From assembly GCA_041652815.1 (NCBI GenBank), contig JBAZGN010000001.1, positions 182,315-246,314 of the forward strand: a DNA stretch of 64,000 nt, written 5' to 3'. The position numbers and the translations under genes were made by a program. This stretch comes from Candidatus Omnitrophota bacterium. GTDB taxonomy: Bacteria > Omnitrophota > Gorgyraeia > Duberdicusellales > 4484-171. Shown here piece by piece: positions 1 through 64,000 of the stretch. The notes beneath the pieces are model-generated. The model had not been told where the DNA came from. It was given only the letters and a program-made list of their open reading frames with translations, and did not search any database. Each line of letters begins with the position of its first letter. The first letter of the stretch is position 1.

Positions 1-3000
1 TAACCTTTGAGGCTATGGTTAAAGAGCCGGTGGTATCAATATTGATATTTGCTGTACCGCTATAACCCCAGCTATCCACGCCTTCTAATCCGAAATTCTT
101 TACTGAATAACCCCACGTACCCGGGTCGATAAGAGTTAAATTGCCCTGATTTTTAATATTAATGTTGTAACTGTTAACTGAAGTGTCGCTCACTCTTGCG
201 GCAAGTTGGGAAACCTGGGTTTCCAAAGCATCTTCGCCCCATAAAGGATGCGAGCCAATTCCTAATGCTGAATCAAGAATTAATTTATTCGCCACTACAT
301 TCATTGCCGCGGCGTTATTATCAACGATTCTCCTATATTTACTGATAAGGGTGGCTGTGCCGGTTCCGGCATTAACATATCCAAGGCGTATATCGCCCCA
401 GGCAGTTAAATTAACGTCTCCGTTATTGGTTAAAATCTGCGCGCTACCGGATTGAACTATATTGCCATAAGCGTCTAAATCATTATAACCGCCTAATAAG
501 GTTATGGTTTTGCCGGCGAGAAGAGTTTGAATAGTTGTGCCGGTATTCTGAACGATGTCGTCTCCGGCGCTAAGAGTAATGTTTCCGTTGTTTGAGGTAA
601 TATTCGCATTGATGGTTAACCTATCCGCCAATGCAGGATAATCAGCAGTTTCTCCGGCGCTAAGGTTAATATCGCCGCTGGCAATCACATTAGCATTCAC
701 AGTTAATGGTGAAGCCGTTGAAATATTTACTGCGCCGTTTAAAGCATGAATCGCATAACCCCACGCAGCAGGATCAACAAGACTCAAATCGCCCGTATTA
801 TTAATTTCTATATTTCCGTTTGTGGTTTGTGCGGATAAGTTGGAAACTTCTGTTTCAAGGGGATTACCTGTACCGATGCCATCTTGAGCGGAAAGAATAA
901 GACTGGTAGCAGTGATATTAAGGTTGACAACGGGTGGTCCTGTTGTATCATTGCCGTCAAAAATTGCTCCTGTAGCCCTTAAATCCACCAAAGCGCTTGT
1001 TCCTGTCGCGCTGATATTACCAATATATAAATCTCCGCCTGTAACGTCTACAAAAATATCTCCGTTATTGTTTGAACCGTTAAAATTTAAAGACGAATTA
1101 CCGTTCTGGTTGAAATTAATATTTCCGTTTGTGGTGTTTGCGGTTGTATTTACCGGAAGGCCATTGCTTGTCGTGTTGTCTACATTAATATCTCCGCCGG
1201 CATTATTTAAAGTAATATCGTTTGCGATGGTTTCAATTGCATTGCCTGCGCCGATACCGCTAAGTGCGTTAAGAATAACATTAGCAGCGCTAATATTGTT
1301 TAAACCCCCGTTTAAATCGATAATTGCACCAGCACTAGTAATTAATTTAACTGTGCCGATAGAATCAACCAGGCCAACAGAAATATCTCCTGTAGCGTCT
1401 ACCTCTATATTGCCCGCAGAATTAGTGATTAAGCCCGGGCTGTAAACTGTATTGGCAACAATCTTAAGGTCGCCTGAAGAAGTAGTAATTGTACCGTAAT
1501 TGTTCAAGTTATTGAGTAGATCAAGTACGTTGCCGTTTAAATCCAGGGTCTTGCCTGTTATCACATCTACATTATAAAAAGTTGTGGTGCCATAAAGATT
1601 AGAAGTACCTGTGCCGCCAAAAACAATTGTGCTATGTTTGGGGTCAAACGTGCCGTTGTTGGTCCAGTTACCAGTCACGGTTATAATTTCCCCATCTAAC
1701 GTTGTCAGGGAACTGCCTGGAGTTATAACAATATTATTAAAAGTAAGGTCATCGCCGGAAGCGCCGCTTGCTATGCTGTTGCCGTTAAAAGTAACCGTAC
1801 CGCCGTTGGCATTGAAGGTGGTGCCGTAGCCGTTTAATTGGAAGATGCCGGCGATATTCATATTGCCGGCAGGGGCATTAAGAGCATGGCCAATGGCAAT
1901 GTATAAATTATTAAATGATGGCTCGATAGAACCACTAATAGTGCTAGTGGTGCCGTCACCGTAGAATCTAACGCTTGCATTATTATGGTTAAAAGTACCG
2001 TTTTGAATCCAGTTTCCGGATACCTTTATTTCATTGACAGGGGCAGTAAGGCTGGTGCCCGCACCGATAGTCAAGTCACCGGTGATATCTAAAGTAATTG
2101 TGCTGCCGCCTACACTTAAAGCGCTAGTGCCGGCAGTAATAAGATTATGGAAAGCTTGCGTATAAGGCGTGCCGTTAATCTGCTGACTGCCCGCACCGTT
2201 AAAAATAACCGTACCGCCGTTGGGATTAAAGGTGCCGCCGTTATTGGTCCAGTTACCTGAAATATTAGTATTTGCACCTGCGCTAAAGGTAGCTCCGCTC
2301 TCAATAATTAAACTCTTAGCAGTTACATCATCTCCCGGAGTAAAAGTTTTCCCTGCCCAAATCAACAGGTCGCCGTTTACATTCAAGGGACTGGAAACGC
2401 TATAAATTATATCCGGGTCGGTTAATCCGCCTTTAGCAGCGGCTAAGATTGCGTTGGTAATCGCTCCGGCAGCTTCATGCCTTAAAATTAAAGTTCCGCC
2501 ATAAATATTTAAACCAATTATATCCGCTGCTACGCCGGTAAGAGTTACGGTAGTTCCATGCACAACATTGCCGTCTATATAAACTAAAATAACAGAGCCA
2601 TCAGCATAATTTACATTGGCAAAGCTATAATTACCGTTTGTGGTAATAACAGGACTGCCGATAACGTTTCCGTTTATAACAAGAATTATATTTGCGCCAT
2701 CCGTAATCCGTGTTATGCCCTGGTCAAGATAAACAATACCGGAAATAGCGAAACCAGTTGGCACCGGAATCTGCCAAATAAAGCAAGGATAGCCATTATT
2801 TATGCTGGCATTAATCCCCCAAGTGTTAGTGAAATCCCATCCGGCGTTAGTAAACGTTGATTGGGTTTTCATGTCTGCGGTAGATTTTCCAGTCATGCCT
2901 GATGGATCGCTAGAACCATTACCAGCGCCTCTGGATATACCAGAAACGTCTTTATCCCAGAAATTTGCTGTATAATGAGCGCCGATATCGTTATATCCAA

Positions 3001-5833
3001 CTAAACCGCCAAAATATATTGCGGGGTGACTGGAACTGCCTGATGTACTGGCCGTAGCGCTTATATTACCAGCAAAATAAGATTTTTCGATAGTACCATA
3101 ATTTTGCCCTACTAAACCACCAATATACACGGTGGCATCGCTATCACTACCAGTTGTTGATGCTGTGCCAGACACATTTCCTCTAGCGTAACAGTTAGAA
3201 ATAGTACTGGAAGAGCTGACCTGGCCAACTAAACCACCAACGATAACGGTAACGGGATTATCATGCCCTGTCCTTGCCCACGTGCCAGTCACATTGGTAG
3301 TGGAATAGGATTTAGATATACTGCTTGAATGGCTGATATAACCAGCTAGACTTCCAACATAATTTCTACCTGTTATACTTCCGCCCTCTAAACCGACATT
3401 TTGGATTTGAGCACCATAGAGATAGCCAAAAAGACCAACATAGTCTGAAGAGCGGTTTATATAAAGACCTGTAATTTTGTGATAATCGCCGTCGAGACTG
3501 CCGGTAAAATTATTGGAACTGCTGCCTACCGACTCAAAGCCTTTGTTGCTATCCCAAGTAGAGGTTCCGGAAGCATCTATGTCTTTCGCGAGCTTAAAGT
3601 ATGACGAAAGGTGGCATTTCATTGCCTGTAGACCATAGATATCATATATAAGGTATGGGGTAGCTGAACTGCCAGTTCCGGTAAAGCGGTTAAAAGTGCC
3701 ACCCGGCAGAGTAAAACTGTTGGATACGCTAAAAACAATGGTTGGGTCAGACTGGAAAGTCCCGCTGTTTAAGATAAAATTAGCTACGCTAATCGCGTTA
3801 TTCTGTACAAATGTCGGATTTGAACCGGAATCAGACTCTCTTAAAGTAAGCGTTGCCACTCCGCTTATGGTGCGCAGCATGCAATTTTTTGGGCTCCCCG
3901 AAGAAAGCGCAGAGCTTCTTATGGTAAGATTATTGTTATTCCCAATAATAGAAGAACCAGGCCCCATGCTAAAAACACCCCAGCCGCCGGTATTATGATC
4001 TGCCCAGAAAGTAAGATCGCCGGTCATATTTATAACGGCATTGTCCGCGATATTAATGTCATCGTCATCATACCAGGGGCCGCTATAATTTCCGCTACCC
4101 CAGGTTATTGCATTGTCAAGATTATCTAGATATGCAGATTCGACTTCAGCTGTTCCGCTAACATAAAATGACGCGCCGTGCTCTAAAAGGGTCTTTGCCC
4201 TTAAAATGCCTGTGGCTTCAATGGGCCCCTGGGCTTCAAGAGTAACGGTTCCACTTGATAGAATTGTTCCGGTTATATTTATGCCTTGATTACTGGTTAA
4301 AGAAATGTTTTGAGCGGAAATTTCACCTGCGATTATGATGGTATAAGTGCTGGTAAGAGCAGGGTCGTACGGTAGGGTGGTCGCGAACACAACATTTGCA
4401 GCGTTGTAAGACGGTGGTGCGCGGCCGTTTAAGACGCCGTAAAAACCTAATTGATTAAAAGCATTTATTTCAAATGAACCAGCATCACCTTGTATACTAC
4501 CGGCTGATACATCAATTACCGCTCCGCTTAATACGTCTGTACCGCCGTTTGTTGACTTAACCAATATCTGGCCGCCGTTACCCACGGTAAACGGGCAAGC
4601 TGCACTGGTTACACTATTTGAACCTAAAACAGTTGAGCTCTGGGAAATAAGTTCGACTGACCCGGCTGTTCCACCTTCATATGCGTTTGCTGAAATTAAG
4701 CCATTCTGGAAGAGCATCGCGCTCAATAACGCAACTTGCCCTCCGTCAACTGCTGTGCTCGTTCCATCCGCGGTAATTGAACCGCTATTTATTAAAACTC
4801 CATTATCGGCAGTAACAGCGATAGTTGCCTCGCCTGAAACAGGGTTGCTTACACTAATAGTTCCTTCATTTATAATATTGCTTGTTGCATTAACAATCTT
4901 TATTTCTTTGCTTGCCTCTATAATGCCGGTTGCGGTATTTATAATCGGTGCGCCGCTGGCGGCAAGCTCGATAACTCCGTCGTGCTCGTTTAATGCTTTT
5001 GCCTGGATTACGCCTGAATTATTTATCGCGTAGTCAAAAACCTCATTTAAGACTTTAGCTGTTAGAATAATTTTTCCGCCGTTTGCAGAAATGGTGCCGC
5101 TATTTTTAATTGCGCTATCCATTCTCTGGCCGTCGGGTCCGATGATTTCTGACTGAACGGCTTCATCTATGACTACGGAAATTAAACTATTGTTGTCTAA
5201 GCCAACGGTAATTTTTTCACCGGCAGCCAAAGCAATCGTTCCTAAATTAGCTAAGGCATAAATTTCGCCCTGATTTTCTACTGCCTGGGAAAGAAGACAA
5301 ATGTATCCTCCGGCTTTGTTGGTTGAAAGCATTCCGTTGTTGATGACGTAAGCGTTCTTGCCGGCGACTTTAAAAAATTCATAGTTGCCTTTCATAAAAT
5401 TTTCGTTGGTGATATCAAGAGTTGAGGCAACTAACCCCGCGGCATTAACGTGGCTTCCTGAACCAAATAAAATTCCGTTTGGATTTACTAAAAAGATTTG
5501 CCCGTTTGGTGCGTTGATTGTCCCGAAGATACTGGAAGGGTCGGCTCCGGTTACGCGGTTTAAAGAAATAAAAGACGAATCGCGGTTATAGTTAACTGTC
5601 TTACCTGCGGCAACGTTATAACTGTTCCAATCAATAATGGATTTGTCGCTGCCAATATTTATGTCTACTGTGTTGGGGTTGGTATTGATTATGGCAGCAG
5701 AACCGTCTACGACTGTGCCGCCTTCGGGAAGACTTTGCGAAAAGCAATTCAAAGAGAGTGAAAAAAGAAAAATAGCCAGAAAGGCTATTTTGTAAATACT
5801 GATTTTTTTGCTAAATTTTTTAAACGACTCCAT
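1..5833 (-). CDS. Two-partner-secretion exoprotein TpsA (filamentous haemagglutinin / large adhesin family), 3' end beyond the window
   Basis: The minus-strand frame is open from ATG at 5833-5831 to the window edge; it is missing from the ORF track because its stop lies outside. My own translation of the first ~550 codons gives a signal peptide (MESFKKFSKKISIYKIAFLAIFLFSLSLNCFSQ) followed by a TPS secretion domain (NYNRDSSFISLNRVTGADPSSIFGTINAPNGQIFLVNPNGILFGSGSHVNAAGLVASTLDI), then long G/S/T/N-rich beta-helical repeats. Only one >=60 aa ORF is listed on the minus strand across 1-5833, consistent with a single uninterrupted frame. Confidence 0.75.
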   Translation of the reverse strand, partial: MESFKKFSKKISIYKIAFLAIFLFSLSLNCFSQSLPEGGTVVDGSAAIINTNPNTVDINIGSDKSIIDWNSYNVAAGKTVNYNRDSSFISLNRVTGADPSSIFGTINAPNGQIFLVNPNGILFGSGSHVNAAGLVASTLDITNENFMKGNYEFFKVAGKNAYVINNGMLSTNKAGGYICLLSQAVENQGEIYALANLGTIALAAGEKITVGLDNNSLISVVIDEAVQSEIIGPDGQRMDSAIKNSGTISANGGKIILTAKVLNEVFDYAINNSGVIQAKALNEHDGVIELAASGAPIINTATGIIEASKEIKIVNATSNIINEGTISVSNPVSGEATIAVTADNGVLINSGSITADGTSTAVDGGQVALLSAMLFQNGLISANAYEGGTAGSVELISQSSTVLGSNSVTSAACPFTVGNGGQILVKSTNGGTDVLSGAVIDVSAGSIQGDAGSFEINAFNQLGFYGVLNGRAPPSYNAANVVFATTLPYDPALTSTYTIIIAGEISAQNISLTSNQGINITGTILSSGTVTLEAQGPIEATGILRAKTLLEHGASFYVSGTAEVESAYLDNLDNAITWGSGNYSGPWYDDDDINIADNAVINMTGDLTFWADHNTGGWGVFSMGPGSSIIGNNNNLTIRSSALSSGSPKNCMLRTISGVATLTLRESDSGSNPTFVQNNAISVANFILNSGTFQSDPTIVFSVSNSFTLPGGTFNRFTGTGSSATPYLIYDIYGLQAMKCHLSSYFKLAKDIDASGTSTWDSNKGFESVGSSSNNFTGSLDGDYHKITGLYINRSSDYVGLFGYLYGAQIQNVGLEGGSITGRNYVGSLAGYISHSSSISKSYSTTNVTGTWARTGHDNPVTVIVGGLVGQVSSSSTISNCYARGNVSGTASTTGSDSDATVYIGGLVGQNYGTIEKSYFAGNISATASTSGSSSHPAIYFGGLVGYNDIGAHYTANFWDKDVSGISRGAGNGSSDPSGMTGKSTADMKTQSTFTNAGWDFTNTWGINASINNGYPCFIWQIPVPTGFAISGIVYLDQGITRITDGANIILVINGNVIGSPVITTNGNYSFANVNYADGSVILVYIDGNVVHGTTVTLTGVAADIIGLNIYGGTLILRHEAAGAITNAILAAAKGGLTDPDIIYSVSSPLNVNGDLLIWAGKTFTPGDDVTAKSLIIESGATFSAGANTNISGNWTNNGGTFNPNGGTVIFNGAGSQQINGTPYTQAFHNLITAGTSALSVGGSTITLDITGDLTIGAGTSLTAPVNEIKVSGNWIQNGTFNHNNASVRFYGDGTTSTISGSIEPSFNNLYIAIGHALNAPAGNMNIAGIFQLNGYGTTFNANGGTVTFNGNSIASGASGDDLTFNNIVITPGSSLTTLDGEIITVTGNWTNNGTFDPKHSTIVFGGTGTSNLYGTTTFYNVDVITGKTLDLNGNVLDLLNNLNNYGTITTSSGDLKIVANTVYSPGLITNSAGNIEVDATGDISVGLVDSIGTVKLITSAGAIIDLNGGLNNISAANVILNALSGIGAGNAIETIANDITLNNAGGDINVDNTTSNGLPVNTTANTTNGNINFNQNGNSSLNFNGSNNNGDIFVDVTGGDLYIGNISATGTSALVDLRATGAIFDGNDTTGPPVVNLNITATSLILSAQDGIGTGNPLETEVSNLSAQTTNGNIEINNTGDLSLVDPAAWGYAIHALNGAVNISTASPLTVNANVIASGDINLSAGETADYPALADRLTINANITSNNGNITLSAGDDIVQNTGTTIQTLLAGKTITLLGGYNDLDAYGNIVQSGSAQILTNNGDVNLTAWGDIRLGYVNAGTGTATLISKYRRIVDNNAAAMNVVANKLILDSALGIGSHPLWGEDALETQVSQLAARVSDTSVNSYNINIKNQGNLTLIDPGTWGYSVKNFGLEGVDSWGYSGTANINIDTTGSLTIASKV

Positions 5834-6025
5834 TCTACCCCGTGGATTTCGTGGATTTACTGATATTGTAACCGTTTTCAAATGTTCTTAAGATATAGCA
5901 TTTTAATCAAAGAATGTCAAGTCGAAAATTTAAGATTTTTGTAACTTACTAAGGTGCAGTAACTTATGAAGTAGGAATTTATGTGCGTTTAATTCAAAGG
6001 CTCTTTACCCCTTGCGCCCAGATAT

Positions 6026-6066
6026 CGTGTGAATTTTCTCGGCCTGCGGCCAGGAAAATTCACACG
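6026..6066 (-). promoter_or_regulatory. Perfect 13-bp stem / 15-nt loop hairpin in the tpsB-tpsA intergenic region
   Basis: cgtgtgaattttc-[tcggcctgcggccag]-gaaaattcacacg; the loop itself contains the palindrome ggcctgcggcc. No U-tract follows on either strand. Confidence 0.5.
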
Positions 6067-6085
6067 AAGCGCTGCGGGGTTAATT

Positions 6086-6128
6086 CACACTATTATTTTT
6101 TCGGTGTGCACGCCGAAAAAATAATGTG
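6086..6128 (-). promoter_or_regulatory. Second imperfect hairpin immediately 3' of the tpsB stop
   Basis: cacactattattttttcgg-tgtgcac-gccgaaaaaataatgtg. The arms are complementary apart from a 2-nt bulge; the element sits 5 nt downstream of the tpsB stop codon. Confidence 0.4.
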
Positions 6129-6132
6129 CTCA

Positions 6133-7842
6133 TTAAAACCGCCAGCTGAACTCAACCCAAGGATGCGCACGGTTGCCATCCGAAGGAAGCTTGCCGAGCG
6201 GATAACCCATTTCAAATTTCAAAGATAAATCTTTTACGTTAAATCTTACGCCGTATCCCCAACCGCGAAGAGTGTCGCTCTTTTCTTCTCCGGCCTGAGG
6301 GTTGTTAAGGCGGCTGTTCGCCCAGTCATAAAAACAGACCAGCCTTACGGCATCATAAAGCCGGCTTCCGGTTGTAGGCACCATTATGCCTTTAGGCAAA
6401 CCATACACGGGAAACGACCACTCCGCAGAAGAATATATTCCCTTATCTCCCGCAAATTCACCCGGGCCGTAACCACGCACGCTTTGCGCGCCGCCGATTT
6501 GAAACTGCTCTGCCGCGGCTAAATTATAATTGGAAAGCTGCGCGGAATTTTTTAATAAAAGGGATGAAGAAAAAGGCATTGGCTGCAACCTGTAGAAGTT
6601 AAAAACTCCTTTAACGAACTGGCCGCCGGCACCAACGCGCGATGCCTTGGAGTCTTTCGCGGTTAAGCCGCCCCACATACGCGGTATGCCTACGTCTATT
6701 TCAGGAGTAATAATCGTTCTGCCAAACTTATCCGTAATATCAATGTCCAGGCCATTTTTGATAACCCGCATTTCGTCACGGGAAGATTCTGCGCCGGAAA
6801 GATAGTTTTTAATATCTTTATAATCAAAGCCGAAATTATATCGTAAATCAAGTATCCTGTTTTCAAATACGGCCCGGTTTACGAATATACCGGCGATATT
6901 GGCCTTGCCTACGGCACTTAAAGCGCGAAATTCCTTTCCCAGCACCAAACGGCTATAAGAATAATAACCGCCGATTTCTGTTTTTTCGTTTACCGGATAG
7001 ATATATCTTACGTTTTTTAAGCTATAAAGGCTTTTTTGCGACATTTGATATTTAAGGTACAACTTGTCATCAAATCCCAATAAATTATTATTTTCATAAA
7101 CAAATGCCCATCGGTTTTTTTCCATATAGCGGGAACCGAAATTATCATAGTCAAAACCTATATGTATGGGGAGCCTATCCTTTACCTCTATTACTATGTC
7201 GGTTGTGCCGGGCTCAACACCGGGGACTAAAATGGCTTTCGCCATTCTGTCGGGGTTTTCATTTATATAGGTAAGAGAATTTTGGAGGATATCGTAATCG
7301 AAGTAATCTTTCGGTTTAAGTTTAATTTTTTTTTCCAACAAAGATGTGCGGAAGTAGCGGTTTCCTTTAATATCGATTTTACCCACTTTGCCTTCAATAA
7401 TTTTTATTGTCAGAATACCGTCTTTAATGGTCTGCGGCGGAAGATAGGCGCGGGAAGTGGTATAACCTTTCTTTCTATAGCTTTCGGTTATTTTATCGGC
7501 AATCTTCTGCATTTCAGAAAGAGCCAGGTCTTTGCCTTCATATCCGGAAACTATACCTTTTAACTCCTTCTCTGAAAGCAAGGTAGCGCCTTCAACGACT
7601 ATTTTCTTTATCTGGACTTTTTTGGTATCTGCAGGCAGAGGCGCTTCCTTAACGGGTTCTTCTTTAATTTCCGGCTTTTTCTTTTTCGTTTGAATTTGCT
7701 GCTCGATTGCCTTTTGCTCTTCAAGGGCTCTGTCACGCTGTTCAGTAGCTCCTATTGTCTGCGACGGCGGCACTGTTTGGGCAAATGCGCCAAAAGATAA
7801 GATAATTATAGCAGTAAAAATTGAAGCGATTTTTAAGTTCAT
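6133..7842 (-). CDS. TpsB outer-membrane transporter of two-partner secretion (ShlB/FhaC/HecB family: POTRA + beta-barrel)
   Basis: 569 aa with a signal peptide (MNLKIASIFTAIIILSFGAFAQ), a K/E-rich linker and POTRA-like region, and a C-terminal barrel ending in an aromatic (WRF). It lies immediately upstream of the TpsA gene on the same strand. Confidence 0.75.
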   Translation of the reverse strand: MNLKIASIFTAIIILSFGAFAQTVPPSQTIGATEQRDRALEEQKAIEQQIQTKKKKPEIKEEPVKEAPLPADTKKVQIKKIVVEGATLLSEKELKGIVSGYEGKDLALSEMQKIADKITESYRKKGYTTSRAYLPPQTIKDGILTIKIIEGKVGKIDIKGNRYFRTSLLEKKIKLKPKDYFDYDILQNSLTYINENPDRMAKAILVPGVEPGTTDIVIEVKDRLPIHIGFDYDNFGSRYMEKNRWAFVYENNNLLGFDDKLYLKYQMSQKSLYSLKNVRYIYPVNEKTEIGGYYSYSRLVLGKEFRALSAVGKANIAGIFVNRAVFENRILDLRYNFGFDYKDIKNYLSGAESSRDEMRVIKNGLDIDITDKFGRTIITPEIDVGIPRMWGGLTAKDSKASRVGAGGQFVKGVFNFYRLQPMPFSSSLLLKNSAQLSNYNLAAAEQFQIGGAQSVRGYGPGEFAGDKGIYSSAEWSFPVYGLPKGIMVPTTGSRLYDAVRLVCFYDWANSRLNNPQAGEEKSDTLRGWGYGVRFNVKDLSLKFEMGYPLGKLPSDGNRAHPWVEFSWRF

Positions 7843-8023
7843 TTTCCCTCTCCTTTCTTATGCTGAGCTTTATTTTATGATTGGGCTTATTCTATAGTCA
7901 GGCAAAGACAATGTCAATATAATTTTTCCCTGCTCCTGAAAACTATTCCGTACACCGCAAAAGCGCAAAATGGCCGCAAGAACGCAAAACGCATGCTAAA
8001 AATTACCTGCTACAAGAAAAATA

Positions 8024-9184
8024 TTGACTATTGCATCGCTCTGCTTTATTGTAAATACAATGGAAGAAAAATTTGCCATAGCGTCCAGCGAAAAGAGAGG
8101 CGAAGAAGCTGCCAAAGAGCTTTCTTTAAAAATAAAGTCCGTTTTTCCTAAGGCCGTCAAGGACATATTTTTATTTTTTACGCCTCAATATAACCCGCAC
8201 GAAGCCTTAAAAACTATAAATTTTACTTTAAAGCCCCGGAAGATAATTGGCCTGCAAAGCCCGTTTCTTAATTTTGAAGACCGGATACTGGAAGAAGGCA
8301 TGGTTGCTTTTGCCATAAATAAAGAGAATACAGAGTTTACGGAAGTTTTTATAAAAGAAGATTCGACGCAAAAAATAGAATCAGAGCTTCGGATGTTTTT
8401 GAAAAAATATTCCCATGAAAAAGAAGTTATTTTTTCTTTCTTATCGCATAATTTTAATTATCGTAATTACCTGCGCGGGCTGGAGCTTGCAATAGGAAAA
8501 TCTTTTAACGTCTTTGGGGGAGGCTACATTAGAAAATATGCCACGAAGAATTATCAGATAGTAAATAATACGGTAACCGAAGGCCTGGTTAACATAATCG
8601 GCGGCGGCATACAAGAAACATCGTTAAGCATCGCCGGGTTTATCCCTTTGGGCAAGCCTTTTACAATCACAAAAGTTATGGCGCAAGAAAGCATAATAAT
8701 GGAAATAAACGGCAGGCCGGCCATAAATATATACAGGGATTATCTGGAAGATAAATTCAATACTTTCATAAAAAATTATCTTTTCTCGCTATATCCGCTT
8801 GGCGTCTATTATAATGACGATATACATTTAATAAACGTTATCGAATGTTTAAAAGACGGCTCTCTCGCCTGCATTGGGAATCTTAAGGAAGGCGTAAAGG
8901 GGCATATAATGTTTTTCCATCCACAAGCCCTGCTTGATGAGCTTAAGAAAAAACTTGGATTCATAAAGAGCCATGGAGAAGGTTTGGTATTTATGGTAAA
9001 CTCTATGTTGAGAAAGCGGGTATTGCGGGAATACGCATACGAAGAGAGCCGCGTTATCAAGCAGCTGCTCGGGGATAAATTCAAAATAATAGGCATATAT
9101 GCTGATTACTCTTTTTTCTCTGAAGCAGAGAGAAGAGAAATAAACCTTGAAGCCGGAAACATATTAATGACGTTATGGAAATGA
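8024..9184 (+). CDS. Putative FIST-type sensory domain protein (FIST_N + FIST_C); true start probably ATG at 8060
   Basis: About 375 aa, cytoplasmic, with no catalytic motifs. Conserved-looking blocks (FFTPQYNPHEAL...IIGLQSP, NVFGGGYI, GIYADYSF) resemble FIST sensors. It overlaps the downstream histidine kinase gene by 10 nt, an arrangement common for FIST-HK pairs. The 8024 start is a TTG; the MEEKFAIASS methionine at 8060 is the more plausible start. Confidence 0.45.
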   Translation: MTIASLCFIVNTMEEKFAIASSEKRGEEAAKELSLKIKSVFPKAVKDIFLFFTPQYNPHEALKTINFTLKPRKIIGLQSPFLNFEDRILEEGMVAFAINKENTEFTEVFIKEDSTQKIESELRMFLKKYSHEKEVIFSFLSHNFNYRNYLRGLELAIGKSFNVFGGGYIRKYATKNYQIVNNTVTEGLVNIIGGGIQETSLSIAGFIPLGKPFTITKVMAQESIIMEINGRPAINIYRDYLEDKFNTFIKNYLFSLYPLGVYYNDDIHLINVIECLKDGSLACIGNLKEGVKGHIMFFHPQALLDELKKKLGFIKSHGEGLVFMVNSMLRKRVLREYAYEESRVIKQLLGDKFKIIGIYADYSFFSEAERREINLEAGNILMTLWK

Positions 9185-10653
9185 ACACAACATTATCCTC
9201 TATGGGGCCCATTATAGGTTCGGCGATTTTTCTATGTTTCGTGATAGTTTTTCTTGTTATTTATATTATAAATAAGCTGCAATTTATAAATATCCTCAAA
9301 AGAAATATCGAACACCTTAATAAAACAATCCGGGAGCTTGATTATCAGGCAAAACTAATAATCAAGGGCGATATGGAGCTGAAGCTCTACCAGGAAGAAG
9401 TGGAAGATAAACTCAACAAGCTTACTCTTCTTAAAAATCTCATAATATCTTCACTGCACATTCTGGATAAAGAAAACCTTTTTTCGCAAGTAGACGATAA
9501 AACGATAAATGACCTGGGTTTTAAAAAGGGCCTGATACTCACAATGGAAGGCGAGGTAAAATTAAGTGTCGGCTTTGAACCCAAGGAAATAGATGCACTA
9601 AAAGATTTCGTAAAATATAAAAAGAACTTCATCCAGGCCATACCATTAATTTCATCCGATACCGAAGCCGGTGCGGAATTGATAACTACCCTTCAAACAA
9701 AAGATTTTCTAATCGCTCCGATAAAAGCGCGGGAGAAAATATATGCCGTGTTTGTTTTGGCCAACCTGGTTATGCCAACGGATGTCAGGCGCGCGGAAAA
9801 AGAAATTTTTTCAATTATCTGTATGTATCTTGGCCAGTGCCTCGACAACATTCAGCTTTTTGAAGAAATCTATAATGCAAAAGATGAGCTTGAGAAGAAA
9901 GTAAAAGAAAGAACCAATGAATTAGTTAAGAGCTTACGCGAGATAGAAGCAATTAGCCGGGCAAAATCGGATTTTATCTCCGGCGTATCGCATGAATTGC
10001 GCACCCCTCTTACTTCAGTAAAAGGTTTCTCTTCGCTCTTGGTTGCTGAAAAATTCGGAAAGCTCCCTGAAGAAGCCAAGAAGCGCCTTGAGACAATAGA
10101 TGAAAATGTTGATAAGCTTGTAAATATGGTCAATACTCTTTTGGACATCGCGCGTATCGAATCGGGGAAAACAGAAGTAAAAATAGCTCCTGCCGATATC
10201 GCAAAATCAATCAGGGATGCGGGCGAATTCCTCTCCCCTCAAATGCAGGCAAAAGCAATAAAATTAGTTTTGGATACACCGGAGACACTTTTGGTCTACA
10301 TGGATAAAAACCTTATTGACCAGGTATTTATAAACCTGCTTGGAAATGCCATTAAATTCACGCCCAACGGCGGGCAGATAAAAATAAGTGTTAAGGCAAC
10401 CGGCAATCAAGCTGTTGTTGCCGTAGCAGATACAGGCTATGGAATAGAGAAAGAAAATTTGGAAAAGATTTTTCAGGAATTCTTTAGGGCAGATAATGCA
10501 GTAAATGCTATGGCAAAAGGAACGGGGCTTGGCCTATCTCTTGTAAAAAGAATTATCGAAATACACAAAGAAAAAATATGGGTCGAATCAGAAATTGGAA
10601 AAGGCAGCACCTTTTATTTCACGCTTAAATTGGCGAAGGAAAAGAACATTTAA
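9175..10653 (+). CDS. Sensor histidine kinase (N-terminal TM helix, coiled coil, GAF-like region, HisKA, HATPase_c)
   Basis: H-box SHELRTPLTSVKGF, N-box LLGNAIKFTP, G-boxes DTGYGI and GTGLGLSLVKRIIE, and an N-terminal hydrophobic helix. Confidence 0.85.
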   Translation: MEMNTTLSSMGPIIGSAIFLCFVIVFLVIYIINKLQFINILKRNIEHLNKTIRELDYQAKLIIKGDMELKLYQEEVEDKLNKLTLLKNLIISSLHILDKENLFSQVDDKTINDLGFKKGLILTMEGEVKLSVGFEPKEIDALKDFVKYKKNFIQAIPLISSDTEAGAELITTLQTKDFLIAPIKAREKIYAVFVLANLVMPTDVRRAEKEIFSIICMYLGQCLDNIQLFEEIYNAKDELEKKVKERTNELVKSLREIEAISRAKSDFISGVSHELRTPLTSVKGFSSLLVAEKFGKLPEEAKKRLETIDENVDKLVNMVNTLLDIARIESGKTEVKIAPADIAKSIRDAGEFLSPQMQAKAIKLVLDTPETLLVYMDKNLIDQVFINLLGNAIKFTPNGGQIKISVKATGNQAVVAVADTGYGIEKENLEKIFQEFFRADNAVNAMAKGTGLGLSLVKRIIEIHKEKIWVESEIGKGSTFYFTLKLAKEKNI

Positions 10654-10724
10654 AATGGAAAAGGTTAAGGTTGAGGTTAAGCTATAATATACTCTTGACC
10701 TCAACCTTAACCTGAGTTTATATT

Positions 10725-11663
10725 ATGGTTAAATTAAAAATAATGGTCGTTGACGACGACCCTGATATTTTGGAACTTCTCAAGGCAACCCTGGAAGAAG
10801 AATACGAAGTTATCAGTGCCGCCCTTGGCAACGAAGCTATAGAAAAATTAAAAAGCCAGGTGCCTGACCTATTGGTTTTAGATTATATGCTTCCTGACAT
10901 TCAGGGGCCGCAAATATGTAATATTTTAAGAAAAGACCCGCTGCTTGTGCATTTGCCCGTGCTGATGCTGACCGGCAAAGGAGAAATCGAAGATAAGGTA
11001 AAAGGGCTTGAGTCAGGTGTTGATGATTATATGGTAAAGCCTTTTTCACCGCAGGAGCTTACTGCGAGAGTGCGAATGCTTATACGGCGGTCGAATATCA
11101 ATTTAGACGCAAACCCTTTAACGCGGCTTCCCGGAAACGTTTCAATAAACCGCGAACTGGATGAAAAGATAAAAAGCAAAGAAAAGTTTGCCGCGCTTTA
11201 TATCGATTTGGATAACTTCAAAGCGGTAAATGACTACTACGGCTTTGAAAGAGGCGACGAGGTAATAAAAGAAACCGCCCGCATTTTAATCGATGCCATT
11301 TCAAAAGAAGGCACCACAAAAGATTTCATCGGCCATATCGGCGGAGATGATTTCTTTATCATAACCTCTCCGGAAAAGGGCGAAGAAATAGCAAAAAAAA
11401 TAATAAGTGATTTCGATAAAGTATCTCCCAAATTTTTTGATGAAAAAGACAGGATAAAAGGCTTTATCGAAACAAAGGGGCGTGACAACGAAATACATAA
11501 ATTCGGATTTATTACTATCTCTGTGGGAATAATAACCAACTTATACAGAGAGTTCACGCATACCGCACAAATAAGCTCGCTCGGAGCAGAAGTTAAGGGG
11601 TTTGCCAAAAAATTCGCTCAAAGTAAATATATTTTCGACAAAAGAACCGAGCAGAAATACTGA
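10725..11663 (+). CDS. Response regulator: REC domain fused to a GGDEF-family domain with non-canonical GGDDF signature
   Basis: REC motifs (MVVDDDPDILELL, phospho-acceptor in LVLDYMLPD, MLTGKG, KPF). GGDEF-domain motifs are NPLTRLPGN, DLDNFKAVNDYYG, RGDEVIK, then GGDDF where GG(D/E)EF is expected. Confidence 0.8.
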   Translation: MVKLKIMVVDDDPDILELLKATLEEEYEVISAALGNEAIEKLKSQVPDLLVLDYMLPDIQGPQICNILRKDPLLVHLPVLMLTGKGEIEDKVKGLESGVDDYMVKPFSPQELTARVRMLIRRSNINLDANPLTRLPGNVSINRELDEKIKSKEKFAALYIDLDNFKAVNDYYGFERGDEVIKETARILIDAISKEGTTKDFIGHIGGDDFFIITSPEKGEEIAKKIISDFDKVSPKFFDEKDRIKGFIETKGRDNEIHKFGFITISVGIITNLYREFTHTAQISSLGAEVKGFAKKFAQSKYIFDKRTEQKY

Positions 11664-11754
11664 ATACGAATTACCACGAATTTGAAACGAATTGCCACTA
11701 ATTAAAACCTATTTAAATAGTTCCAAAAAATAAATATAGTTGTCAGAGTAACGG

Positions 11755-12525
11755 TTGTATGATATATATAATCTTCCTAAAAATAAACATAGTATGCCAA
11801 AATTAGAAGTTAACGATAATTTTTTCAAAAATTGGTCACCAGATATGGCTTATGTTTTAGGTTTGATTACCGCTGATGGATGCCTCATAAAACATAAAAA
11901 TGGCCATAGGAGTTTGGATATTACTTTAAAAGATAAAAGATTACTGGAAGATATTAAAAAACTATTAAATTCCGAGCACAAAATAGGTAAAAAAACCAGA
12001 GGATACCGTCTACAAATTAAAAACAAAACTTTGTATAATGATCTTTATAGCTTAGGGCTAACTCCAAGAAAATCTAAAACTATTAGGTTCCCTGCCGTAC
12101 CTCCGAAATATCTTTCTGATTTTGTACGAGGTTATTTTGACGGTGATGGCAGCGTTTGCGTATGGAAAGAAAAACGCTGGAAAAATAGTTTACAAATCAG
12201 AACAACTTTTGTTTGCGGGAGCTTACCTTTTTTAAAATCATTAAAAACCAATCTCTCTGAATATGGCGAACTAGATAAAGGTAAAATATGGGGAGGAAAC
12301 AAAAACAACAGAGCGGCTTATGAGCTTCATTACGGGATAAATGATAGCTTAAGATTGTTTAATTTTATATATAAACCTCAAAGCTTTCCCTATTTAAACC
12401 GAAAAAAACAAAAGTTTGAGTTCTTTATAAAATCAAAAAATAATTTTCCATCTGCGAGAGTGGCGGTCAACAACCTTTGCCAAAGGCAAAGCTTCTTTAA
12501 TGTTGTTGCCCGCATAAGCTATTAA
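11755..12525 (+). CDS. LAGLIDADG-family homing endonuclease, free-standing (two-motif, single-chain type)
   Basis: Two LAGLIDADG motifs at the expected spacing (LGLITADGCL and VRGYFDGDGSV). The protein is basic with a K/R-rich C-terminal half. The true start may be the internal Met of MPKLEVNDN. Confidence 0.8.
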   Translation: MYDIYNLPKNKHSMPKLEVNDNFFKNWSPDMAYVLGLITADGCLIKHKNGHRSLDITLKDKRLLEDIKKLLNSEHKIGKKTRGYRLQIKNKTLYNDLYSLGLTPRKSKTIRFPAVPPKYLSDFVRGYFDGDGSVCVWKEKRWKNSLQIRTTFVCGSLPFLKSLKTNLSEYGELDKGKIWGGNKNNRAAYELHYGINDSLRLFNFIYKPQSFPYLNRKKQKFEFFIKSKNNFPSARVAVNNLCQRQSFFNVVARISY

Positions 12526-12581
12526 ACTAAATAAATTTCTTGTAGAAGCAAAAAGTTTTTGACCAAACTGAAAACTATGTA

Positions 12582-12665
12582 GCGAGAGTGGCGGAATTGG
12601 CAGACGCATTAGCTTGAGGGGCTAACGGTAGCAATACTGTAGGGGTTCAACTCCCCTCTCTCGCA
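12582..12665 (+). tRNA. tRNA-Leu (anticodon GAG), type II with long variable arm
   Basis: Folded by hand. Acceptor stem gcgagag/ctctcgc with discriminator A. Anticodon stem ttagc/gctaa with loop ttGAGgg (U33, G37). Variable-arm hairpin cggta-gcaa-tactg. T stem agggg/cccct with loop ttcaact. CCA is not encoded. Confidence 0.85.
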
Positions 12666-12668
12666 TGT

Positions 12669-12745
12669 TTTATTTATTAACGTTTAGCGGGTAACGTATA
12701 GTATTGAATTACTAAACGCTCTACGCTAAACGTTAATAAAATGGT
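12669..12745. terminator. Dyad-symmetric element between convergent tRNA-Leu and rex (putative bidirectional terminator)
   Basis: ttaacgtttagcg ... cgctaaacgttaa, a perfect 13-bp inverted repeat, flanked by tgttttattta on the tRNA side and taaaatgg on the rex side. Confidence 0.45.
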
Positions 12746-12764
12746 TAAATAGTTTTCCTCGGTA

Positions 12765-13406
12765 CTACTGCAAGTTTACTCTTTCCAAAAGCTTCAATCT
12801 ATAGGTAAGATAAGTTAGCTGGCAAGAAAAATCCACATCCTTAAGGATAATGTCTTGCGGCAAAGCAAGTTTTACCGGTGCAAAATTTAAAATGGCGCGT
12901 ATTCCGCATCGATATAAATTATCTGAAATTTCTTTTGCATTTTCTTTTGGTACCGTTATTATCGCAATTCGGATATTTTCTTTCTTTATTATATTCTGAA
13001 GCTTCTCAAGGCCGTAAATTTTTATTCCGTTATAAGTTTTGTTTTGTTTATTTTTATCAACATCAAAGGCAGCCTTTATGCATATACCCTGGTCGCGAAA
13101 ACCTTTATAAAAGGAAAGGGCTCTGCCTAAATTGCCGAAACCCACAACGCAAACATTCCACTGCTGATTTAAACCGAGTATCTCTTTTATCCGGTCAATA
13201 AGCTCAAGGCAGGAATATCCCACGCCCTTTTTGCCGAAATGCCCGAAATAGGAAAGGTCTTTTCTTAATTGATGATGGCTTATTTTAAGAAAATCGGCGA
13301 GCTGGCGGCTTGATACTACTTTTTTCTTTTCTTCAAGAAAATAAATAAGGGCGCGCAGGTAATAAGATAGGCGTATGATGGTTTCTTCGGGAATTTTTTT
13401 GTCCAT
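12765..13406 (-). CDS. rex: Redox-sensing transcriptional repressor Rex (winged helix + NAD(H)-binding Rossmann domain)
   Basis: N-terminal IPEETIIRLSYYLRAL...SSRQLADFLKISHHQLRKDLSYFG. GxGxxG Rossmann motif VVGFGNLGRAL. The most plausible start is MDKKIPEE at 13406; the ORF-track extension to 13457 translates the upstream repeat element. Confidence 0.8.
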   Translation of the reverse strand: MDKKIPEETIIRLSYYLRALIYFLEEKKKVVSSRQLADFLKISHHQLRKDLSYFGHFGKKGVGYSCLELIDRIKEILGLNQQWNVCVVGFGNLGRALSFYKGFRDQGICIKAAFDVDKNKQNKTYNGIKIYGLEKLQNIIKKENIRIAIITVPKENAKEISDNLYRCGIRAILNFAPVKLALPQDIILKDVDFSCQLTYLTYRLKLLERVNLQ

Positions 13407-13410
13407 TGAT

Positions 13411-13575
13411 TTATTAAATAACCAATAACCAAGATACAAGATACAAACAATATTCAAATTCCAATAACCAATGACCGAACGGAAACATTGATTTTTGTTT
13501 GATTATTGAGATTTGGTTATTGGTCATTGTTTGGTTATTGTATCTTGGAGCTTGGTTATTTCTCCAGCTATTTTA
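13411..13575. repeat. Copy A of a ~150-bp palindromic 'ggttattg/caataacc' intergenic repeat family
   Basis: aataaccaataaccaagatacaagatacaaacaat ... attgtttggttattgtatcttggagcttggttatttctccagctat. The last ~45 nt are identical to copy C (32.2 kb). It lies between the hypE stop and the rex start. Confidence 0.7.
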
Positions 13576-13590
13576 ATTATTTATGGGTTG

Positions 13591-14601
13591 TTAGCATATG
13601 CGGGGCAAGTTAAACGAGTGTGAGAAATCAAGGATTCGCTCTCCTCCGGAAACTGTTTCAAGCACGACACCTTTTACGTTATCATCTATCTCTCCTATTA
13701 TTGATGCGGATTTGGAGGTTTTCTTTAAAAAATTTAAAACTTTCCTTGAAATTTTATCCGGCACAATAAGAACCGCTCTTCCTTCGCAGGCAAGATAATA
13801 AGGGTCTATTCCTAATATTTCGCAGGCAGCTTTCACGTCGCGCCGAACCGGTATATTTTCTTCGAAAATTCTTATTCCTTTTTTGCTTCCTAAATAGATT
13901 TCATTTAAAACGCTCGCGATTCCTCCCCGCGTTGGGTCACGCATAAAATTAATTTGCGGGAATTTCATCCATAGTGAAGTAACCAGCTTTTTTAAACTCT
14001 GACAATCGCTTTTTATGTTAAATTCGAAAATCTTTTTACGGCTGAGCATAACGCTTATTCCGTGCTCGCCGATTGAACCTGTAACAATTATCTTATCTTT
14101 ATTTTTTATATTTTTAAAAGAGGGGTTGGCATTCTGTATTTTTTCCCCTATGCCTGATGTGCTTATAAAAATTTTGTCTGCTTTTCCACGTTCAACCACT
14201 TTAAAGTCTCCGCTTACTATATCAACCTTAGATATGCGGGAGGCCAGATTTATTGAATTTACTATTCTTATAAGGTCGGATTTTAAAAACCCCTCTTCGA
14301 CAATCATGGCTAAACTTAAATATTTAGGGATTCCTCCACTAACACAAATATCGTTTACTGTGCCGAAGACGGAAAGTTTACCTATGTCGGAACCGGGGAA
14401 AAATATAGGGTCTACAGTAAAAGAGTCACAGCTATAAACAAATTTTCCTATGGTTGCTGCATCTGTTAACTGCGCAAGGATAGGATTAGAAAGTTTCTTT
14501 AGGAAAACTTCTCTAATTAAATTGTAGCTCGCTTTCGTGCCTTCGCCGTGTTTTAGGGTTATAATTTCTTCGTTCATAATATTTATAAGTAGAAGGAGCA
14601 A
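13591..14601 (-). CDS. hypE: [NiFe]-hydrogenase maturation factor HypE
   Basis: PurM/AIR-synthase-like fold. The C-terminus ends in PRIC, the HypE carbamoyl/cyano-carrying cysteine motif. Confidence 0.85.
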   Translation of the reverse strand: MLLLLINIMNEEIITLKHGEGTKASYNLIREVFLKKLSNPILAQLTDAATIGKFVYSCDSFTVDPIFFPGSDIGKLSVFGTVNDICVSGGIPKYLSLAMIVEEGFLKSDLIRIVNSINLASRISKVDIVSGDFKVVERGKADKIFISTSGIGEKIQNANPSFKNIKNKDKIIVTGSIGEHGISVMLSRKKIFEFNIKSDCQSLKKLVTSLWMKFPQINFMRDPTRGGIASVLNEIYLGSKKGIRIFEENIPVRRDVKAACEILGIDPYYLACEGRAVLIVPDKISRKVLNFLKKTSKSASIIGEIDDNVKGVVLETVSGGERILDFSHSFNLPRIC

Positions 14602-14612
14602 CTAATTGATCC

Positions 14613-14683
14613 TAGATGCCAGATGCTGGATGCTCGTTGTCCTTGTTTTTTACGAGTATCAAGCATCTAGCATCAAGCATCTA
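14613..14683. repeat. Intergenic dyad element built from 'agatgc' words
   Basis: tagatgccagatgctggatgctcg - ttgtccttgttttttacgag - tatcaagcatctagcatcaagcatcta. Confidence 0.5.
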
Positions 14684-14686
14684 TAT

Positions 14687-15355
14687 TTAAACCTCTCTTC
14701 CTTTTACTCTTTTAAGGGCCTCCACAGAAACCCCTATATCCGCCACATATATTTTACCACAAAGCTTTGGCCCATCATTTAACAAAAATCCTTTTTTCGG
14801 GGCGATAAAAGTGATTGTATAGTCTGCTTTTACTGCCTCTCCTAATATAACTCCGCTATCCGGGGACAACCCCGAAGGAATATCGCAGGAAATTATTTTC
14901 TTTCCGCTTTTATTTATATCGCGGATTATTTTTTTAAGGAAAGTAGAAAGCTCGCCCTTTGTACCTATTCCCAATATACCGTCTAAAATAAAATCAGAGG
15001 CTTTGAGGTATTTTTTAAATTCTTCTACGTTAGCCGGGTCAATTACGTATACAGGGATTTTTATTTTATCTAAAAGTTCTTTCTGAAATTTTACCTCCGC
15101 ATTAAAATCTTTTTCTTTCAAAACTACAGCGTAAACTTCGTAATTTTTGGCGGCGAGCTTTCTTGCACAGGCAAGCGTATCCGCGCCATTATTTCCTCTA
15201 CCCGCAACCACACATACGCTTTTACCCAGCTTCAAATTATCTATTATAGCCGCTAGATTGCTGGAAGCATTTTCGATAAGAAGCCTTTCGTTAAGGCCAA
15301 TCTTTTTGGCAGCTTCTTCCAAATGCCTTATTTTTTTTACAGAAAGCCCTTCCAT
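14687..15355 (-). CDS. NAD(P)H-hydrate epimerase, YjeF N-terminal domain protein
   Basis: VCVVAGRGNNGADTLACARKL matches the YjeF_N GxGNNGGDG motif. No C-terminal kinase (dehydratase) domain is present. Confidence 0.65.
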   Translation of the reverse strand: MEGLSVKKIRHLEEAAKKIGLNERLLIENASSNLAAIIDNLKLGKSVCVVAGRGNNGADTLACARKLAAKNYEVYAVVLKEKDFNAEVKFQKELLDKIKIPVYVIDPANVEEFKKYLKASDFILDGILGIGTKGELSTFLKKIIRDINKSGKKIISCDIPSGLSPDSGVILGEAVKADYTITFIAPKKGFLLNDGPKLCGKIYVADIGVSVEALKRVKGREV

Positions 15356-15460
15356 TATTTATCGCGGGTTCTAAGTTAAAAATGGCGGTTAAATTTTCTC
15401 TATTTGTAATTTTGGTTATTGTAAATTGTTTGTGGTTTGGAATTTGTGATTTGTAATTTT

Positions 15461-16453
15461 TTAATGAGATTCTTCTTTTCTATCTTTCTTCTTGAAGAGG
15501 TCAAGGAACTTATCTTCATATTCTGTATAAACATTCCAATGGTCAAGCTCGTCTTTAAGCTTTGTGGCTTTGGTTATATCTTTTTGCGATTCCTTGAAAA
15601 GCCCCTCTATTTTTTCTCTGGCAGACTGCGGAAGCTTACTGTAAGCAGCTAAATCTTTTTTAAGTTTTTCTATATCCTCTTCGCTTAAAGGAGTTGAAGT
15701 CGGCTCAGGGACTTCTCCCTTAAGGTAACTTATCAGTTTATCTATTTCTGTTTCGATAAATTTTGCTCTGTCAGTTAAAGGCAAAAGGCTTAAGTTTAAA
15801 CCAAGATAGTCATTTATAATTTTTAAAATGCTTGCGCTGGCTTTTGGATTTTCTATCTGCACGGTATAAAAAGGAATTTCCCCCAAAAGACAAGCACCGC
15901 GAAGGCCGCGGCCTTTTGCAACGCCAAGGATAAGCCCGTTAAGCCCGCTGATTTGGCCTTCTTTCAGGGGCTTGACGCCAAATTTAGCAAATTCTTTTAA
16001 TATTTCGTCATGTGTTGCCACAATTCTTACCGAAGACGGCGTTTTGTGGTCTATAGCTTCAGGCTTTGCGGCGAAAGTAAGTATAAATTTAGCTTTATAT
16101 TTTTTGACAAAATCAATTATAGCGCAAGACAATTCTTCTGCGCGTTCAAGGGGCGGCTGCACTTCCCCCATGAAAAGAATTATGTCCGGTGATTTTTTAC
16201 CTTTTACGTAATAGAAAAATCCGGCAGGCATTGAAGGCAATTCCAGTATCCCCTTTTCAACAACCACCGCGGCGGGCTTAAAGAATTCTCCGGATTCAAG
16301 CTTAGCAAACATCTTAAAACCCATTACTTCACGAAGAAATAATACGCTTCTGTAGGCTACCTCTCCCATCCCAGGCCAGGCAGCAATAAAAATTGGGTTC
16401 TTTAATTTTGGAGTTGCTACTTCTTTAATCATTTTTGTTGCACAGATTAGCAC
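15461..16453 (-). CDS. PAC2-family (proteasome-assembly-chaperone-like) protein
   Basis: The N-terminal block IFIAAWPGMGEVAYRSVLFL and overall length and composition resemble PAC2/DUF75 proteins. The C-terminus is acidic and coiled-coil. Confidence 0.45.
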   Translation of the reverse strand: MLICATKMIKEVATPKLKNPIFIAAWPGMGEVAYRSVLFLREVMGFKMFAKLESGEFFKPAAVVVEKGILELPSMPAGFFYYVKGKKSPDIILFMGEVQPPLERAEELSCAIIDFVKKYKAKFILTFAAKPEAIDHKTPSSVRIVATHDEILKEFAKFGVKPLKEGQISGLNGLILGVAKGRGLRGACLLGEIPFYTVQIENPKASASILKIINDYLGLNLSLLPLTDRAKFIETEIDKLISYLKGEVPEPTSTPLSEEDIEKLKKDLAAYSKLPQSAREKIEGLFKESQKDITKATKLKDELDHWNVYTEYEDKFLDLFKKKDRKEESH

Positions 16454-16569
16454 AGATTTTGAAGCGGATGATCACAGATATTAATCTGTTATCTGTGTTG
16501 TATAATCTATCATAAACTACTCAAAAAACAAGGACGATTTACTTCAGGCTGATAGCTGACGACTGACAG

Positions 16570-17814
16570 CTATTTGTTCCTGCGTAAACTCTCCAGAAAT
16601 TCCTTTAATTTCTTTTCTTCGCCTACATCCTTAGGGAAATAATATTTAGCTTTTGCTCCATAATCTTGCTCAACGAAACCGCCAAAGGAATGAGGGTATT
16701 TGTAATCTTTGGAGTGTGTTTTGATGTGCTTCGGCACCTCTTTTGTTTCCTCAGAATCAATATCTTTTTTCGCACTATCTATCGCGAGATAAGCTGAATT
16801 TGATTTTGGGGAGCACGCGAGATAAATTGTCGCCTGGGCTAAAATTAAATCTGACTCAGGCTTACCTATAAATTCAACGGCTTTAAAAGCGCTGGTCGCT
16901 AAAACGAGCGCAAAGGGGTTTGCATTGCCGATATCTTCCGAAGCTAAAATTACAATCCGCCTGGCGATAAAACGCGGGTCTTCCCCGGATTTAATCATTT
17001 TCGCAAGCCAGTAAAGCGCGGAGTCAACATCGCTTCCTCTTACTGATTTTATAAATGCGGAAATAGTATCGTAATGGTACGAATCTTTTTTATCATAAAA
17101 TATATTTTTCTGGATACTTTCACGAGCGGTATTTAAATCGAAATTTATCTTTCCCGATGAATCTTCCTTTGTGCTGAGTATTCCTATTTCTAAAGAGCCA
17201 AGTGCCTTTCGTGCATCTCCTGCCGACAGTACGGCTATATGCTCAAGAGCTTCTTCGCTGCAGGTAATATTCATATTTCCTAAACCGTTTTCCTTATCGG
17301 AAATTGCGCGTTTAAGAATTATCATGATATCTTCTTTGGTTAGAGGCTTAAATTCAGCGACAATCGCCCGCGAGATAAGCGATGGTATAAGGTAATAATA
17401 AGGGTTATATATGGTTGCGCCGATAAGGTTAATATTCGCGCTTTCGGTATCCGGCACGAGAGATTCCTGCTGTAATTTATTAAACCGGTGGATTTCATCT
17501 ATAAAGAGAATGGTTTTTCTACCCTTATCTGCCAATGTTTTTTTCGCATTAAGGATGATTTTCCTGACCTCAACCGAAGAAGTAAAAGAGGCATTCAGAT
17601 ATATAAAATCAGCCTCTATACTTTGAGCAACAATAAGGCCAAGGGTAGTTTTTCCGCATCCGGCAGGCCCGTGAAAGATAAGCGAAGGAAGCCTTTTGGC
17701 GATAATTGAGCGTTTTAAGAGCTTTCCTTCTCCTAAAATGTGTTTTTGGCCGATAAATTCTTCAAGGGTTTTGGGACGTAATCGCAGAGCAAGAGGTGCA
17801 TCATTTTGAGACAT
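16570..17814 (-). CDS. rarA: Replication-associated recombination protein A (RarA/MgsA AAA+ ATPase)
   Basis: Walker A GPAGCGKTT, Walker B LFIDEIHRFNK, sensor motifs, and MgsA-like C-terminal domains. Confidence 0.85.
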   Translation of the reverse strand: MSQNDAPLALRLRPKTLEEFIGQKHILGEGKLLKRSIIAKRLPSLIFHGPAGCGKTTLGLIVAQSIEADFIYLNASFTSSVEVRKIILNAKKTLADKGRKTILFIDEIHRFNKLQQESLVPDTESANINLIGATIYNPYYYLIPSLISRAIVAEFKPLTKEDIMIILKRAISDKENGLGNMNITCSEEALEHIAVLSAGDARKALGSLEIGILSTKEDSSGKINFDLNTARESIQKNIFYDKKDSYHYDTISAFIKSVRGSDVDSALYWLAKMIKSGEDPRFIARRIVILASEDIGNANPFALVLATSAFKAVEFIGKPESDLILAQATIYLACSPKSNSAYLAIDSAKKDIDSEETKEVPKHIKTHSKDYKYPHSFGGFVEQDYGAKAKYYFPKDVGEEKKLKEFLESLRRNK

Positions 17815-17836
17815 ATATTCACCACGGATTGATTTG

Positions 17837-18289
17837 CTATTTGAATCGATCTTTTATTGCGGGAGAAATAAAATAAATAAACAAGAATAGACCAAATAAA
17901 AACGGTATCAACATTGGGCACATATTTTCCGGCCAGCTTCCAGTTTTGATTGTAAATTTAATTTTTTCAATATTATTAAATCCTAAAAGATAAAAATAGC
18001 GGATGGGTTGAAAAATGCAATAAAATGGTACTAATATAAATAAAGTTAGATTTCTAGCCCAGGATTTTAATTTTTTCAAACCTATTCCAACAATAAGCAA
18101 AAATAAACTATAAGGCAGTCCGGCAAGCAAACTAACTAGAATGTCCACACCCATTGGATACGGGCCTTTACGGCCTCCATAATGGATGGTAATCATACTT
18201 TCAAAATAACCAAGAACCGCGGATAAAATTCCCCAAATAATTAAAAGCCATCCGAATATTATTGCTCTTTTTAATTTTTTTTCAGCCAT
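17837..18289 (-). CDS. Small integral membrane protein (4 predicted TM helices), function unknown
   Basis: Hydrophobic segments only. Confidence 0.4.
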   Translation of the reverse strand: MAEKKLKRAIIFGWLLIIWGILSAVLGYFESMITIHYGGRKGPYPMGVDILVSLLAGLPYSLFLLIVGIGLKKLKSWARNLTLFILVPFYCIFQPIRYFYLLGFNNIEKIKFTIKTGSWPENMCPMLIPFLFGLFLFIYFISPAIKDRFK

Positions 18290-18329
18290 AAAATTTACAT
18301 TATTTTATTTAAATCCAATAACAAACCCT

Positions 18330-18680
18330 CTGTAATATATTATCACAGAGGGTTAAAAAGGCAAAGTGGGGTGTTGGAAATTGGTTGGTGAAGTTAATTA
18401 CCCCTCGCGCCTGAATATCGTATAAATTTTCCACGCTTGTTTCACAAGCAGGAAAATTTATACGAAGCGCTTCGGGGGTGTTTTTTTGCTGCCCGAAGGA
18501 CAGCAAAAAAACACCCTGCCATCAGTCCGTCTCAGGCTTGCTGCATACAGTCCGTTTCTCATACAAGTGGGTGCTTCATCCTATTCGCCTCAGCGAAAGG
18601 AAATTCAGCTCCCGTGTATTAGGTGTTGGCTGTAGCACTTTAACCTGTTGACGCAACAGGCAGGGTTAATTTTCCCTTTC
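18330..18680. ncRNA. GC-rich, highly structured non-coding island (candidate small RNA or leader; identity unknown)
   Basis: 490 bp without a credible ORF in an otherwise densely coding, AT-rich context. Nested perfect hairpins: aaccctctgtaatatattatcacagagggtt; cgtataaattttcc-[acgcttgtttcacaagcag]-ggaaaatttatacg; mutually exclusive cttcggg/cccgaag versus gggtgtttttttgctg/cagcaaaaaaacaccc. On the minus strand, the segment from ccctgcctg to caggg (~150 nt) closes on itself. Confidence 0.35.
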
Positions 18681-18779
18681 TTCCACCTTAGTATAACATT
18701 CGCTTAACCCTATTTCAAGGCAATCAGCCAATCTTTGTGAAAACGCTTACACAATTGCGAGCATTGCGCAATCAAAGAG

Positions 18780-19154
18780 CTACCAGATTCCTTCTTCAAC
18801 CATAAAACAGGCGTTTGAGGTAACTTCGATACCGTAATTTTTAGCTTTCTCTATGGCTATACTTGACTCTGAACCCGGCTGCATCCAAATTTCTTTAATG
18901 CCCAGCTCATTACATTCATCAACTATACGCTCAGTAACGCGCGCGGGCACAACTGTAATTACCAAATCTATCTTAGTGTTGATTTCTTTTAGGCTCCGGT
19001 AGATTTTTCTTCCGGAAATTTCTCCATCGGTTGGATTTATGCCTACGACATTAAAACCGTTTTGCACAAGGTCATTGAATATTCTAAATCCAAATTTATT
19101 TTCTTTGTGCGAAACTCCTACTACGGCCATTATTTTTTTCTTTATATCCTGCAT
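18780..19154 (-). CDS. CoA-binding domain protein (YccU/YneT-like)
   Basis: 124 aa with the Rossmann-like start IMAVVGVSHKENKFGFRIFNDLVQNGFNVVGINP, typical of the CoA_binding_2 family. Confidence 0.6.
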   Translation of the reverse strand: MQDIKKKIMAVVGVSHKENKFGFRIFNDLVQNGFNVVGINPTDGEISGRKIYRSLKEINTKIDLVITVVPARVTERIVDECNELGIKEIWMQPGSESSIAIEKAKNYGIEVTSNACFMVEEGIW

Positions 19155-19224
19155 TACTTTTCTATTTTCTTAAACACCGCTCCAGCAGAAATTTCTACTT
19201 ATAGCGATATGGTTATCCACATAA

Positions 19225-20256
19225 TTAACTTTTAACAAATTTTTCTATTGCTTTGACTGCAAGTTCAATCACCGCATTCAAATCATCTGTGCAAAAAACA
19301 CCCGTAGGGGAATGCGCATAGCGGCTGGGCACACTTAATACTCCGGCAGGAATACCTTCTCTGTTCATATTAATCATTGCTCCGTCGGTCATTCCTCCCT
19401 CAACTACATCAAGCTGGTATTTTATTTTATTTGTTTTGGCTGTCTCGATAAAAAGATTTTTTATTTTTTCGCTGACAATAATCCCTCTTCCCGCAGCTTC
19501 AATCATGGTAATGCAGGCACCATACCCAAGCTTAAGATTTGATTCATTTTCCTTTATCATCGGGGTATCCCCGGCGCTGGTTGTATCTATCGCGATTGCG
19601 AAATCCGGATTTATCTTAAAAGAAGAGGTGCGTGCCCCCTTTAAGCCAACTTCTTCCTGCACCGTGCTAACTGCATAAATTTGCGCATTGATTTTTAACC
19701 TTTCCAAAATTTTTATCAAAGCAAAGCAGCCTACCCTGTCATCTATGGCTTTTCCGTAAATGAGGTTTCCGGAAAGTAAGCCTGCGTTTGGTTCAAAAAT
19801 AACTGAGTCAGCTATGGAAACTCTTTTCTCTGCCTCCTCTTTTGTCCTTGCTCCGATATCGATAAACATATCAGTATATTTTATCGGATTTTTCCTTTCT
19901 TCTTCTTTGACGAGGTGCGGCGGTTTCATTCCGATAATCCCGAAAGCATCTCCTTTTTTTGATTTTACAACAACACGCTGGCCAACAAGCACTCTGTCAT
20001 CTATCCCGCCGATTTTAATAAAATTAAGGTACCCATCTTTGGTTATATATTTCACAAGAAGGCCTATTTCATCCATATGCGCGGCAACCATAATTTTTTT
20101 TACGCCTTTTCCTTTACGTGCTATCACATTCCCGAAACCGTCGATTTCTACTTCTTTTGTAATTTTCTTGAACTCATCATACATTATTTTTGTAATCTCG
20201 CTTTCATACCCTGAAACGCCTGCGGCATTGATTACTTTTTTAAGTAATGGGTCCAT
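19225..20256 (-). CDS. M42-family metallo-aminopeptidase (FrvX/YsdC-like)
   Basis: N-terminal VSGYE; His/Asp/Glu metal-ligand blocks (HMDEIG, DDRVG, EEVGLKGA) in the M42 order. Confidence 0.8.
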   Translation of the reverse strand: MDPLLKKVINAAGVSGYESEITKIMYDEFKKITKEVEIDGFGNVIARKGKGVKKIMVAAHMDEIGLLVKYITKDGYLNFIKIGGIDDRVLVGQRVVVKSKKGDAFGIIGMKPPHLVKEEERKNPIKYTDMFIDIGARTKEEAEKRVSIADSVIFEPNAGLLSGNLIYGKAIDDRVGCFALIKILERLKINAQIYAVSTVQEEVGLKGARTSSFKINPDFAIAIDTTSAGDTPMIKENESNLKLGYGACITMIEAAGRGIIVSEKIKNLFIETAKTNKIKYQLDVVEGGMTDGAMINMNREGIPAGVLSVPSRYAHSPTGVFCTDDLNAVIELAVKAIEKFVKS

Positions 20257-20280
20257 TTTGCCTCCTTATTGATTTGCGAT

Positions 20281-20550
20281 AACGTCTCTCGGTTACGGTT
20301 ACGATGCCCGTTTCGTCTTACGGTTACGTTTTACGTTTCAATTAAAATAACCAATAACCAAGGTACAAGATACAAACAATATCCAAATTCCAATTACCAA
20401 TAACCAAACAAAAACGTTTGGTTATTGAATTTTGGTTATTGCTCATTGTTTGGTTATTGTTTCTTGTATCTTGGTTATTTATTTCCATAGGCGTTACCGC
20501 TAAACGTAACCGAAACGGGCTTCGTTGCCGTTACCATAGCCGCTATCAAA
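20281..20550. repeat. Copy B of the 'ggttattg' palindromic element, nested inside an outer 'cggttacg' inverted repeat (total ~270 bp, near-perfect dyad)
   Basis: Outer arms are cggttacggttacgatgcccgtttcg and cgaaacgggcttcgttgccgttacc. The inner part is aataaccaataaccaaggtacaagatacaaacaat ... attgtttggttattgtttcttgtatcttggttatt. Confidence 0.7.
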
Positions 20551-20554
20551 ATTT

Positions 20555-20998
20555 TCATTTTTTAGCCATATTCAAATTAGCATGCGCAAGCCACTGCCAG
20601 CCTTTTTCTGTTTTAATCCATACGCTAAGCCTGGGTGTAGGCGTATCCGATAACTGCGTACCGCCAACGGTTTCTTTGGATATCTGCGCTAAATAAGTAA
20701 CTACTATGGTATCTGCCTGCCTGGTAACATCGAATTTACTTAACTTATAATCGCCCAAACCTAAATCTTTTATCAACTTAATTTCCTGGCCTCTGCCGCG
20801 CATCCCGTCTTCGTGAATTGATTGAAATGCATCGGCTATTTTTGGTTCATACATTTCGGTTTTACCTGTTTTCATGTCTTCCCACATCTGCCTTTCGAGC
20901 ATTTCCCCAACACTCATATCGCTCTCGGCATAAATACCGGCAGAGAAAATTATGGATATGGCAATAACAACTATTGTGACGATTATATTTTTTTTCAT
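20555..20998 (-). CDS. Secreted NTF2-like (DUF4440/SnoaL-like) protein
   Basis: Signal peptide, then about 120 aa with W/E-rich motifs typical of NTF2-fold proteins. Function unknown. Confidence 0.35.
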   Translation of the reverse strand: MKKNIIVTIVVIAISIIFSAGIYAESDMSVGEMLERQMWEDMKTGKTEMYEPKIADAFQSIHEDGMRGRGQEIKLIKDLGLGDYKLSKFDVTRQADTIVVTYLAQISKETVGGTQLSDTPTPRLSVWIKTEKGWQWLAHANLNMAKK

Positions 20999-21063
20999 AC
21001 CATCTCCTTTTCAATGAGCACAGCATTTTTTCGAGCCGCCCTGGCGAAGAAAAAATGTTGGCT

Positions 21064-21528
21064 TCATTTACGTTCTATCTCGTATATATTTATAAGTTGC
21101 TTCCTGGTAACCTCAAGCCTCTGGGTAAACACGCCGGCAAGGCGCTTAAGCAGTTCGTAGCCTAAATCGTGATTTTCTTCGCATTTATTTCTTAAACATT
21201 TTCCATCCAAAATAATTGCGCGAGTTTCTTCAATCGCGCGGCAGGTAAATCGGTAAAAATGAGGCGGTATGAGCCATGACCAGCCAAGTATATCGCCGCC
21301 TGCGACTGTTTGAACTGTAATTGGCTCGTGTTGTGGAATATTTATTTCCAAGGCAACTTTTCCTTCGCGCACAAGAAAGAATTTATCTGCTGCGTCTCCT
21401 TCCCGAAGAATTATTTCTCCTTCCTTAAAACGCACGTTCGAAGCGCAGCCTACTATAAAATTGAGATATTCTGCTTTTAGCCCTTTAAAAAACGGGTGTT
21501 CTTCCAAAACCGGTTTAAGGTCATGCAT
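21064..21528 (-). CDS. Cyclic-nucleotide-binding domain protein (stand-alone cNMP-binding, no HTH)
   Basis: FKGL...FKEGEIILREGDAADKFFLVREGKVALE and GGDILGWSWLI match the CAP-family cNMP-binding jelly-roll. The protein is only 154 aa and lacks a DNA-binding domain. Confidence 0.7.
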   Translation of the reverse strand: MHDLKPVLEEHPFFKGLKAEYLNFIVGCASNVRFKEGEIILREGDAADKFFLVREGKVALEINIPQHEPITVQTVAGGDILGWSWLIPPHFYRFTCRAIEETRAIILDGKCLRNKCEENHDLGYELLKRLAGVFTQRLEVTRKQLINIYEIERK

Positions 21529-21634
21529 TTTAAACCTCCTCTATTATAGAAACGGATATACACGGGAATCTGTTTCTATCTTACTGCTAGATAATAACTT
21601 TTTCAATAAGTTACGGTTTTGTAACCTTAACTTC

Positions 21635-23005
21635 TTATTCAACTAAACGTATATTCGTAATGCGCGAGATTAAAGACCCTTTCTTGGAACCTTCACCAAG
21701 AGATAAATCACTGACAATTACCCGGTTTACAACCCGGCTGATATTTTCTGAACCACTCATTTGGCCATAACCGTGTGTTTCATGAATTACATATGGAGTA
21801 TTTTTATGCATACCTATATATAAAACTATATGCCCTTTCATTTGTAAAATTGTCGCGCCGGGAATTGCTTCTTGTTTAATTATTTTTAATTTTTCCTCTG
21901 TTTCGCTTCCAGCCTTAACCAAAGGTATACCGATTTTAGCTTGAGCCGAAGAGTTGCGTGGTAAAGTTATTCCTACAGTCATAAATATTTCCTGTATATA
22001 GCTTGAACAATCTTGTTCGCCATCCATACCACCCCAACCATAAGGGCTGTTTAACAATTTAAATGCCTGCTCAATAATATTTCTTGCGGTATAAGGTAAA
22101 TATCCTATGTTTGCATCCTGTTTTTTAATATAAGCTTTTTGCGCAGAAAATTTTCCATCTTTCGCCCTTAAAGGAATTGTAATTTCAAAGGCTCGGGGGT
22201 TACCTGTTTCGTTGAACGTGAATTTAGCACCCATTCTTACGTAATCGTAATACTTAGTTAAGCTTTCATCCAAAAAAATATCTGCTTTGGCAGATGTAAT
22301 TACAACGAAATTTTCCTCCGACAATAAATCCTTAAGCTCAGAAGGCTCACAAAAGGCTACTCTTTCCTTTTTAAACCAACCGCTGCTTGAAGGAGCATCT
22401 GCATATATCCAAAGGCCGTCTTTGCTTTCATGTAAAATAACAAGTGGCGTTCCTACGTCTAAAGAGCTATTTTGCAATTCATCGAACTCCAAATCACCCG
22501 GCTCTTTAGTCAATAATTCATCCGTTGGGATAAGCCGCTGGTTGTCATAATGCGCTAAAAATCCATAACCGACATTAAACTTATCGGGCATTTGGGATAA
22601 ATTCATATTCTGTTTGATAGGCGCATAGAAAGTTTCATCGGCTAACTTTCCGTCTGCAGTGTAAAGTTTTTGTTTAGAAAAATTTTCTATTTCCTTTTGC
22701 AAATCGCTTTTTAATCTTTTTCCGTTGTAGCGCAAAGATTCCTTCAAGGGATTGATTATCAAATTTAATTCTTTTTCTATTTTCGTATTTAATTCATCAA
22801 TGCCTTTCGCATCGAGAATAACTTTGTCGGGATTTTCTATTTTGGCTATCCAGAAACCCGCGGTCTTCATTTCTCTTATGGTGTCAGGAATGCTTACGGG
22901 GGCTGGAAGGCTAGTTCTTTGTTGCACGTTGCAGCAGCCAGAGCTAAACAATAAACAAAAAATTAATATGTAATAAGAGTTTTTCATTATGCAAACAAAC
23001 GGCAT
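21635..23005 (-). CDS. NlpC/P60-family peptidoglycan endopeptidase lipoprotein with N-terminal SH3b-like domains (YkfC-like)
   Basis: Lipobox-like LLFSSGCC. C-terminal catalytic motifs PYGWGGMDGEQDCSSYIQEIF (Cys) and GHIVLYIG (His), with a terminal His. Confidence 0.7.
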   Translation of the reverse strand: MPFVCIMKNSYYILIFCLLFSSGCCNVQQRTSLPAPVSIPDTIREMKTAGFWIAKIENPDKVILDAKGIDELNTKIEKELNLIINPLKESLRYNGKRLKSDLQKEIENFSKQKLYTADGKLADETFYAPIKQNMNLSQMPDKFNVGYGFLAHYDNQRLIPTDELLTKEPGDLEFDELQNSSLDVGTPLVILHESKDGLWIYADAPSSSGWFKKERVAFCEPSELKDLLSEENFVVITSAKADIFLDESLTKYYDYVRMGAKFTFNETGNPRAFEITIPLRAKDGKFSAQKAYIKKQDANIGYLPYTARNIIEQAFKLLNSPYGWGGMDGEQDCSSYIQEIFMTVGITLPRNSSAQAKIGIPLVKAGSETEEKLKIIKQEAIPGATILQMKGHIVLYIGMHKNTPYVIHETHGYGQMSGSENISRVVNRVIVSDLSLGEGSKKGSLISRITNIRLVE

Positions 23006-24153
23006 AACTGTCCTGTTATGATTCCAAGATAAGTACCTACAATATTTCCCAGTATCGCAAGCAATAACCCGACTGAAGCAAGCCCCGGCTCATAAATTGC
23101 GGCAACGATCGGCGCTGAAGCAACTCCGCCGATATTTGCCTGGCTGGCAACTGCGACTAAAAACATAGGCGCCTTCATGAGGCGCGAGGCAAAAAGAAGC
23201 ACAATTGCATGCAGAATAACTATGAGAAAACCGGCGGCAATAAGAATAAGGGTAGCGTTGATATGCGAAATATTCGACCGCGCGCCTATTGAAGTTAAAA
23301 CGAAATATAATATGAAATAACCTATTTTTTCCGAGCCGAAATTTTCAAGTTTTTTAAGCGGCGTTAGCGAAAAAGAAATTCCTAAAAGAGAAATAATTAT
23401 AATTGCCCAGGTATAATTTGAGATAACATTTTTTATTGCCGGTAATTTATTGGCAATATAGATTGAAACAATGCCTGCTACAACAGCAATAATAAATATA
23501 AGGCATATTTTTTGTAAGCTAAAATGTTTTTCTTTGCTGCAATTGACGCCTGAAACATGGCAGCTTAATGTGTTAATAATTTCTCTATTTGAACGGTTCC
23601 ACTTGTCATATATTGGCTGTAAAGTTACGGCTGCAACCAGTATTCCCATCCAGGCATAAGGAACGATTGTATCAACGATAACCATGGGAGTAAAAACGGC
23701 GTCAGGCGTGCCTAAGGCTTCTTTTGCCGCAATCATATTGCTGCTTCCGCCTGTCCAGGAAGCTGACAAAGCCCCAAAACCTGACCACATTTGAACGCCA
23801 ACCCACTGTTTAACAAGATAAAACACAAAAGGTGTAGCTATCATAATGCCAAGGCTTCCTGCGAGCATCATTATAAGAGCTTGTTTCTCAAGCTTTAAAA
23901 TCGCTCTAATGTCTGAGCTGAGTAACAAAAGTACAAGCGCTGACGGAAGCAGATAAAAAGAGATGGTTTGGAAAATTGGGCTTTTTGAATCAATTAAACC
24001 AAAACTTGAGGAAAGCATCGGCAGGAAATATATCCAAAACACTGCCGGGATAAATTTAAAATATTTTTTAAATTTTGGGTGGCTTGATACAGAAAGCACC
24101 AAAGTTTCAATTGCCAGAAGAAAAACAATTATCGCAAAGCTGTTGGTTATCAT
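22987..24153 (-). CDS. Polytopic membrane protein (DUF819-like), possible transporter linked to the peptide-recycling genes
   Basis: About 11 predicted TM helices. It overlaps both neighbours by a few nucleotides, indicating translational coupling. Confidence 0.4.
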   Translation of the reverse strand: MITNSFAIIVFLLAIETLVLSVSSHPKFKKYFKFIPAVFWIYFLPMLSSSFGLIDSKSPIFQTISFYLLPSALVLLLLSSDIRAILKLEKQALIMMLAGSLGIMIATPFVFYLVKQWVGVQMWSGFGALSASWTGGSSNMIAAKEALGTPDAVFTPMVIVDTIVPYAWMGILVAAVTLQPIYDKWNRSNREIINTLSCHVSGVNCSKEKHFSLQKICLIFIIAVVAGIVSIYIANKLPAIKNVISNYTWAIIIISLLGISFSLTPLKKLENFGSEKIGYFILYFVLTSIGARSNISHINATLILIAAGFLIVILHAIVLLFASRLMKAPMFLVAVASQANIGGVASAPIVAAIYEPGLASVGLLLAILGNIVGTYLGIITGQLCRLFA

Positions 24154-25226
24154 TTAGGATTAATACCTATGCCTGCTTTTACCTTTGTTAAATCATAAAT
24201 GCCGCGTGAATTTAAATAAGGATTTTTTACGCCTTCTTTTAGAAAAAATGGCGTATCAAGGTCTACATACTTAAAACAGCCAAGCCCTGCTGCAAAGTGC
24301 GCTGAAGCTGTCATAGCCAAAGAACTTTCAAGCATTCCTCCAATCATTAAATTAAGCCCTGCTTGATGCGCAAGGCGTGCTATTTCCCTTGCCTGTATCA
24401 AGCCTGATTTCATAAGTTTTATGTTTACAGCGGAAACTGCTTTTTCTTTTATCGCCTTTATGCAATCATTAACGGTGCTTACGCTTTCATCAGCGCAAAC
24501 AGGCACCTTTGAATCTCTTGTAACTTTACCTAAACCTTGCCAATCATCTTTTTTGACCGGTTGTTCGATTAAATCAGGAATTATGTTTACTTTTTTGAGC
24601 AAGTTTAAAAAATAAAGTGTTTCTTTCGCGTTATAACCCTGATTTGCATCAAGATAAATCCTGGAATTTTTTGCAATCTTTTTAACGATACACACTCTTC
24701 TAAAATCAAGGCCCATATTTTTACCGATTTTAACCTTAAAAGCACGAAAGCCCTTTTGATAAAAATTTTTTATTGATTTTTCTGTTTCTGCCAAATCAGA
24801 AATCACAATCGTAATATCTGTTGAAAGTTTTTTTGCTGAATTTCCGAAAAAATTCCATAGAGGAATTTTCATTTTTTTGGTTAAGGCATCAAGCAGCGCC
24901 ATTTCAATAGCAGCTACAGCGCTTTTATTGCGGGGCAAGCTATTGTTGAGTTCTGCGGAGATAAAAAGATAGTCACAAATGCTTTTCCCTATTAGGCTAT
25001 TACCTGCAACCTTTAAATTTTTTGAAGTCTCCTCTATAGTTTCTCCTGTAATATGCGTGGCTATACCTGCTTCGCCGTAACCTTCTATCCCGTTTTCTAA
25101 TTTAAGCGTGAATAAAATATTTTCTAAGTTCTTATGCTCGCCCAAAGAGGTGCGGAAAGGACAAATCAGCCCTTTTTTCAAAATACTTACTGAAAAGCTT
25201 GAAATGCGCAGACTTTTATCGGACAT
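24150..25226 (-). CDS. Dipeptide epimerase (L-Ala-D/L-Glu epimerase-like), enolase superfamily
   Basis: MR/MLE motifs KVKIG, DANQGY, IEQP, ADES and the overall length match the pattern. The NlpC/P60 neighbour mirrors the ykfB/ykfC arrangement. Confidence 0.7.
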   Translation of the reverse strand: MSDKSLRISSFSVSILKKGLICPFRTSLGEHKNLENILFTLKLENGIEGYGEAGIATHITGETIEETSKNLKVAGNSLIGKSICDYLFISAELNNSLPRNKSAVAAIEMALLDALTKKMKIPLWNFFGNSAKKLSTDITIVISDLAETEKSIKNFYQKGFRAFKVKIGKNMGLDFRRVCIVKKIAKNSRIYLDANQGYNAKETLYFLNLLKKVNIIPDLIEQPVKKDDWQGLGKVTRDSKVPVCADESVSTVNDCIKAIKEKAVSAVNIKLMKSGLIQAREIARLAHQAGLNLMIGGMLESSLAMTASAHFAAGLGCFKYVDLDTPFFLKEGVKNPYLNSRGIYDLTKVKAGIGINPK

Positions 25227-25389
25227 AACAGAAATTATGTTACCGCTTCGGCTTTAGATTTGCAACGAGAAAGTATCACGTATCAGGTAACACGCAACAG
25301 GCCTTTAAAAACGTGATACGTCCACTCCAAGTGGACTCGCCTAAATGTTTTTATATGGTGGCGAGGTTACGTGCGACGTGATACCTAAT

Positions 25390-26541
25390 TTATAATCTGC
25401 GCAATAACACAAGCGTTTCAAGGTGAGGAGTGTGCGGAAAGAAATCAAATGGCTCAATGAATTCCGGCTTGTAGGCGACGGACAATTCTTTAAGGTTTGC
25501 AAAAAGCGTATCGGGGTTACAGGAAGAATAGAATATGGTTTTAGGATTCAGCCGTAAAACCGCTCTTATTATTTTGTTGGATAAACCGGGGCGCGGAGGG
25601 TTAATGATTAAAACATCTATATCCTTATAAAAAGTGCCTTGGGTGTTTAAAAAAGCTCTCGCGTCAGCGGTAAAGAAAGAAATATTTTCGATATTGTTTT
25701 CTTTGGCATTCTGCCAGGCGCAGTCAATTATCGCCTGTGAAACCTCTACTCCCCAGACGAACTTTGCCATACCGGCAAGAAAGATGCCTATCGAGCCGCC
25801 GCCGCAAAAAAGGTCCAAAACTTTTTCTTCTTTGCTAAGCTTAGCGTAATCTCTTATTTTTCCATAAAGATTTCTTATCGCCAGCGGATTGACCTGGAAG
25901 AATGAGTCAATTGCGATTTTGAATTTGAATTCATCCAGTTTTTCTTCGATGAAAGGTTCTCCAAAGAGTAACTCCTTCTTTTCGAATATAACTGCATCAG
26001 AAATAGAATCATTAACGATACGATAAACTGATTTTAGGGTTGAATTGAGGTTTAACCTTTTAAGCATACTAGTAAAACCATCTTTATCCAATTCTTCGCT
26101 GCTTGTCGTAACCAAGCCAAGCATCAGTTCATTTGTGAATTTGGTTTCCCGCATAACGAGGTTTCTTAAGAAACCTTTATGTGAAAACTTGTTATAAACG
26201 GAATTCCCTTTCATTGTAAAGAAATCTTTGACTGCTTTTAGCACGATTCCGGCATCCTTTGAAAAAATAAGGCATTCGGAAACATCAATCAATTCTCCAT
26301 GGCTTCCTTTTTTATATAAACCACAAGTAATCCCTTCGTTTCTCCCGAAGCTAAATTCCATTTTATTGCGGTAGAACCATTCTTTATACGAATTAATCGG
26401 TTTTAATTCACAGTTAATTCCATATGCCAACATTAACTCTCTTATGCTTTCCTCTTTACAAAGCATTTGCACAGAATAGGAAATATCCTGAAAACTGCAT
26501 CCACCGCATTGCCCAAAATGTTTGCATATGCCTGTTCTCAT
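25390..26541 (-). CDS. 23S rRNA (uracil-C5)-methyltransferase, RumA/RlmD family (no TRAM domain)
   Basis: N-terminal Fe-S cysteine cluster CKHFGQCGGC, SAM-binding DLFCGGGSIG, and the catalytic region PPRPG...SCNP. Confidence 0.75.
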   Translation of the reverse strand: MRTGICKHFGQCGGCSFQDISYSVQMLCKEESIRELMLAYGINCELKPINSYKEWFYRNKMEFSFGRNEGITCGLYKKGSHGELIDVSECLIFSKDAGIVLKAVKDFFTMKGNSVYNKFSHKGFLRNLVMRETKFTNELMLGLVTTSSEELDKDGFTSMLKRLNLNSTLKSVYRIVNDSISDAVIFEKKELLFGEPFIEEKLDEFKFKIAIDSFFQVNPLAIRNLYGKIRDYAKLSKEEKVLDLFCGGGSIGIFLAGMAKFVWGVEVSQAIIDCAWQNAKENNIENISFFTADARAFLNTQGTFYKDIDVLIINPPRPGLSNKIIRAVLRLNPKTIFYSSCNPDTLFANLKELSVAYKPEFIEPFDFFPHTPHLETLVLLRRL

Positions 26542-26579
26542 TGCTGAAATACCCCTTCAATTATGAATAACTACCTTTT

Positions 26580-26613
26580 ATATTCCTCTTATTCGTGCGA
26601 ATAAGAGGAATAT
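26580..26613. repeat. Perfect 15-bp hairpin between the rumA start and the nitroreductase stop
   Basis: atattcctcttattcg-tg-cgaataagaggaatat. Confidence 0.5.
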
Positions 26614-26620
26614 CTCTACA

Positions 26621-27112
26621 TTAAATTACTAAACTGTTTATATTTTTTCTTCTGCCTTTTATGGAATAGGTGATTGGTTTACCTATAGCTATCACTGATT
26701 CCAATTGTAAATTTTTGGGGAGATTAAAAAGTTTATGGATATCTTTGCGTTTATTTAAAATTTCACCGAGCCAGCAGGCACCGAGTTTAAGCGAGTGAAT
26801 ACATAAAAGCATATTTTGAATACAGGCGCCGAGCGCCATTAAATCTTTCTCTAAGTTATAAGAAGAATTTTTATCTAAAAAAACCAGGATAATCTTATCT
26901 GCGCCTTTTATTATATAGCTATAATGCGTAAATTTTGCTAGTGCGTCTTTGCTCTCTCCTTCCAAAACCATAAACCGCCAAGGCTGGTTGTTTAATCCTG
27001 ACGGTGCCCATCGGCCTGCTTCTAAAATTTTTTCTATGATTTTAGAAGGAATGTTGACTTTTTTAAATTTTCGAATTGAACGGCGGGATTTGATTAAATC
27101 TAATACGCTCAT
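26621..27112 (-). CDS. Nitroreductase-family flavoprotein
   Basis: RRSIRKF...WAPSGLNNQPWRF is the classic nitroreductase N-terminus. Confidence 0.75.
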   Translation of the reverse strand: MSVLDLIKSRRSIRKFKKVNIPSKIIEKILEAGRWAPSGLNNQPWRFMVLEGESKDALAKFTHYSYIIKGADKIILVFLDKNSSYNLEKDLMALGACIQNMLLCIHSLKLGACWLGEILNKRKDIHKLFNLPKNLQLESVIAIGKPITYSIKGRRKNINSLVI

Positions 27113-27130
27113 AAGACGGAATAATTTTTG

Positions 27131-28234
27131 CTATGTAAGCCAGTAACCGAGTTCTTGGAGTATCCTTGGTTTATCCTGCCAATCCCTTAAGACTGTTACC
27201 CAGATATCCAGAAAAACTTTTTTATTGAAAATTGCTTCTATTTCCTTGCGTGCTTCTCTGCCAATTTCTTTTAAAAGTTCTCCCTTGGCACCGATTACTA
27301 TCTTTTTCTGCGAGGGGCGGTTTACATAAATATTTACCCTTACATGAACGAACCCGGTTTTTGCAAGGCCTTGCGGAACGCTTAATGCAGAAAGCAAAGA
27401 ATCTTCGCTTTCTTCAATTCCTTCAGCTTCAATCTCTTCTTCCTCAGGCGCTTCCTGCAGGTCATCTTCTATTTCTTCTTCTATTCCCACCTCTCCGCCA
27501 GCTTCATATGTTTCTTCTGTCTCTTCAATCTTGCCGCCTTGAGGCATATCCTTAATTGCCCTAACTTCAACAGCTAACGAGTGTGGTAATTCTTTCGCTA
27601 ACACAAGAAATAATTTTTCCCTTACGATATCGGCTATACGGAATTTAAGCGGGAAATCAGTCAATGTTTTATTGTCGTAAAAAGGCACTTGCCCTGGAAG
27701 ATTCTCTACAATCACGTCGCGAAGAACATCGATATTTTTATTTAATTTTGCCGAAATAGGCAGGTAATAAACCAAGGGGTCGTCTTTTATGCCTTTGTTG
27801 CTTATTATTTTTCTCCAGCAGTCTATATATTCATTTAGAGCCTTCGTTCCCAAATCAAGCTTATTTAACACCATTATGGTTTTTATGTTCTGCTGGGTAA
27901 GAAAATTCACTATCTCGAGTTCCTCTTTTCCGAAAACGCGCGAGATATCAACTACGTACAAAATCAAATCGCAGCCTTCAATTGACTGCTTGGCAATTGT
28001 ATTTAGCTGGGTGGCAAGATTATCCTTAAATGAGTGTATACCGGGAGTATCGACAAAAACAACTTGCGCGGCTTTTAAATTCAAAATGCCTTTTATTTGG
28101 TGACGGGTAGTTTGGGGGATAGGCGAAACAATGCTTATTTTCGTTTTCAATAACGCATTAAGCATTGTGGATTTACCGACATTGGGCCGGCCCATAATTG
28201 CTACGAAACCTGACTTAAAGTTTTCGTTGATCAT
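27131..28234 (-). CDS. era: GTPase Era with a ~50-aa poly-acidic insertion before the KH domain
   Basis: G1 GRPNVGKST, G3 DTPG, G4 NKLD, and a C-terminal KH fold (VIGAKGELLKEIGREARKEIE). The insert reads ETEETYEAGGEVGIEEEIEDDLQEAPEEEEIEAEGIEESED. Confidence 0.85.
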   Translation of the reverse strand: MINENFKSGFVAIMGRPNVGKSTMLNALLKTKISIVSPIPQTTRHQIKGILNLKAAQVVFVDTPGIHSFKDNLATQLNTIAKQSIEGCDLILYVVDISRVFGKEELEIVNFLTQQNIKTIMVLNKLDLGTKALNEYIDCWRKIISNKGIKDDPLVYYLPISAKLNKNIDVLRDVIVENLPGQVPFYDNKTLTDFPLKFRIADIVREKLFLVLAKELPHSLAVEVRAIKDMPQGGKIEETEETYEAGGEVGIEEEIEDDLQEAPEEEEIEAEGIEESEDSLLSALSVPQGLAKTGFVHVRVNIYVNRPSQKKIVIGAKGELLKEIGREARKEIEAIFNKKVFLDIWVTVLRDWQDKPRILQELGYWLT

Positions 28235-28414
28235 AATTTTTTTGCACAGATAAAGGTTGCGTTAATCGGTTGCGGTTACGCTACTCGTTACGTCCATCGT
28301 CAATCGGTTGCGTTTGGAAGACGATAGACGATTAACGCAGCCGAAACTAGTGGCGCAACCGCAAGACGTATGACGATATGCTGAATCTATGATCATCTGC
28401 TATCTTACCTGCGA

Positions 28415-29548
28415 TCATCTGTTTCTAAAATATTCATCCAGCCCTCTAACATACTCTTCCAAAACTTTTATGCCTTTATCCAGATTAGCTATTTTAACTG
28501 ATTCATTTTTTGCGTGGGCGTTTCCTTTTGAGCCGAAACCGAAAGCAAAAGATTCAATCCCGATATCTTTTAAGAAGGTTATTACAGTTGCGCCAAAACT
28601 TGGGGCTATTTTTCCTTCTATATTATTTTTTTTAAGAACGCTGCGCAATATCTTAATCACCGGAATATTTTTATCTATCTCAAGCGGGCTTTGATGAGCC
28701 AATATTTTTATTTTATATTTTATTTTCTGCTTCTTTATTATTTTTTCTATATTCTTTATAATCTCTTTCTCCTTCATTTTCGGCAGGTATCTTATATCTA
28801 TATCGAAAAAAGCGTAGCCGGCAACTATATTTACTTTATCTCCTCCGACGAACCTTCCTATATTTAAAGTGGGTTTCTTTAATAAAGTATGCGTAGCAAA
28901 CGGAAACTTTCTTTTTAAAATCTCATTTAGTATAAATACTCCTTTCTCTACTGCATTTATTCCTCTCTCCGGATATGCTCCGTGCGCCTCGCGTCCAGTG
29001 AGTTCAACTCTCAGATGCAGGAGCCCTTTTTGTGCAACAACAATATCAAACTCGTCAGCATCTAACACAATTGCATAGTCCGCTCCTTTTAGATGTTTCA
29101 CAAGCGGAATTATACCGTTGTGGCTGCCGGTTTCTTCATCGCCGGTAAAGGCAAAAACCAAATCGATGTTTTTGAGAGTTGTTTTTTCTTCTTTTAGTTT
29201 TTTTATGAGATAAAGCGCAGCTGCCACATTAATTTTACAATCAGTTGCGCCTCTGCCATACATTCTTCCTTTATATATTTTTGCAGAAAGCGGAGGCACG
29301 TGCCATTTACCGTTTGCCGGCACTGTATCAACGTGAGGAGTAAACAGAATCTTTTTCTTTGGATTTTTTGAAGTTAATTTACAGACTAAATTGAGCCTGT
29401 CTTTTTTAAATTCATAAATTTTAGAAGCAATACCCAAGCTTTTAAGATAGTTACGGATGAAATAAATTATCTTTCTTTCGTTACCCGGGGGGTTTTGTGA
29501 ATCTATCTTAATTAGTTTTTGAAGCAAATTTATCGGGCTCTGTTTCAT
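28415..29548 (-). CDS. M20-family metallopeptidase (ArgE/DapE-like deacylase)
   Basis: HVDTVP, GRGATDCK, a dimerisation domain, and a C-terminal metal-ligand block. Confidence 0.75.
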   Translation of the reverse strand: MKQSPINLLQKLIKIDSQNPPGNERKIIYFIRNYLKSLGIASKIYEFKKDRLNLVCKLTSKNPKKKILFTPHVDTVPANGKWHVPPLSAKIYKGRMYGRGATDCKINVAAALYLIKKLKEEKTTLKNIDLVFAFTGDEETGSHNGIIPLVKHLKGADYAIVLDADEFDIVVAQKGLLHLRVELTGREAHGAYPERGINAVEKGVFILNEILKRKFPFATHTLLKKPTLNIGRFVGGDKVNIVAGYAFFDIDIRYLPKMKEKEIIKNIEKIIKKQKIKYKIKILAHQSPLEIDKNIPVIKILRSVLKKNNIEGKIAPSFGATVITFLKDIGIESFAFGFGSKGNAHAKNESVKIANLDKGIKVLEEYVRGLDEYFRNR

Positions 29549-31481
29549 ATGTTTCCTTTAAAGATAAGCTTAAGAATTCTCCTTTTAGAGGATTATACCC
29601 TAAATAAGCAATAAGAAAATAGGCTGAAGAAGAAAGGGAACCAGTTTTGTCTCCGCCTGGAGTGCGCCAGCCATGGCCGGTATCAACCTGCGCGCTCGAT
29701 GCGTAAGGCAGGCACGGGTCTTCCACCCCTATTTTTGAGGCAGAGGTAATAAGCATCTTCTGCAACTCGTTGGAATAGAAAACAGATTTATTTAAGTAAT
29801 CCCTAGATTTACCGGGATCCTTCAATTTATAGTAGTCTGCCATTATTTCGAAAGAAAGAATCATCTGCGCGGTCCACTCGCAAGATATAATTCCTCCGCG
29901 CGCGCAGTTCCTGAATTTAGCGAAGTCGAAACCCCTTACAAAAATTTCTCCTTCTTTGCGTTTAAAGTTTGCGGCTACCTCGCAATTTTCAACTGCAAAT
30001 TCAAGTATCCTTTCTGGGTTCATCTTTAAAGATATAAGTTCATCCACGCCAAAAGCCGTAACCGACCAAGCATAGGTGTCAGTTGCTATCGTGCTATCAC
30101 CCTTGCCTCTATTAACCGGCGGGCCGTAGCTGGTATATGCATATTTAGAAATCCATTTTTTTATTTTCCCGGCAGCATCACGGTATTTATTATTTTTGGT
30201 TATTTTGTAAAAAGAATCAAAAAAAGCAAAAGCATCGAGATTGTGTTCCGTAGAATACCACTCAACTTCCGGGCCGCCCCTTATGCCACCTTCACGATCC
30301 ATCATTTCCAAAAGAAAATCAGAAACTTTTTCAGCAATGGGAAGGTATTTTGCATTCTTGGTTTCTTTATAATAATTGAGGACAGCTATGCCTATCCAGG
30401 CATTCGGCCCGCTATGGACAACATATTCTGCGCAATCACCCTGGGTATAATACGCATTGAATATGTTTTCCCTTTTATTTATTTTGTTTAAATAAAAATC
30501 AAAAATCTTTTCTGCCCGGGGCTTGTCGTTTAAAATGACAAAGGTAATTGCGGCAAGTGCCTGGTCATAGGTAAAACTTATCTTTTTAAGGCTTTCGTCG
30601 CCTTCGTAGCTTAAGACAAGGCCGCTTACCAGGTCCTGGCGGTTTTTTATCCAGGAATATATGCCTTTAATTACTTTATCTTTTGCGTATATTTTTTCAC
30701 GCTCTAAATCTTTGAATTCTCTTTTTAGGCCAATAGCTGCTTCGTTATATTCTTTTTGTTTTACCTTTAAAAAATCGCTTTCTTTGCGTAAAATCTCGAT
30801 TTCTTTCTGCGTAGAATTTATTTTCTCGCTGAATAAACCTGAACCGTTATTTTCTTCTTTGGTATATTCTTTGAGCTGAGCTTCCAATAGAGTTATTTTT
30901 TCGTTTAAATCTTTCTGGCTTTCACCGAAAGAAGCGTTTTTAGTTTTTTCGTTGTCAATAAATTCCTTGAGGCCGCTGCTACGGTTTAAGATATTAACGT
31001 AATTTTTAACCAGGGACCTGTTTTCAACGGTAAGTATATGGGATTTCAAAAAGAAGGCTGACGCAAAAAGAAAAAGCGCAACCATTGCGCCGGTTGCGGC
31101 CAATGGGGTAAGTTTATGGAATAGTGCATAATAAAATAATTTTTTGGCGTCTTCGTCTTTTGCAAATAATTGAAGGCCTATTACATATCTATAGAAATCT
31201 TTTTGTCTCTCCTGGCAAGTCCAGGCTACTTTTGCGGATGATTCTATGGTTTGTTTTTTAAATGGTATGTTTATGTGCAGCAATAATTTGGCATCTCTGG
31301 TTTTAAGCTTATCCCAGAAACCCCACCAGAGGTCATTTATCAAAAGGCACAAGCCACCCCTGCCGATGTCATGGGTAAACCCCTGCAGCCAGGGAGTTAT
31401 TCGTTTATTCTCTTCGTCAATAATGCAAAATTCAATCGGTACAACAGTTGAAATCCTTATGTATTTTCTTCTATTATCCAT
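29508..31481 (-). CDS. PilZ-domain membrane protein fused to a C-terminal (alpha/alpha)6-barrel glycoside-hydrolase-like domain
   Basis: N-terminal PilZ motifs RRKYIR (RxxxR) and DIGRGGLCL (D/NxSxGG-like). One TM helix (ATGAMVALFLFASAFFL), a ~150-aa coiled coil, then a ~380-aa W/Y/G-rich domain (WIGIAVLNYY, DTYAWSV, GHGWRTPGGD) typical of six-hairpin glycosidases. Confidence 0.5.
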   Translation of the reverse strand: MDNRRKYIRISTVVPIEFCIIDEENKRITPWLQGFTHDIGRGGLCLLINDLWWGFWDKLKTRDAKLLLHINIPFKKQTIESSAKVAWTCQERQKDFYRYVIGLQLFAKDEDAKKLFYYALFHKLTPLAATGAMVALFLFASAFFLKSHILTVENRSLVKNYVNILNRSSGLKEFIDNEKTKNASFGESQKDLNEKITLLEAQLKEYTKEENNGSGLFSEKINSTQKEIEILRKESDFLKVKQKEYNEAAIGLKREFKDLEREKIYAKDKVIKGIYSWIKNRQDLVSGLVLSYEGDESLKKISFTYDQALAAITFVILNDKPRAEKIFDFYLNKINKRENIFNAYYTQGDCAEYVVHSGPNAWIGIAVLNYYKETKNAKYLPIAEKVSDFLLEMMDREGGIRGGPEVEWYSTEHNLDAFAFFDSFYKITKNNKYRDAAGKIKKWISKYAYTSYGPPVNRGKGDSTIATDTYAWSVTAFGVDELISLKMNPERILEFAVENCEVAANFKRKEGEIFVRGFDFAKFRNCARGGIISCEWTAQMILSFEIMADYYKLKDPGKSRDYLNKSVFYSNELQKMLITSASKIGVEDPCLPYASSAQVDTGHGWRTPGGDKTGSLSSSAYFLIAYLGYNPLKGEFLSLSLKETYETEPDKFASKTN

Positions 31482-31490
31482 ATTTTAAAC

Positions 31491-31567
31491 ACGAATCACC
31501 ACGAATTTGGAACGAATTGCCACGTCCCGCCCTTTAATATTTTTATTAGCGTGACGTGGCAATTCGT
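31491..31567 (-). promoter_or_regulatory. Phased ACGAAT x3 direct-repeat array merging into a 15-bp-stem hairpin, immediately 5' of the PilZ-fusion start codon
   Basis: ACGAATcaccACGAATttggaACGAATtgccacgtc-[26 nt]-gacgtggcaattcgt. The repeat spacing is 10 and 11 bp. The start codon is at 31481. Confidence 0.45.
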
Positions 31568-31569
31568 GT

Positions 31570-31749
31570 CCTAAGCTTTATATAACAGATTTTTTGCGAA
31601 TATGCAAACTTACCCGCGAATCAGTCCCGAGGTAACGTCGTGACGGTTCAGCCACCAAACCAGACCGAAGGTCGATTTAGGGCTGCCCTGAACCGAATTT
31701 ATTCTGGTTTAGGGCGGGGTTACGTCCATTACTACCAAGCAATAGAGCT
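31570..31749 (-). ncRNA. GC-rich structured 5' leader of the PilZ-fusion gene; candidate riboswitch (c-di-GMP-I/GEMM-like similarity noted, unverified)
   Basis: A 268-bp gap between co-directional genes with locally elevated GC. Read on the minus strand, GGACGUAACCCCGCCCUAAACC resembles the GGACGCAAAGCC...CCUAAACC core of GEMM-I aptamers (Vc2-type); this is recalled from memory, not searched. Confidence 0.3.
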
Positions 31750-32133
31750 TCATATCTGGCTGGATGACTTAAGTTTTTTAAGTTTACTTAGAAACGCGGT
31801 GAATTTCTGGTGCTTTCTTAAGTTTTCAAGGTCCGGGTCTTCAAGTATGTAAGAAAGGTCGTCATAGCCGAAAAGAATTGCCTTCTTGAGCTCTTTGAAT
31901 GCTTCCTCTATTTCTCCCATCAAAGAAAGGCTGCAGGCAAAATTATAGCGGGCAACAGGGTCTTCTGGCTTTAAGCTGACTAACTTTCTATCAACCTCAA
32001 GGCCTTCTTCGTAAAAGCCTTTTCTGGTATAGGCGTCGCCGAGGGTAGCAAGTGCGTGGAAAAAGTTAGGGTTTTTTGAAAGCAGGCCTTCGTAAAATCT
32101 GATTTCGAAATCTTTTCTTTTCCTTTTTGCCAT
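31750..32133 (-). CDS. TPR-repeat protein
   Basis: Three or more TPR-like helical repeats (ALATLGDAYTRKGFYEEGLE...). Confidence 0.55.
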   Translation of the reverse strand: MAKRKRKDFEIRFYEGLLSKNPNFFHALATLGDAYTRKGFYEEGLEVDRKLVSLKPEDPVARYNFACSLSLMGEIEEAFKELKKAILFGYDDLSYILEDPDLENLRKHQKFTAFLSKLKKLKSSSQI

Positions 32134-32174
32134 GTCGCCTCACTCCATTACACAGATTACACAGATGTTTTATA

Positions 32175-32320
32175 AAATAATCAATAACCAAGATACAAGA
32201 TACAAACAAATCTCAATATCCAATAACCAAACGAAGATGTTGGTCATTGTTTGGTTATTGAGATTTGATTATTGGTCATTGTTTGGTTATTGTATCTTGG
32301 AGCTTGGTTATTTCTCCAGC
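32175..32320. repeat. Copy C of the 'ggttattg' palindromic repeat family
   Basis: aatcaataaccaagatacaagatacaaacaa ... attgtttggttattgtatcttggagcttggttatttctccagctat. The 3' end is identical to copy A. Confidence 0.7.
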
Positions 32321-32325
32321 TATCG

Positions 32326-34692
32326 CTAATAACTATTTGTGATTATCTGTGTTTTTTCCAAAATCGCTTCTTCCTTTAAAAGATAAAATATTTCTTCCAT
32401 ATTCTTCTTAAATTCTTTATATTCAGCCGGCTCGATGAACCTTTTAATTACATCAAACTCCCTGTATATATCTATTGAATTTTCATTTTGACTGCATACG
32501 GATTTGAACTTAAACCATGGGGTATTGATTTCTTTGCTTGTAGGAAGAAATTTTACCTGTAAATTCTCCGGCAGGTTTATTTTTATTTTTGATGCTTTTT
32601 TAAATATACCTTCAAACTCTATCGGGAAATTCCTTTGTTCTTTACCGGCGTAGGAAGTATCTATGTCTATATCGTCAAAAAAAGGAAGTATTCTTAAGCC
32701 ATTCGCAGGGTTTAAAACTTTTTTGGCACTGAATGAATACTGTAAAGATGCGTCTTTATCAAAATCATCCACGTTACCCGCATTATATTTTATGAGTTTG
32801 GAAAACGGGCTTATCTGAACCATTCTTTTTTGTATGTCGTCTTTCAGGACGTCCGGATGCGTGTACTTTAAATAGTAACGCTGAATGCTCGCAAAAAAGC
32901 CCGTAGCTGTTATTTTTCTGTTAATTATGGCGTCTTCATTCCTGTCGATATCTATTTGCATCTCATAAAATACCTTGTTTTCTTCCAATACCGGCGTTGT
33001 CGTAATTTCATATTTGTTGTCTAAAATCACAAAGACATTTCTCTCCTGGTCCGAAAGCGGAATGTCCGAAAAACTAACAGTTGAAGCTGTCGCATCCATA
33101 AAAATCATTTTTCCTTCGTATAAAAGAACAGCTATTGCATGGTTAAAATTAACGCAGGGGAAATCTTTTTGCATTTGATAAATTTCTCTTGTCGAAATAA
33201 GAACCGGGTAAGCCTTAAGGCCAGATTCTTTCATCATCGCAACTAAAAGTATGGCTTTATCTTTACAATCGCCGTAACGGTTTACGAAAATATCATTTGC
33301 ATAATGCGGCTCGTAACCGCTTTCACCGTATTCAACGGCAACATAGCGCACATTACGGGAACAAAAATCATAGATTCTTTTTGCTTTTTCTAGGTCATCC
33401 TTTGCATCTTTTATGAGGTTTGCCGTAAATTTTTTTACTTCTTTATTCAAGACTATTTTGTCTTTATAAAGGCTGTGCCACCATTTATAAATTTCTTCCC
33501 AACTTGAAAAGTTAGATATGCCTATTGCCGGGTTAATAATGGAAATCGAAGGCATTGGCTCTTCCGGGATAATCGGCTCAAGCTCTTTGAATTTCCACGA
33601 ATAGATAATAGATTTTTCTGTTTCTTCTTTTACCGGCTTTAAATTTATTCCTTTAGCATACGCTTCGTTGAAGAACTTTAATTCTACCTTGTTTTTCCTG
33701 GGCACGGTAAGCTTAAAATTAGCTTTTGCCAAAGGATATGCTTCCCGCAGGCGGTATATAAAACTGAACTTGCCGTCAGTGATTAACTTTGACGAATAAA
33801 TTTTGAATTTATATTCTATTATAGAACCAATATCAACCGAAGGCATGGAAATTATAAGAGCCCTGGCATTGCTATAAAGAGGAAAATTAAGGTATTTGGT
33901 GACATCCCTTGTATTCTCATCTCCGGCATAAATTACTCGTCCGCTAGGGGTAATTGTCCGGGCATATTCAAGCTCAACTCTTTCGTAAGTTGAATCATAG
34001 CCGATTTCTACCTCTGCCAGGTCTTTCCCTTTTTCTTTTAAAACTTTCTGCGCCACATAAACGTTCGCTACAGAAGTATTATCATCTTTTATCTGGTGGT
34101 CTTCATCTACGAACAAAACCACTGCCTCTTCTTTGTCGATACTTGAAATAAATTTTTGCTCCTCCTGAAGAAGCGCCTTTAAAGATTGCGGCATTCCCTC
34201 TTCTACTTTAAGCCCTATTTTTGAAATACGCTTTTTTGCTTGCGGCTCAAATTCACCTTTAACCTTGCTGTAAATTGCAATCGCCTTTGGATAAAGATTC
34301 TTCGATTCAAGGGTTGCCGCGTACAAATACATATACTCGCTGTCAACGGTTTCTCCAACCTGGTCAAAGATATCTAAGGCGTTGGAATATTCTTTGAGGC
34401 TTGCGTATGCCTTGGCAAGCATGATTTTTGCTTTTACATCAGTTTCGTTTTTAAGCAACACAACCACCTTTTCAAAATCTTTGAAATCGTAATAAATTTG
34501 TGCTAATTTTATACGCAAGCTCAAATCCTTCGGGTTTTTGCTGATAAGTTCTTCATAATATCGAGTCTCTTTTTTATAAATTTCGTGCAGTGTCCCGGGC
34601 TCATATTTACAGCCGCAAAGAAAGATAAATAAAGATAGCCATAAAAATAGGCCTTGGGTTGGAACAGACGTTTTTTTTGTTATTACTTTCAT
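32326..34692 (-). CDS. Transglutaminase-like cysteine-protease superfamily lipoprotein with N-terminal TPR and DUF3857-like region
   Basis: Lipobox LFIFLCGCKY, TPR repeats, and the transglutaminase core YGDCKDKAILLVAMMKESGLKAYPV with the catalytic Cys. Confidence 0.7.
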   Translation of the reverse strand: MKVITKKTSVPTQGLFLWLSLFIFLCGCKYEPGTLHEIYKKETRYYEELISKNPKDLSLRIKLAQIYYDFKDFEKVVVLLKNETDVKAKIMLAKAYASLKEYSNALDIFDQVGETVDSEYMYLYAATLESKNLYPKAIAIYSKVKGEFEPQAKKRISKIGLKVEEGMPQSLKALLQEEQKFISSIDKEEAVVLFVDEDHQIKDDNTSVANVYVAQKVLKEKGKDLAEVEIGYDSTYERVELEYARTITPSGRVIYAGDENTRDVTKYLNFPLYSNARALIISMPSVDIGSIIEYKFKIYSSKLITDGKFSFIYRLREAYPLAKANFKLTVPRKNKVELKFFNEAYAKGINLKPVKEETEKSIIYSWKFKELEPIIPEEPMPSISIINPAIGISNFSSWEEIYKWWHSLYKDKIVLNKEVKKFTANLIKDAKDDLEKAKRIYDFCSRNVRYVAVEYGESGYEPHYANDIFVNRYGDCKDKAILLVAMMKESGLKAYPVLISTREIYQMQKDFPCVNFNHAIAVLLYEGKMIFMDATASTVSFSDIPLSDQERNVFVILDNKYEITTTPVLEENKVFYEMQIDIDRNEDAIINRKITATGFFASIQRYYLKYTHPDVLKDDIQKRMVQISPFSKLIKYNAGNVDDFDKDASLQYSFSAKKVLNPANGLRILPFFDDIDIDTSYAGKEQRNFPIEFEGIFKKASKIKINLPENLQVKFLPTSKEINTPWFKFKSVCSQNENSIDIYREFDVIKRFIEPAEYKEFKKNMEEIFYLLKEEAILEKTQIITNSY

Positions 34693-34734
34693 ATCTTTTT
34701 GTTTGAGGATTCTTCGAAAAATCGAAACTCTGAA

Positions 34735-35028
34735 TCAGGCGATTTTTCCTAGAACATCCTTTACTGGCTGGCCTTTTTTAATGCCTAATCTCGCTGCGGC
34801 AGAAGTACAGGAATGAACGCTTGCACATAGAGCGTCGTTTATGGTTCTAACCCCTACTATTTTTACGGCAACGTCATTAAATTTCTCGGCAACTTTTAAA
34901 TTAAGGTACCCGCACATTACATAACCGCGCCTGCCATGCAGAACAATTAAGTTTTTCGTCTTAAGCGGCATAAGTAGCGCGGTAATGTATTTTTTCCCAA
35001 CCCTAATCTTTTTGAAGAGAGCACGCAT
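34735..35028 (-). CDS. DUF1805 (YunC-like) small protein
   Basis: 97 aa carrying the GYVMCGYLN motif characteristic of DUF1805. Confidence 0.45.
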   Translation of the reverse strand: MRALFKKIRVGKKYITALLMPLKTKNLIVLHGRRGYVMCGYLNLKVAEKFNDVAVKIVGVRTINDALCASVHSCTSAAARLGIKKGQPVKDVLGKIA

Positions 35029-35031
35029 AAG

Positions 35032-36180
35032 TTATAATTTCTTCAGGAAACGTTCTATTCTTATTATTGCTTCTCTAAGATTATCCAGCGTATTGGCGTA
35101 AGAAATCCTGACATATGAGTCGTATTCTTTGCCAAAAGCTGTGCCCGGCACCAAAGCGACTTTCTCTTCAAAAAGCAAACGCTTTGCAAGCTCAAGTGAA
35201 CTTATCTTAAACTTTTTTACTGAAGGGAAACAATAGAATGCCCCCTCAGGCATAGGCATATTCATCCCTAACCTGTTTAATTCCTTAACGATAAAGTTTC
35301 TGCGCCGCTTATACTCATTGCGCATCTCTAAAACATCTTTCTGCGCTTTTAAAGCCTCAACCGCGGCAACTTGCGAAATAATCGGCGCACACATCATCGC
35401 GAAAGAATGAATCTTCGTCATCGCCTCAATGATTTGTTTGTTTGCGCAGGCATAACCCAACCTAAAACCCGTCATAGCATAAGCTTTTGAAAAGCCGTTT
35501 AAAAGTATTGTTCGCTCTCTGGCTCCTTCGTCAAGCGAGGGAAAAGATTTTGTTTTACCTTCATAGATAAGCTCATCGTAAACTTCATCGCTAATGACGA
35601 TTGTGTCCTTGCTTTTAATCTGTTCCCAAATTCTATAAAGTTCTTTCGCATCATAAGCAGCGCCTGTCGGGTTAGAAGGATTATTCAGAATAATCGCTTT
35701 AGGGTTCGTTTTAAGCGCTGCTTTTAATTTCTTAATGTCTATTTTAAAATTATTTTCCTGCGTGGTTGGGACATAAATCACGCTGCCCCCGGCAATTTCT
35801 ACCAGCGCCGGATAAGCGACAAAATGCGGGCTAATAACAATAACTTTGTCGCCTTTAGAAATAATAGAGCGGATAGCTAAATCAAGGCCCTCGCTCACCC
35901 CTACGGTAATTAAAACTTCTTCTTCCGGGTTATATTTTAAGGAGTGCCTTTTTTCCATAAAATTAGAAACCGCTTCCCTTAAAACAAAAAGGCCTTTGTT
36001 GGAGGTATAAGAAGTCATTCCCTCTTCAAGCGCGGTGATAGCTCTTTCTCTTATGCGCCAGGGCGTAACAAAGTCTGGCTCGCCCACGCCTAAAGATATA
36101 ACTTCGGGCATGCCGAGCACTAAATCAAAAAACTGCCTTATTCCTGAAGGCGCCAGGTTTTTAATGTGTTTTGAAATCAT
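35032..36180 (-). CDS. Class I/II PLP-dependent aminotransferase (aspartate/aromatic aminotransferase-like)
   Basis: NPSNPTG, SKAYAMTGFRLGY (the PLP lysine region) and overall fold-type I layout. Confidence 0.8.
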   Translation of the reverse strand: MISKHIKNLAPSGIRQFFDLVLGMPEVISLGVGEPDFVTPWRIRERAITALEEGMTSYTSNKGLFVLREAVSNFMEKRHSLKYNPEEEVLITVGVSEGLDLAIRSIISKGDKVIVISPHFVAYPALVEIAGGSVIYVPTTQENNFKIDIKKLKAALKTNPKAIILNNPSNPTGAAYDAKELYRIWEQIKSKDTIVISDEVYDELIYEGKTKSFPSLDEGARERTILLNGFSKAYAMTGFRLGYACANKQIIEAMTKIHSFAMMCAPIISQVAAVEALKAQKDVLEMRNEYKRRRNFIVKELNRLGMNMPMPEGAFYCFPSVKKFKISSLELAKRLLFEEKVALVPGTAFGKEYDSYVRISYANTLDNLREAIIRIERFLKKL

Positions 36181-36300
36181 GGTTTAGTTTTTAGTTCTAA
36201 GTTCTAGGTTCTAAGTTCTAGGTTTTAAGTTGTGGGTTATAAGTTTTTCCCAAATTTGTTAGCGTTGGGTTTACCTTAGAACTTACAACTTATCACTTAG
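36181..36300. repeat. Intergenic dyad element built from 'gttctag/gttctaa' words
   Basis: tagttctaagttctaggttctaagttctaggttttaagttgtgggttataag ... cttagaacttacaacttatcacttagaacta. Confidence 0.5.
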
Positions 36301-36302
36301 AA

Positions 36303-36788
36303 CTAATATGTTATTGCCAACCGTTCGTTTTTCTCTTTTTTTGTCAGGATTACTCCGTCTTCCTTATATTTCTTAAGCATAAAGTGGGTAACTGCTCCTT
36401 TTACCGAACTTAAGGGAGCAAGCTTCTCGGAAACAAAACTTGCTACTGTATGGATGTCTTTACCCTCAACTGTTAAAAGCAAATCATAGGTTCCTGAAAG
36501 AAGATAGCAGTTTTTTACTTCCGGAAACTTGAATATCCTTTCCGCTACCGCGTCAAAACCTACATCTTTTTGCGGCGTTATTCTTACCTCGATTAAAGCG
36601 ACTACACCGTTTGCACCTTTAAGTTTTTCTTTATTTATTACCGCTTTATATTTTACTATTATTCCTTTTTTCTCGTAATCCTTTATCGCCCTTTCAATTT
36701 CTTTTTTGCTTTTACCGGTAAGTTTTACTAAATCTTCCAAAGGAACACGTGCGTTAGTTTCCAATATTTCTAATATCTCATCCATATT
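36303..36788 (-). CDS. Lrp/AsnC-family transcriptional regulator
   Basis: HTH_AsnC N-terminus MDEILEILETNARVPLEDLVKLTGKSKKEIERAIKDYEKKGII and a RAM domain. The likely start is the internal Met at 36788. Confidence 0.8.
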   Translation of the reverse strand, partial: NMDEILEILETNARVPLEDLVKLTGKSKKEIERAIKDYEKKGIIVKYKAVINKEKLKGANGVVALIEVRITPQKDVGFDAVAERIFKFPEVKNCYLLSGTYDLLLTVEGKDIHTVASFVSEKLAPLSSVKGAVTHFMLKKYKEDGVILTKKEKNERLAITY

Positions 36789-36943
36789 AACCTCCGTTTT
36801 TGCACAGATAATCACAGGTACGAAACAGATGATCACAGATTGTTTAAAAAGTAGCACGTATTAAGTAACAGGTATCACGTTTTAAAAAACCTGTTACCTG
36901 TTACTTGCTACGTTTTACATAATCTGTGTATAATTGTATCAAA

Positions 36944-38056
36944 TTACGCGCCATATTCATAGTAAATTCTACAAGTGCCCTCAAAAGATACCATGCAAGG
37001 ACCAAGAGGGTTATCCACTGTGCAGCGTTTTTTAAATTGCGGGCACTCGGATGGGCTTATCTTTCCTTTTACTACATCCACACAGCGGCAATTGATATTT
37101 TTTATTTTTCCATGGGCTAACGGTTTATCTATTAGTTTTTCTGCGTCAAAATTCTTGTATCTTTCATTTATAAACAGGCCGCTTTTTTTTATCACGCCAA
37201 AACCGCGCCAAGCAGCATCTTTAATATCAAATACCTCGTTTATTAATTTCATAGCAGAAATATTGCCGCCTGGCTTAACTACTCTGTTATATTCATTTTC
37301 CAATTTATATTTTCCTTCGCTTATTTGAGAACAGATTTTATAGATGGATAAAACCATATCCAGCGGCTCAAAACCGCAAATTACGCAAGGGATGTTGTAT
37401 TTTTTTACAATTTCTCTATATGGCACTTCACCTATAATTACCGAAACATGCCCCGGGCAGAGAAAACCATCTACTTTTATTTCGCTGTCTTCACAAAGCA
37501 AGTTAAGAGCGGGGGGGATAACCCGGTGCGCAGAAAGTACAAAAAGATTATTAAGTTCATTTTTTTGGGCTTCTTTTAATATGGAAGCTGTAAGCGGGGC
37601 TGTTGTCTCAAAACCCACAGCCAAAAAAATTATTCTTTTTTGCGGATTTATTTTCGCAAGCTCTAAAACCTCGCTTGGGGAGTATATTACCGATATATTT
37701 GCGCCATATGCATGGGCTTCTTCTAAGCTCGATACCGTACCTTTTACTTTTATAAGATCGCCGAAAGTAGCTATGATATTTTGCTTATCTTTACACAGAA
37801 AAAGCGCCTTATCTATAAAGCTATCTTCGGTTATACAAACCGGGCATCCTGGCCCAGAAATTAAATTTATATTATCGGGAAGCAGTTTCTTTAGCCCGAA
37901 TCTGAAAAAAGTATAAGTATGCGTTCCGCATACTTCCATTATGTTTATCTTTTTTTTCAATCCCAGGCTTTGGATTGCGCGGATAATTCTTCGTATTACT
38001 TTTTTATTTCTTAGAAGATTTTCGGTAAGCACTTTTATACTCCTTAAAACCATCAA
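36944..38056 (-). CDS. hypD: [NiFe]-hydrogenase maturation factor HypD
   Basis: MEVCGTHT (CGxH), GPGCPVC, GFETTAP and CPGHVSVIIG, the canonical HypD motifs. Confidence 0.85.
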   Translation of the reverse strand: MMVLRSIKVLTENLLRNKKVIRRIIRAIQSLGLKKKINIMEVCGTHTYTFFRFGLKKLLPDNINLISGPGCPVCITEDSFIDKALFLCKDKQNIIATFGDLIKVKGTVSSLEEAHAYGANISVIYSPSEVLELAKINPQKRIIFLAVGFETTAPLTASILKEAQKNELNNLFVLSAHRVIPPALNLLCEDSEIKVDGFLCPGHVSVIIGEVPYREIVKKYNIPCVICGFEPLDMVLSIYKICSQISEGKYKLENEYNRVVKPGGNISAMKLINEVFDIKDAAWRGFGVIKKSGLFINERYKNFDAEKLIDKPLAHGKIKNINCRCVDVVKGKISPSECPQFKKRCTVDNPLGPCMVSFEGTCRIYYEYGA

Positions 38057-38240
38057 GTATATCTTTAACCTTGCTTGAGTCGAATTTCTCTATGGCAAAA
38101 CCTGCATGAACCATTACAAAATCTCCCTTTTGGGCATTTTTAAGAAATTCGATATTAACATCCCTTTTAATTCCTTCGGCTTCAACGGACGCGTGAGTGC
38201 CTTTTATTTCAATTATTTTCATCGGATACGCTAAGCACAT
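38004..38240 (-). CDS. hypC: [NiFe]-hydrogenase maturation factor HypC
   Basis: Starts MCLAYP, the conserved HypC N-terminus with Cys2. About 78 aa, overlapping the hypD start. Confidence 0.8.
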   Translation of the reverse strand: MCLAYPMKIIEIKGTHASVEAEGIKRDVNIEFLKNAQKGDFVMVHAGFAIEKFDSSKVKDILDGFKEYKSAYRKSSKK

Positions 38241-38424
38241 ATTTACTCCTAATGAGCACATCATTTTTCCAAGCTGCCTGTCCAGACAGGCGCGCAGAAA
38301 AAATGATAGTGCGAATTATCCCGAAGTGCTCTCAAAAAATATCGAACGAGTACTTGCGTAGAGAGATTTTTTGAGTATACAGGCACTTCGGGATTTTTCA
38401 TATCCCCAACAAAAATTCTTAACC

Positions 38425-40728
38425 TTAACCTGTTTTTTCATTCGCAACAACGGCTTGCCCCACAGATACTCCCGAATCGTTGGTTGGGATTCGTTTATGA
38501 TAATGGACACAGAACCCTTTTTCTTTAAGTAACTTAACCGTTAAGTCTAAAAGCAGTATGTTCTGAAATACTCCACCGGAAAATGCTACATCATTTATGC
38601 CGTAGTCGCTTCTTAAACGAATGGACATTCCCCTTATAATCTTTGCGCAGGTAAAATGAAATTTATACGCGATAGATTCTTTATTTTTTCTTGCTTTTAA
38701 ATCCCTGATAATTCCCGAAAAAATATCCTGCCAGTTTATTATATAAACACCCTGTTCCTTATTGATTGAAAAATCAAAACAACTATCACTTGGCTTTGAT
38801 TTACCTGCTGCCATTTCCAAAGAAACAGCTGCTTCTGCCTCATAACTAATTGAGTGTTTTATATCTAAAATGCTTGCAACGGCATCAAACAGCCGGCCTG
38901 CTGATGAGGTCATAATAGTTTCTTTGTTTTTTATGAGCCTGCAAAAAATATTTTTCTCTATTTTTTTAAAATAATTTACGCAAGCAAGGTTTAGTTTAAA
39001 TAAATTTTCACCGTATATATCATAGAGCGTATAAAATGCTACTCTTGCCGGGGTAACAGCCGCCTTATCTACTCCGAGCAAACCAAAGTATTTAAAATGC
39101 CCGGCGCGCTTAAAACTACATTTATCTGTCACAAAAAATTCTCCTCCCCAAATAGCATTATCAAGCCCCAAGCCTGCTCCATCGAAGCAAACCCCGATTG
39201 CCTTTTTCTCCACATTATTTTCCAAAAGGCAGCCTGCCAAATGCGCATGATGATGCTGCACAGCTATTTTTTGAACCCGCTTCAACGAAAGCGCATACTG
39301 GGTTGAAAGATAATCCGGGTGCAGGTCGTGGGCAACAACTTCGGGTTTAAAATTCAATATTTTCTCGTAATGCGAAAGTGTTTTAAGGTACGCTGCGTAA
39401 TTTGCGTAATTTTTCAAATCGCCAAGATAAGGCGAACTTACGATACGACCGCGCGCTGCCAATGAAAATGTATTTTTCAGCTCTGCTCCGCAGGCAAGAA
39501 TTTCTTTTTTATGCGTGAAATTTATAAAATCAGGGGTGTAACCCCTTGCTTTTCTTATGATAATTTCTTTATTTTGAAACACTCTTGCTATAGAATCGTC
39601 ACATTTTATTTGTATGATTCTATTATGCACAAGAAAATAATCTGCATATTTTTCAATTTGGCAAAGTTCCTTTTCAGAAGCGACCAAAGGAAAATCACCC
39701 TTATTAGCAGATGTCATAACCAGCGCAGGAAACCTTTGAAACTTTTTAAGGTAATGAAAAAGAAGATAATGCAAGGGCGCATAACAAAGCATTACTCCTA
39801 GAAAATTTTGCGAAGGCGCAGCTTCGGCAATCCAGGAAGTATTTTTCTTTATCTCTAAGAGAGTTATTGGCCTGGCGAGGCTTTCGATAAGCTTTTTTTC
39901 GCTGCTTGCGATAGCGCAAATTTCGGATACTGCCCTTAAATCTTCAACCATTATTGCGAAAGGCTTTGCAGGCCGGCTTTTAAGGCGCCGTAGGCGCCTT
40001 ACAGCGCTAATGTTTTTTGCATCGCAGGCTAAATGGTAGCCGCCAATCCCCTTTACAGCAATGATTTTTCCGCCTGCTATCAGCCTTGCTGTTTTTCCCA
40101 ATATTTCCTGCACGTTTGAAGAAAAAACTTTTTCTTTTTTTATTTCTTTCAGGCTTTTAAAAAGTTTTATCTGCGGGCCGCAGGAAAAACACGCATTCGG
40201 TTCAGCATGAAACCTGCGATCTGCCGGATTAGTGTATTCCTTAGAACACAATTGGCACATTTTAAAATGTTTCATCGTTGAATTTTTCCTGTCATACGGA
40301 ATATCTTCGATTATGCTAAATCGCGGCCCGCAATTAGTGCAGTTTATAAAAGGGTAAAGGTAGCGGCGGCAATTTTCGTCAAAGAGTTCGCGGAGACAGT
40401 CTTTACATATTGCGATATCTGCGGGGAAAGAAGCAATTCTATTTTCTTTACAACGGCTTTCTATTATGTTGAATTTTTCTTCTCCGGCTAAAGGAATCTG
40501 TTCCTTCCTTATTTTATTTATGCTGCTAATTGCCGGCGCGGTTATTCTAAGCTCATCTATAAAATCTTTTATTCGGCTACTTTCTCCCTCAAGCTCAACA
40601 GTCACACCCCTTGAATCATTAAATACACACCCGCCGAGCTTAAATTTCCTGGAAAGCCTAAACACGTGCGGCCGGAAACCCACCCCCTGGACAATCCCTC
40701 TTATGTGAAGTTTTATTCGTTGCTTCAT
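38425..40728 (-). CDS. hypF: Carbamoyltransferase HypF
   Basis: Acylphosphatase domain (VQGVGFRPHVF), two Zn-finger pairs (CKDCLRE...CTNCGPRFSI; CQLCSKEY...CFSCGP), and YrdC and Kae1-like domains. Confidence 0.9.
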   Translation of the reverse strand: MKQRIKLHIRGIVQGVGFRPHVFRLSRKFKLGGCVFNDSRGVTVELEGESSRIKDFIDELRITAPAISSINKIRKEQIPLAGEEKFNIIESRCKENRIASFPADIAICKDCLRELFDENCRRYLYPFINCTNCGPRFSIIEDIPYDRKNSTMKHFKMCQLCSKEYTNPADRRFHAEPNACFSCGPQIKLFKSLKEIKKEKVFSSNVQEILGKTARLIAGGKIIAVKGIGGYHLACDAKNISAVRRLRRLKSRPAKPFAIMVEDLRAVSEICAIASSEKKLIESLARPITLLEIKKNTSWIAEAAPSQNFLGVMLCYAPLHYLLFHYLKKFQRFPALVMTSANKGDFPLVASEKELCQIEKYADYFLVHNRIIQIKCDDSIARVFQNKEIIIRKARGYTPDFINFTHKKEILACGAELKNTFSLAARGRIVSSPYLGDLKNYANYAAYLKTLSHYEKILNFKPEVVAHDLHPDYLSTQYALSLKRVQKIAVQHHHAHLAGCLLENNVEKKAIGVCFDGAGLGLDNAIWGGEFFVTDKCSFKRAGHFKYFGLLGVDKAAVTPARVAFYTLYDIYGENLFKLNLACVNYFKKIEKNIFCRLIKNKETIMTSSAGRLFDAVASILDIKHSISYEAEAAVSLEMAAGKSKPSDSCFDFSINKEQGVYIINWQDIFSGIIRDLKARKNKESIAYKFHFTCAKIIRGMSIRLRSDYGINDVAFSGGVFQNILLLDLTVKLLKEKGFCVHYHKRIPTNDSGVSVGQAVVANEKTG

Positions 40729-40877
40729 TTTGCTTTTTTATTACGCAGATGATCGCAGATGCAAAACAGATGATCGCAGATAAGAAGATAGAAATACAAT
40801 TGTATATCTACTGTATTTCCACCGTATTTCTATCGTATATCAATTACAGTGAAATTTATCTGTGAACATCTGTGTTA
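40729..40877. repeat. Intergenic dyad element built from 'cagatgatcgcagat' words
   Basis: acgcagatgatcgcagatgcaaaacagatgatcgcagataag ... atctgtgaacatctgtgttatc. Confidence 0.5.
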
Positions 40878-41696
40878 TCAAACGATTTCCACATCAAGAA
40901 TGCGGTTTAAGCTAATGCGGATATTTTTACCCTGTTTACTTTCATACCACAGAAAAAAACTTTTGTTTTCCTGGGAAAGATTAAGCGGCTTTATCACATC
41001 GCTTTCCATCATATTTTGATGAGAAAGATACCTTGCTTTTAGAGACAATTTCCCTTCAATCGCTTTTTTAACCAGATGGAGTTTTGGCTCTTCTTTAATT
41101 CTAAAGATTTCGTTGTTCAAGCCATAAAGCGATATAAAATCTTCCAAATTGTCCAGGCTACTTTCTTTTAATATGTCTCTTAGCTTAAAAAATGCTTTTG
41201 AGGCGACATAAGCATCGTCCATAGCGCGATGCAATTTACCTGGACATTCTATATTAAAGTATGAAACAATTTCGCTTAAGTTGTATCTAGGTAAACGCAA
41301 AGTCTTTCTTGCCATGCAAAGTATGTCTATGGCAGGAAGCTCCAGCGGCTGCTTGTTCATCTGCTTTAATCTGTAATTTATAAATCCCAGGTCAAAATCA
41401 ATATTGTATGCCAGGATTATTGAATCTTTCAAAAAATCAACGAATTTGTCCGCGATATCTTCGAAATAAGGTGCGCCCTTTAAGTCTTCATCGCAAATCT
41501 GATGTATTCTGAAAGCTGTCTCAGGCATGCTTTTTTTGGGATTTACAAGGCTGTGAAATTTATCTATAGCCTCGCGGCCTTTTATTTTAAGAGCACCTAT
41601 CTCGCAAATAGAGTCTCCGGCAAGCACATCAAGCCCGGTTGTTTCTAAATCGAAAAATACAAGATTAAAATCTTCTATGTTCTTCTTTAAATCCAT
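40878..41696 (-). CDS. DEDDh 3'-5' exonuclease domain protein (DnaQ-like) with a C-terminal extension
   Basis: Exo I FFDLETTGLD, Exo II and Exo III HRAMDDAY. Confidence 0.65.
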   Translation of the reverse strand: MDLKKNIEDFNLVFFDLETTGLDVLAGDSICEIGALKIKGREAIDKFHSLVNPKKSMPETAFRIHQICDEDLKGAPYFEDIADKFVDFLKDSIILAYNIDFDLGFINYRLKQMNKQPLELPAIDILCMARKTLRLPRYNLSEIVSYFNIECPGKLHRAMDDAYVASKAFFKLRDILKESSLDNLEDFISLYGLNNEIFRIKEEPKLHLVKKAIEGKLSLKARYLSHQNMMESDVIKPLNLSQENKSFFLWYESKQGKNIRISLNRILDVEIV

Positions 41697-41708
41697 ATTC
41701 TTTGCTGG

Positions 41709-42125
41709 CTAATTTATAATCTTTACCACTATTTCTCGTTCGCGTGGACGCGTATCAAAATCTATTAAAACAACCTGCTGCCAGGTGCCTAAATCAAGCT
41801 TTCCATCGGTTACCGAAATAAAAAAGTTTGTTTTAACCAATGAGCTGCGCAGGTGCGAATGGCCGTTGGCATCATTCCAGGTAAGGTTATGCGCATAATT
41901 TTTATTAAAGGGTATGGTTTTTTCAAAAATTTCTTTTAGATCCCTTACCAACCCAGGCTCATATTCCATAGTAGTTATTGCCGCGGTTGAACCAATAACC
42001 GAAAGAAACATTACTGCGTCTTCTAAGCCTTCTTCCTCACGAATTTTTTCCAGCTGTTGCGTGATATCAATTATGTCGGTGTTTCCCTTGGTGCTTATCC
42101 TTATATATTTAGTCAGCATAGGCAT
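41709..42125 (-). CDS. YjbQ-family (UPF0047) secondary thiamine-phosphate synthase-like protein
   Basis: 138 aa with a YjbQ-like pattern (ITTMEYEPGLVRDL ... NGHSHLRSSLV). Confidence 0.65.
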   Translation of the reverse strand: MPMLTKYIRISTKGNTDIIDITQQLEKIREEEGLEDAVMFLSVIGSTAAITTMEYEPGLVRDLKEIFEKTIPFNKNYAHNLTWNDANGHSHLRSSLVKTNFFISVTDGKLDLGTWQQVVLIDFDTRPREREIVVKIIN

Positions 42126-42445
42126 TATTTTATGAAACTGCCCGGAGAAACCTCCCTGTCTGCCGTAAGGATTACTATTTTATCCTCTGAGTGTGCAGCA
42201 AGAAGCATTCCGTTTGATTCAACTCCTCTTAGTACCTTCGGCTCTAAATTTACAACAATTATGACTAATTTGCCGATTAGCTCTTCCTTGGTGTAGTAAT
42301 TTTTTATTCCGGCAACAAGCTGAACTTGCGTTGCGCCTAAATCCACCTTTAAAACATAAAGCCTGTCAGCATTGGGATGGTCGTTTGCCTCTAAAACCTT
42401 GCCAACTTTTAACTCCAACTTCGAAAAATCCTCATAAGTTATCAT
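42125..42445 (-). CDS. tRNA-binding protein CsaA/Trbp111 family (OB-fold, MetRS C-terminal-like)
   Basis: FSKLELKVGKVLEANDHPNADRLYVLKVDLG...SNGMLLAA is typical of the tRNA_bind domain. Confidence 0.75.
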   Translation of the reverse strand: MITYEDFSKLELKVGKVLEANDHPNADRLYVLKVDLGATQVQLVAGIKNYYTKEELIGKLVIIVVNLEPKVLRGVESNGMLLAAHSEDKIVILTADREVSPGSFIK

Positions 42446-42807
42446 TTTTACCTCCTCTTGTTAGTCCACAGTCCATAGAGAGCGAAGCCTCCCCGCAGGG
42501 GACCATAGTCCATAGTTTTAAATCTGTGGGCTATCGACTGTCGACTATGGACTATTTTTAGAATAGGCAATATTTTAACAACAGTGGGGTTTAAAGTAAA
42601 TAGAATTATTTTGTGGCTTTGGAATCAACTGTCCCTGTTTTTAATATGACTTGCTATGGCTTAAAATGTTATAAAAATTAGTAAAGATGAGTTTTTAGGT
42701 CTCGCGGGTTTTTTATTTGCCCCTCGCAGGGCAACAGCCCTTTCCATCATTTGCCTGCAGGCATAGCCTCATCCGCCGGAAGCGGGCAGGGAATTCTGAC
42801 AAAGAAG

Positions 42808-43728
42808 TTAAAACTCTTTTATAAAGTCTATTTTTTCAATATTCTGCAATGGTTGTATTCTTATTCTAAGTTCATCAAGGTAAATATCTGTATTTCTTGG
42901 GTCTATTTTAAATTCATAAACATCCAATTCCCCTGTAGACTGTAATTTTTGAAAGCGGGCGAAAAGAACTTCGTTTTTGTACAATAGGACTTGTCTGTTT
43001 TCTGATTTTTGCAGGTAAACTCTTAAAGTTAAAGGAAAGCTGCTATGGCCGAAACCATACTTTTTAAAATCGAATACTGGCCCTTCCCCCTCTGTCTGAA
43101 AAAGCAATCCAGTTCCCCATAAAGAAAAATTAATATGATTTTTGATGTCTTCCTTTAACCTAACCATGACATTCCACCCTCCTAAATTTTTTCCGTAATA
43201 AAGAGCTAAAAGCATATTAACAAAAGCTTTTTTATCATCATTGTTCATCAAATAATATTTAGAAAGATATATGTAATTACGGTAATAAACAGGGAAAAGA
43301 CTGATTGCTTTTTCAATTTCATCTTCAGCTCTTTTATCCTTCGTCTGCGCATAAAACCAGCCAAGTTTTAAATGATATTCAAAATCTATTGGGTTTAGTT
43401 TTATTGCTTTTATGTATAACTTTTCAATATCCTCTTTATCGCCGAATAATGTTTCTTTAAAGTTTTCATTGAATGCACATGAAAGCAAATCTGCTTTTAA
43501 AACTAAATATTCGGCATTAGCTTTATTTAAATTTATTGCTTTTGAAATTAAATTTAAAGAGTCCATATAATAGTTAATTTCCCCTACTTTTGTTGATGGA
43601 AATTTAGTTTTTAATATTTTTTCGTAAAGTATATCTGCTATTAAATTAAAGGACAGAAATATTATAACCATAAATATGCTTATTGTTGCAAAAAGCAAAA
43701 ATTTGCTACTGATATTTTTTTCTTGCAT
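42808..43728 (-). CDS. Membrane-anchored TPR-like protein, function unknown; first gene of the polysaccharide locus block
   Basis: N-terminal TM helix, then helical repeats. Confidence 0.35.
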   Translation of the reverse strand: MQEKNISSKFLLFATISIFMVIIFLSFNLIADILYEKILKTKFPSTKVGEINYYMDSLNLISKAINLNKANAEYLVLKADLLSCAFNENFKETLFGDKEDIEKLYIKAIKLNPIDFEYHLKLGWFYAQTKDKRAEDEIEKAISLFPVYYRNYIYLSKYYLMNNDDKKAFVNMLLALYYGKNLGGWNVMVRLKEDIKNHINFSLWGTGLLFQTEGEGPVFDFKKYGFGHSSFPLTLRVYLQKSENRQVLLYKNEVLFARFQKLQSTGELDVYEFKIDPRNTDIYLDELRIRIQPLQNIEKIDFIKEF

Positions 43729-43740
43729 GTGGATAATTAA

Positions 43741-45033
43741 CTATTTCTCATCTGCGGGATTTCCGGAATGAAAATGTGTATATGCACATTTATATATTAA
43801 ACCTAAAAGCAACCAAAACAAAAAAGTTACTGCTGGGATATGGAAATTGAAATCAATAAAGCTATGTATTACCGTGCCGGCTATGCCGCAAAAACCGCCG
43901 ATAACTATATTTTTAACAAAAGGATCGTGCCGGTTGCTTGTTTCGTTTAAAATAGCTTTAAATAAACTAAAGAAAAAAACCAATAACAAAACTGCGCTAA
44001 TTAAACCGGCCTCAAAAAGAAACTGGAGATAGTCATTATGTAAATAATCGTAATAAGCTACGAACTTACTTCTTTGATATAGAGTAAATATATCACTAAA
44101 GTTACCTAACCCGACACCAAAAATGGGAAAGTTTTTAAAAATTGTAAATGCATCAGCAACAATTGTCCATCTATCCATTAAGCTATTCCACACGAAACTC
44201 ATTCTGTTACTAAGGGGGCCAAAGCCTGATATGGAGACAAGTACCAAAGCAAAGATAATCACCCCCATAATTATCCAATGTTGGTTTGTTTGCACTTTTT
44301 CTTTGGCTAACAAACAAGACATCATAATTAGTGCTATTATCAAACTGATCGATCCTCCTCTGGACAGCGAAAGAAAAACGCTTGCGCAGATTATAGCTGC
44401 TATAAAGCTAAAAATAATTTTCTTATATTTGTTCTTACAGTATAGGGCATAGGCGACGGAAACGTTTGAAATCATTATCATATATGCGGCAAAATGGTTT
44501 TTATTCCCAAAGGTGCTGAAGGAATAGGAACTTTGCCTTTGGAGAACGAAATATTTCTTTACAACTCCGTAAAGTGCCAGAGATAATCCAATAAAGATAA
44601 GAATCAATAGCATCCGCTCAAATTGTTTTTTTGTTGTAAAAATATTCAATACACAGATAAAAATAAGGAAAAAAGATACAAATTTTACTAGCTCCTCCAG
44701 CGTCACAATAGAATAGAACGATAATTGGCTAAAATTAGTAAAATAACCTCCGTATTGCTGTTTTAAAAGATAAGTGTTTGGGGAAATTATTTTTAAGAAA
44801 AAGACAGGAAAATATATTATTTGCAGGAACGTAATAGATAGAAAGATTATAAAAAGATTTATCTTGGCAGGATAAATTAATTTTTGATTATATTTTTTTG
44901 TTAGAAAAAGCAGGAACAAAAATATAAATAATGCAACCACCTCAATTACAAAAAGAGGTATTTTTTCAACTGACCCGTAAAAAAATGGACTGAGGATTGT
45001 AAGGAAAATTAAAAATAACTCTAAGGCTTTCAC
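43741..45033 (-). CDS. O-antigen ligase / Wzy_C-family polytopic membrane protein
   Basis: Ten or more TM helices and the Wzy_C signature YDYLHNDYLQFLFEAGLISAV in a periplasmic loop. Confidence 0.65.
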   Translation of the reverse strand: MKALELFLIFLTILSPFFYGSVEKIPLFVIEVVALFIFLFLLFLTKKYNQKLIYPAKINLFIIFLSITFLQIIYFPVFFLKIISPNTYLLKQQYGGYFTNFSQLSFYSIVTLEELVKFVSFFLIFICVLNIFTTKKQFERMLLILIFIGLSLALYGVVKKYFVLQRQSSYSFSTFGNKNHFAAYMIMISNVSVAYALYCKNKYKKIIFSFIAAIICASVFLSLSRGGSISLIIALIMMSCLLAKEKVQTNQHWIIMGVIIFALVLVSISGFGPLSNRMSFVWNSLMDRWTIVADAFTIFKNFPIFGVGLGNFSDIFTLYQRSKFVAYYDYLHNDYLQFLFEAGLISAVLLLVFFFSLFKAILNETSNRHDPFVKNIVIGGFCGIAGTVIHSFIDFNFHIPAVTFLFWLLLGLIYKCAYTHFHSGNPADEK

Positions 45034-45034
45034 G

Positions 45035-46867
45035 CTATTTCTCTGTTGGATAATAATGGTAGTAATAGTAGCGGTCTTGCCCTATCTTCGCGTCATTTAA
45101 AACTGTGCCTATTATCTTTACACGTGTATCAATGACCTTTTTAGCCTCCAGGATATACCCTATTTGTGTATGCCCTGATCTTATAACAAATATTATGCCA
45201 TCACATTTATCTCCCAAAATTAAAGCTTCTGATACATTCAATATTGGCGTTGAGTCTATGATTATTCTCTGAAATTTTTTTTCTAATTCTCGCAAAATCG
45301 TAGGTAATTTTTCAGAACTGAGCAATTCAGTGGGGTTAGGAGTATATGGGCCGGCTGGCAGCATAGATAGGTTAGGTATAGAAGTAGGGGTTATAGCTTC
45401 ATCGATGGAACACATTCCGGCCAGTAAATTGCTTAACCCATTCTTTGGTTTTATTCCGAAACTTTGGTGTAGATTTCCTTTACGCATATCAGCATCAATT
45501 AACAAAGTTGGCTCTTTTGTTTGAGCAAATATTATGGAAAGGTTTGAAGAAACAAAACTTTTGCCTTCTTGAGGCACAGAACTAGTAACAACAACTGTCC
45601 GCAAAGGTTTATCCTGCGGAAAAGAAAAAAGCAACGAAACTTTAAGGTTTCTAAAAACTTCAGCCAGTCTTGAACGAGGTTCGTTGAAAGAAAATAGAAA
45701 ATTGTTGTCGTTCTTTTTCTTCGATTCTCTTCTTAGGGAAGGTATGTAACCTAAAAATGGTAATTTTACAAAAAATTCAACCTCATCGGAAGTCTTTAAA
45801 GTTGAGTCTAATCTCTCTATCAGAAAAGCTACAGACACACTTAACAAAAAACCTAAGATAATGGCAATTGGGATATCTTTCTGTGGACTAGGTCTTATGG
45901 GGCTTTTTGGTTCTTCTGCCGGATCAAGCAACCTTATGTTTGAAAGTGTTAATTCCTTAGAAACATCCAATTCTTTTGCTCTTTTTAAAAAATCATCATA
46001 GAGAGAATTATAGGTGGTAACTTTTCTTTTAAGAATACCATATTCGGCCATTTTTTCCTGTAGAGCAAGCCTTTTATTTATTTCCTCGCTTAATTTTTCA
46101 TCAACCGTTCTTAGCTTGGTAACAAGAGAAATCATCTCAGGATGTTTCTCTTTATATCTCTGCGATGCCTCAGCAACTTCCTTTTCTAATTGTGCCTTTT
46201 GTTCTTTTAAACTTTCTATCAATGCTTCTGATTTTGTTTCAATATCTGGGATAGCAACTATCCGATTATCTTTTATGAAAACATTTAACGCTTTTTCTGC
46301 TTCACTTAAGCTTTTAAGTGTGTCGTTTAACTGGCTTTCTAAAAAAGTTATGCCATACTTGGCAGTTCCTACTTTTCGTTCAATATCCTGATATATAAAT
46401 TCCCGCACCCATGCATTTGCAATTGCCGTAATCTTTATAGGATCTTTTCCCGTAACCGAAATTGTTGCAGTAGAGCCCTGACGTGCAGGTTCAATTTTTA
46501 CCATAGAAAGAAGCTGGCCTGATGGGTCCTTTGAGTTGATGAATTCTGGATCTTTATCTAAACCTAAATTTTTAATAATCCGCTCTGCCAGAGAACGCGA
46601 CATAGCAATATTGATTTGGGTTTGATAATACTCTTTTTCTGTGGTTTTTTGTTCATAAACATCTTCGATTTTACCTGCAATTTTTGTCTTTTCTACCTCT
46701 AAAACAATTGAAGCCTGAGCACGGTATATTTTTGGAGAAGAAAAATCATAAAATATAACAGTTCCTGTTATAACTATTAAAACTGTAGATATAAATAAAG
46801 TATGTTTTTTCAACAAGTCAAAATAATCTTTTATTGTTAATTCTTTTACTTCCGCTGGAGGTATCAT
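45035..46867 (-). CDS. Polysaccharide co-polymerase / tyrosine autokinase (Wzc-like: Wzz domain + CpsD-type ATPase + C-terminal Tyr cluster)
   Basis: Two TM helices flanking a coiled-coil periplasmic domain; Walker A SSVPQEGKSFVSSNL; C-terminal RYYYYHYYPTEK. Confidence 0.8.
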   Translation of the reverse strand: MIPPAEVKELTIKDYFDLLKKHTLFISTVLIVITGTVIFYDFSSPKIYRAQASIVLEVEKTKIAGKIEDVYEQKTTEKEYYQTQINIAMSRSLAERIIKNLGLDKDPEFINSKDPSGQLLSMVKIEPARQGSTATISVTGKDPIKITAIANAWVREFIYQDIERKVGTAKYGITFLESQLNDTLKSLSEAEKALNVFIKDNRIVAIPDIETKSEALIESLKEQKAQLEKEVAEASQRYKEKHPEMISLVTKLRTVDEKLSEEINKRLALQEKMAEYGILKRKVTTYNSLYDDFLKRAKELDVSKELTLSNIRLLDPAEEPKSPIRPSPQKDIPIAIILGFLLSVSVAFLIERLDSTLKTSDEVEFFVKLPFLGYIPSLRRESKKKNDNNFLFSFNEPRSRLAEVFRNLKVSLLFSFPQDKPLRTVVVTSSVPQEGKSFVSSNLSIIFAQTKEPTLLIDADMRKGNLHQSFGIKPKNGLSNLLAGMCSIDEAITPTSIPNLSMLPAGPYTPNPTELLSSEKLPTILRELEKKFQRIIIDSTPILNVSEALILGDKCDGIIFVIRSGHTQIGYILEAKKVIDTRVKIIGTVLNDAKIGQDRYYYYHYYPTEK

Positions 46868-46924
46868 ATTTTTTAATTATCTAAAATTATAGCAAGCAAT
46901 CTCAAGCTTTGGTTGTTAAAACCC

Positions 46925-47773
46925 TTAAAAGAAAGACTCTGGAACAGAGATTATATCATTTTCTTTTAATTCCACATCCCTTGATTTATCACCGCTTTTA
47001 AGAATATGCGCAATAGGCACATTAAATGTTTCTTTTTTGTCTTGGCCAGGTGCTCTTCTTATCACTTTAACTGCATTCTGATCTGCAATGTCAGTGAACC
47101 CCCCAGCTAAAGCTATGGCTTCAATGGCCGTCAAACCTTTACTATACTTGTAACTCCCAGGCTTTCGTACCTGGCCTAAGACTGCTATGTCACCATATCC
47201 TTTCACAATTATTCTATCCAAGGGTTGTAATAAAAAATCTCTACCATGTTTGTTAAAATCTACTATATATTCTTTCTCTTCATTGCCAACTTTACGTATA
47301 ATCTTTATGTTTGTCAAATTGGCATTTTGCTTTGCGCCATCGGCAAGCGCTAAGGCTTCCAAAAGAGATAAGTTGCCTATTAATTCATAGCTGCCTTCGC
47401 TGTTTATTGCTCCGATAATAAAAAATTTAGCATATTCTTTTATAAAAATATTTACTTGCGGATTAACAAAATAATCTTTCTTGAGAAGATTTTCTATTTT
47501 AGCAGTTGCCTCTTTTGTGGTTAAATTTCCAATAATAATCTCTCCTATAAATGGATAAATTATCTTTCCTTCCTCGGACACCTTAACCGTTTTAGTCAAA
47601 TTGGGCTCTCCGTATACTGAAATTTCGATGGTATCCCCAGGCTTTATACGATAAACATAATTACCATCTTCCGAGGCAACAGCCTGCTTATCAACTTCTT
47701 TATTTGCCTGAGGATAAGCCATAAAAATGATAATAGAAAAAGTTATTAATAGAAATATTTTTTTTATCATCAA
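46925..47773 (-). CDS. Polysaccharide export protein (Wza-like, Poly_export + SLBB domains)
   Basis: Signal peptide; YRIKPGDTIEISVYGEPNL is the Poly_export motif; tandem SLBB-like repeats. Confidence 0.7.
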   Translation of the reverse strand: MMIKKIFLLITFSIIIFMAYPQANKEVDKQAVASEDGNYVYRIKPGDTIEISVYGEPNLTKTVKVSEEGKIIYPFIGEIIIGNLTTKEATAKIENLLKKDYFVNPQVNIFIKEYAKFFIIGAINSEGSYELIGNLSLLEALALADGAKQNANLTNIKIIRKVGNEEKEYIVDFNKHGRDFLLQPLDRIIVKGYGDIAVLGQVRKPGSYKYSKGLTAIEAIALAGGFTDIADQNAVKVIRRAPGQDKKETFNVPIAHILKSGDKSRDVELKENDIISVPESFF

Positions 47774-49398
47774 AACTCCGAATTTACGCTTAAGCTAATT
47801 GTGTTACCTTTAAATTCCTGCAGTTTTGTTTTCGATGTTCTGTCTTCAAAAGTATATTTTAAACCAAATAGTAACCATTTTCTGAATCTATATTCTGGAT
47901 TAAATGATACTAAAAGATAATTATCGCGCGTTTGGTAGTCTGAACCTCTTTGATAATAGGAAACATCTCCATTTAATCTTATTTTTTTAAGAAAAGGCGG
48001 GAGATAACTGCACCCCAAAGAAATTCCTTGATATTTTGTTATATTCTCAGCAAGCAAGTTAATATCCCCCAACCCCTGTACTACGTTCAAACGATAATTC
48101 AAACGCGGGGAAGCCTTATATGTTAAATTTGCTGCGATAGTTTTCCCATTTAAGTCTTTGACGCTCTTCCTTTTGTTAGAACTATAACCTCCTTTAATTG
48201 TGCCTTCGAGCTTTTTAAAAATTTTTCCTTTTAAACCCACAATATATTTATCATAAGCAAAGTTTTGAGCTATATTTTTGTCATAATCTAACCACCCATG
48301 AGCGTATTCTACAAAAATCTTTGTTTTTGGTAGAATTTTTAAAGAGTTCCTTAAAGCAATTACATTACGGATATGGTTTGATGGCTTATATTCATCGCTC
48401 ACATAACTATACAGGCCTCTGTTATATTGTATATCAGTTTCAAGCTTGTTGAAATTAATTTTGAAGTCTTGTCCCATTTCATAAATCCAAGAATCAACAA
48501 ACCTCTGTACTTCTTGATTACCCACGTCGCTAGCAGTACCCCTCGTCCGCATTACAGATGCAGACGTAATAAAACCAAACTTACCCAGTCCATATTTAAC
48601 GAACCCTTTTCCGTATGGATTTGTGTGATCATTCTGGTCTTCAGTTGCATAGCGTAAAATCTGTAATCCTGCATTTAAATATAAATCAAATTTTTTTTGT
48701 GATGTTGACCGCTTGAATTCAAAGCCAGGATATAACTTTGTTACATAACTATTAACCGGGTCGGTTTTTGTCTGATACAAATTATTCGTAAATTCCCCTA
48801 TTCCGATTATATAAGGATGTATGTTTTTCAGCGTAGCCTTAAGGCGATTACTTTTTATGTCTCGTTTTTCTACCAACGTTTTATTTTTTGTTTCGTTTTT
48901 TAACCTATTTATTTTAGATAAAGAAATGTTTTCTCCCTGGGTCTTTTGCGGAATTTTTGAAAAAGACAACTTTGTTCCATAAGACGGTTTGCTTTCTTTA
49001 GCTGTTATCGCTTTAACTGAAAATATTTGATTGTTTATCGCTTCTTTTTCTTTAACTGTTTTTTTTGTAAGTTTTTGTATGTGGGGTAAGTCGTTTGAAT
49101 TTTCTTGTTTTTTCCCAGTATGTTTTATTCCTCCAAGACCTTGCTTTGAAGAAACTTTAGGTGTTGATAAAATTTTTTTTTGCTGCGTTATTTTTTTCAT
49201 TGAAGATGCTATTACTTTGGCTCTGCTAGTTTTTTCTTGTTTTTGTATACTTATTGTTGTATCTTCTTCCCGGGCCGATTTATCGTTCCGTTCTGTGTAA
49301 AAATCAAGAGTATAGGAAACAAGCTCTTTCCGTGACAATTCTGCATAAACCGAGTTGAACATTAGCAAATTTACGCAAAAAAATAAAACTATCTTCAC
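47770..49398 (-). CDS. Outer-membrane beta-barrel protein of the export module
   Basis: Signal peptide, a K/S/T-rich linker, alternating-polarity strands, and a C-terminal aromatic (SVNSEF). Confidence 0.5.
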   Translation of the reverse strand: MKIVLFFCVNLLMFNSVYAELSRKELVSYTLDFYTERNDKSAREEDTTISIQKQEKTSRAKVIASSMKKITQQKKILSTPKVSSKQGLGGIKHTGKKQENSNDLPHIQKLTKKTVKEKEAINNQIFSVKAITAKESKPSYGTKLSFSKIPQKTQGENISLSKINRLKNETKNKTLVEKRDIKSNRLKATLKNIHPYIIGIGEFTNNLYQTKTDPVNSYVTKLYPGFEFKRSTSQKKFDLYLNAGLQILRYATEDQNDHTNPYGKGFVKYGLGKFGFITSASVMRTRGTASDVGNQEVQRFVDSWIYEMGQDFKINFNKLETDIQYNRGLYSYVSDEYKPSNHIRNVIALRNSLKILPKTKIFVEYAHGWLDYDKNIAQNFAYDKYIVGLKGKIFKKLEGTIKGGYSSNKRKSVKDLNGKTIAANLTYKASPRLNYRLNVVQGLGDINLLAENITKYQGISLGCSYLPPFLKKIRLNGDVSYYQRGSDYQTRDNYLLVSFNPEYRFRKWLLFGLKYTFEDRTSKTKLQEFKGNTISLSVNSEF

Positions 49399-49414
49399 GT
49401 TTGCATTATATTGA

Positions 49415-49966
49415 TTAGTTATTTGTCCTTATTGTAATTAAACTTATGGCCATGGAGAAGAGTAGTAAGGTGTTAACGATATTCAACCATACTATTGCGC
49501 TAAAAAATATAGCAGGAATCAAGTTGAACTTTATCGATACTGCAATAATCCCGGCAATCACTCCTAAAAAAATAAAAATAGACGCAACAAACTTCATAAC
49601 ACCCTCCCTTGTTTTATCAAAGGTATTCGCTATCCTCTTATTTATAGTATTTTTGTAATCGTCTTTTAAATCCAAAAATTCAACAGCCACATCAAAACCG
49701 CCTATTTTCATGCTTTTTGAGCGCAAAACTCGCGCATTAACTTTAATGGCGTCAGGGGAAGAGGGAAAATTTATATTTAACTCTAATACACTTTTAGGTT
49801 TTATATATTCGGCTGAATGGAAAAGAACACCGCCGGCGCTGATATTACGCACAAAAGAAAGAACTCCTTCTTTATTCTTTTCATCGCCACATACCTTATA
49901 TTTAAGAAGGTGATAAGCCGTAAGCCTTAAAAACCGTCTTTTGTTTTTTGAAAATAAAATTGTCAT
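49415..49966 (-). CDS. Stand-alone PilZ-domain protein with C-terminal membrane anchor
   Basis: RRFLRL (RxxxR) and NISAGGVLF (D/NxSxGG), with two C-terminal TM helices. Confidence 0.6.
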   Translation of the reverse strand: MTILFSKNKRRFLRLTAYHLLKYKVCGDEKNKEGVLSFVRNISAGGVLFHSAEYIKPKSVLELNINFPSSPDAIKVNARVLRSKSMKIGGFDVAVEFLDLKDDYKNTINKRIANTFDKTREGVMKFVASIFIFLGVIAGIIAVSIKFNLIPAIFFSAIVWLNIVNTLLLFSMAISLITIRTNN

Positions 49967-51702
49967 TGCGCTTTATATCCTAATTTTAAGTCTATTTCTT
50001 TAAGATACCAAGAGGTTCGCCTAAATTTGGGTTGTAATGATTCTACTTTCATAAACTCTTTTCTTGCTTCTTCATAGTTTCCGAGGACAAAATAAATTAT
50101 TCCCAGGTTATAATAGGCTTCTGTGTAATTTGAGTTTAACGCTGTCGCTTTTTTTAAGCTATCCTTGGCCCCATTATAGTTACCTTGCGCCCATAACACA
50201 TATCCTAAATTATTATAAGCATAATTATATCTAGGATTAATATTCAGTGCTTTCCTGAAATAAATTCTCGCAAGATTATAATTTTTATTAAAAATATAAA
50301 GTGTCGCTAAATTATAATTAAAGATGTAGGAAGCAGGATAGATATTGATTGTTTTTCTATATTGCTCAATAGCCTCATCCACTTTATTAAGATTAAAATA
50401 TATGAAACCTAAATTGGCAGTTGCCTCGTAATCGCGGGGATTAATGTTTACGGCCTTTATACCTTCTGCTATTGCATCATCCGGTCTTTTTAAAAAATAA
50501 AAACATAAAGCTTTACCTATGTATGATGTGCTGTGTTTTGGATAAACACCAAGAGCTAAATCAAATTTTCCTAACGCATCTACATATTTTTGGTCCAAAG
50601 ACATTTTAAATCCTGTTTCAAGTAGCTGAAATCCTTCTTTACAATACTGCCAAGCCATATCAGGATTAATTTTATGTTCAATATAGGGGCTAAGATCTGA
50701 GAATGGTTCATTCTTTTTTATCTTAAGAAAAGCTTCTTGCGCTCTTGCGGGTTCTTTTAAATCATATAAATAAGCATATGCTGCGCGAAATTGTGAAAGC
50801 TGTGGTATTTCTAAAGATGGTTCAAGTTTAAAAAGCTCTTCAAACAAAGCTATCGCCTTATCTATCTGTCCAGATCTATACAAACAATCAGCTTCCTGGT
50901 AATAAGCAAACGATCGCCATTGCCCAGACAATTTATCTTTAATCTTGTTAAAAATTTCCGCTGATTTCTCAAACTCTTTTTTCGCCTTATAAAGAACGCC
51001 TAAAAAGAATTCTGCTTTTATCGTTTTATCGTTTTCTCGATTGAGCTCTATTGCCTTATTAAAATATTGTTCCGATAAATCCCAATCTTTTAGCAATAAA
51101 TATTGTTTAGCTATCTCTATATATTTATCCTGTAACTTTTCATCTTTGTATTTATGCAAATTTTTCTCAAGCTTCGCAATTCGAGATTTTAATAGGCCGA
51201 CATTGGCTGCCCTTTGACCCGGAAATAATTTTATAGCTATATCCTCGAGAAAAGAAAAAATAATGGGGCGGTTTTTTATTTCTTTATTAATAGCTTCTTT
51301 AATGAAATGTTTTATATCGCTAATTTGGGTGTCTGTTGAGATTTTTTCAGCAATCACAGCTGCAAAATCTATATTAGTAGCAGATGTTAGTTCGAACGTG
51401 TATCCTTTAGCTTGGATATTTTCTTTTAACCCCTGATCAATGATTAGCTGGGAAATTCCTACTTTTGCAGAAAAAGCAAGGTCAAAATCTCCCTTGACTA
51501 ATTCATCAAGGAAAGAATCGTCTAAAATAGACGTTAGTTTTTTTACGTCATTTAAAGTAGTTGCTTTATCTAAATCATTGAGGCATATTTTAAGATTAGC
51601 CAAAGATGCATCCAACAGATAATGGTTATAGCCTAGAAAAAAAATAAATGCAGCAAAAAAAGTAATAAATAATGGGACGAAATGACGAAATATTTTTTTC
51701 AT
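49963..51702 (-). CDS. Multi-TPR repeat protein with N-terminal TM helix
   Basis: Ten or more TPR units in the C-terminal half (AYYNLGIIYFVLGNYEEA...). Confidence 0.7.
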   Translation of the reverse strand: MKKIFRHFVPLFITFFAAFIFFLGYNHYLLDASLANLKICLNDLDKATTLNDVKKLTSILDDSFLDELVKGDFDLAFSAKVGISQLIIDQGLKENIQAKGYTFELTSATNIDFAAVIAEKISTDTQISDIKHFIKEAINKEIKNRPIIFSFLEDIAIKLFPGQRAANVGLLKSRIAKLEKNLHKYKDEKLQDKYIEIAKQYLLLKDWDLSEQYFNKAIELNRENDKTIKAEFFLGVLYKAKKEFEKSAEIFNKIKDKLSGQWRSFAYYQEADCLYRSGQIDKAIALFEELFKLEPSLEIPQLSQFRAAYAYLYDLKEPARAQEAFLKIKKNEPFSDLSPYIEHKINPDMAWQYCKEGFQLLETGFKMSLDQKYVDALGKFDLALGVYPKHSTSYIGKALCFYFLKRPDDAIAEGIKAVNINPRDYEATANLGFIYFNLNKVDEAIEQYRKTINIYPASYIFNYNLATLYIFNKNYNLARIYFRKALNINPRYNYAYNNLGYVLWAQGNYNGAKDSLKKATALNSNYTEAYYNLGIIYFVLGNYEEARKEFMKVESLQPKFRRTSWYLKEIDLKLGYKAQ

Positions 51703-51902
51703 TAATATTACTATATCATTGTTTTGTCTAGTGTCAATATAAAGAGTCTCGTTAAGCGAAATATTTATAATACTACTTACGGTAATTGGTTTTTTGTGCT
51801 TCTATGTTTAAAAATGAGTTTTATCTAAGGTAATCAAACAAAGATAAAATACAGTAACGATAACTATTCTTAAGTGCTTGTGTTCCAATATGTTATAATT
51901 CA

Positions 51903-51931
51903 TTGACAATAACGGCTTTTTATGGTATCTT
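51903..51931 (+). promoter_or_regulatory. Sigma70-like promoter TTGACA-N17-TATCTT for the small secreted protein gene
   Basis: TTGACA at 51903-51908 and TATCTT at 51926-51931. A strong SD (AAGGGAGGGAG) sits 5 nt before ATG 51950. Confidence 0.4.
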
Positions 51932-51949
51932 TAAAAGGGAGGGAGTAAC

Positions 51950-52174
51950 ATGAGTAATAAAATATTACTTGTAAGTTGTTTATTAGTGATGCCTTTCTGT
52001 GGATTTGCTCAGCCTGTTGCAGACACAAGCGCTAAAGATGATACAGCTTCTCCTACTGTCCAAACAGACGAAAGAGAAATATCGGAAGGCGAGGGAAAAG
52101 TTTTGAAAGATTTTGTTATTACTGCACCACAATTGCCATCCATCAAAACTACTGAAGAAAAAGAAAAGAAATAA
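51950..52174 (+). CDS. Small secreted acidic protein (74 aa, signal peptide), function unknown
   Basis: Signal peptide MSNKILLVSCLLVMPFCGFA/QP; strong RBS and candidate promoter. It is the only plus-strand gene in 30 kb. Confidence 0.45.
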   Translation: MSNKILLVSCLLVMPFCGFAQPVADTSAKDDTASPTVQTDEREISEGEGKVLKDFVITAPQLPSIKTTEEKEKK

Positions 52175-52181
52175 ATAATTA

Positions 52182-53498
52182 TCATATCGATTCAGCATCT
52201 TTTCTTTGATCTAAAACAAAACAACTACGTGCAAGTTTTTTTGCTTTCTTCTTAATTTCTGCAGCAATATTTGTAACTTCTGCATAGCTTGTTATAAGAC
52301 GATGTTCGTTGGTAACACCGGCCAAAGAGATAGTCATTATCGGAAATTCGTGTATTGCCCCATCGCGGCTTTGCGCTACGATAAATCCCCTTTCTAAATC
52401 TTCTGCATCATACAAAGAAAGGACTCGTTTGTCAAATTCTAAAGTGATATAATCTGCAATCAATTGGGCTTTATCGGGAGTTGTCAAGAGTATAAAATCG
52501 TCTCCGCCTTCATGACCGATAAAATCATTGTTATTACCTTTATTTTTTATAGCATCCTTAAACAATTGCCCTGTAAGTTTTATTGCATCATCTCCTTTTG
52601 CAATACCATACTTATCATTAAAAGCTTTAAAATTGTCTAAATCACAGTAAATTACCATGAATTTTTTATCTTCATTTATCCTTTTTTCGATTTCCTCACG
52701 TATGACTATATTACCGGGTAGTTTTGTTAATGGGTTTGCGTCTTCTGCCTTTGCTTTCATTTTCGCTAACTCTTCAGTCATAAAATTAAAAGTTCTGGCA
52801 AGCTGCTCCAGCTCATCATTCGTTGAAATATTAACCCTTAAATCCAAACGACCAGATGCAATAATTTTTGCGGCTGCATTAAAAACCTTTATCGGCACGA
52901 TGATTAATCGTGAAAAAAATATACCTAAAATAATATTTAAAAAAATAAATATTGCACCTATAGTAAATGCTGGTTGATAAACCTGCATATATGCACTGTG
53001 CATATCGCTTAGAGAAAAGGATAATTTAACTACATAATTATCGTTGTTGCTTCCTTTTAAGAAAACATATTTGAAAAAAAACTTAGCATTTTTATCGATA
53101 AATATTTCTTTCTCCGAAGTCACCCCTTTGTTTATTTTATCTACAACATAAATATCATCAAAATTGCCTTTCTGTCCTTGTAAAAAATTATTTGTTGAAA
53201 AAATAATTTTTGCTTCTTTATCTAATATGTAAGCCTGTGTTATTTCTTCCGATTCTTTTAGTTCTGTTAATTTTTTTTCTAAATAACTAAGCTGGTTTTC
53301 GGGAAGTAGATTAAAACCTATAATTTTTTCCCAAGTGTTTGTTAAAATTAACGAAACGATAGTTGCGCGGAAAGTATTAAACTTATTTATTATTTTTAAT
53401 TCATGGAAAAGTTGGACGCCAACGAATAATGTTATAGTTAATATAGTAAATGTTACAAGAAGGATAATGATTCTGTTTTTTAATGTCATGGTCCGCAT
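52182..53498 (-). CDS. Membrane sensor: periplasmic domain + HAMP + GGDEF-family domain with GGDDF signature
   Basis: Two TM helices flanking a ~150-aa extracytoplasmic domain, a HAMP linker (AAAKIIASGRLDLRV...LARTFNFMTEELAKMKA), then NPLTKLPGN, DLDNFKAFNDKYG and GGDDF. Confidence 0.75.
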   Translation of the reverse strand: MRTMTLKNRIIILLVTFTILTITLFVGVQLFHELKIINKFNTFRATIVSLILTNTWEKIIGFNLLPENQLSYLEKKLTELKESEEITQAYILDKEAKIIFSTNNFLQGQKGNFDDIYVVDKINKGVTSEKEIFIDKNAKFFFKYVFLKGSNNDNYVVKLSFSLSDMHSAYMQVYQPAFTIGAIFIFLNIILGIFFSRLIIVPIKVFNAAAKIIASGRLDLRVNISTNDELEQLARTFNFMTEELAKMKAKAEDANPLTKLPGNIVIREEIEKRINEDKKFMVIYCDLDNFKAFNDKYGIAKGDDAIKLTGQLFKDAIKNKGNNNDFIGHEGGDDFILLTTPDKAQLIADYITLEFDKRVLSLYDAEDLERGFIVAQSRDGAIHEFPIMTISLAGVTNEHRLITSYAEVTNIAAEIKKKAKKLARSCFVLDQRKDAESI

Positions 53499-53504
53499 AT
53501 GATG

Positions 53505-54641
53505 CTATTTAACATCTATTTTAATCGGATCAAAACTATTTTTTATTATTTTGAAAATTATGCCCAGCATATCTTTTGAAATATCGGGGGATTTTAAAAA
53601 TTCCCACAAGAGAGTCGTGTGGTTTTCAAAATCTCCCATTTTTTCTATTATATCAGTTTTTTTCTTGATAAAATTAAATATCTTTTCAATATCATTATCT
53701 GCTAACTTGGCAAAAATATTCCGCGCCTTTAAAGCTATGCCTATTTCTTTTCCGAACTTCTTCGTCCAAAGCGAATCGTAGTCGTTAAATCTCTCATTCA
53801 TGATACATTCGCAAAGTATTTCTGCAGCACGCATACCCATATATATTCCGCCGTATGTCAGCGGTTTTACCTGCGAAGCACTGTCGCCGACTAAAAATAA
53901 CCGTTCCTTAGATAATGAGTTAAAATGCGTTAAAGGAACAAGGCCGGCAAATTTTTCCAATATCTTACCCTTTAAGTTGATCTCCTTAACAAAATCAAGA
54001 AGATCCTGATAGGGATTTTTTGAAAGTACCCCCACACGAATAATTTCGGCTGATTCGGGTATAATCCAGTAAAAATATGGCCTTTTCACGTAAACTTCGA
54101 CCATATCGCTATAGCGGGGCCTAAGCTGCATACGAAACTGCACGCCTTTTAAATATTCCATATGATTGGGGCTGATAAAATCTCTAAGCGTAGATTTTGC
54201 TCCTTCGGCGGCAACTACAATATCAGCCTCTAAACATCCTTTGTCGGTTTCAATAAGATAGCTTTTATCTTTTTTTTCCAATCCCAGGAACCGATTGTCA
54301 AACATAATATCCAAGTTCTCTCCTAACTTTTTGTCAAATCTTTCTCTGTCGATAACATAGGCAACTTCTTTTCTTCTAAGAGGAATTTTATTCTTACCTA
54401 TATAAATAACTGCACCGTTAATGGTGTTAAGAATGCAATCTTGGGAAATAGGAATTTTTGTTTCTTCAAAAACTTTTTTACCAACCAATCCTGCGCAATG
54501 GACGGGTTTACCTATTTCCTTATGTTCTTCGATAAGCAAAGGCCGAATACCTTCTCTTTGTAAAAGTTGGCCAAGATAACAACCAATAGGGCCTGCGCCG
54601 ATAATAACCGTATTTTTCTGTTTTCTCATAATATAGAACAA
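53505..54641 (-). CDS. Geranylgeranyl-reductase-family FAD-dependent oxidoreductase
   Basis: N-terminal FAD fold VIIGAGPIGCYLGQLLQREG...CAGLV. Length and internal blocks resemble GGR/ChlP-type reductases. Confidence 0.6.
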   Translation of the reverse strand: MFYIMRKQKNTVIIGAGPIGCYLGQLLQREGIRPLLIEEHKEIGKPVHCAGLVGKKVFEETKIPISQDCILNTINGAVIYIGKNKIPLRRKEVAYVIDRERFDKKLGENLDIMFDNRFLGLEKKDKSYLIETDKGCLEADIVVAAEGAKSTLRDFISPNHMEYLKGVQFRMQLRPRYSDMVEVYVKRPYFYWIIPESAEIIRVGVLSKNPYQDLLDFVKEINLKGKILEKFAGLVPLTHFNSLSKERLFLVGDSASQVKPLTYGGIYMGMRAAEILCECIMNERFNDYDSLWTKKFGKEIGIALKARNIFAKLADNDIEKIFNFIKKKTDIIEKMGDFENHTTLLWEFLKSPDISKDMLGIIFKIIKNSFDPIKIDVK

Positions 54642-54658
54642 TGATTACGGAAATTTTT

Positions 54659-55306
54659 CTACAGTTCGCTTTCTACTTTCTTTTTAAAATTTATTAATAA
54701 ATAAGTAAATTTATTTCCCCTACGTTCCCACATACCCCTGAAAGTGACCAGAAAAGATATAAAAATGATATAGAGGTCCAACAAAAAACTCTGATGCTTA
54801 ATATACCATATGTCGTATTTAAACTTCTCGGTACGGTTGATGTCGCGCGCAGCTAATATTTGTGCTACGCCGGTTAATCCCGGCATAACCGATAGGCGTT
54901 GTTCAGCACCTTTGAATTCCCAGATGCTTCTCGGTGTTTTATCGCCTGCATCAATCTCAACCATCCTTAAAGCTTTGGGCCCGACAAAACTCATTTCACC
55001 TTTTAGTATATTGACTAATTGAGGCAATTCGTCTAAAGCGGTAGCTCTTAATATTCTGCCAAAACGCGTTATCCTTGTATCATTTTCTTTTGCTTGAAGC
55101 GGGCCAACTTCTTTGTCGGCATTAGTTACCATGGAACGAAATTTTATGATTTTAAAAATCTTACCATTTTTACCTACCCTTTCCTGAGAGTAAAAAATAT
55201 GATTTTCATCTTCTATCCAAATCAAGATACCGAAAAGGAACCAAATAGGCAAGCTGATTAATAAACCTGATAGCGCCAGAAAAAAGTCAAATAATCTCTT
55301 TGTCAT
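54659..55306 (-). CDS. Initiating phosphoglycosyl transferase (PglC/WbaP C-terminal-domain type, Bac_transf)
   Basis: One N-terminal re-entrant helix; KIIKFRSM; DELPQLVNILKGEMSFVGP. Confidence 0.8.
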   Translation of the reverse strand: MTKRLFDFFLALSGLLISLPIWFLFGILIWIEDENHIFYSQERVGKNGKIFKIIKFRSMVTNADKEVGPLQAKENDTRITRFGRILRATALDELPQLVNILKGEMSFVGPKALRMVEIDAGDKTPRSIWEFKGAEQRLSVMPGLTGVAQILAARDINRTEKFKYDIWYIKHQSFLLDLYIIFISFLVTFRGMWERRGNKFTYLLINFKKKVESEL

Positions 55307-55485
55307 AAACCAAATTTCAAAAATTTATGCCTTAATATCTGTAACAAAAAATTTGCCAACATGTTTGTTCATCTGTTGATTTATCAGATTCAACATCCAA
55401 CAATGTTTCGGGAAATTTTTGATTAAACACAATTAGGAAATTGCGCTTTTTAACAAAAAACAATGGCTCCTTTATAAATTAATTT

Positions 55486-56643
55486 CTAAATAGTTTTTCC
55501 TAAATATCTACGAATATAATATGGCGCTATCCGTAAAATGTGTTTAATATTTTTTACTGGCTTATATAATAACGAAGTTCTGTAATTAGCGCCAAAATCG
55601 CAGAAACAATTTCTGCATTCTCTAAAATATATATCACTCTTAAAAATCTTTTTATATTCTTCTGCTGCTTTTTTCCAGATGTTGGCGATATCGCCTTTTT
55701 CTATATTTTCTATCGGCCCGATATGGGTACATGCTAATATATCTCCATTATAATTAATATGAAGATAATTATACGGCGTGGAGCACATAAATCCTTTCAT
55801 AATTTTTTTAAAAAACAATTTATCGGTTTTTGCATATTTAAAATAATCCGTTATCCATAATCGCAAGAAAGGCAATGTTGTAGACATTCTGGCTTCCTTT
55901 GCTGTTCGTAGAGCGTCTGAAATATATGTAGTAAGTTCATCCAAATATGGCGTATCTATATAAAAGGAATCCTTTTCCATTTTTTCTGTCTTATAATCAA
56001 CAAAGATTGGATCAATGCATACTGGCTGAAAATTTATATGGCGTATTTTTTTAAGAGACACTGCCCATTTTATTAAAGCCGATAAATCCTTATAATTCTG
56101 TTTACTAATTACTGTTGACAAGCAATAATTTGTCTTTATGGCTTCCGATTTTTTGGAAGCCATAAATAATTCTATATCATGGAAAAGCCCTGCTTTGCCA
56201 CGGAAATTATCCTGCCTATTCGCGTCAGGATAATCTACAGAAATAATAATACGCCTTATGTTAGCCCGATTCAAAATAATTATTTGTTCATTGGATAATG
56301 TATTTAATGTGCTGCCATTTGTAGTTATGGCGCTAATGACTAATGAATTCCTATAACATAAGTCCAAAAGATACCATAAATTATGTGCCATGAAAGGTTC
56401 ACCGCCGGTAATATAAACATCCTTCACCTTCATCGTAATCATCGCTTCTACGATTTTATCTAATTGAGAAATAGATAATTCTTTATGGGGGTGAGTTTCG
56501 TTTTTAATATTTGAGATTCCGATATCACAAAATTTACATTTGAGATTACAATTATTTGTCAAATACAATATAACTTCAATCGGCGAAAAGGGTCTATAGA
56601 AATGGTTGACAAATGATTTAATTATCTTATTTACCTGCAACAC
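55486..56643 (-). CDS. Radical SAM enzyme with C-terminal SPASM/twitch-like cysteine cluster
   Basis: CNLKCKFC (CxxxCxxC) near the N-terminus, and C-terminal CTHIG...CRNCFCDFG cysteines. Confidence 0.75.
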   Translation of the reverse strand: MLQVNKIIKSFVNHFYRPFSPIEVILYLTNNCNLKCKFCDIGISNIKNETHPHKELSISQLDKIVEAMITMKVKDVYITGGEPFMAHNLWYLLDLCYRNSLVISAITTNGSTLNTLSNEQIIILNRANIRRIIISVDYPDANRQDNFRGKAGLFHDIELFMASKKSEAIKTNYCLSTVISKQNYKDLSALIKWAVSLKKIRHINFQPVCIDPIFVDYKTEKMEKDSFYIDTPYLDELTTYISDALRTAKEARMSTTLPFLRLWITDYFKYAKTDKLFFKKIMKGFMCSTPYNYLHINYNGDILACTHIGPIENIEKGDIANIWKKAAEEYKKIFKSDIYFRECRNCFCDFGANYRTSLLYKPVKNIKHILRIAPYYIRRYLGKTI

Positions 56644-56729
56644 TTTCTTCTTTATTTTTAATCAAATGTTTTAAGGAAACAACTAAAGTTTTTGGGTTCC
56701 CCAGCGCAAATTTAGCTAAATTGATTATG

Positions 56730-58121
56730 TTATAAATTTACAATATTTGTTCTTTGCGTTATTTTCCAATTTTGTATGGCTAAATTAAATGTTGCCATAA
56801 TAAAACTAATATGGAACCAAAACATATTTACTAAAAATTGGTCGTCTACTGTATTAATAAAAATAGAGACTACAAAGGCAGAAAACATACCGACTACGTG
56901 AGCATTAAGGCTCAGTGCAGTATTTCCAGAGAACCGTATTGCTCTAAAACCTAACGAAAAAATTCTTACTAACAGTAATATTATGGAAATTAAGCCTAAA
57001 ATTCCTATATCAGCTAATGAGCGTATAAAAATATTAGTTACCCAAAATTCTCCTTCAGCGGTACTTGGGCTACTCCCTATCAAGGGGTGTTCCCTCCACG
57101 CTCGAAAACCATAATCCCAAGTAGTCATACGCGCCTGCATAGTTTCTGTTTGAAAATTTATATCTTTAGAATAACGCTGAGTTAACATTTCCTTTATACC
57201 ACTATATTGATCTATGTCTTTGGTTATCAATGCATTGAATAGTGCAACAAAAATAAAACCGCCGATTACTAATCCCATGGATCTCCGCACAAAAACCACA
57301 GTTTTATTCTGAATAGATAAAATAAACCAGCTGAAACATAACGAAATAACTATACCCAGAAAAGCTGACCTTTTGAAAGATAATAACATTGCCACAATAA
57401 ATATAAGAAGAAATAAATATTTCTTTTTTACTGAAAGAAAGGTGGAACGAATATACAAATGATTAAGTATAATAATCGTAAAAAACATCATCTGTAAACC
57501 GAAATAGTCACCCGCTTCATGTTGCATACCGACTATCCGCCCACCCAAATCTGTACTGATTCCACCTATATTAATATTGAGCATAATGAATAAAATATAA
57601 GCAATCACCCCATATATTGCCGAAATTATCCCTAACCAAATATAATATTTTAAGATACGTTCATAAATTTCCCTGCTATTTAATAGGCCCATCACGGCGA
57701 AAATAGGGCAAAAAATCACAACAGAAATAAGAGTTGTCTGCAAACTACGGGAAACATTGGTTGAATTAAATATAGTAGAAATTAAACTAATGATGATAAA
57801 AAGTGATAACGGTAAAAATAAACGATTACTAAAAATTATGTGCTTATATTTTATGCTAAATAACCATTTAAAAAATAAAAGCAAGCCCATAATTTGGCTT
57901 GGTCTAATGCGAAAATTTGAAAATTCCCAAACAAAAGTATCCAAGAATAGAGAAAATATAAAAAGATATAAAAAAAATTCCGCCGGTAGGCTAATAAATA
58001 AACTTATGCTCAGTAAACTAACGATTACCCATAAAACTGCCGAAGTCTCCTTATCGTTGATAAAATAGATAATTAAAGACCCAATAACTAAAAAAACTAA
58101 AATGTATATTAAAATTTTCAT
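56730..58121 (-). CDS. Polytopic membrane protein, probable polysaccharide polymerase (Wzy/EpsG-like)
   Basis: Twelve or more TM helices with one large loop. No Wzy_C HN motif was found, so the assignment rests on topology and context. Confidence 0.4.
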   Translation of the reverse strand: MKILIYILVFLVIGSLIIYFINDKETSAVLWVIVSLLSISLFISLPAEFFLYLFIFSLFLDTFVWEFSNFRIRPSQIMGLLLFFKWLFSIKYKHIIFSNRLFLPLSLFIIISLISTIFNSTNVSRSLQTTLISVVIFCPIFAVMGLLNSREIYERILKYYIWLGIISAIYGVIAYILFIMLNINIGGISTDLGGRIVGMQHEAGDYFGLQMMFFTIIILNHLYIRSTFLSVKKKYLFLLIFIVAMLLSFKRSAFLGIVISLCFSWFILSIQNKTVVFVRRSMGLVIGGFIFVALFNALITKDIDQYSGIKEMLTQRYSKDINFQTETMQARMTTWDYGFRAWREHPLIGSSPSTAEGEFWVTNIFIRSLADIGILGLISIILLLVRIFSLGFRAIRFSGNTALSLNAHVVGMFSAFVVSIFINTVDDQFLVNMFWFHISFIMATFNLAIQNWKITQRTNIVNL

Positions 58122-58197
58122 TTTCTTATTTTGAAATGAATCTCCACGGGCTAAAGTCCGGGGATAATCGGTCTGAAATTACATTTAATAAAGAATC

Positions 58198-59019
58198 TCA
58201 AACCCATAACTGAATCAAAACAGGCCTTCTGGAATACTGTGTAATTCCTCTAAGTTGATACCTATATTCTGGAACAATCTGCCTTATGAAACTTATCATC
58301 TCTTTATATTCATTGTCTCGATGATATGCAGCAATTACCATTTTAGGTTTATATTTTGAAATGATACCCTTAGCACCAATTAACATTTTCATTTCCCAGC
58401 CCTCTAAATCAGCTTTTATGTAAGTTATTCTACCTTTATCTTTCAATAAATTATCGAGAGTAGTTACTTTCACGTCCCCTTTTATTGATTCGACAACACT
58501 ATTATTAATTCTGTTTCCGGTTGTTTCTGCAAAGGCATCTTTATCTCCTATCGCAGTATTAAATAATTCTATTTTCCTCGGAATAAAGGTCTTAAAAGTT
58601 TTTTCTAAAGCACGGAGAAAAAATTTGTTAGACTCAATAATAAAAATATTTTTACACCTATTGACTATTGAAAGAGAAAACAATCCTTCGGCGGAACCAG
58701 CATCAACCACAATATCGTCTTTACTAATCTGGGTAGGTCCATATTCGTAATTATGCCAGTCACTTATATCAAAAGTTTCAGCACAGACTTGATATAAATC
58801 ATTTAAATTATATTCGCAAGGCAAATATAATTTATCTTGTATCGACTTAAAAGATATTTCTATAAAATCTTCTAAATAAGTAATATTCTTTATAAAATTG
58901 CGACCTGTGGTTTTAACCTGTGGTTTTTTAAGAAAATTAAATAACTCTCTTATTGTGATATTATAGCGGTCTTCAAACAGCCAAGAATACAATATCTTAA
59001 TCCTTCTATTAAGAATCAT
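58198..59019 (-). CDS. FkbM-family SAM-dependent methyltransferase
   Basis: VVDAGSAEGLFSL (SAM motif I) and IKADLEGWE, the FkbM hallmark. Confidence 0.7.
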   Translation of the reverse strand: MILNRRIKILYSWLFEDRYNITIRELFNFLKKPQVKTTGRNFIKNITYLEDFIEISFKSIQDKLYLPCEYNLNDLYQVCAETFDISDWHNYEYGPTQISKDDIVVDAGSAEGLFSLSIVNRCKNIFIIESNKFFLRALEKTFKTFIPRKIELFNTAIGDKDAFAETTGNRINNSVVESIKGDVKVTTLDNLLKDKGRITYIKADLEGWEMKMLIGAKGIISKYKPKMVIAAYHRDNEYKEMISFIRQIVPEYRYQLRGITQYSRRPVLIQLWV

Positions 59020-59081
59020 TTTTGGCCTTTCCCTCTTTCAACGGATAGATTCATAATGCCCCCATCAACAAAGAGAATATT

Positions 59082-60293
59082 CTATGCTCTTTCTATCTTC
59101 GTTAACAAAAAATCTATAGCATTTGTTACTTCTTCGATGCTAATTATATCCATGCAAGCGCTTATACCATTTTTTGTATGTTTGCAATGAGACAAAGAGC
59201 AAGGGCGTTTACAAAAATAATCTTTTTTTACAATATAGACATTTTTTTGACAAGGGCCTGTAATATCGGGATCGGCAGGCCCGAAGATTGCAACGGTAGG
59301 CACAGAAGAAATACAAGCAAGATGCATTATGCTTGTATCTGGACAAACAAGTAAACTGGCTTTTCCTAGCAATATAGAAAGCTCGCTAATATTTAACCTA
59401 CCGCAAAGATTTATAACTTTATTGTTTTGCATTAGTTTAACAATTTTCTCTGTTAAGGGGGCTTCTTCTTTGCTCCCAGTCAATATAATATACCATGCAT
59501 ATTTGTTTTTTATAAAATCGGCCACCTTGGCATATCGGTTTAGTGACCATAATCTCTTATTTTGACTTGCGCCAGGGTGAATGATAGCGAAAAAATCGTT
59601 CTTTCTTAGGCCATAAGATTCGAAAACCTCTTCAGCTTTCTTAATGTCTTCACGACAATAATATATTTGAATTTTCTTATCAATTTTCTCAATACCGATT
59701 TGTTTGAGTAAATTAATTTTTCTTTGTATAATATGCAAAGATGCATCAAAAAACACCGGTTTGCTTAATAAATATGCTCCTCCTGTTCTATCGTAACTTA
59801 AAGTATATTTTACCTTTGGTAAAAAAAGAAAGAATATAATATTACGGATGTCCCCTCTCAAATCAATTCCCAGATCAAAATTTTTTGATTTTAATAGCTT
59901 AGATATCTCTTGGTAATGTTTCAAATATCGAAAACAATTAATTGCTTGCGAGAAATTTATCTGTTTAGAATATACCCAAGGACAACTCTCAACTATAATT
60001 TCGTCAATATAAGGATTGTTCTTTAAAATTTCACTGCCAATCGAGCTTACCAAAACCGACATACGAGCGGAAGGAAATTTATATTTTAATGCAGCGAAGA
60101 TTGGTATTGATATAATTACATCGCCTAACGGTTCTTCTTCTATAACAAGAATCTTTTGTGGATTGATTTTGGTTAACTCATTTTTTTTTATATCCCACAA
60201 ACCTAAAAATCTTCCAGAATAAAATATAATTTTACCGATGCAATCAAGGACTAATGCTATTTTTTTATTAACTGGGTTATCTATTTCAATCAT
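59082..60293 (-). CDS. Glycosyltransferase family 9 (heptosyltransferase-like) with a Cys-rich C-terminal tail
   Basis: ILVIEEEPLGDVIISIPIF is the GT9 N-terminus; C-terminal CKRPCSLSHCKHTKNGISAC. Confidence 0.65.
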   Translation of the reverse strand: MIEIDNPVNKKIALVLDCIGKIIFYSGRFLGLWDIKKNELTKINPQKILVIEEEPLGDVIISIPIFAALKYKFPSARMSVLVSSIGSEILKNNPYIDEIIVESCPWVYSKQINFSQAINCFRYLKHYQEISKLLKSKNFDLGIDLRGDIRNIIFFLFLPKVKYTLSYDRTGGAYLLSKPVFFDASLHIIQRKINLLKQIGIEKIDKKIQIYYCREDIKKAEEVFESYGLRKNDFFAIIHPGASQNKRLWSLNRYAKVADFIKNKYAWYIILTGSKEEAPLTEKIVKLMQNNKVINLCGRLNISELSILLGKASLLVCPDTSIMHLACISSVPTVAIFGPADPDITGPCQKNVYIVKKDYFCKRPCSLSHCKHTKNGISACMDIISIEEVTNAIDFLLTKIERA

Positions 60294-60385
60294 ATTAATA
60301 AATATCCAACAAAAAATTATTCTAATTTTACATACTCCAAAAATTTTTTGATGGGCATGTATCTATTTAATATATTGATCACTGT

Positions 60386-61534
60386 TTACTCTGGATTTAA
60401 GTAAATTCTTTTCTTCTTTTCCTTTTGGATCTCTTTATATACTTTAATTGTTTCTTTAGTAATCTTATCCCAATTATGCAAGTTGCGCACTGCTCTCGCA
60501 GCATTAAGCCCCACTTTTTTTACTATATCCTGCCGTTCTACGAGATATTTTAGCCGCTGGCTTAAATCATTTACATCATCAACTTTGAACGTAAAACCAA
60601 TAGTATAATCTTCTCCTATTTTACAATTCTGTAATATTTCAACATTAGCTGGGATATTGCTAGCTATAACACATCGACCAAACCACATAGCTTCTAATAA
60701 CGCTATACTCTGACCCTCTACGCGCGATGGATGAACATATAGAGCAGCATTAGCGTATAGAGTGGCTAATTCTTGACCAAAAACATATCCTGCAAAAACG
60801 GCTCTGTCTTTCCCAATCTCTTTAAGCTGTTGGATATAACTAAGGTGCTGTTTTGAATCCCCCACAACAGCTACTTTCAGTTTCTCCGGCAAACATTTTA
60901 CTGCTTTTAGAAGTATCTCTATCGCGCGATCTGGTATAATTCTACCTACAGTTAATATATAAAAACCGGCTTGTAAACCGTATCGTTCACATATATCTTG
61001 CCCACCTGGGTCAGGTAAACCCACGCCATTTGGGATAATGTAGGGTTGACGACCTGTAACGCGTTTAACTTCTAGGGCGAGGGGCGTAGATACAGCAATA
61101 AATCCGTCTGCTAAAGCAGCAGAGACTTTTAAACATAATCGGAGATAAATTCTCCCAAGGCTTCCCCATTGTGTTTCTTCCCAAGATGGAGCGTGAAGTG
61201 TACAAATCACTATAGGTTTAATCAAGGGGGACATTATTGCAAGCCATTGTATCCCCAAATTGTGTAAATGTATTATATCAAAATTGTCAAATTGAGCCAT
61301 CACAAATGAAATAAGAGAATGACTTATTGTTTCTAGATATCTAAAGGGGAACCTTGGAAGGCGAATTAATTTTACTCTTCCTAATCTTTCTTTTGATAAT
61401 GTATAATCATTTCGACAGAAGACCGTTACTTCATGCCCCTGTTCTGCTAATCTCCTGCTTAGATTCTCTACATGATGCTCAATGCCACCGTATTTTGCTG
61501 GTATACCTTTTAATCCCACAAAGGCTATTTTCAT
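60386..61534 (-). CDS. Glycosyltransferase family 4 (GT-B)
   Basis: EGQSIALLEAMWFGRCVIASN is the EX7E motif region. Confidence 0.8.
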   Translation of the reverse strand: MKIAFVGLKGIPAKYGGIEHHVENLSRRLAEQGHEVTVFCRNDYTLSKERLGRVKLIRLPRFPFRYLETISHSLISFVMAQFDNFDIIHLHNLGIQWLAIMSPLIKPIVICTLHAPSWEETQWGSLGRIYLRLCLKVSAALADGFIAVSTPLALEVKRVTGRQPYIIPNGVGLPDPGGQDICERYGLQAGFYILTVGRIIPDRAIEILLKAVKCLPEKLKVAVVGDSKQHLSYIQQLKEIGKDRAVFAGYVFGQELATLYANAALYVHPSRVEGQSIALLEAMWFGRCVIASNIPANVEILQNCKIGEDYTIGFTFKVDDVNDLSQRLKYLVERQDIVKKVGLNAARAVRNLHNWDKITKETIKVYKEIQKEKKKRIYLNPE

Positions 61535-62991
61535 GATTTACTCATTAACATCTTCAGAAATTTCAAGAACGTTGTCGCCTTATGCAAGCAATCTCCCGCT
61601 GAACGTATTTTCAATATCTGTCGAATAATCTTTTGGGGGCGACAATATTGATAAAAATAAGCCTTTTTCAAAAATTTCTTCATTTCCTCTCCACTAACAT
61701 TTGGCAGGGAAATTATTGCCTCCCTTGAATTATCAACAGGCATGAAATCGTTGGTGGGCGTAGTGAACCATCTGTTAGCTTTCACAATATCATAATATTC
61801 TGTATTTGGAAAAGGTAATATGATACCAAAATGGGTGAATCGAGTGTTTAGCTTGTTTGCTTCCCTAAGCGAATATGCTATATCCTCTTTAGTTTCCAAA
61901 GGCGATGCCCCCATAATTACCGATATCTCTGGCTCTATACCGCATTCTCTCAATGCATTGACAGCAATCTTAATATCTTCCGCTTTCATTTCCTTACGAA
62001 TATCATCGAGAATCGCCTGTCTAAAAGATTCGGTCCCCATATACACCAATTGACAACCTGCTTCTCGCATTGCTTTAAGTATTTCCTTATCATGCATTGC
62101 CGCTGCCCTCGCAAGACAAATCCATTGCAATCCTAAACCTTTTATCCCTTGGCAAATTTCCAATGTTCTTTCTTTGCCCCAAATAAATTGATTATCACAT
62201 ATCTCGACCCCTTTATAGCCCAATTTAGCGATATCTTTAAATTCCTCAATCACATGTTCTACTGAACGTAGACGAAGCGGCGGCCTGTTTGTGTATTTAA
62301 CTTGTCCTTTCTTATATTCTATTTCGATTGCCTGATCAATTGCGTTCGGTGCACAAAATTTACATCGAAAAGCACATCCGCGCGACACGCACATATTTGT
62401 TATCGGAAAAACATTTAGTCGATTGATTCTATATAATCCTTTATATAACCTTCGATCGGGTAGTGGCAAAGTATCTAAATTAACGAAACCTCTCGCTTTA
62501 TTATGATGCACCTCTCCATTTTTCAAGTATGAAATTCCACAAATATTCTGAAAATCTGGATTTTTAGTAGAAAAAAGTTCTTGGATAGTTCCCTCTGGCT
62601 CACCGCGAATGACTACATATCTTAAATCATATAAAAACATCTCTGGTTTCCATGTGGGTGAAGTTCCAGCAAAGACAAATTTTGTTTCGGGATAAAACTC
62701 CCCTATCATTTTAGCTGCCTTTAGATCATCTTCATTGGACAAATAGACTGTAAAAAAATAAACCCAGTCAAAAGCGTTTGTTCTAATGAAGTTTAAGAAT
62801 GCGTCTGTATTTATATTCTCAGCCCTACAATCCATAAGCCTGACTTCATGGCCTAATTGCTGTGCTACAGTTGCCTGACTTAACAAATGTACTGGGGGGG
62901 TATAGCCAAAACCATAATTGCAACCATAGGTCCGATCTGGAATGCCTTTCGGGTTAAAATCAACTGGCGGGACCAGAAATAATAGTCTCAT
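61531..62991 (-). CDS. B12-binding-domain radical SAM enzyme
   Basis: N-terminal Rossmann-like B12-binding-type domain (RLLFLVPP..., ...FVFAGTSP) and CVSRGCAFRCKFC (CxxxCxxC). Confidence 0.75.
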   Translation of the reverse strand: MRLLFLVPPVDFNPKGIPDRTYGCNYGFGYTPPVHLLSQATVAQQLGHEVRLMDCRAENINTDAFLNFIRTNAFDWVYFFTVYLSNEDDLKAAKMIGEFYPETKFVFAGTSPTWKPEMFLYDLRYVVIRGEPEGTIQELFSTKNPDFQNICGISYLKNGEVHHNKARGFVNLDTLPLPDRRLYKGLYRINRLNVFPITNMCVSRGCAFRCKFCAPNAIDQAIEIEYKKGQVKYTNRPPLRLRSVEHVIEEFKDIAKLGYKGVEICDNQFIWGKERTLEICQGIKGLGLQWICLARAAAMHDKEILKAMREAGCQLVYMGTESFRQAILDDIRKEMKAEDIKIAVNALRECGIEPEISVIMGASPLETKEDIAYSLREANKLNTRFTHFGIILPFPNTEYYDIVKANRWFTTPTNDFMPVDNSREAIISLPNVSGEEMKKFLKKAYFYQYCRPQKIIRQILKIRSAGDCLHKATTFLKFLKMLMSKS

Positions 62992-64000
62992 GCCTCTCCT
63001 TTCATTTTTGTCTTCATGTAGACTTCCTTAAAAACTCCTAATGTTTCTTTTGCTGCTTTTCTCCATAAAAACATCTCTGCGCGATTAAGTCCTTTTTGCT
63101 TAAGTTCTAATCTCAGATTATCATTTGATAAAACTTCATACATACCTCTGGCTATCTCCTCGACAGAAAAGGGGTTAACTAGTAAAGCTGCGTTCCCCGT
63201 TATCTCTGGTAGGGAAGAAATATTTGATGTTACTACAGGACAAGCGCAAGCCATAGCTTCTACCACAGGCAAACCAAAACCTTCGTAAATAGATGGGTAT
63301 ACAAAAATATCAGCCGCATTGTAAAAAAGGGGCAGTTCTTTCTCCGAAACATAACCAATAAATACTACTTCTTGCAGCAAATTTAAATCCTTAACTTTTT
63401 GAAGAACTTCATCATAACACCATCCTTTCGGACCGCATAAAACTAATTTGTGTTCAATAAGTTTCTCTTTTTTAAGTATATTAAAAGCGGAAATCAGCCT
63501 AATAAGATTCTTTCTTGGCTCTATAGTCCCCACATTTAAAATAAATTTAGGGAGTATATTGTATTTAATTTTAATCCAATTGATTTTATCAATATCGTTA
63601 ATTACTCTAAATATTCCCCTATTACAGCCATTGTAAACAGCTTTGATTTTTTTCGGGCTTATTTTTAATAATCTTGAAATTTCTTCTTTAGAAAAATTAG
63701 AAACGGTTAAAATCACCGTTGCCAATCTTTTTATTATGGGTATAGTGAGTTTTAAATAAATTAAAAAAAAAATCTGGACTGTTTCTGGATACCTAACGAA
63801 AGTTGCATCATGAATAGTAAAAATAACCGGGCATGGAGAAAATATTGGGCATAAGTATCCGGGGCAGAATAAAATATTTATTTTATCTTTTTTCAATAAA
63901 ATCGGTAAAGATATTTGTACCCAAAAAATAGTCCTTATCCAATTTAACAATATGATAAATATGTTTTTGCTATCTCCCAAAATAATTCTTTTCTTCTTTG
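62988..64000 (-). CDS. Glycosyltransferase family 4, 5' end beyond the window
   Basis: EGFGLPVVEAMACACPVVTSN. The frame stays open to the window edge; the ORF-track start is a TTG. Confidence 0.7.
   Translation of the reverse strand, partial: KKKRIILGDSKNIFIILLNWIRTIFWVQISLPILLKKDKINILFCPGYLCPIFSPCPVIFTIHDATFVRYPETVQIFFLIYLKLTIPIIKRLATVILTVSNFSKEEISRLLKISPKKIKAVYNGCNRGIFRVINDIDKINWIKIKYNILPKFILNVGTIEPRKNLIRLISAFNILKKEKLIEHKLVLCGPKGWCYDEVLQKVKDLNLLQEVVFIGYVSEKELPLFYNAADIFVYPSIYEGFGLPVVEAMACACPVVTSNISSLPEITGNAALLVNPFSVEEIARGMYEVLSNDNLRLELKQKGLNRAEMFLWRKAAKETLGVFKEVYMKTKMKGEA

Follow-up and report, generated by a model that had tools for sequence, protein, structure and literature searches.

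The locus at the start of the window (the whole stretch of 64,000 nucleotides analysed here) most probably encodes a type Vb secretion system of a diderm Candidatus Omnitrophota, and its secreted partner, TpsA, would be a non-enzymatic β-helical adhesin fibre; we assign this reading a probability of roughly 0.7. The tpsA and tpsB genes are adjacent and on the same strand, and the pair is kept in relatives. It is ordinary in kind and implies no new mechanism, being notable only for the length of its cargo. The features concerned are as follows.

2 to 5833, minus strand: 5′ part of tpsA, 1,944 aa in the window; the gene crosses the left window edge
5738 to 5833, minus strand: putative Sec-type signal peptide of TpsA, residues ~1-32 (MESFKKFSKKISIYKIAFLAIFLFSLSLNCFS, followed by QS), from translation and hydropathy
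4952 to 5737, minus strand: TPS (secretion) domain, residues 33-294 (PF05860, TIGR01901)
2804 to 3796, minus strand: GLUG-repeat β-helix module, residues ~680-1010 (Pfam Glug, E=2.6e-10)
2 to 2446, minus strand: distal passenger in the window, residues 1130-1944, degenerate β-solenoid repeats
5834 to 6132, minus strand: 299-nt spacer between tpsB and tpsA, containing perfect inverted repeats at 6093-6124 and at 6026-6066
6133 to 7842, minus strand: tpsB, 569 aa, Omp85-family TpsB transporter (POTRA_2, ShlB, Omp85)
7843 to 8023: divergent promoter region, 181 bp, between tpsB and a FIST/histidine-kinase/REC-GGDEF operon

The preliminary description had proposed an uninterrupted minus-strand frame for a giant, truncated TpsA. 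A reading of the minus-strand frames bears this out, with the coordinates right: from 5887 to 2 the frame runs for 1,962 codons without a stop, and the remaining two minus frames hold 224 and 155 stops in positions 1-8000. Given its length of ~5.9 kb and the 43% G+C of the DNA, such an open frame cannot have arisen by chance. Its first ATG lies at 5833, with GGGGTAGA just ahead, and the same ATG was independently called as the tpsA start on ENA contig L001. This contig, which belongs to an independent assembly, is identical across the locus, thereby ruling out an assembly artefact; the frame is readable on it to 3,233 aa, with no stop in 9.7 kb. Hence, the possibility of a pseudogene or an assembly artefact was rejected. 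The called product on L001 is 4,741 aa long and still cut by the contig end, so that this figure is a lower bound (at least 14.2 kb). The leftward extension suggested at the outset thus met no stop to 3,233 aa, and the end of the gene, which lies beyond aa 4,741, was not reached. The searches for toxin, enzyme and FHA-repeat features of TpsA reported below cover residues 1-3233 of at least 4,741; the unseen part amounts to at least 1,500 aa, probably to more, and includes the whole C-terminus.

Other routes to the missing part gave little. A 45-mer taken from the end of L001 has no exact match in the genome contigs, and a protein-guided scan with residues 2834-3233 returned no relative in the genome or metagenome contigs. 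The searches for TpsA homologues never had the protein itself among their matches. One of them, P0121, is merely a fragment, 59% identical, which stops 66 aa beyond the readable end of TpsA, and the contig of a related strain (L008) breaks within the FIST gene, ahead of the TPS locus. As a side observation, the tpsA frame is left out of the ORF listing, only because it crosses the window edge. The plus-strand ORFs within tpsA (e.g. 912-1445) overlap with a conserved coding frame and were therefore treated as spurious.

The assignment to two-partner secretion is carried by both partners, with PF05860 and an NPNGI motif in TpsA and POTRA_2 and ShlB in TpsB. The cognate barrel gene indeed sits directly upstream of tpsA. 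Its product matches the profiles POTRA_2 (E=4.9e-23, 81 bits), ShlB (E=1.6e-24, 87 bits) and Omp85 (E=7.6e-8, 33 bits), and is laid out as a signal peptide, a Lys/Glu-rich linker, POTRA domains and a β-barrel, with the L6 motif VRGY at residue 455. Among PDB entries, CdiB (6wim, E=9.4e-20) and FhaC (4ql0, E=1.9e-10) both align with it end to end. Judged from these matches, TpsB is of the ShlB/FhaC type; its NCBI name is 'hemolysin activation/secretion protein' (MCK9613900.1).

At the N-terminus of TpsA, a Lys-rich start is followed by the top hydropathy segment of the protein, residues 13-31 (1.88), as expected from the signal peptide that had been placed ahead of the TPS domain. This is the sole strongly hydrophobic segment of TpsA, with no further transmembrane segment. 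Cleavage would probably occur at the small-residue site between CFS and QS, and the signal peptide bears no ESPR extension. The TPS domain follows at once: PF05860 matches residues 33-294 with E=1.8e-30 (107 bits against a cut-off of 33.5), TIGR01901 (adhes_NPXG) matches with E=4.6e-19 (68 bits against 29.1), and the NPNGI motif occupies residues 117-121, i.e. window positions 5471-5485. The two findings that were to have told against the locus, a stop or frameshift in 1-5833 and a missing TPS profile match, thus did not occur. When compared with PDB sequences, the TPS domain aligns with EtpA (8cpk/8vba, E ~1e-38), HxuA (4i84, 7e-26) and HMW1 (2odl, 5e-20); by this sequence comparison it is nearest, among solved structures, to these three and not to FHA or CdiA. 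Furthermore, no Fil_haemagg/FHA repeats (PF05594/PF13332) occur in 3,233 aa, even at E<=1, and the passenger is built from GLUG and other solenoid repeats. The label 'FHA-like' therefore holds in a generic sense only.

The passenger contains the GLUG module listed above. Repeats of ~38 aa are seen at residues 816-960 in a window-score dot-plot, and an AF2 model of residues 600-1130 gives mostly pLDDT >90 for the GLUG part. A Foldseek search with the module places 3n6z first (E=4.7e-9), followed by the IgA1 proteases 7uvl, 7uvk and 7jgj. As modelled, the module resembles the N-terminal non-catalytic β-helix domain of M26 IgA1 proteases. Over ~330 aa, it is 35-45% identical to dozens of GLUG motif-containing or MBG/YDG TpsA-like proteins.

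This resemblance raises the question of whether TpsA might be a secreted enzyme, either an IgA1-protease-like peptidase or a polysaccharide-degrading β-helix enzyme, acting on host or prey envelopes. The GLUG and weak Peptidase_M26_N matches and the structural match to IgA1-protease N-domains would agree with such a role; β-helices are also frequent in pectate lyases and tailspikes, both of which are found among the low-ranking Foldseek matches, and giant proteins of Omnitrophota have been proposed as prey-surface degraders (PMC10066038; bioRxiv 10.1101/2023.11.21.568195). However, the matched region is the non-catalytic N-domain, the Peptidase_M26_N match (18.5 bits) stays below its cut-off of 27.7, and the Foldseek matches to enzyme folds have a probability of <=0.09. 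A motif scan of the 3,233 aa detects neither HExxH nor HxxEH, and a profile search of the same residues at E<=1 detects no M26_C and no lyase or hydrolase family. The protease reading was rejected on the absence of HExxH from these residues, and an enzyme of any of these kinds is very improbable.

Beyond the GLUG module, the distal passenger consists of degenerate repeats, called where the self-comparison score exceeds the shuffled maximum. 'SGNWTNNGTF' units are present at residues 1175-1420, and modules of the form 'GIG..ALETxVxxLxA..I.I.N.G.L' start at about residue 1510. BLAST self-comparison of TpsA shows no internal repeats, whereas the window-score dot-plot detects them. AF2 predicts the distal passenger to be all-β, with ~85 short strands and no helices (pLDDT 79). 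Foldseek gives no significant match for it (best E=1.1), and the non-significant matches are all type V β-helical passengers. The composition of TpsA is high in G, N, S, T, A and I and low in charged residues and Cys. MBG, YDG and ESPR domains were not found in TpsA as read. Residues 1130-1944 have 835 library representatives at E<=1e-3; residues 1900-3233 have only 10 homologues.

A fast-evolving distal passenger of this kind is usual for polymorphic systems, and the preliminary description had suggested a C-terminal toxin with an immunity gene. TpsA would then be CdiA-like, its long β-helix presenting a polymorphic toxin at the C-terminus, with the immunity gene downstream, outside the window. 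That the best solved match of TpsB is CdiB, and that tpsA is still open at aa 4,741 with its C-terminus unseen, would fit this proposal. Yet the TPS domain is nearest to EtpA, HxuA and HMW1 and not to CdiA, and in 3,233 aa there are no FHA-1/FHA-2 repeats, no PT-VENN, DUF638, CdiA-type or nuclease motif, and no enzyme or toxin family in a profile search at E<=1. The relatives point the same way. Four relatives that have the mid-passenger module in common show no Pfam toxin domain in their last 300 aa. In the complete Omnitrophota relatives, the domains are of the Laminin_G_3, GLUG or MBG type; a toxin domain is absent from them, and no small ORF resembling an immunity gene is evident downstream. 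A toxin-delivering TpsA is thus improbable; since the protein ends somewhere past aa 4,741, the idea is unsupported rather than refuted.

For the adhesin fibre that we prefer, the route to the surface can be modelled on the established mechanism of two-partner secretion (review: PMC5422565). TpsA would cross the inner membrane by Sec, via its N-terminal signal peptide, and in the periplasm the POTRA domains of TpsB would bind its unfolded TPS domain. From there, the chain would pass through the 16-stranded TpsB barrel and fold outside the cell, TPS domain first, into a very long right-handed β-helical fibre. Such a fibre would be a mosaic, starting with the TPS cap, a short shaft and the GLUG / IgA1-protease-N-domain-like β-helix module, and continuing with a small segment that resembles a β-sandwich, after which degenerate solenoid repeats would take up more than 2,000 aa. 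We infer that TpsA would act as a surface or released adhesin, with surfaces, matrix or other cells as its likely targets. FHA forms a fibre of ~50 nm from ~2,000 aa. If the rise per residue is FHA-like, TpsA, with its minimum of 4,741 aa, would thus reach roughly 100 nm or more. Omnitrophota cells are ~0.2 µm across (PMC10066038), so that such a fibre would span about half a cell diameter.

Several known systems share parts of this design. EtpBA of enterotoxigenic E. coli and HMW1B/HMW1 and HxuB/HxuA of Haemophilus influenzae likewise pair a ShlB-type TpsB with a TpsA, and EtpA, HMW1, HxuA and the protein described here have in common the NPNG motif, a repeat-built β-helical passenger and the lack of a toxin domain (here in 3,233 aa). 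In contrast to these proteins of proteobacterial pathogens, the present one belongs to an environmental Omnitrophota, its passenger repeats are unrelated in sequence past about residue 450, and it contains the GLUG module. EtpA, a 1,564-aa chain in 8vba, has at most a third of the length of TpsA. No EtpC/HMW1C-type glycosyltransferase gene, such as accompanies the glycosylated adhesins EtpA and HMW1, is seen on the tpsB side, where the next genes encode FIST, histidine kinase and REC-GGDEF proteins. With FhaC/FhaB (filamentous haemagglutinin of Bordetella pertussis), it shares the TPS architecture and a very long β-helical fibre, which is predicted here, but not the Fil_haemagg repeats, and its TPS domain is of a different subgroup. 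The GLUG-repeat β-helix module recurs in GLUG/MBG/YDG TpsA-like proteins of Proteobacteria (automatic NCBI names) and in the M26 IgA1 protease N-domain (3n6z, 7uvk, 6xja), the structural match being 3n6z. The IgA1 proteases, however, are zinc peptidases of Gram-positive bacteria, anchored through LPXTG or in the membrane; here the module lies within a TPS passenger, with no peptidase domain. A literature search tying GLUG to TpsA, two-partner secretion or filamentous haemagglutinin found nothing relevant.

Within its own phylum, the protein invites comparison with the giant ORFs of Omnitrophota (archaeovorin and dockerin types), which likewise encode very large, poorly conserved surface proteins and have been proposed to serve cell-cell attachment. 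Those ORFs exceed 20 kb and are marked by tens of transmembrane helices, SecA-like domains and a link to type II secretion (PMC10066038; bioRxiv 10.1101/2023.11.21.568195). TpsA, in contrast, combines a single signal peptide with a TPS domain and has a TpsB of its own, with no SecA or dockerin match in 3,233 aa; as no transmembrane segment follows the signal peptide, the possibility that it is a transmembrane-rich giant was rejected. Omnitrophota are uncultured, ultra-small and probably host-dependent, and discussion of their attachment to partner cells has centred to date on type IV pili, on Tad complexes and on transmembrane proteins of enormous size. Evidently, they also carry classical type Vb pairs, here with a cargo of more than 4,700 aa. 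Our search for literature on Omnitrophota with two-partner secretion found none; in the Omnitrophota and giant-protein literature checked, 'two-partner' and TPS are not used, and haemagglutinin is mentioned only in passing, for other organisms. It is conceivable, though rather doubtful at present, that TPS-exported β-helical fibres make up a second class of very large Omnitrophota surface proteins, one not discussed so far, with which the cells catch and hold host or prey cells and in which the mosaic, fast-evolving distal modules set target specificity. If true, this class would stand apart from the SecA-type giants rich in transmembrane helices and would provide a fibre on the scale of a nanobacterium. 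TpsA is a concrete candidate adhesin that is experimentally tractable, and the locus offers a means of annotating many of the fragments called 'hypothetical' in MAGs of Omnitrophota.

tpsB-tpsA pairs are common in Omnitrophota, and their passengers are mosaic. The order tpsB-tpsA is the same in L003, L006 and L007, while in L005 A precedes B. Compared with the L003 pair (P0002 and the adjacent TpsB), TpsB is 48% and the TPS domain 44% identical. The window also contains a GT9 heptosyltransferase gene and a β-barrel porin gene, and these LPS and outer-membrane genes support a diderm envelope.

Directly upstream of tpsB and divergent from it lie the FIST, HisKA/HATPase and REC-GGDEF genes, whose promoter region is common with tpsB; a further HAMP-GGDEF gene and an exopolysaccharide cluster are found elsewhere in the window. 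Such a setting would fit a biofilm matrix adhesin under c-di-GMP control, comparable to CdrA of Pseudomonas, with the FIST sensor, histidine kinase and REC-GGDEF regulator as its switch. Nevertheless, this neighbourhood is absent at all five related loci examined, the active-site motif of the regulator reads GGDDF and not GG[D/E]EF, and no LapG/LapD-type genes were seen. A CdrA-like switch is accordingly unlikely, and it would be a sub-case of the adhesin explanation and no true alternative. Given the unconserved operon and the GGDDF motif, we treat a c-di-GMP or biofilm link of tpsBA as a weak lead only.

Finally, two observations concern the non-coding parts of the locus. A candidate σ70-like site, TTGACA-17-TAGAAT, is present on the minus strand at 7917-7889, a consensus match with 11 of 12 positions agreeing, and AAGGAG sits between this site and the tpsB ATG. 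The RNA of the tpsB-tpsA spacer is predicted to fold at -82.2 kcal/mol, against -58.8 ± 5.0 for shuffled sequences (z=-4.66).

The preliminary description placed a two-partner secretion locus with a giant TpsA at the left end of the window; that observation is confirmed and its interpretation is supported. On frame translation, the minus-strand frame said to run uninterrupted through 1-5833 proved to extend from 5887 to 2, giving 1,962 codons without a stop; the remaining two minus-strand frames carry 224 and 155 stops within 1-8000. The tpsA frame is missing from the window's ORF list only because it crosses the window edge. Its first ATG is at 5833 (upstream sequence GGGGTAGA), which was also called, independently, as the tpsA start on an ENA metagenome contig, and 1,944 aa of TpsA from this ATG fall within the window. 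The cognate transporter gene, tpsB, was expected directly upstream and is found there, at 6133-7842 on the same strand, 299 nt from tpsA.

The N-terminus of TpsA carries the features claimed for it. The Pfam TPS secretion domain matches residues 33-294 (E=1.8e-30; 107 bits, with the cut-off at 33.5), as does TIGR01901 adhes_NPXG (E=4.6e-19), and the NPNGI motif occupies residues 117-121. Ahead of this domain, a Lys-rich N-terminus followed by residues 13-31, the sole strongly hydrophobic stretch of the protein, reads as a Sec signal peptide that lacks an ESPR extension. The 569-aa TpsB bears the L6 signature VRGY at residue 455. Its profile matches are POTRA_2 (E=4.9e-23), the ShlB/FhaC/HecB barrel (E=1.6e-24) and Omp85, and over its full length it can be aligned with two TpsB transporters of known structure, CdiB (6wim, E=9.4e-20) and FhaC (4ql0, E=1.9e-10); in NCBI it is MCK9613900.1 / MFA5304189.1, named hemolysin activation/secretion protein. 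Together, these features of TpsA and TpsB are the defining ones of type Vb secretion, reviewed in PMC5422565.

Upstream of tpsB lie a sigma-70-like site, TTGACA-17-TAGAAT, which is a good consensus match, and an AAGGAG box. The tpsB-tpsA spacer (5834-6132, minus strand) contains two perfect inverted repeats:

6093-6124, minus strand: 12-bp inverted repeat, beginning 9 nt past the tpsB stop
6026-6066, minus strand: 13-bp inverted repeat

The spacer RNA folds at -82.2 kcal/mol, against -58.8 +/- 5.0 kcal/mol for shuffles (z=-4.66), and no U-tract comes after either hairpin. The spacer could serve as an attenuator, or it could govern the tpsB:tpsA ratio as an element for processing or stabilisation.

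An exact look-up of the TpsB sequence led to ENA contig k141_1862847 (26,028 bp), which has six mismatches to the window in 17,000 positions; these are confined to window 13047-14870, and the TPS locus has none of them. On this contig, tpsA stays open through all 3,233 codons read; its called product of 4,741 aa is still cut by the contig edge, so that TpsA is at least 4,741 aa long. Two further independent assemblies of the lineage break at the borders of the locus, one (L002) ending 275 bp past tpsB and the other (L008) beginning within the FIST gene. These breaks fit repeats or strain variation in tpsA that fragment short-read assemblies, and giant genes of this type are thus probably under-counted in MAGs.

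We consider TpsA to be most probably (about 0.7) a TPS-secreted, non-enzymatic, predicted beta-helical adhesin fibre. Its composition (G, N, I, S, A and T at 9-12% each, K+R at 3%, only eight Cys) is typical of beta-solenoids, and self-comparison reveals internal repeats that are degenerate but above the shuffled control.

Repeat units of TpsA, in residues
816-960: GLUG units of ~38 aa
about 1175-1420 (window 1573-2311): 'SGNWTNNGTF' units of ~115-138 aa
~1513, 1639, 1850, 1990 and 2477: 'GIG..ALETxVxxLxA..I.I.N.G.L..D..WGY' module
2920-3233: further units of ~85 aa

Residues 600-1130 were modelled with AlphaFold at a mean pLDDT of 76.6, with most of the GLUG part above 90. The best fold match of this model is a Bacteroides 'putative IgA1 protease' (3n6z, E=4.7e-9); next come IgA1 proteases of streptococci and Gemella, matched in their N-terminal beta-helix domain. 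A protease or lyase is nevertheless disfavoured: the domain matched in IgA1 proteases is the non-catalytic one, neither HExxH nor HxxEH occurs in the 3,233 aa, and Pfam at E<=1 returns over that length only TPS, GLUG and a sub-threshold Peptidase_M26_N, with no enzyme, pretoxin, toxin or Fil_haemagg repeat families. The model of residues 1130-1944 (pLDDT 79) is wholly beta, with ~85 short strands and zero helix; its Foldseek matches are non-significant and list the type V beta-helical passengers EtpA, SepA, HxuA, EspP and Pet. By sequence, the solved structures nearest to the TPS region are those of EtpA (E~1e-38), HxuA (7e-26) and HMW1 (5e-20), and not FHA or CdiA. The earlier label 'FHA-like' therefore fits TpsA only in general terms, and not in its repeats or in its closest solved TPS relative.

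FHA measures ~50 nm per ~2,000 aa; at that ratio, a TpsA of 4,741 aa or more would reach a length of about 100 nm or above. The diameter of an Omnitrophota cell is ~0.2 um (PMC10066038).

The N-terminal 1,944 aa have more than 1,300 homologues, the best being Omnitrophota proteins with 40-55% identity over the initial quarter or third of the query; the remaining domains of these proteins vary (Laminin_G_3, GLUG, MBG, beta-helix, transglutaminase). Proteobacteria TpsA-like proteins annotated 'GLUG motif-containing' or 'MBG domain' share 35-45% identity with the GLUG module. By contrast, no more than ten homologues were obtained for residues 1900-3233. When residues 1130-1944 were used in an exhaustive HMMER scan, 835 cluster representatives matched, many of 4,000-7,700 aa, and the 13 of them that were fetched fall into two groups. 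One is TpsA-like and shares the 'ALETxV' module, including P0154 (4,779 aa) and P0157 (3,093 aa), both with a TPS domain; the other comprises unrelated giant surface proteins that share the 'GNWTNNGTF' repeat alone. In such giants (2,900-7,400 aa) no TPS domain was detected, and some, with ends read by eye, appear to finish in T9SS-like or cadherin-like tails. This distribution suggests a solenoid module that may be widely exchanged.

At related loci, tpsB (567-572 aa) adjoins tpsA, and complete TpsA proteins measure 1,313-2,596 aa. A CdiA-like toxin tip on the C-terminus is improbable: neither a toxin domain nor an obvious immunity ORF occurs at the related loci examined, and the C-terminal 300 aa of four module-sharing relatives lack a Pfam toxin match. 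The one positive point for such a tip is the resemblance of TpsB to CdiB; a protein read to residue 3,233 in a gene still open at 4,741 leaves room for it.

The relatives also vary in architecture. P0002, a complete 1,907-aa Omnitrophota TpsA (locus L003, 10001-15724) whose TpsB is 48% identical to that of the window, aligns twice with TpsA 34-518, at residues 62-495 and 1401-1870 (the latter at 40% identity); its C-terminus seems, from this alignment, to hold a second TPS-like stretch. Another locus (L006, 5706-16719) has, in this order, a 129-aa POTRA-only ORF, a single tpsB and two tandem tpsA genes (1,313 and 1,514 aa). In a third (L007), the region upstream of tpsB-tpsA holds another ShlB-type gene together with genes for FecR and a CHASE2-cyclase.

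The system type is textbook, and the NCBI pipeline names TpsA relatives 'filamentous hemagglutinin N-terminal domain-containing protein'; what is modestly new is its size, its occurrence in this phylum and a mosaic passenger that joins GLUG to solenoid repeats. Our literature search found no paper tying Omnitrophota to two-partner secretion. In the Omnitrophota and giant-protein literature examined, 'two-partner' and 'TPS' are absent, and haemagglutinin appears merely in passing, for other organisms. The Omnitrophota giants described there are transmembrane-helix-rich, with SecA-like domains and a type II secretion link (PMC10066038; bioRxiv 10.1101/2023.11.21.568195), and form a class separate from TpsA.

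Two other regions of the window bear on the cellular setting:

8024-11663, plus strand: divergent operon adjoining tpsB, with FIST sensor, HisKA/HATPase kinase and REC-GGDEF response regulator
43741-60293, minus strand: LPS / surface-polysaccharide cluster, from domain matches

The first suggests a matrix adhesin under c-di-GMP control, and is the sole hint of one; yet the operon is not conserved next to related TPS loci, and the active-site motif of the regulator is GGDDF where GG[D/E]EF would be usual. The second encodes two Wzy_C (O-antigen ligase-like) proteins, a Wzz/GNVR tyrosine-kinase-type protein, a BBP2_2 beta-barrel, TPR and HAMP-GGDEF proteins and a GT9 heptosyltransferase. The GT9, O-antigen-ligase-like and beta-barrel porin genes of the window fit a diderm envelope.

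Elsewhere in the window, a free-standing LAGLIDADG_3 ORF (256 aa, E=9.5e-12) lies directly upstream of tRNA-Leu(GAG) at 12582-12665 (together 11755-12665, plus strand), and a 6S/SsrS RNA match at 18509-18669 (minus strand) scores 47.4 bits, barely over the Rfam gathering score of 46.4.

Follow-up and report, generated by a model that had tools for sequence, protein, structure and literature searches.

The window, a 64,000-nt stretch of DNA from a Candidatus Omnitrophota bacterium, carries three genes clustered on the same strand, which encode a FIST_N and FIST_C protein (8060-9184), a histidine kinase (9175-10653) and a REC-GGDEF response regulator (10725-11663). The Pfam scores of their domains lie well over the curated cutoffs (bits/cutoff: FIST 50.1/23.2, FIST_C 59.8/28.5, HisKA 76/26.9, HATPase_c 104/26.4, REC 97.5/30.2 and GGDEF 63.6/23.8), which identifies the three open reading frames as genuine genes and excludes chance ORFs. 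The kinase orf overlaps the end of the FIST gene, stop codon included, by 10 nt (9175-9184), and the same overlap is found in two related loci (L086 and L002). The three-gene layout and the coordinates proposed in an earlier note on this DNA (FIST sensor, histidine kinase, REC-GGDDF regulator) have been borne out by the ORF and Pfam analysis, and the FIST-HK-REC/GGDDF triad is a real signalling operon of an ordinary type.

The first gene (8060-9184, plus strand) encodes a stand-alone cytoplasmic protein of 374 amino acids (aa), characterized by Pfam, an AF2 model and PDB matches, with FIST_N at approximately 8165-8716 and FIST_C at approximately 8720-9103. An ORF of 8024-9184 initiated by TTG is present; since nearly all homologs are 374-375 aa long and begin with MEEKF, the true start is the ATG at 8060. 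The search for a hydrophobic segment in this protein has found none. Among its 116 strong homologs all the organism names supplied by the source are Omnitrophota or Omnitrophica. The FIST assignment, originally made by eye, has been confirmed by both Pfam models, and the structural check agrees with it: the AF2 model of the 8060-9184 product is confident (pLDDT 90.2, pTM 0.88) and its best PDB matches are chains of FBXO22 (E 2e-9, TM 0.51), the human FIST-domain F-box protein.

The second gene (9175-10653, plus strand) encodes a membrane-anchored histidine kinase of 492 aa, as judged from Pfam, hydrophobicity and sequence boxes. The protein has a single hydrophobic segment (residues 5-42), and its one N-terminal transmembrane (TM) helix (around 9208-9273) is followed by a coiled coil, a GAF-like domain (around 9457-9879; Pfam match weak, E 0.006), HisKA (9961-10167) with the phospho-acceptor His273 at 9991-9993, and HATPase_c (10303-10635). 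The set of H, N, G1, F and G2 boxes is complete. A protein encoded on another contig, P0246, is a natural fusion of a TM/coiled-coil/GAF part to a GGDDF domain, and a FIST/FIST_C gene recognized by Pfam lies directly 5′ of its gene. With the N-terminus of P0246, which is positive for GAF, residues 16-226 of the kinase share 28% identity (E 2e-19). Since this input module is common to two proteins that are both encoded behind a FIST gene, it is likely, on sequence grounds, to be the part to which the FIST protein docks or through which the signal enters, with GGDDF as the constant output.

The third gene (10725-11663, plus strand) encodes a response regulator of 312 aa, analyzed by Pfam, alignment with PleD and AF2 modelling, in which REC (10740-11075, phospho-acceptor Asp53 at 10881-10883) is joined by a short linker to a GGDDF-type GGDEF domain (11097-11660, GGDDF codons at 11340-11354, residues 206-210). 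The REC residues D10, D11, D53, T83 and K105 are invariant, and so are GGDDF, D161, N169, D178, K166, K291 and K295 across 33 Omnitrophota regulators. In the alignment with PleD, N169 corresponds to N335, D178 to D344 and GGDDF to GGEEF, and D161, within 'idlD' of the conserved DxDxFK motif, faces the metal-binding Asp of PleD; the I-site RxxD of PleD is replaced by TTKD. The metal- and guanine-binding residues are retained, and the output domain, rightly assigned to the GGDEF family in the earlier note, looks catalytically competent. The AF2 model (pLDDT 85) predicts a full GGDEF fold: its top PDB matches are WspR, PleD and DgcR, and its GGDEF half aligns with the GGDEF domain of DosC at a TMt of 0.74. 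The Pfam GGDEF match covers only profile positions 5-116 of 161, and beyond the first 100-120 or so residues of the domain neither the Pfam model nor any solved GGDEF sequence aligns; the fold proposed for the C-terminal half comes from the predicted structure only. REC and the cyclase domain are joined by a linker about 13 residues shorter than that of PleD and modelled with pLDDT below 50, which makes the geometry of activation uncertain. Neither an EAL nor an HD-GYP partner domain has been found in the regulator. Its GGDDF domain is matched by 765 clusters at E ≤ 1e-30, and GGDD[FY] is carried by 148 of the 150 top-ranking cluster representatives, so the motif is a clade signature under selection and not a sign of decay. 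The clade is large and structurally unsolved.

The triad occurs in identical order and on one strand in the window and in L001, L002, L003, L005, L085, L086, L089, L091, L092, L093 and L094, i.e. in every one of the 12 Omnitrophota-type loci of sufficient length, and the kinase is not an orphan, a possibility that the earlier note had raised. The lowest identities across these loci are 28% for the FIST protein, 38% for the kinase and 51% for the regulator, which is better conserved than the other two proteins (63-94% identity vs 44-90% for FIST). In two independent hit tables, 25 FIST and regulator hits have longest contigs of equal size, and nine of these 25 shared contigs are no longer than 10.3 kb. 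In most loci the genes overlap or almost abut, which fits co-translation. In other phyla, REC-GGDDF regulators (L006-L010) occur with no FIST gene in their vicinity, so this output can do without a FIST partner. The triad, which usually lies near rpoD/dnaG, belongs to the conserved core of the uncultured phylum Omnitrophota and is inherited vertically.

One feature of the operon is peculiar to the window. The kinase and regulator genes are separated by an inserted spacer (10654-10724, plus strand), identified by folding and by comparison with relatives, which is 71 nt long and not 70 nt as noted before. The hairpin reported in it is real: it lies at 10662-10713, consists of a 20-bp stem and a 12-nt loop formed by a 20-nt inverted repeat of 95% complementarity, and has a minimum free energy of -32.9 kcal/mol (z = -7.1), with none of 200 shuffled sequences equally stable. 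It lacks a T-run on its 3′ side, the terminator scan made no call and the Rfam search of the hairpin matched no family. As a regulatory feature the hairpin is not conserved: L003, L085 and L086, with a gap of 2-3 nt between the two genes, do not have it, nor do L001 and L002, in which the genes overlap by 8 nt.

The combination of a FIST auxiliary sensor with a kinase and a c-di-GMP regulator is an established operon type (PMC8846402, PMC12570481), and the closest known systems are the NosP operons, represented by NosP-NahK-NarR of Legionella pneumophila (lpg0279-0277; PMC8846402) and NosP-NosK-NosR of Burkholderia pseudomallei (BPSS1647/1646/1648; PMC12570481). There, too, a single operon encodes a stand-alone FIST/FIST_C protein together with a histidine kinase and with a c-di-GMP-metabolism regulator that contains REC; binding of the FIST protein to the kinase determines how fast the latter autophosphorylates, and the regulator receives its phosphoryl group from the kinase (PMC8846402, PMC12570481). 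The triad differs from them in its host, an uncultured Omnitrophota lineage, in its kinase, which is anchored in the membrane and has a coiled-coil/GAF input part (NahK being a hybrid kinase and NosK a soluble one without a recognized sensor), and in its regulator, a pure REC-GGDDF cyclase instead of a GGDEF-EAL or degenerate HD-GYP protein. In H-NOX-HnoK-HnoB a soluble sensor encoded beside the kinase also controls a c-di-GMP-metabolizing regulator (PMC8846402), but the sensor fold (H-NOX vs FIST) is unrelated and the output is a phosphodiesterase. The regulator shares the order of REC and GGDEF with WspR, PleD and DgcR, its top structural and PDB sequence matches, and by analogy its cyclase would be switched on by phosphorylation-driven dimerization. 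It departs from them in having GGDDF in place of GG[D/E]EF, no RxxD I-site, LPGN instead of LxNR at the start of the domain, GF instead of GH in the NDxxGH motif, and a C-terminal half too divergent to be aligned with any solved GGDEF sequence.

Divergently upstream of the triad, on the minus strand, lie genes for a TpsB outer-membrane transporter of 569 aa (6133-7842; POTRA_2 81 bits, ShlB 87 bits) and for a TpsA-type giant exoprotein of more than 1,940 aa (2-5833, a single open frame running off the window start), which has a TPS secretion domain (107 bits, residues 33-294) and a GLUG motif. Adhesins, EPS and pili are classic targets of c-di-GMP control. In L005 the upstream locus serves EPS export (Wzc/Wza/porin) and in L089 and L094 it is a Tad pilus locus, both likewise concerned with the cell surface, and a preprint (10.1101/2023.11.21.568195) has drawn attention to PilZ genes that adjoin giant genes in Omnitrophota. 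It is nevertheless unlikely that the triad is dedicated to this adhesin, its cyclic dinucleotide controlling the expression or secretion of TpsA. Besides the window, TpsB is found upstream only in four close relatives (L003, L004, L085, L086), all of at least 84% FIST identity, whereas L001, L002, L091, L092 and L093 have NfeD/Band_7 or CvpA-NIF3-DnaG-RpoD there. The G+C content of the TPS genes (43% vs 38-40% for the triad) fits their later insertion. In the divergent intergenic region (7843-8059), examined by promoter-consensus scan and comparison, a minus-strand promoter-like site close to tpsB (TTGACA-17-TAGAAT, 7917-7889) matches 11 of 12 consensus positions, and two candidate plus-strand promoters (7895-7923 and 8024-8052) are consensus matches only. 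Only the tpsB-proximal part is conserved (in L003, L004 and L085); the FIST-proximal part is not, and it varies as the region ranges from 217 to 443 nt in close relatives. No c-di-GMP riboswitch has been detected anywhere in the window, nor in 5700-12900 even at E ≤ 1. That the triad stands beside the adhesin genes is an accident of recent date, specific to this lineage, and the triad is not a dedicated regulator of the adjoining TPS adhesin.

Other alternatives concern the signal and the product. That the FIST protein is a true NosP, i.e. a haem protein controlling the kinase in response to nitric oxide or labile haem, is suggested by the same stand-alone domain pair, the shared operon logic and the fact that NosP is its only NCBIfam match, but the score on the NosP equivalog model is 28.4 bits against a cutoff of 450 and only residues 200-345 align. 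Moreover, the haem of NosP is His-ligated, and the 29-sequence FIST family alignment holds no invariant or near-invariant His, Cys or Met, so we regard this identity as improbable. The mechanism of ligand binding by FIST domains has been described as poorly understood (PMC8846402). A dead GGDDF domain, serving as a receptor or protein-interaction module like many degenerate GGDEF domains, is equally doubtful. GGDDF falls outside the canonical definition [G/A/S]G[D/E]E[F/Y], other GGDDF proteins such as PA3258 have been reported inactive, and the fourth residue of the motif, usually Glu, has been described as the cross-dimer catalytic base (PMC8835794), a function that the shorter Asp of the regulator could disturb. 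Against this, the usual receptor site RxxD is missing, the substrate- and metal-binding residues are invariant in the most conserved protein of the triad, there is no EAL/HD-GYP partner, and one GGDDF domain, GSU1937 of Geobacter sulfurreducens, makes cGAMP and c-di-GMP in vivo, although the wild-type protein and three of four fusion constructs were inactive in E. coli (PMC8835794). GSU1937, which also has no EAL/HD-GYP partner, is the sole GGDDF domain with demonstrated activity and is a Hypr cGAMP synthase (PMC8835794), so the regulator might, like the Hypr GGDEF enzymes, produce a nucleotide signal other than c-di-GMP (cGAMP, c-di-AMP or another). The divergent C-terminal half of the clade and the Ser or Asn at the base-specifying position in 19 of the 150 best clade representatives point the same way; the Ser variants are TM-HAMP-GGDDF proteins that share about 45% identity with the window domain, one of them being from Geoalkalibacter, and as they match the description of GSU1937, the latter probably belongs to this clade. 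The regulator of the window differs from GSU1937 both in its input (REC vs TM-HAMP) and in the base-specifying residue (Asp vs the Hypr Ser): the guanine-specific pair Asp178 (PleD D344) and Asn169 is present in it and in 33 of 33 Omnitrophota orthologs, none of which has the Hypr-defining Ser, and a different product seems the least probable of these alternatives. The regulator is most likely an active cyclase that probably forms c-di-GMP, as judged from its residues and model.

In the mechanism we propose, the soluble FIST protein would bind a small cytoplasmic ligand and contact the N-terminal TM/coiled-coil/GAF module of the kinase, altering, in either direction, the rate of autophosphorylation at His273; the phosphoryl group would pass to Asp53 of the regulator, and the phosphorylated REC domains would dimerize and bring two GGDDF domains together, which would make c-di-GMP from two GTP; since the RxxD I-site is missing, the product is expected to exert no feedback. 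Of the sessility switch beside a giant adhesin envisaged in the earlier note, the divergent TPS neighbour stands and its adjacency as evidence does not; as to downstream targets, such a switch is a sensible conjecture, given what c-di-GMP does in general. With a probability of roughly 0.7, the triad constitutes an auxiliary-sensor two-component system with a cyclic dinucleotide output, most likely c-di-GMP, inherited vertically as a core unit of the Omnitrophota.

Organism names attached to the closest protein matches indicate a Candidatus Omnitrophota-like genome as the origin of the window. The three genes lie on the plus strand. The first is an open frame at 8024-9184 encoding a FIST-domain protein, with its probable ATG start at 8060 as judged from the open frame and from the starts of homologues. 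The second, at 9175-10653, overlaps it by 10 nt and encodes a histidine kinase (HK), and the third, at 10725-11663, encodes a response regulator (RR) composed of a receiver (REC) and a GGDDF domain. The start at 8060 is almost certain, since the 116 strong homologues comprise, almost without exception, 374-375 residues and begin with MEEKF; the codon is ATG in the window versus GTG in the relatives. As in operons of the NosP type, named after the NO/haem-sensing FIST protein, the FIST gene is co-operonic with genes for a kinase and a c-di-GMP-related regulator. The three-gene layout described in the earlier note has been confirmed, with corrections confined to the start codon and to the HK-RR spacer, which is 71 rather than 70 nt long.

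The order FIST-kinase-REC/GGDDF was kept in 12 of the 12 loci long enough to show the triad, the window included (L numbers denote homologous loci in other genomes or metagenomes). The FIST protein shares 87% identity with that of the window in L003, 68% in L005, 55% in L091, 52% in L001, 50% in L092, 46% in L093, 44% in L002 and 39% in L094, while L085 and L086 were found through a regulator match of 94% identity. At L089 the identities drop to 28% for FIST, 38% for the kinase and 51% for the regulator, and the GGDDF motif is retained. Among the triad proteins the regulator is the most conserved (63-94% identity) and FIST the least (44-90%). Moreover, when the separately obtained hit lists for FIST and for the regulator were compared, 25 entries agreed in the size of their longest contig, and 9 of these contigs do not exceed 10.3 kb. 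The possibility that the kinase is an orphan with partners elsewhere is answered by the 12 adequate loci, in all of which it accompanies this FIST protein and this regulator. The triad thus appears, from these comparisons, to be a core unit that has been inherited vertically.

All three products gave strong Pfam matches, well over the curated cutoffs. The FIST assignment, originally made by eye, was upheld by both models: FIST (PF08495) scored 50.1 bits against a cutoff of 23.2 over residues 36-219 and FIST_C (PF10442) 59.8 bits against 28.5 over residues 221-348. The protein has no hydrophobic segment and is therefore predicted to be cytoplasmic. Neither sequence nor profile searches detected a solved FIST homologue in the PDB. 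An AlphaFold2 model built on 29 homologues (pLDDT 90.2, pTM 0.88) was used for a fold search. Its best matches in the PDB were four FBXO22 chains (E 2e-9 to 1e-6, TM about 0.5); FBXO22 is a human F-box protein containing FIST domains. The sole NCBIfam match was the NosP equivalog model NF041558, with 28.4 bits versus a cutoff of 450 bits and an alignment confined to the C-terminal part (residues 200-345), and in the family alignment of 29 sequences no His, Cys or Met position was invariant or close to it. It is a genuine FIST protein, yet not demonstrably a NosP.

The kinase carries HisKA (76 bits) and HATPase_c (104 bits) domains together with a weak GAF match, and its boxes (SHELRTP at residue 272, NLLGNAIKF, DTGYGI, FQEFFR and GTGLGL) make up the complete class I H/N/G1/F/G2 set. 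A single N-terminal transmembrane (TM) helix is followed by a coiled coil, a GAF-like domain and the full DHp/CA core. Only about ten residues are placed outside the membrane, and because there is practically no periplasmic part the signal has to enter at the membrane or from the cytoplasm. Such a predicted site of input fits a soluble partner.

The best available evidence on where FIST acts comes from a natural fusion. In the 5.8-kb metagenome contig L087 (2652-5275) the FIST/FIST_C gene immediately precedes the gene for P0246, a protein of 445 amino acids whose N-terminal TM/coiled-coil/GAF region shares 28% identity with kinase residues 16-226 (E 2e-19) and is joined directly to a GGDDF domain, so that the locus represents a one-component version of the system. 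The pair of FIST and the TM/coiled-coil/GAF module thus recurs either with a phosphorelay or in front of a single polypeptide. This arrangement suggests the N-terminal kinase module as the site at which FIST would act, and the GGDDF domain as the intended output.

In the regulator the Response_reg and GGDEF models scored 97.5 and 63.6 bits, respectively. The receiver has D10, D11, D53, T83 and K105, and none of these residues varies among 33 orthologues. The canonical active-site motif of GGDEF domains is [G/A/S]G[D/E]E[F/Y] (PMC8835794), from which the regulator departs: residues 206-210 read GGDDF, and the family shows no variation there. In the phmmer alignment GGDDF is placed opposite GGEEF of PleD, and D161, N169 and D178, all invariant, correspond to the metal- and guanine-binding PleD residues D327, N335 and D344. 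Asp178 is found in the regulator and all 33 aligned orthologues, and the Hypr Ser (position of PleD D344 / GacA S348) is absent. At the I-site, RxxD five residues before the motif, the regulator has TTKD where PleD has RAID; this site is common in GGDEF cyclases and not obligatory. The linker between REC and GGDEF is about 13 residues shorter than in PleD. Beyond roughly the first 100-120 residues of the domain, neither the Pfam model nor any solved GGDEF sequence could be aligned. In the predicted structure (pLDDT 85) the expected order of strands and helices is complete through residue 304, and a search of the PDB placed WspR, PleD and DgcR on top, with the GGDEF domain of DosC at a TMt of 0.74 over about 184 columns. 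The model thus presents the GGDDF domain as a complete predicted GGDEF fold.

When residues 125-312 (a query of 188 residues) were compared exhaustively by phmmer with 1.84 billion cluster representatives, 765 clusters (formed at 50% identity) matched at E <= 1e-30, with matches covering query residues 1-185. Among the 150 best representatives GGDD[FY] was present in 148, most had the LPGN start, and the base-specifying pair was Asn...Asp in 125, with Ser at the second position in 10 and Asn in 9. The architectures comprise REC-GGDDF (the majority), multi-REC, REC-GGDDF-EAL, hybrid kinase-REC-GGDDF, TM-HAMP-GGDDF and TM-coiled coil-GAF-GGDDF proteins. Full-length REC-GGDDF relatives of 36-47% identity occur in MAGs labelled Clostridia, Vulcanimicrobiota, Elusimicrobia and Anaeromyxobacteraceae, and all of them have GHxGGDDF. 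A genome scan with the regulator alignment returned 80 loci, most of them with unrelated regulators, since it had picked generic REC peptides as its key; in the informative loci from other phyla (L006-L010, the remaining informative one being L005) the FIST profile detected no FIST gene near the REC-GGDDF regulator. The variants with Ser have the TM-HAMP architecture, one of them stemming from Geoalkalibacter, and the published description of GSU1937, a GGDDF enzyme of Geobacter sulfurreducens, agrees with them. GSU1937 was the first GGDDF enzyme with demonstrated activity, producing cGAMP and c-di-GMP, and its GADDF mutant was dead (PMC8835794). GGDDF is thus the mark of a large clade and not a sporadic degenerate motif, which broadens the one published demonstration that a GGDDF enzyme can be active.

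Divergently from the FIST gene, the minus strand of the window carries a gene at 6133-7842 for the transporter TpsB (POTRA_2 and ShlB barrel) and a gene for the exoprotein TpsA, longer than 1,940 aa, with an N-terminal TPS domain and running off the start of the window. By their domain content they form a two-partner secretion (TPS) system. The earlier note tied the module to this adhesin, a view that was not sustained when other lineages were compared. TpsB is the upstream neighbour in the clade of the window only, its place being taken by NfeD/Band_7 in L001, L002, L092 and L094 and by CvpA-NIF3-DnaG-RpoD in L091 and L093. Directly divergent from the FIST gene are also an EPS-export locus (Wzc-like, Wza-like and BBP2 porin; L005, 716-4168, minus strand) and a Tad pilus locus (RcpC, secretin and TadZ/ATPase fusion; L089, 1-3304, minus strand), and another Tad pilus locus lies beyond NfeD/Band_7 in L094 (1-3576, minus strand). 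The TPS genes have 43% G+C versus 38-40% for the triad, and G+C falls steadily along the window (1-64000): the TPS region (1-8000) has 42-44%, the stretch at 42-60 kb 31-34%. As the most GC-rich part of the window the TPS genes are compatible with later acquisition. The comparison of neighbourhoods argues for insertion of the TPS locus beside the triad within one shallow lineage. Three kinds of surface-structure loci (TPS, EPS export and Tad pilus) have thus been found upstream in three lineages, which is suggestive of a surface-related role, the sample being small.

In the intergenic region 7843-8059, compared with L003, L004 and L085, the conserved part is the tpsB-proximal ~85 nt with TTGACA-17-TAGAAT on the minus strand. 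On the FIST side the length differs between genomes, from 217 to 443 nt, although their FIST proteins share 87-90% identity. Upstream of the FIST gene, at 7955-8000 (plus strand), CGCAAAA-like repeats (ccgcaaaagcgcaaaatggccgcaagaacgcaaaacgca) form a run, and a similar run of the ACGAATT type follows the regulator stop codon at 11664-11705. Rfam gave no c-di-GMP-I or c-di-GMP-II riboswitch in the window at the gathering score, the yield being one tRNA and one 6S RNA; nor was such a riboswitch detected in 5700-12900 at E <= 1, further matches being only noise.

The earlier note had described a spacer of 70 bp with a hairpin between HK and RR. The hairpin is present (10662-10713, plus strand; 20-bp stem, 12-nt loop, -32.9 kcal/mol, z = -7.1), but it stands outside the conserved design: HK and RR are separated by 2-3 nt in L003, L085 and L086 and overlap by 8 nt in L001, L002 and L091, so that the spacer of the window is a recent insertion. 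Palindrome-rich inserts unrelated to each other occupy the junction in the window (10654-10724, 71 nt), in L005 (7611-8000, 390 nt, of which about 290 nt form an imperfect, nested palindrome) and in L092 (9568-9784, 218 nt), while HK and RR abut or overlap in the remaining loci. Such inserts may be mobile or may be under selection, for instance by uncoupling translation of the regulator. As an intrinsic terminator the hairpin was rejected on account of its 12-nt loop, the lack of a T-run (GAGTTTATATT after the stem) and its absence from the terminator scan; as a known RNA it gave just sub-threshold miRNA noise in Rfam. The 20-mer arm, found in the window at this single site, consists of (AGGTTR)n hexamers; it was matched exactly more than 120 times in metagenomes, in some cases within 24-nt tandem arrays. 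The complementary arm was near only 2 of 139 matches, whose loops and flanks were unrelated, and a specific mobile palindromic element was dismissed. The hairpin may locally lower or stabilise the transcript. Two nucleotides past the kinase stop, its left arm contains a ten-codon mini-ORF from ATG to TAA (10655-10687, plus strand; MEKVKVEVKL), probably a coincidence.

The genes downstream of the triad (Rex, AIRS, YjeF_N, PAC2 and MgsA) are broadly conserved. Between the regulator and tRNA-Leu genes lies a free-standing LAGLIDADG endonuclease gene (11755-12525, plus strand; LAGLIDADG_3 45.5 bits, 32% G+C), probably a window-specific intergenic insertion, as no homologue was detected in L001, L002, L003, L005, L085, L086 or L089. 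The tRNA-Leu gene (anticodon GAG; 12582-12665, plus strand) was found by both Rfam and ARAGORN, and within the RR-Rex intergenic region it is the surrounding stretch of about 180 nt that has been conserved in L003 and L005. The 6S RNA (SsrS) maps to 18509-18669 on the minus strand, with 47.4 bits barely over the gathering score of 46.4. In two deep-branching complete genomes (L001, 8287-9051; L002, 10636-11400) the regulator is directly followed on the same strand by a gene for a metallo-beta-lactamase-fold protein of 254 aa, which matched Lactamase_B_2 with 41 bits and Apyc1 below threshold (24 versus 50 bits). A role as nucleotide phosphodiesterase is conceivable for this protein; as a part of the module it was rejected, being absent from the window, L003, L005 and L085 and under the Apyc1 cutoff.

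We favour, with a probability of about 0.7, a phosphorelay in which the FIST protein would sense a cytoplasmic ligand and, by way of the coiled-coil/GAF module of the kinase, determine how fast the latter autophosphorylates. Asp53 of the regulator would then receive the phosphoryl group from the kinase, the receiver would dimerise, and the GGDDF domains would form c-di-GMP free of I-site feedback. That the triad is instead a dedicated switch of the TPS system, as its divergent position in the window suggests, is improbable given the other neighbours in the other lineages. Similarly low odds attach to the FIST protein being a true NO/haem NosP. Its operon resembles the known FIST-kinase-regulator operons NosP-NahK-NarR of Legionella and NosP-NosK-NosR of Burkholderia (PMC8846402, PMC12570481), from which the triad differs in FIST subfamily, kinase input module, cyclase-only GGDDF output and host phylum, and the NosP model scored far below its cutoff. 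This alternative bears on the ligand alone and is compatible with the phosphorelay.

Regarding the output, a catalytically dead GGDDF domain would agree with the departure from the canonical motif, and we consider it unlikely in view of the invariant metal- and guanine-binding residues and of the active GSU1937. Less likely still is a different nucleotide product: GSU1937 makes cGAMP besides c-di-GMP, and the regulator retains Asp178 where Hypr enzymes have Ser. An equally long shot is the most far-reaching proposal, that GGDDF domains form a large, structurally unsolved GGDEF branch in which a different catalytic geometry or product may underlie the divergence of the C-terminal half, the shortness of the linker and the exchange of the catalytic Glu for Asp. 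The triad would then act throughout the phylum Omnitrophota as the master switch of nucleotide signalling, with a FIST ligand that would be neither NO nor haem.

By the phosphorelay favoured here, the level of a cyclic dinucleotide is probably under the control of the triad. No new principle is involved, since operons of this type, their domains and the chemistry to be expected are already established. Of lasting value are three points: conservation of the triad is strict across the phylum, the fusion indicates where the FIST input enters, and the uncharacterised GGDDF clade is large. The working of FIST auxiliary sensors was called poorly understood in a 2022 review (PMC8846402). The comparison with P0246 points to the TM/coiled-coil/GAF module of the kinase as the target of FIST, a testable claim on such sensors. 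We know of no genetic system for Omnitrophota. As a single, strictly conserved unit of the core genome, the triad offers a signalling handle in this uncultured phylum.

What the first reader, a model, noticed from the sequence alone, without database searches (positions are those of the whole stretch)
10725..11663. Two paralogous GGDEF-family proteins share the non-canonical signature GGDDF and an LPGN motif
The REC-fused regulator (10725-11663) and the HAMP-linked membrane sensor (52182-53498) both carry NPLT(R/K)LPGN ... DLDNFKA(V/F)ND ... GGDDF. Conservation of the same deviation in two differently wired paralogs argues for a functional subfamily rather than decay. The fourth-position Glu normally helps coordinate Mg2+, so these may be slow or altered-specificity cyclases (the Hypr GGDEF precedent for cGAMP), or inactive receptors. 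No RxxD I-site is evident.
Basis: partly seen in the sequence, partly recalled or inferred. Interest (0 to 1): 0.55.

Follow-up and report, generated by a model that had tools for sequence, protein, structure and literature searches.

The report
Conserved GGDDF clade of diguanylate cyclases
Two signalling proteins of an uncultured Omnitrophota bacterium belong to a large, widespread branch of the c-di-GMP-making GGDEF enzyme family in which the textbook motif is always GGDDF; they are most likely working cyclases, so the odd motif marks a lineage and is not decay.

Summary
ORF 10725-11663 (+) is a REC-fused protein and ORF 52182-53498 (-) is a TM-HAMP protein. Both carry NPLT(R/K)LPGN, DLDNFKA(V/F)ND and GGDDF, and their output domains are 46% identical (E 2e-48).

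The deviation defines a clade:
- 505 of 509 retrieved domain instances have Asp at motif position 4.
- It always comes with PLTxLPGN, GH(I/V/E)GGDDF (His replaces the canonical Arg), a longer conserved hairpin (Y..ED...G.I....R.G) and a C-terminal S.Y..D.R.
- The clade has at least 765 clusters at 50% identity and more than 600 genome hits across a dozen or more phyla.
- Clade domains score 150-270 bits against the clade profile. Canonical GGDEF domains in the same proteins score 15-41 bits.

The metal, guanine and phosphate positions are conserved, and both window proteins have the canonical Asp at the base-specificity site, so they are not Hypr-type. Clade members are fused to EAL, MshEN and HD-GYP domains. 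W2 sits in an exopolysaccharide cluster with an intact PilZ receptor. W1 ends a conserved FIST-kinase-regulator cassette.

Best reading: both are active, GTP-specific c-di-GMP synthases without an I-site. One published precedent exists: Geobacter GSU1937, a GGDDF enzyme shown to be active, which is very probably in this clade. No activity was tested here.

The parts
8024..9184 (+). FIST-domain sensor protein, first gene of the FIST-kinase-regulator cassette
   Evidence: Pfam FIST N and FIST_C. It overlaps the kinase gene by 10 nt. A FIST ORF lies in the same position upstream in 17 fetched clade loci, from Omnitrophota and Planctomycetia.
9175..10653 (+). Membrane histidine kinase, presumed cognate kinase of W1
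   Evidence: Pfam HisKA and HATPase_c. One N-terminal hydrophobic segment. The same gene order is seen in genome CP070797.
10725..11663 (+). W1: response regulator with REC domain, helical linker and GGDDF-clade GGDEF domain
   Evidence: ORF. Pfam REC 6-117 and GGDEF 131-239. REC residues D10, D11, D53, T83 and K105 are present. AF2 model pLDDT 94.9. Top fold matches are WspR, PleD and DgcR.
11106..11648 (+). W1 catalytic domain (aa 128-308), including NPLTRLPGN (11112-11138) and GGDDF (11340-11354)
   Evidence: Clade invariants, W1 numbering: D161 F165 K166 D170 Y172 H204 G206 G207 D208 D209 R253 K291 K295. Nearly invariant (at least 90%): D163 N169 G177 D200 S300 D305 R307. D178 is the base-specificity position; it is Asp in 118 of 137 representatives.
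52182..53498 (-). W2: membrane sensor with two TM segments, an extracytoplasmic region of about 140 aa, HAMP, and a GGDDF-clade domain
   Evidence: ORF. Pfam HAMP 194-244 and GGDEF 256-348. Hydrophobic segments at about 6-32 and 173-195. GGDDF at nt 52494-52508. The domain is 46% identical to W1.
49963..51702 (-). TPR-repeat protein, downstream of W2 on the same strand
   Evidence: Pfam TPR families.
49415..49966 (-). PilZ-domain membrane protein, the likely c-di-GMP receptor of the locus
   Evidence: Pfam PilZ 5.4e-10. The RRFLR (RxxxR) and NISAGG (D/NxSxxG) motifs are intact, and the C-terminus has hydrophobic segments.
43741..61534 (-). Wzx/Wzy-type exopolysaccharide gene cluster that contains W2 and the PilZ gene
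   Evidence: Precomputed Pfam on the identical contig L085: Glycos_transf_1, Glyco_transf_9, Methyltransf_21, Wzy_C, radical SAM, Bac_transf, FAD oxidoreductase, [W2], TPR, PilZ, BBP2_2 porin, Poly_export, Wzz/GNVR/AAA_31, Wzy_C. Partly re-checked in the window.

Best explanation
W1 and W2 are catalytically competent, GTP-specific diguanylate cyclases. They belong to a distinct, ancient and widespread branch of the GGDEF family in which the fourth motif residue is always Asp.

W1 mechanism (steps inferred). The FIST protein and the membrane kinase sense a signal. The kinase phosphorylates REC Asp53. The helical linker (aa 109-128) then dimerises or shifts register, as in WspR and DgcR. This brings two GTP-Mg-loaded GGDDF domains together to form c-di-GMP.

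W2 mechanism (steps inferred). An extracytoplasmic signal passes through HAMP to the same kind of catalytic domain. The c-di-GMP produced is read by the PilZ membrane protein encoded two genes downstream, which tunes synthesis or export of the polysaccharide made by the surrounding cluster.

Neither protein has an RxxD I-site, so canonical product inhibition is not expected.

Shown here: clade membership, conservation, fold and gene context. Inferred: enzyme activity, product identity and the regulatory target.
For: 1. GGDDF is under selection. All 240 close homologues and 147 of 148 representatives at 50% clustering carry GGDD[FY]. Of 509 domain instances, 505 have Asp at position 4. A single third-position nucleotide change would give Glu.

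2. The deviation is one of a set of co-varying clade features: PLTxLPGN, GH.GGDDF, a longer hairpin with invariant R253, and a C-terminal S.Y..D.R. The only two R.GG[DE]EF instances are canonical second domains in multidomain proteins. Clade domains score 150-270 bits against the clade profile, and canonical domains in the same proteins score 15-41 bits.

3. Catalytic positions are invariant or nearly so. These are the equivalents of PleD D327 and D329 (D161, D163), K332 (K166), N335 (N169), D344 (D178) and G368/G369 (G206, G207), plus two Lys on the last helix spaced like K442/R446 (K291, K295).

4. Fold: AF2 pLDDT 94.9. The best PDB matches are the REC-GGDEF cyclases WspR, PleD and DgcR.

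5. Link to c-di-GMP: of 91 longer representatives, 18 are fused to EAL domains with an intact EAL motif, 6 to MshEN and 1 to HD-GYP. W2 lies two genes from an intact PilZ gene inside an EPS cluster. Two W2 orthologues also lie next to EPS genes.

6. Precedent: the GGDDF domain of Geobacter GSU1937, tested as a fusion, made cGAMP and c-di-GMP in vivo, and the GADDF mutant was dead (PMC8835794). Geobacteraceae TM-HAMP proteins with GGDDF plus Ser fall inside this clade.

7. W1 orthologues are 69-96% identical across more than 120 Omnitrophota clusters, and the FIST-HK-RR cassette recurs in 17 loci.
Against: No enzymatic test was done for any Asp-type member of the clade.

The canonical Arg two residues before the GG (PleD R366) and R446 are replaced, by His and probably by Ser or Lys. 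Consequences for catalysis are unknown.

Published mutagenesis and census work generally treats motifs other than GG[DE]EF as inactive. The GGDDF-EAL protein PA3258 shows no cyclase phenotype (cited in PMC8835794).

GSU1937 was active only as one of four fusion constructs, and the wild-type protein was inconclusive in E. coli. I could not fetch its sequence, so its membership in the clade is inferred from Geobacteraceae orthologues.

Pfam GGDEF and PDB cyclases align only to the N-terminal 60% or so of the domain.
Confidence: 0.7

Rival explanations
1. The GGDDF domains are catalytically inactive. They would act as nucleotide-binding (GTP or c-di-GMP) sensor or receptor domains, or as protein-interaction modules, like degenerate GGDEF domains that regulate a partner EAL domain.
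For: Non-GG[DE]EF motifs are usually inactive, and PA3258 (GGDDF-EAL) shows no cyclase phenotype (PMC8835794). Of 91 longer clade representatives, 18 are fused to EAL domains that look active, an arrangement in which GGDEF-like domains are often regulatory. The canonical Arg before the GG is lost.
Against: Every residue needed for metal, base and phosphate binding, and both Gly, are invariant or nearly invariant across many phyla. Receptor-type degenerate domains normally lose these residues. Most members (REC-only, HAMP-only) have no other output domain. There is no I-site to bind c-di-GMP. A GGDDF domain from Geobacter was active in vivo and was killed by GADDF.
Confidence: 0.12
2. They are altered-specificity cyclases, Hypr-like or otherwise, that make cGAMP, c-di-AMP or a mixed product instead of c-di-GMP.
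For: The only tested GGDDF enzyme, GSU1937, makes cGAMP. The clade contains Ser (10 of 137) and Asn (9 of 137) variants at the specificity position. The changed fourth residue could alter the chemistry.
Against: W1 and W2, and 118 of 137 representatives, carry the canonical Asp together with the Asn that reads guanine. Ser is confined mainly to Geobacteraceae-type TM-HAMP proteins. A canonical PilZ receptor is encoded next to W2, and the clade is fused to EAL and MshEN domains, both c-di-GMP-specific partners.
Confidence: 0.1
3. They are Cas10- or mCpol-like GGDD palm cyclases. In that case they would make cyclic oligonucleotides or linear products, and the GGDEF resemblance would be only ancestral.
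For: Cas10 palm domains use GGDD. There is a weak Pfam Cas10-Cmr2_palm2 match (E 0.02, 15.4 bits against a 27-bit cutoff) for W1. One representative reaches E 3.3e-5. Cmr2 chains appear at E about 0.8 in the profile search of PDB.
Against: All of these matches are below threshold. Canonical diguanylate cyclases match at E 1e-12, and the fold search is led by WspR, PleD and DgcR. The PLTxLP, DxDxFKxxND and YGxxxGD motifs are GGDEF-specific. The architectures (REC, HAMP, EAL) and the context are those of c-di-GMP signalling. No CRISPR or CARF genes are nearby.
Confidence: 0.03

Closest known systems
Geobacter sulfurreducens GSU1937 (TM-HAMP 'Hypr GGDDF' cyclase; PMC8835794)
   Same: It has the GGDDF motif, no EAL or HD-GYP partner domain, and a TM-HAMP architecture like W2. 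Geobacteraceae proteins matching its description carry the full clade signature: PLTRLPGN, GH(I/V)GGDDF and the hairpin motif. It is the only GGDDF enzyme with demonstrated in vivo activity.
   Different: GSU1937 has Ser at the base-specificity site and makes cGAMP as well as c-di-GMP. W1 and W2 have the canonical Asp. GSU1937's own sequence could not be fetched, so shared clade membership is inferred from orthologues.
WspR (3BRE), DgcR (6ZXB/6ZXM) and PleD (1W25/2V0N): REC-GGDEF response-regulator cyclases
   Same: Same REC, helical linker and GGDEF architecture and fold as W1 (top Foldseek hits, E 1e-21 to 1e-24). The REC phospho-acceptor residues and the GGDEF metal and guanine residues are conserved.
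   Different: They have GG[DE]EF with Arg two residues before it, LxNR in place of LPGN, an RxxD I-site and a shorter beta-hairpin after helix 3. Sequence identity is only 19-24%. HMM alignments to W1 stop at about position 110 of 182.
YfiN/TpbB (DgcN): TM-HAMP-GGDEF membrane cyclase
   Same: Same overall architecture as W2. The NCBIfam DgcN/YfiN model matches W2 over aa 37-344, but far below its cutoff (57.6 against 325 bits).
   Different: It has a canonical GGDEF motif and an I-site, and W2 is not an orthologue. W2's sensor region has no recognised domain.
Cas10/Cmr2 palm domain (GGDD cyclase of type III CRISPR)
   Same: It has Asp at the equivalent of motif position 4 (GGDD), and it has the same palm fold superfamily.
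   Different: There is no significant sequence match. Substrate (ATP), products (cOA), partners and context all differ.

Membership tests
GGDEF domain family (Pfam PF00990; diguanylate cyclases) | Match to the family HMM above the curated cutoff | tested here: met
   W1 scores 63.6 bits and W2 55.3 bits against a 23.8-bit cutoff. The matches cover only profile positions 5-116 and 5-100 of 161.
GGDEF domain family (Pfam PF00990; diguanylate cyclases) | Palm-like GGDEF fold | tested here: met
   AF2 model pLDDT 94.9. Foldseek top hits are WspR, PleD and DgcR. Isolated GGDEF domains match at target-normalised TM-score (TMt) 0.68-0.75.
GGDEF domain family (Pfam PF00990; diguanylate cyclases) | Active-site motif GG[D/E]EF, with Glu at position 4 | tested here: not met
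   W1 D209 and W2 D334 are Asp. Asp occupies this position in 505 of 509 clade domain instances.
GGDEF domain family (Pfam PF00990; diguanylate cyclases) | Metal-binding Asp of the DxD strand, and Lys (PleD D327, K332) | tested here: met
   D161, D163 and K166 are invariant or nearly invariant. The PleD sequence used for mapping was recalled from memory.
GGDEF domain family (Pfam PF00990; diguanylate cyclases) | Guanine-reading Asn and Asp (PleD N335, D344) | tested here: met
   W1 N169/D178 and W2 N294/D303. Asp is present in 118 of 137 representatives.
GGDEF domain family (Pfam PF00990; diguanylate cyclases) | Phosphate-binding basic pair on the last helix (PleD K442, R446) | tested here: inconclusive
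   K291 and K295 are invariant and have the same i/i+4 spacing. MAFFT, however, puts R446 opposite S300 or K301. No model coordinates were available to settle this.
GGDEF domain family (Pfam PF00990; diguanylate cyclases) | c-di-GMP synthesis from GTP | not testable with these tools
   This needs an enzyme assay.
I-site-regulated diguanylate cyclases | RxxD motif five residues upstream of the GG | tested here: not met
   W1 has TTKD and W2 has NNND. The Arg position is variable across the clade.
GGDDF clade (GSU1937-like; defined here) | PLTxLPGN, GH(I/V/E)GGDDF, the hairpin Y..ED...G.I....R.G, and the C-terminal S.Y..D.R | tested here: met
   W1: NPLTRLPGN, GHIGGDDF, FFDEKDRIKGFIETKGRDN, QSKYIFDKR. 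W2: NPLTKLPGN, GHEGGDDF, LYDAEDLERGFIVAQSRDG, RSCFVLDQR.
GGDDF clade (GSU1937-like; defined here) | Sequence score clearly separated from canonical GGDEF domains | tested here: met
   W1 domain against the 150 best clade representatives: 158-279 bits. Against canonical PDB cyclases: at most 45 bits. Clade profile: 150-270 bits for clade domains against 15-41 bits for canonical ones.
Hypr GGDEF (cGAMP synthases, GacA type) | Ser in place of the guanine-specific Asp (GacA S348, PleD D344) | tested here: not met
   Both window proteins have Asp (RGDEV and KGDDA).
Cas10/Cmr2 palm cyclases | Significant match to Cas10 palm models or structures | tested here: not met
   PF22335 scores 15.4 bits against a 27-bit cutoff. 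Cmr2 chains appear at E about 0.8-0.9.
Two-component receiver (REC) domains | Acidic pocket, phospho-acceptor Asp, and conserved Thr and Lys | tested here: met
   D10, D11, D53, T83 and K105 are present. Pfam Response_reg E 6.9e-28.
PilZ c-di-GMP receptors (neighbour gene 49415-49966) | RxxxR and (D/N)xSxxG binding motifs | tested here: met
   RRFLR and NISAGG are present. Pfam PilZ 40 bits against a 22.5-bit cutoff.

The most novel reading that the evidence does not exclude
The GGDDF clade may be a mechanistically distinct, ancient solution to cyclic-dinucleotide synthesis. In it the Asp/His pair would replace the canonical Glu/Arg pair, and the extra conserved hairpin (R253) and C-terminal D.R would be part of the active site or dimer interface.

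On this reading the clade could differ from textbook cyclases in metal preference, kinetics or regulation. In lineages such as Omnitrophota it could be the main or only source of c-di-GMP. Censuses that call non-GG[DE]EF domains 'degenerate' would then systematically miss it.
Probability: 0.2. Interest if true: 0.7.

Novelty: new variant of a known kind. Interest (0 to 1): 0.45.

Why it matters
GGDEF domains are routinely sorted into 'active' and 'degenerate' by the GG[D/E]EF rule. This clade has hundreds of families in many phyla, including poorly known ones such as Omnitrophota. If it is active with GGDDF, those censuses under-count cyclases and mis-assign receptors.

It would also mean the palm active site tolerates an Asp/His solution. 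That bears on the disputed role of the fourth motif residue, which is either a metal ligand or a cross-dimer general base.

For this organism, it gives two concrete, testable circuits:
- a FIST-kinase-regulator cassette;
- a membrane sensor coupled to a PilZ receptor inside a polysaccharide export locus.

The finding is still an extension of a very well known enzyme family. One published precedent already shows that GGDDF can be active.

Tried and rejected
1. Fetching the GSU1937 sequence to test clade membership directly failed.
- The paper's supplement has no sequences or primers.
- The third homologue search returned Geoalkalibacter, Nitrospirota and Thermodesulfovibrionales names, but not G. 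sulfurreducens.
- The genome scan returned other Geobacter and Geobacteraceae MAGs.
- Membership is therefore inferred.

3. A Cas10 relationship was considered and rejected, because all matches are below threshold.

4. A modified I-site was considered. I checked whether the invariant hairpin Arg (R253) could correspond to PleD R390. By the recalled PleD numbering, R390 lies in the helix after GGEEF, where the clade has no conserved Arg, so this idea was dropped.

5. An Rfam scan of the window found no c-di-GMP or cGAMP riboswitch. It found only tRNA-Leu and 6S RNA.

6. A motif scan of all window ORFs found no canonical GG[DE]EF, EAL or HD-GYP protein. A 64 kb window is too small to say the genome lacks them.

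7. The positions of H204, R253 and D305/R307 relative to the active site could not be measured, because model coordinates are not returned.

Full report
**Observation**

W1 (10725-11663, +, 312 aa) and W2 (52182-53498, -, 438 aa) both contain NPLT(R/K)LPGN, DLDNFKA(V/F)ND and GGDDF.

Pfam calls W1 Response_reg plus GGDEF and W2 HAMP plus GGDEF. The GGDEF matches are above threshold but cover only the first 60-70% of the model. NCBIfam has no specific model for either protein.

The two output domains align without gaps over 180 residues at 46% identity, E 2e-48. They are true paralogues, and the shared motifs are not chance.

Source names on the close homologues place the window in Candidatus Omnitrophota. 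G+C content is 37%.

**Is GGDDF decay or a lineage signature?**

- All 240 proteins returned by two homologue searches carry GGDD[F/Y].
- An exhaustive HMMER search of 1.84 billion cluster representatives found 765 clusters (50% identity) at E <= 1e-30.
- The 150 best are 36-68% identical to W1. Nearly all of them have GGDDF and PLTxLPGN.
- With a clade profile, 505 of 509 domain instances have Asp at motif position 4.
- The only two R.GG[DE]EF instances are canonical second GGDEF domains in multidomain proteins. The residue two positions before the GG therefore co-varies with position 4: His with Asp, Arg with Glu.
- Clade domains score 150-270 bits against the clade profile. Canonical domains in the same proteins score 15-41 bits.
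- Canonical cyclases in the PDB reach at most about 50 bits and align only to profile positions 4-110 of 182.
- No clade member has a solved structure.

Asp to Glu needs only one third-position nucleotide change. The persistence of Asp over this much divergence therefore means selection for Asp specifically.

**Clade signature**

Invariant or nearly invariant positions (W1 numbering):

| Element | Residues |
|---|---|
| N-terminal motif | P131 L132 T133 . L135 P136 G137 (canonical cyclases have LxNR here) |
| DxD strand and following | D161 . D163 . F165 K166 . . N169 D170 . Y172 G173 . . . G177 (D178 follows: the specificity position, Asp in 118/137) |
| Before the GG | D200 F201 . G203 H204 . 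G206 G207 D208 D209 F210 |
| Hairpin, about 13 residues longer than in PleD | F230 D231 ... D242 ... G246 . I248 .... R253 |
| Last helix | K291, K295 |
| C-terminal tail | S300 . Y . . D305 . R307 |

Mapped onto PleD (sequence recalled from memory, so mapping is approximate outside the motifs), the following are all kept:
- the metal-binding Asp residues;
- Lys332;
- the guanine-reading Asn335 and Asp344;
- both Gly residues.

Arg366 becomes His. The RxxD Arg is not conserved. Arg446 is probably replaced.

**Specificity**

At the position that defines Hypr cGAMP synthases (Ser in place of PleD D344), 118 of 137 representatives have Asp, 10 have Ser and 9 have Asn. Both window proteins have Asp.

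The Ser forms are mostly TM-HAMP proteins of Geobacter, Geobacteraceae and Desulfuromonadaceae (FKSYNDRYGYIKAS).

This matches the published description of GSU1937. That protein is the only other G. sulfurreducens GGDEF protein with the Hypr Ser. It is TM-HAMP-linked and has GGDDF. Its GGDDF domain, in one of four GacA fusions, gave cGAMP and c-di-GMP signals in E. coli, and the signals were abolished by GADDF. The authors call it the first active GGDDF enzyme (PMC8835794).

I could not obtain the GSU1937 sequence, so its membership in the clade is a strong inference and not a test.

The same paper notes that the GGDDF-EAL protein PA3258 shows no cyclase phenotype. Bordetella DdpB (GGDDF plus ESL) is uncharacterised.

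**Distribution and architectures**

Hits came from Geobacter and Geomonas, Nitrospirota, Syntrophia, Omnitrophota, Clostridia, Halanaerobiales, Planctomycetia, Actinomycetota, Elusimicrobia, Acidobacteriota, Chloroflexota, Zixibacteria, Gemmatimonadota and Eremiobacterota.

Among 91 representatives of at least 330 aa:

| Fused domain | Members |
|---|---|
| REC | 48 |
| HAMP | 29 |
| EAL | 18 |
| CBS | 8 |
| MshEN | 6 |
| HD-GYP type | 1 |

The EAL motif is intact in most of the EAL fusions. EAL, HD-GYP and MshEN are dedicated c-di-GMP partners.

**Structure**

AlphaFold2 on an 80-sequence alignment gave a confident W1 model (pLDDT 94.9). It has a REC domain, a long helix (aa 109-128) and a GGDEF-like domain. 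The clade insertion forms a short helix (240-245) plus an extended hairpin (248-251 and 257-260) before the central strand 264-271.

Foldseek against the PDB is led by full-length WspR, PleD and DgcR (E 1e-21 to 5e-24). Isolated GGDEF domains match at target-normalised TM-score (TMt) 0.68-0.75.

The REC catalytic residues D10, D11, D53, T83 and K105 are present.

**Context**

W1 follows a FIST-domain gene (8024-9184) and a membrane HisKA/HATPase kinase (9175-10653), which overlap by 10 nt.
- The same FIST-HK-REC/GGDDF order occurs in a complete Omnitrophota genome.
- A FIST ORF lies in the same upstream position in 17 fetched loci, including two Planctomycetia.
- W1 orthologues are 69-96% identical over more than 120 clusters. 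That is unusually conserved for a signalling protein.

W2 lies inside a Wzx/Wzy-type polysaccharide cluster. The cluster encodes glycosyltransferases, Wzy_C, radical SAM, Bac_transf, an FAD oxidoreductase, W2, a TPR protein, PilZ, a BBP2 porin, Poly_export and Wzz/GNVR.
- The PilZ protein (49415-49966) has intact RxxxR (RRFLR) and (D/N)xSxxG (NISAGG) motifs and a membrane anchor.
- Two further W2 orthologues, truncated at contig ends, also adjoin polysaccharide genes.
- In the window, the only GGDEF-type domains are these two. No EAL or HD-GYP protein and no riboswitch was seen.

**Interpretation**

The most economical reading (confidence about 0.7) is that both proteins are active, GTP-specific diguanylate cyclases of a distinct GGDDF clade.
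- W1 is the output of a FIST-kinase phosphorelay.
- W2 is a membrane sensor that feeds a PilZ receptor controlling exopolysaccharide production.

Rivals:
- Inactive receptor (about 0.12). This is disfavoured by invariant catalytic residues, the lack of an I-site and the lack of any other output domain.
- Altered specificity (about 0.10). This is disfavoured by the canonical Asn/Asp pair and the c-di-GMP-specific partner domains.
- Cas10-like oligonucleotide cyclase (about 0.03). All matches are below threshold.

The role of the fourth motif residue is itself debated. Older structural work treats it as a metal ligand. Work cited in PMC8835794 treats it as a cross-dimer general base. How Asp plus His substitutes for Glu plus Arg is unknown and is the interesting mechanistic point.

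**Novelty and score**

The enzyme family is thoroughly known, and one GGDDF enzyme has already been reported active. This is therefore not a new kind of system.

Only six papers in the searchable library mention GGDDF at all. None of them describes any of the following:
- GGDDF as the hallmark of a large, ancient, cross-phylum clade;
- the co-varying active-site changes;
- the clade's own architecture repertoire.

I rate it a new variant of a known kind, with interest 0.45.

Noticed in passing
window 2-5887 (-) and 6133-7842 (-): A giant ORF of at least 1962 aa runs off the window start. It has an N-terminal TPS secretion domain and GLUG motifs. It sits next to a ShlB/FhaC-type POTRA/Omp85 transporter, so this is a two-partner secretion pair.
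   Followed up: partly
window 11755-12525 (+), 12582-12665 (+): A free-standing LAGLIDADG-type homing-endonuclease-like ORF (256 aa, Pfam LAGLIDADG_3) lies directly downstream of W1 and directly upstream of tRNA-Leu(GAG). It is not inside an intron or intein that I could see.
   Followed up: no
window 18509-18669 (-): A 6S/SsrS RNA match lies just above Rfam's gathering score (47.4 against 46.4 bits).
   Followed up: no
window 8024-11663 (+); loci L025, L027, L028, L033, L040, L042, L047, L051, L058, L060, L061, L064, L065, L066, L075, L076, L084: The three-gene cassette (FIST sensor, histidine kinase, REC-GGDDF regulator) recurs with the same order and spacing in many Omnitrophota and in two Planctomycetia MAGs. 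The regulator is 69-96% identical across more than 120 Omnitrophota clusters, which suggests a core function in the phylum.
   Followed up: partly
clade representatives P0262, P0278, P0293, P0309, P0358, P0366, P0373, P0377, P0379; loci L002, L007, L010, L030, L036: Some clade members have Asn at the base-specificity position instead of Asp or Ser. Among the 137 representatives scored at that position, 9 have Asn, 10 have Ser and 118 have Asp. The product specificity of the Asn forms is unknown to me.
   Followed up: no
representatives P0306, P0308, P0329, P0336, P0370, P0382 (750-790 aa): A recurrent architecture has a weak or degenerate N-terminal GGDEF-like domain (15-28 bits), then an EAL domain with an intact EAL motif, then a C-terminal GGDDF-clade domain. 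A second type is REC-GGDDF-(CBS)-EAL, which resembles the published descriptions of PA3258 and Bordetella DdpB.
   Followed up: partly
window 52494-52517 (-) and W2 orthologues: W2 and 71 other retrieved domain instances (72 with GHEGGDDF in all), presumably mostly its orthologues, have GHEGGDDF. Glu replaces the usual Ile or Val between His and the GG. This looks like a sub-signature of that group, whose closest members are Omnitrophota HAMP proteins.
   Followed up: no
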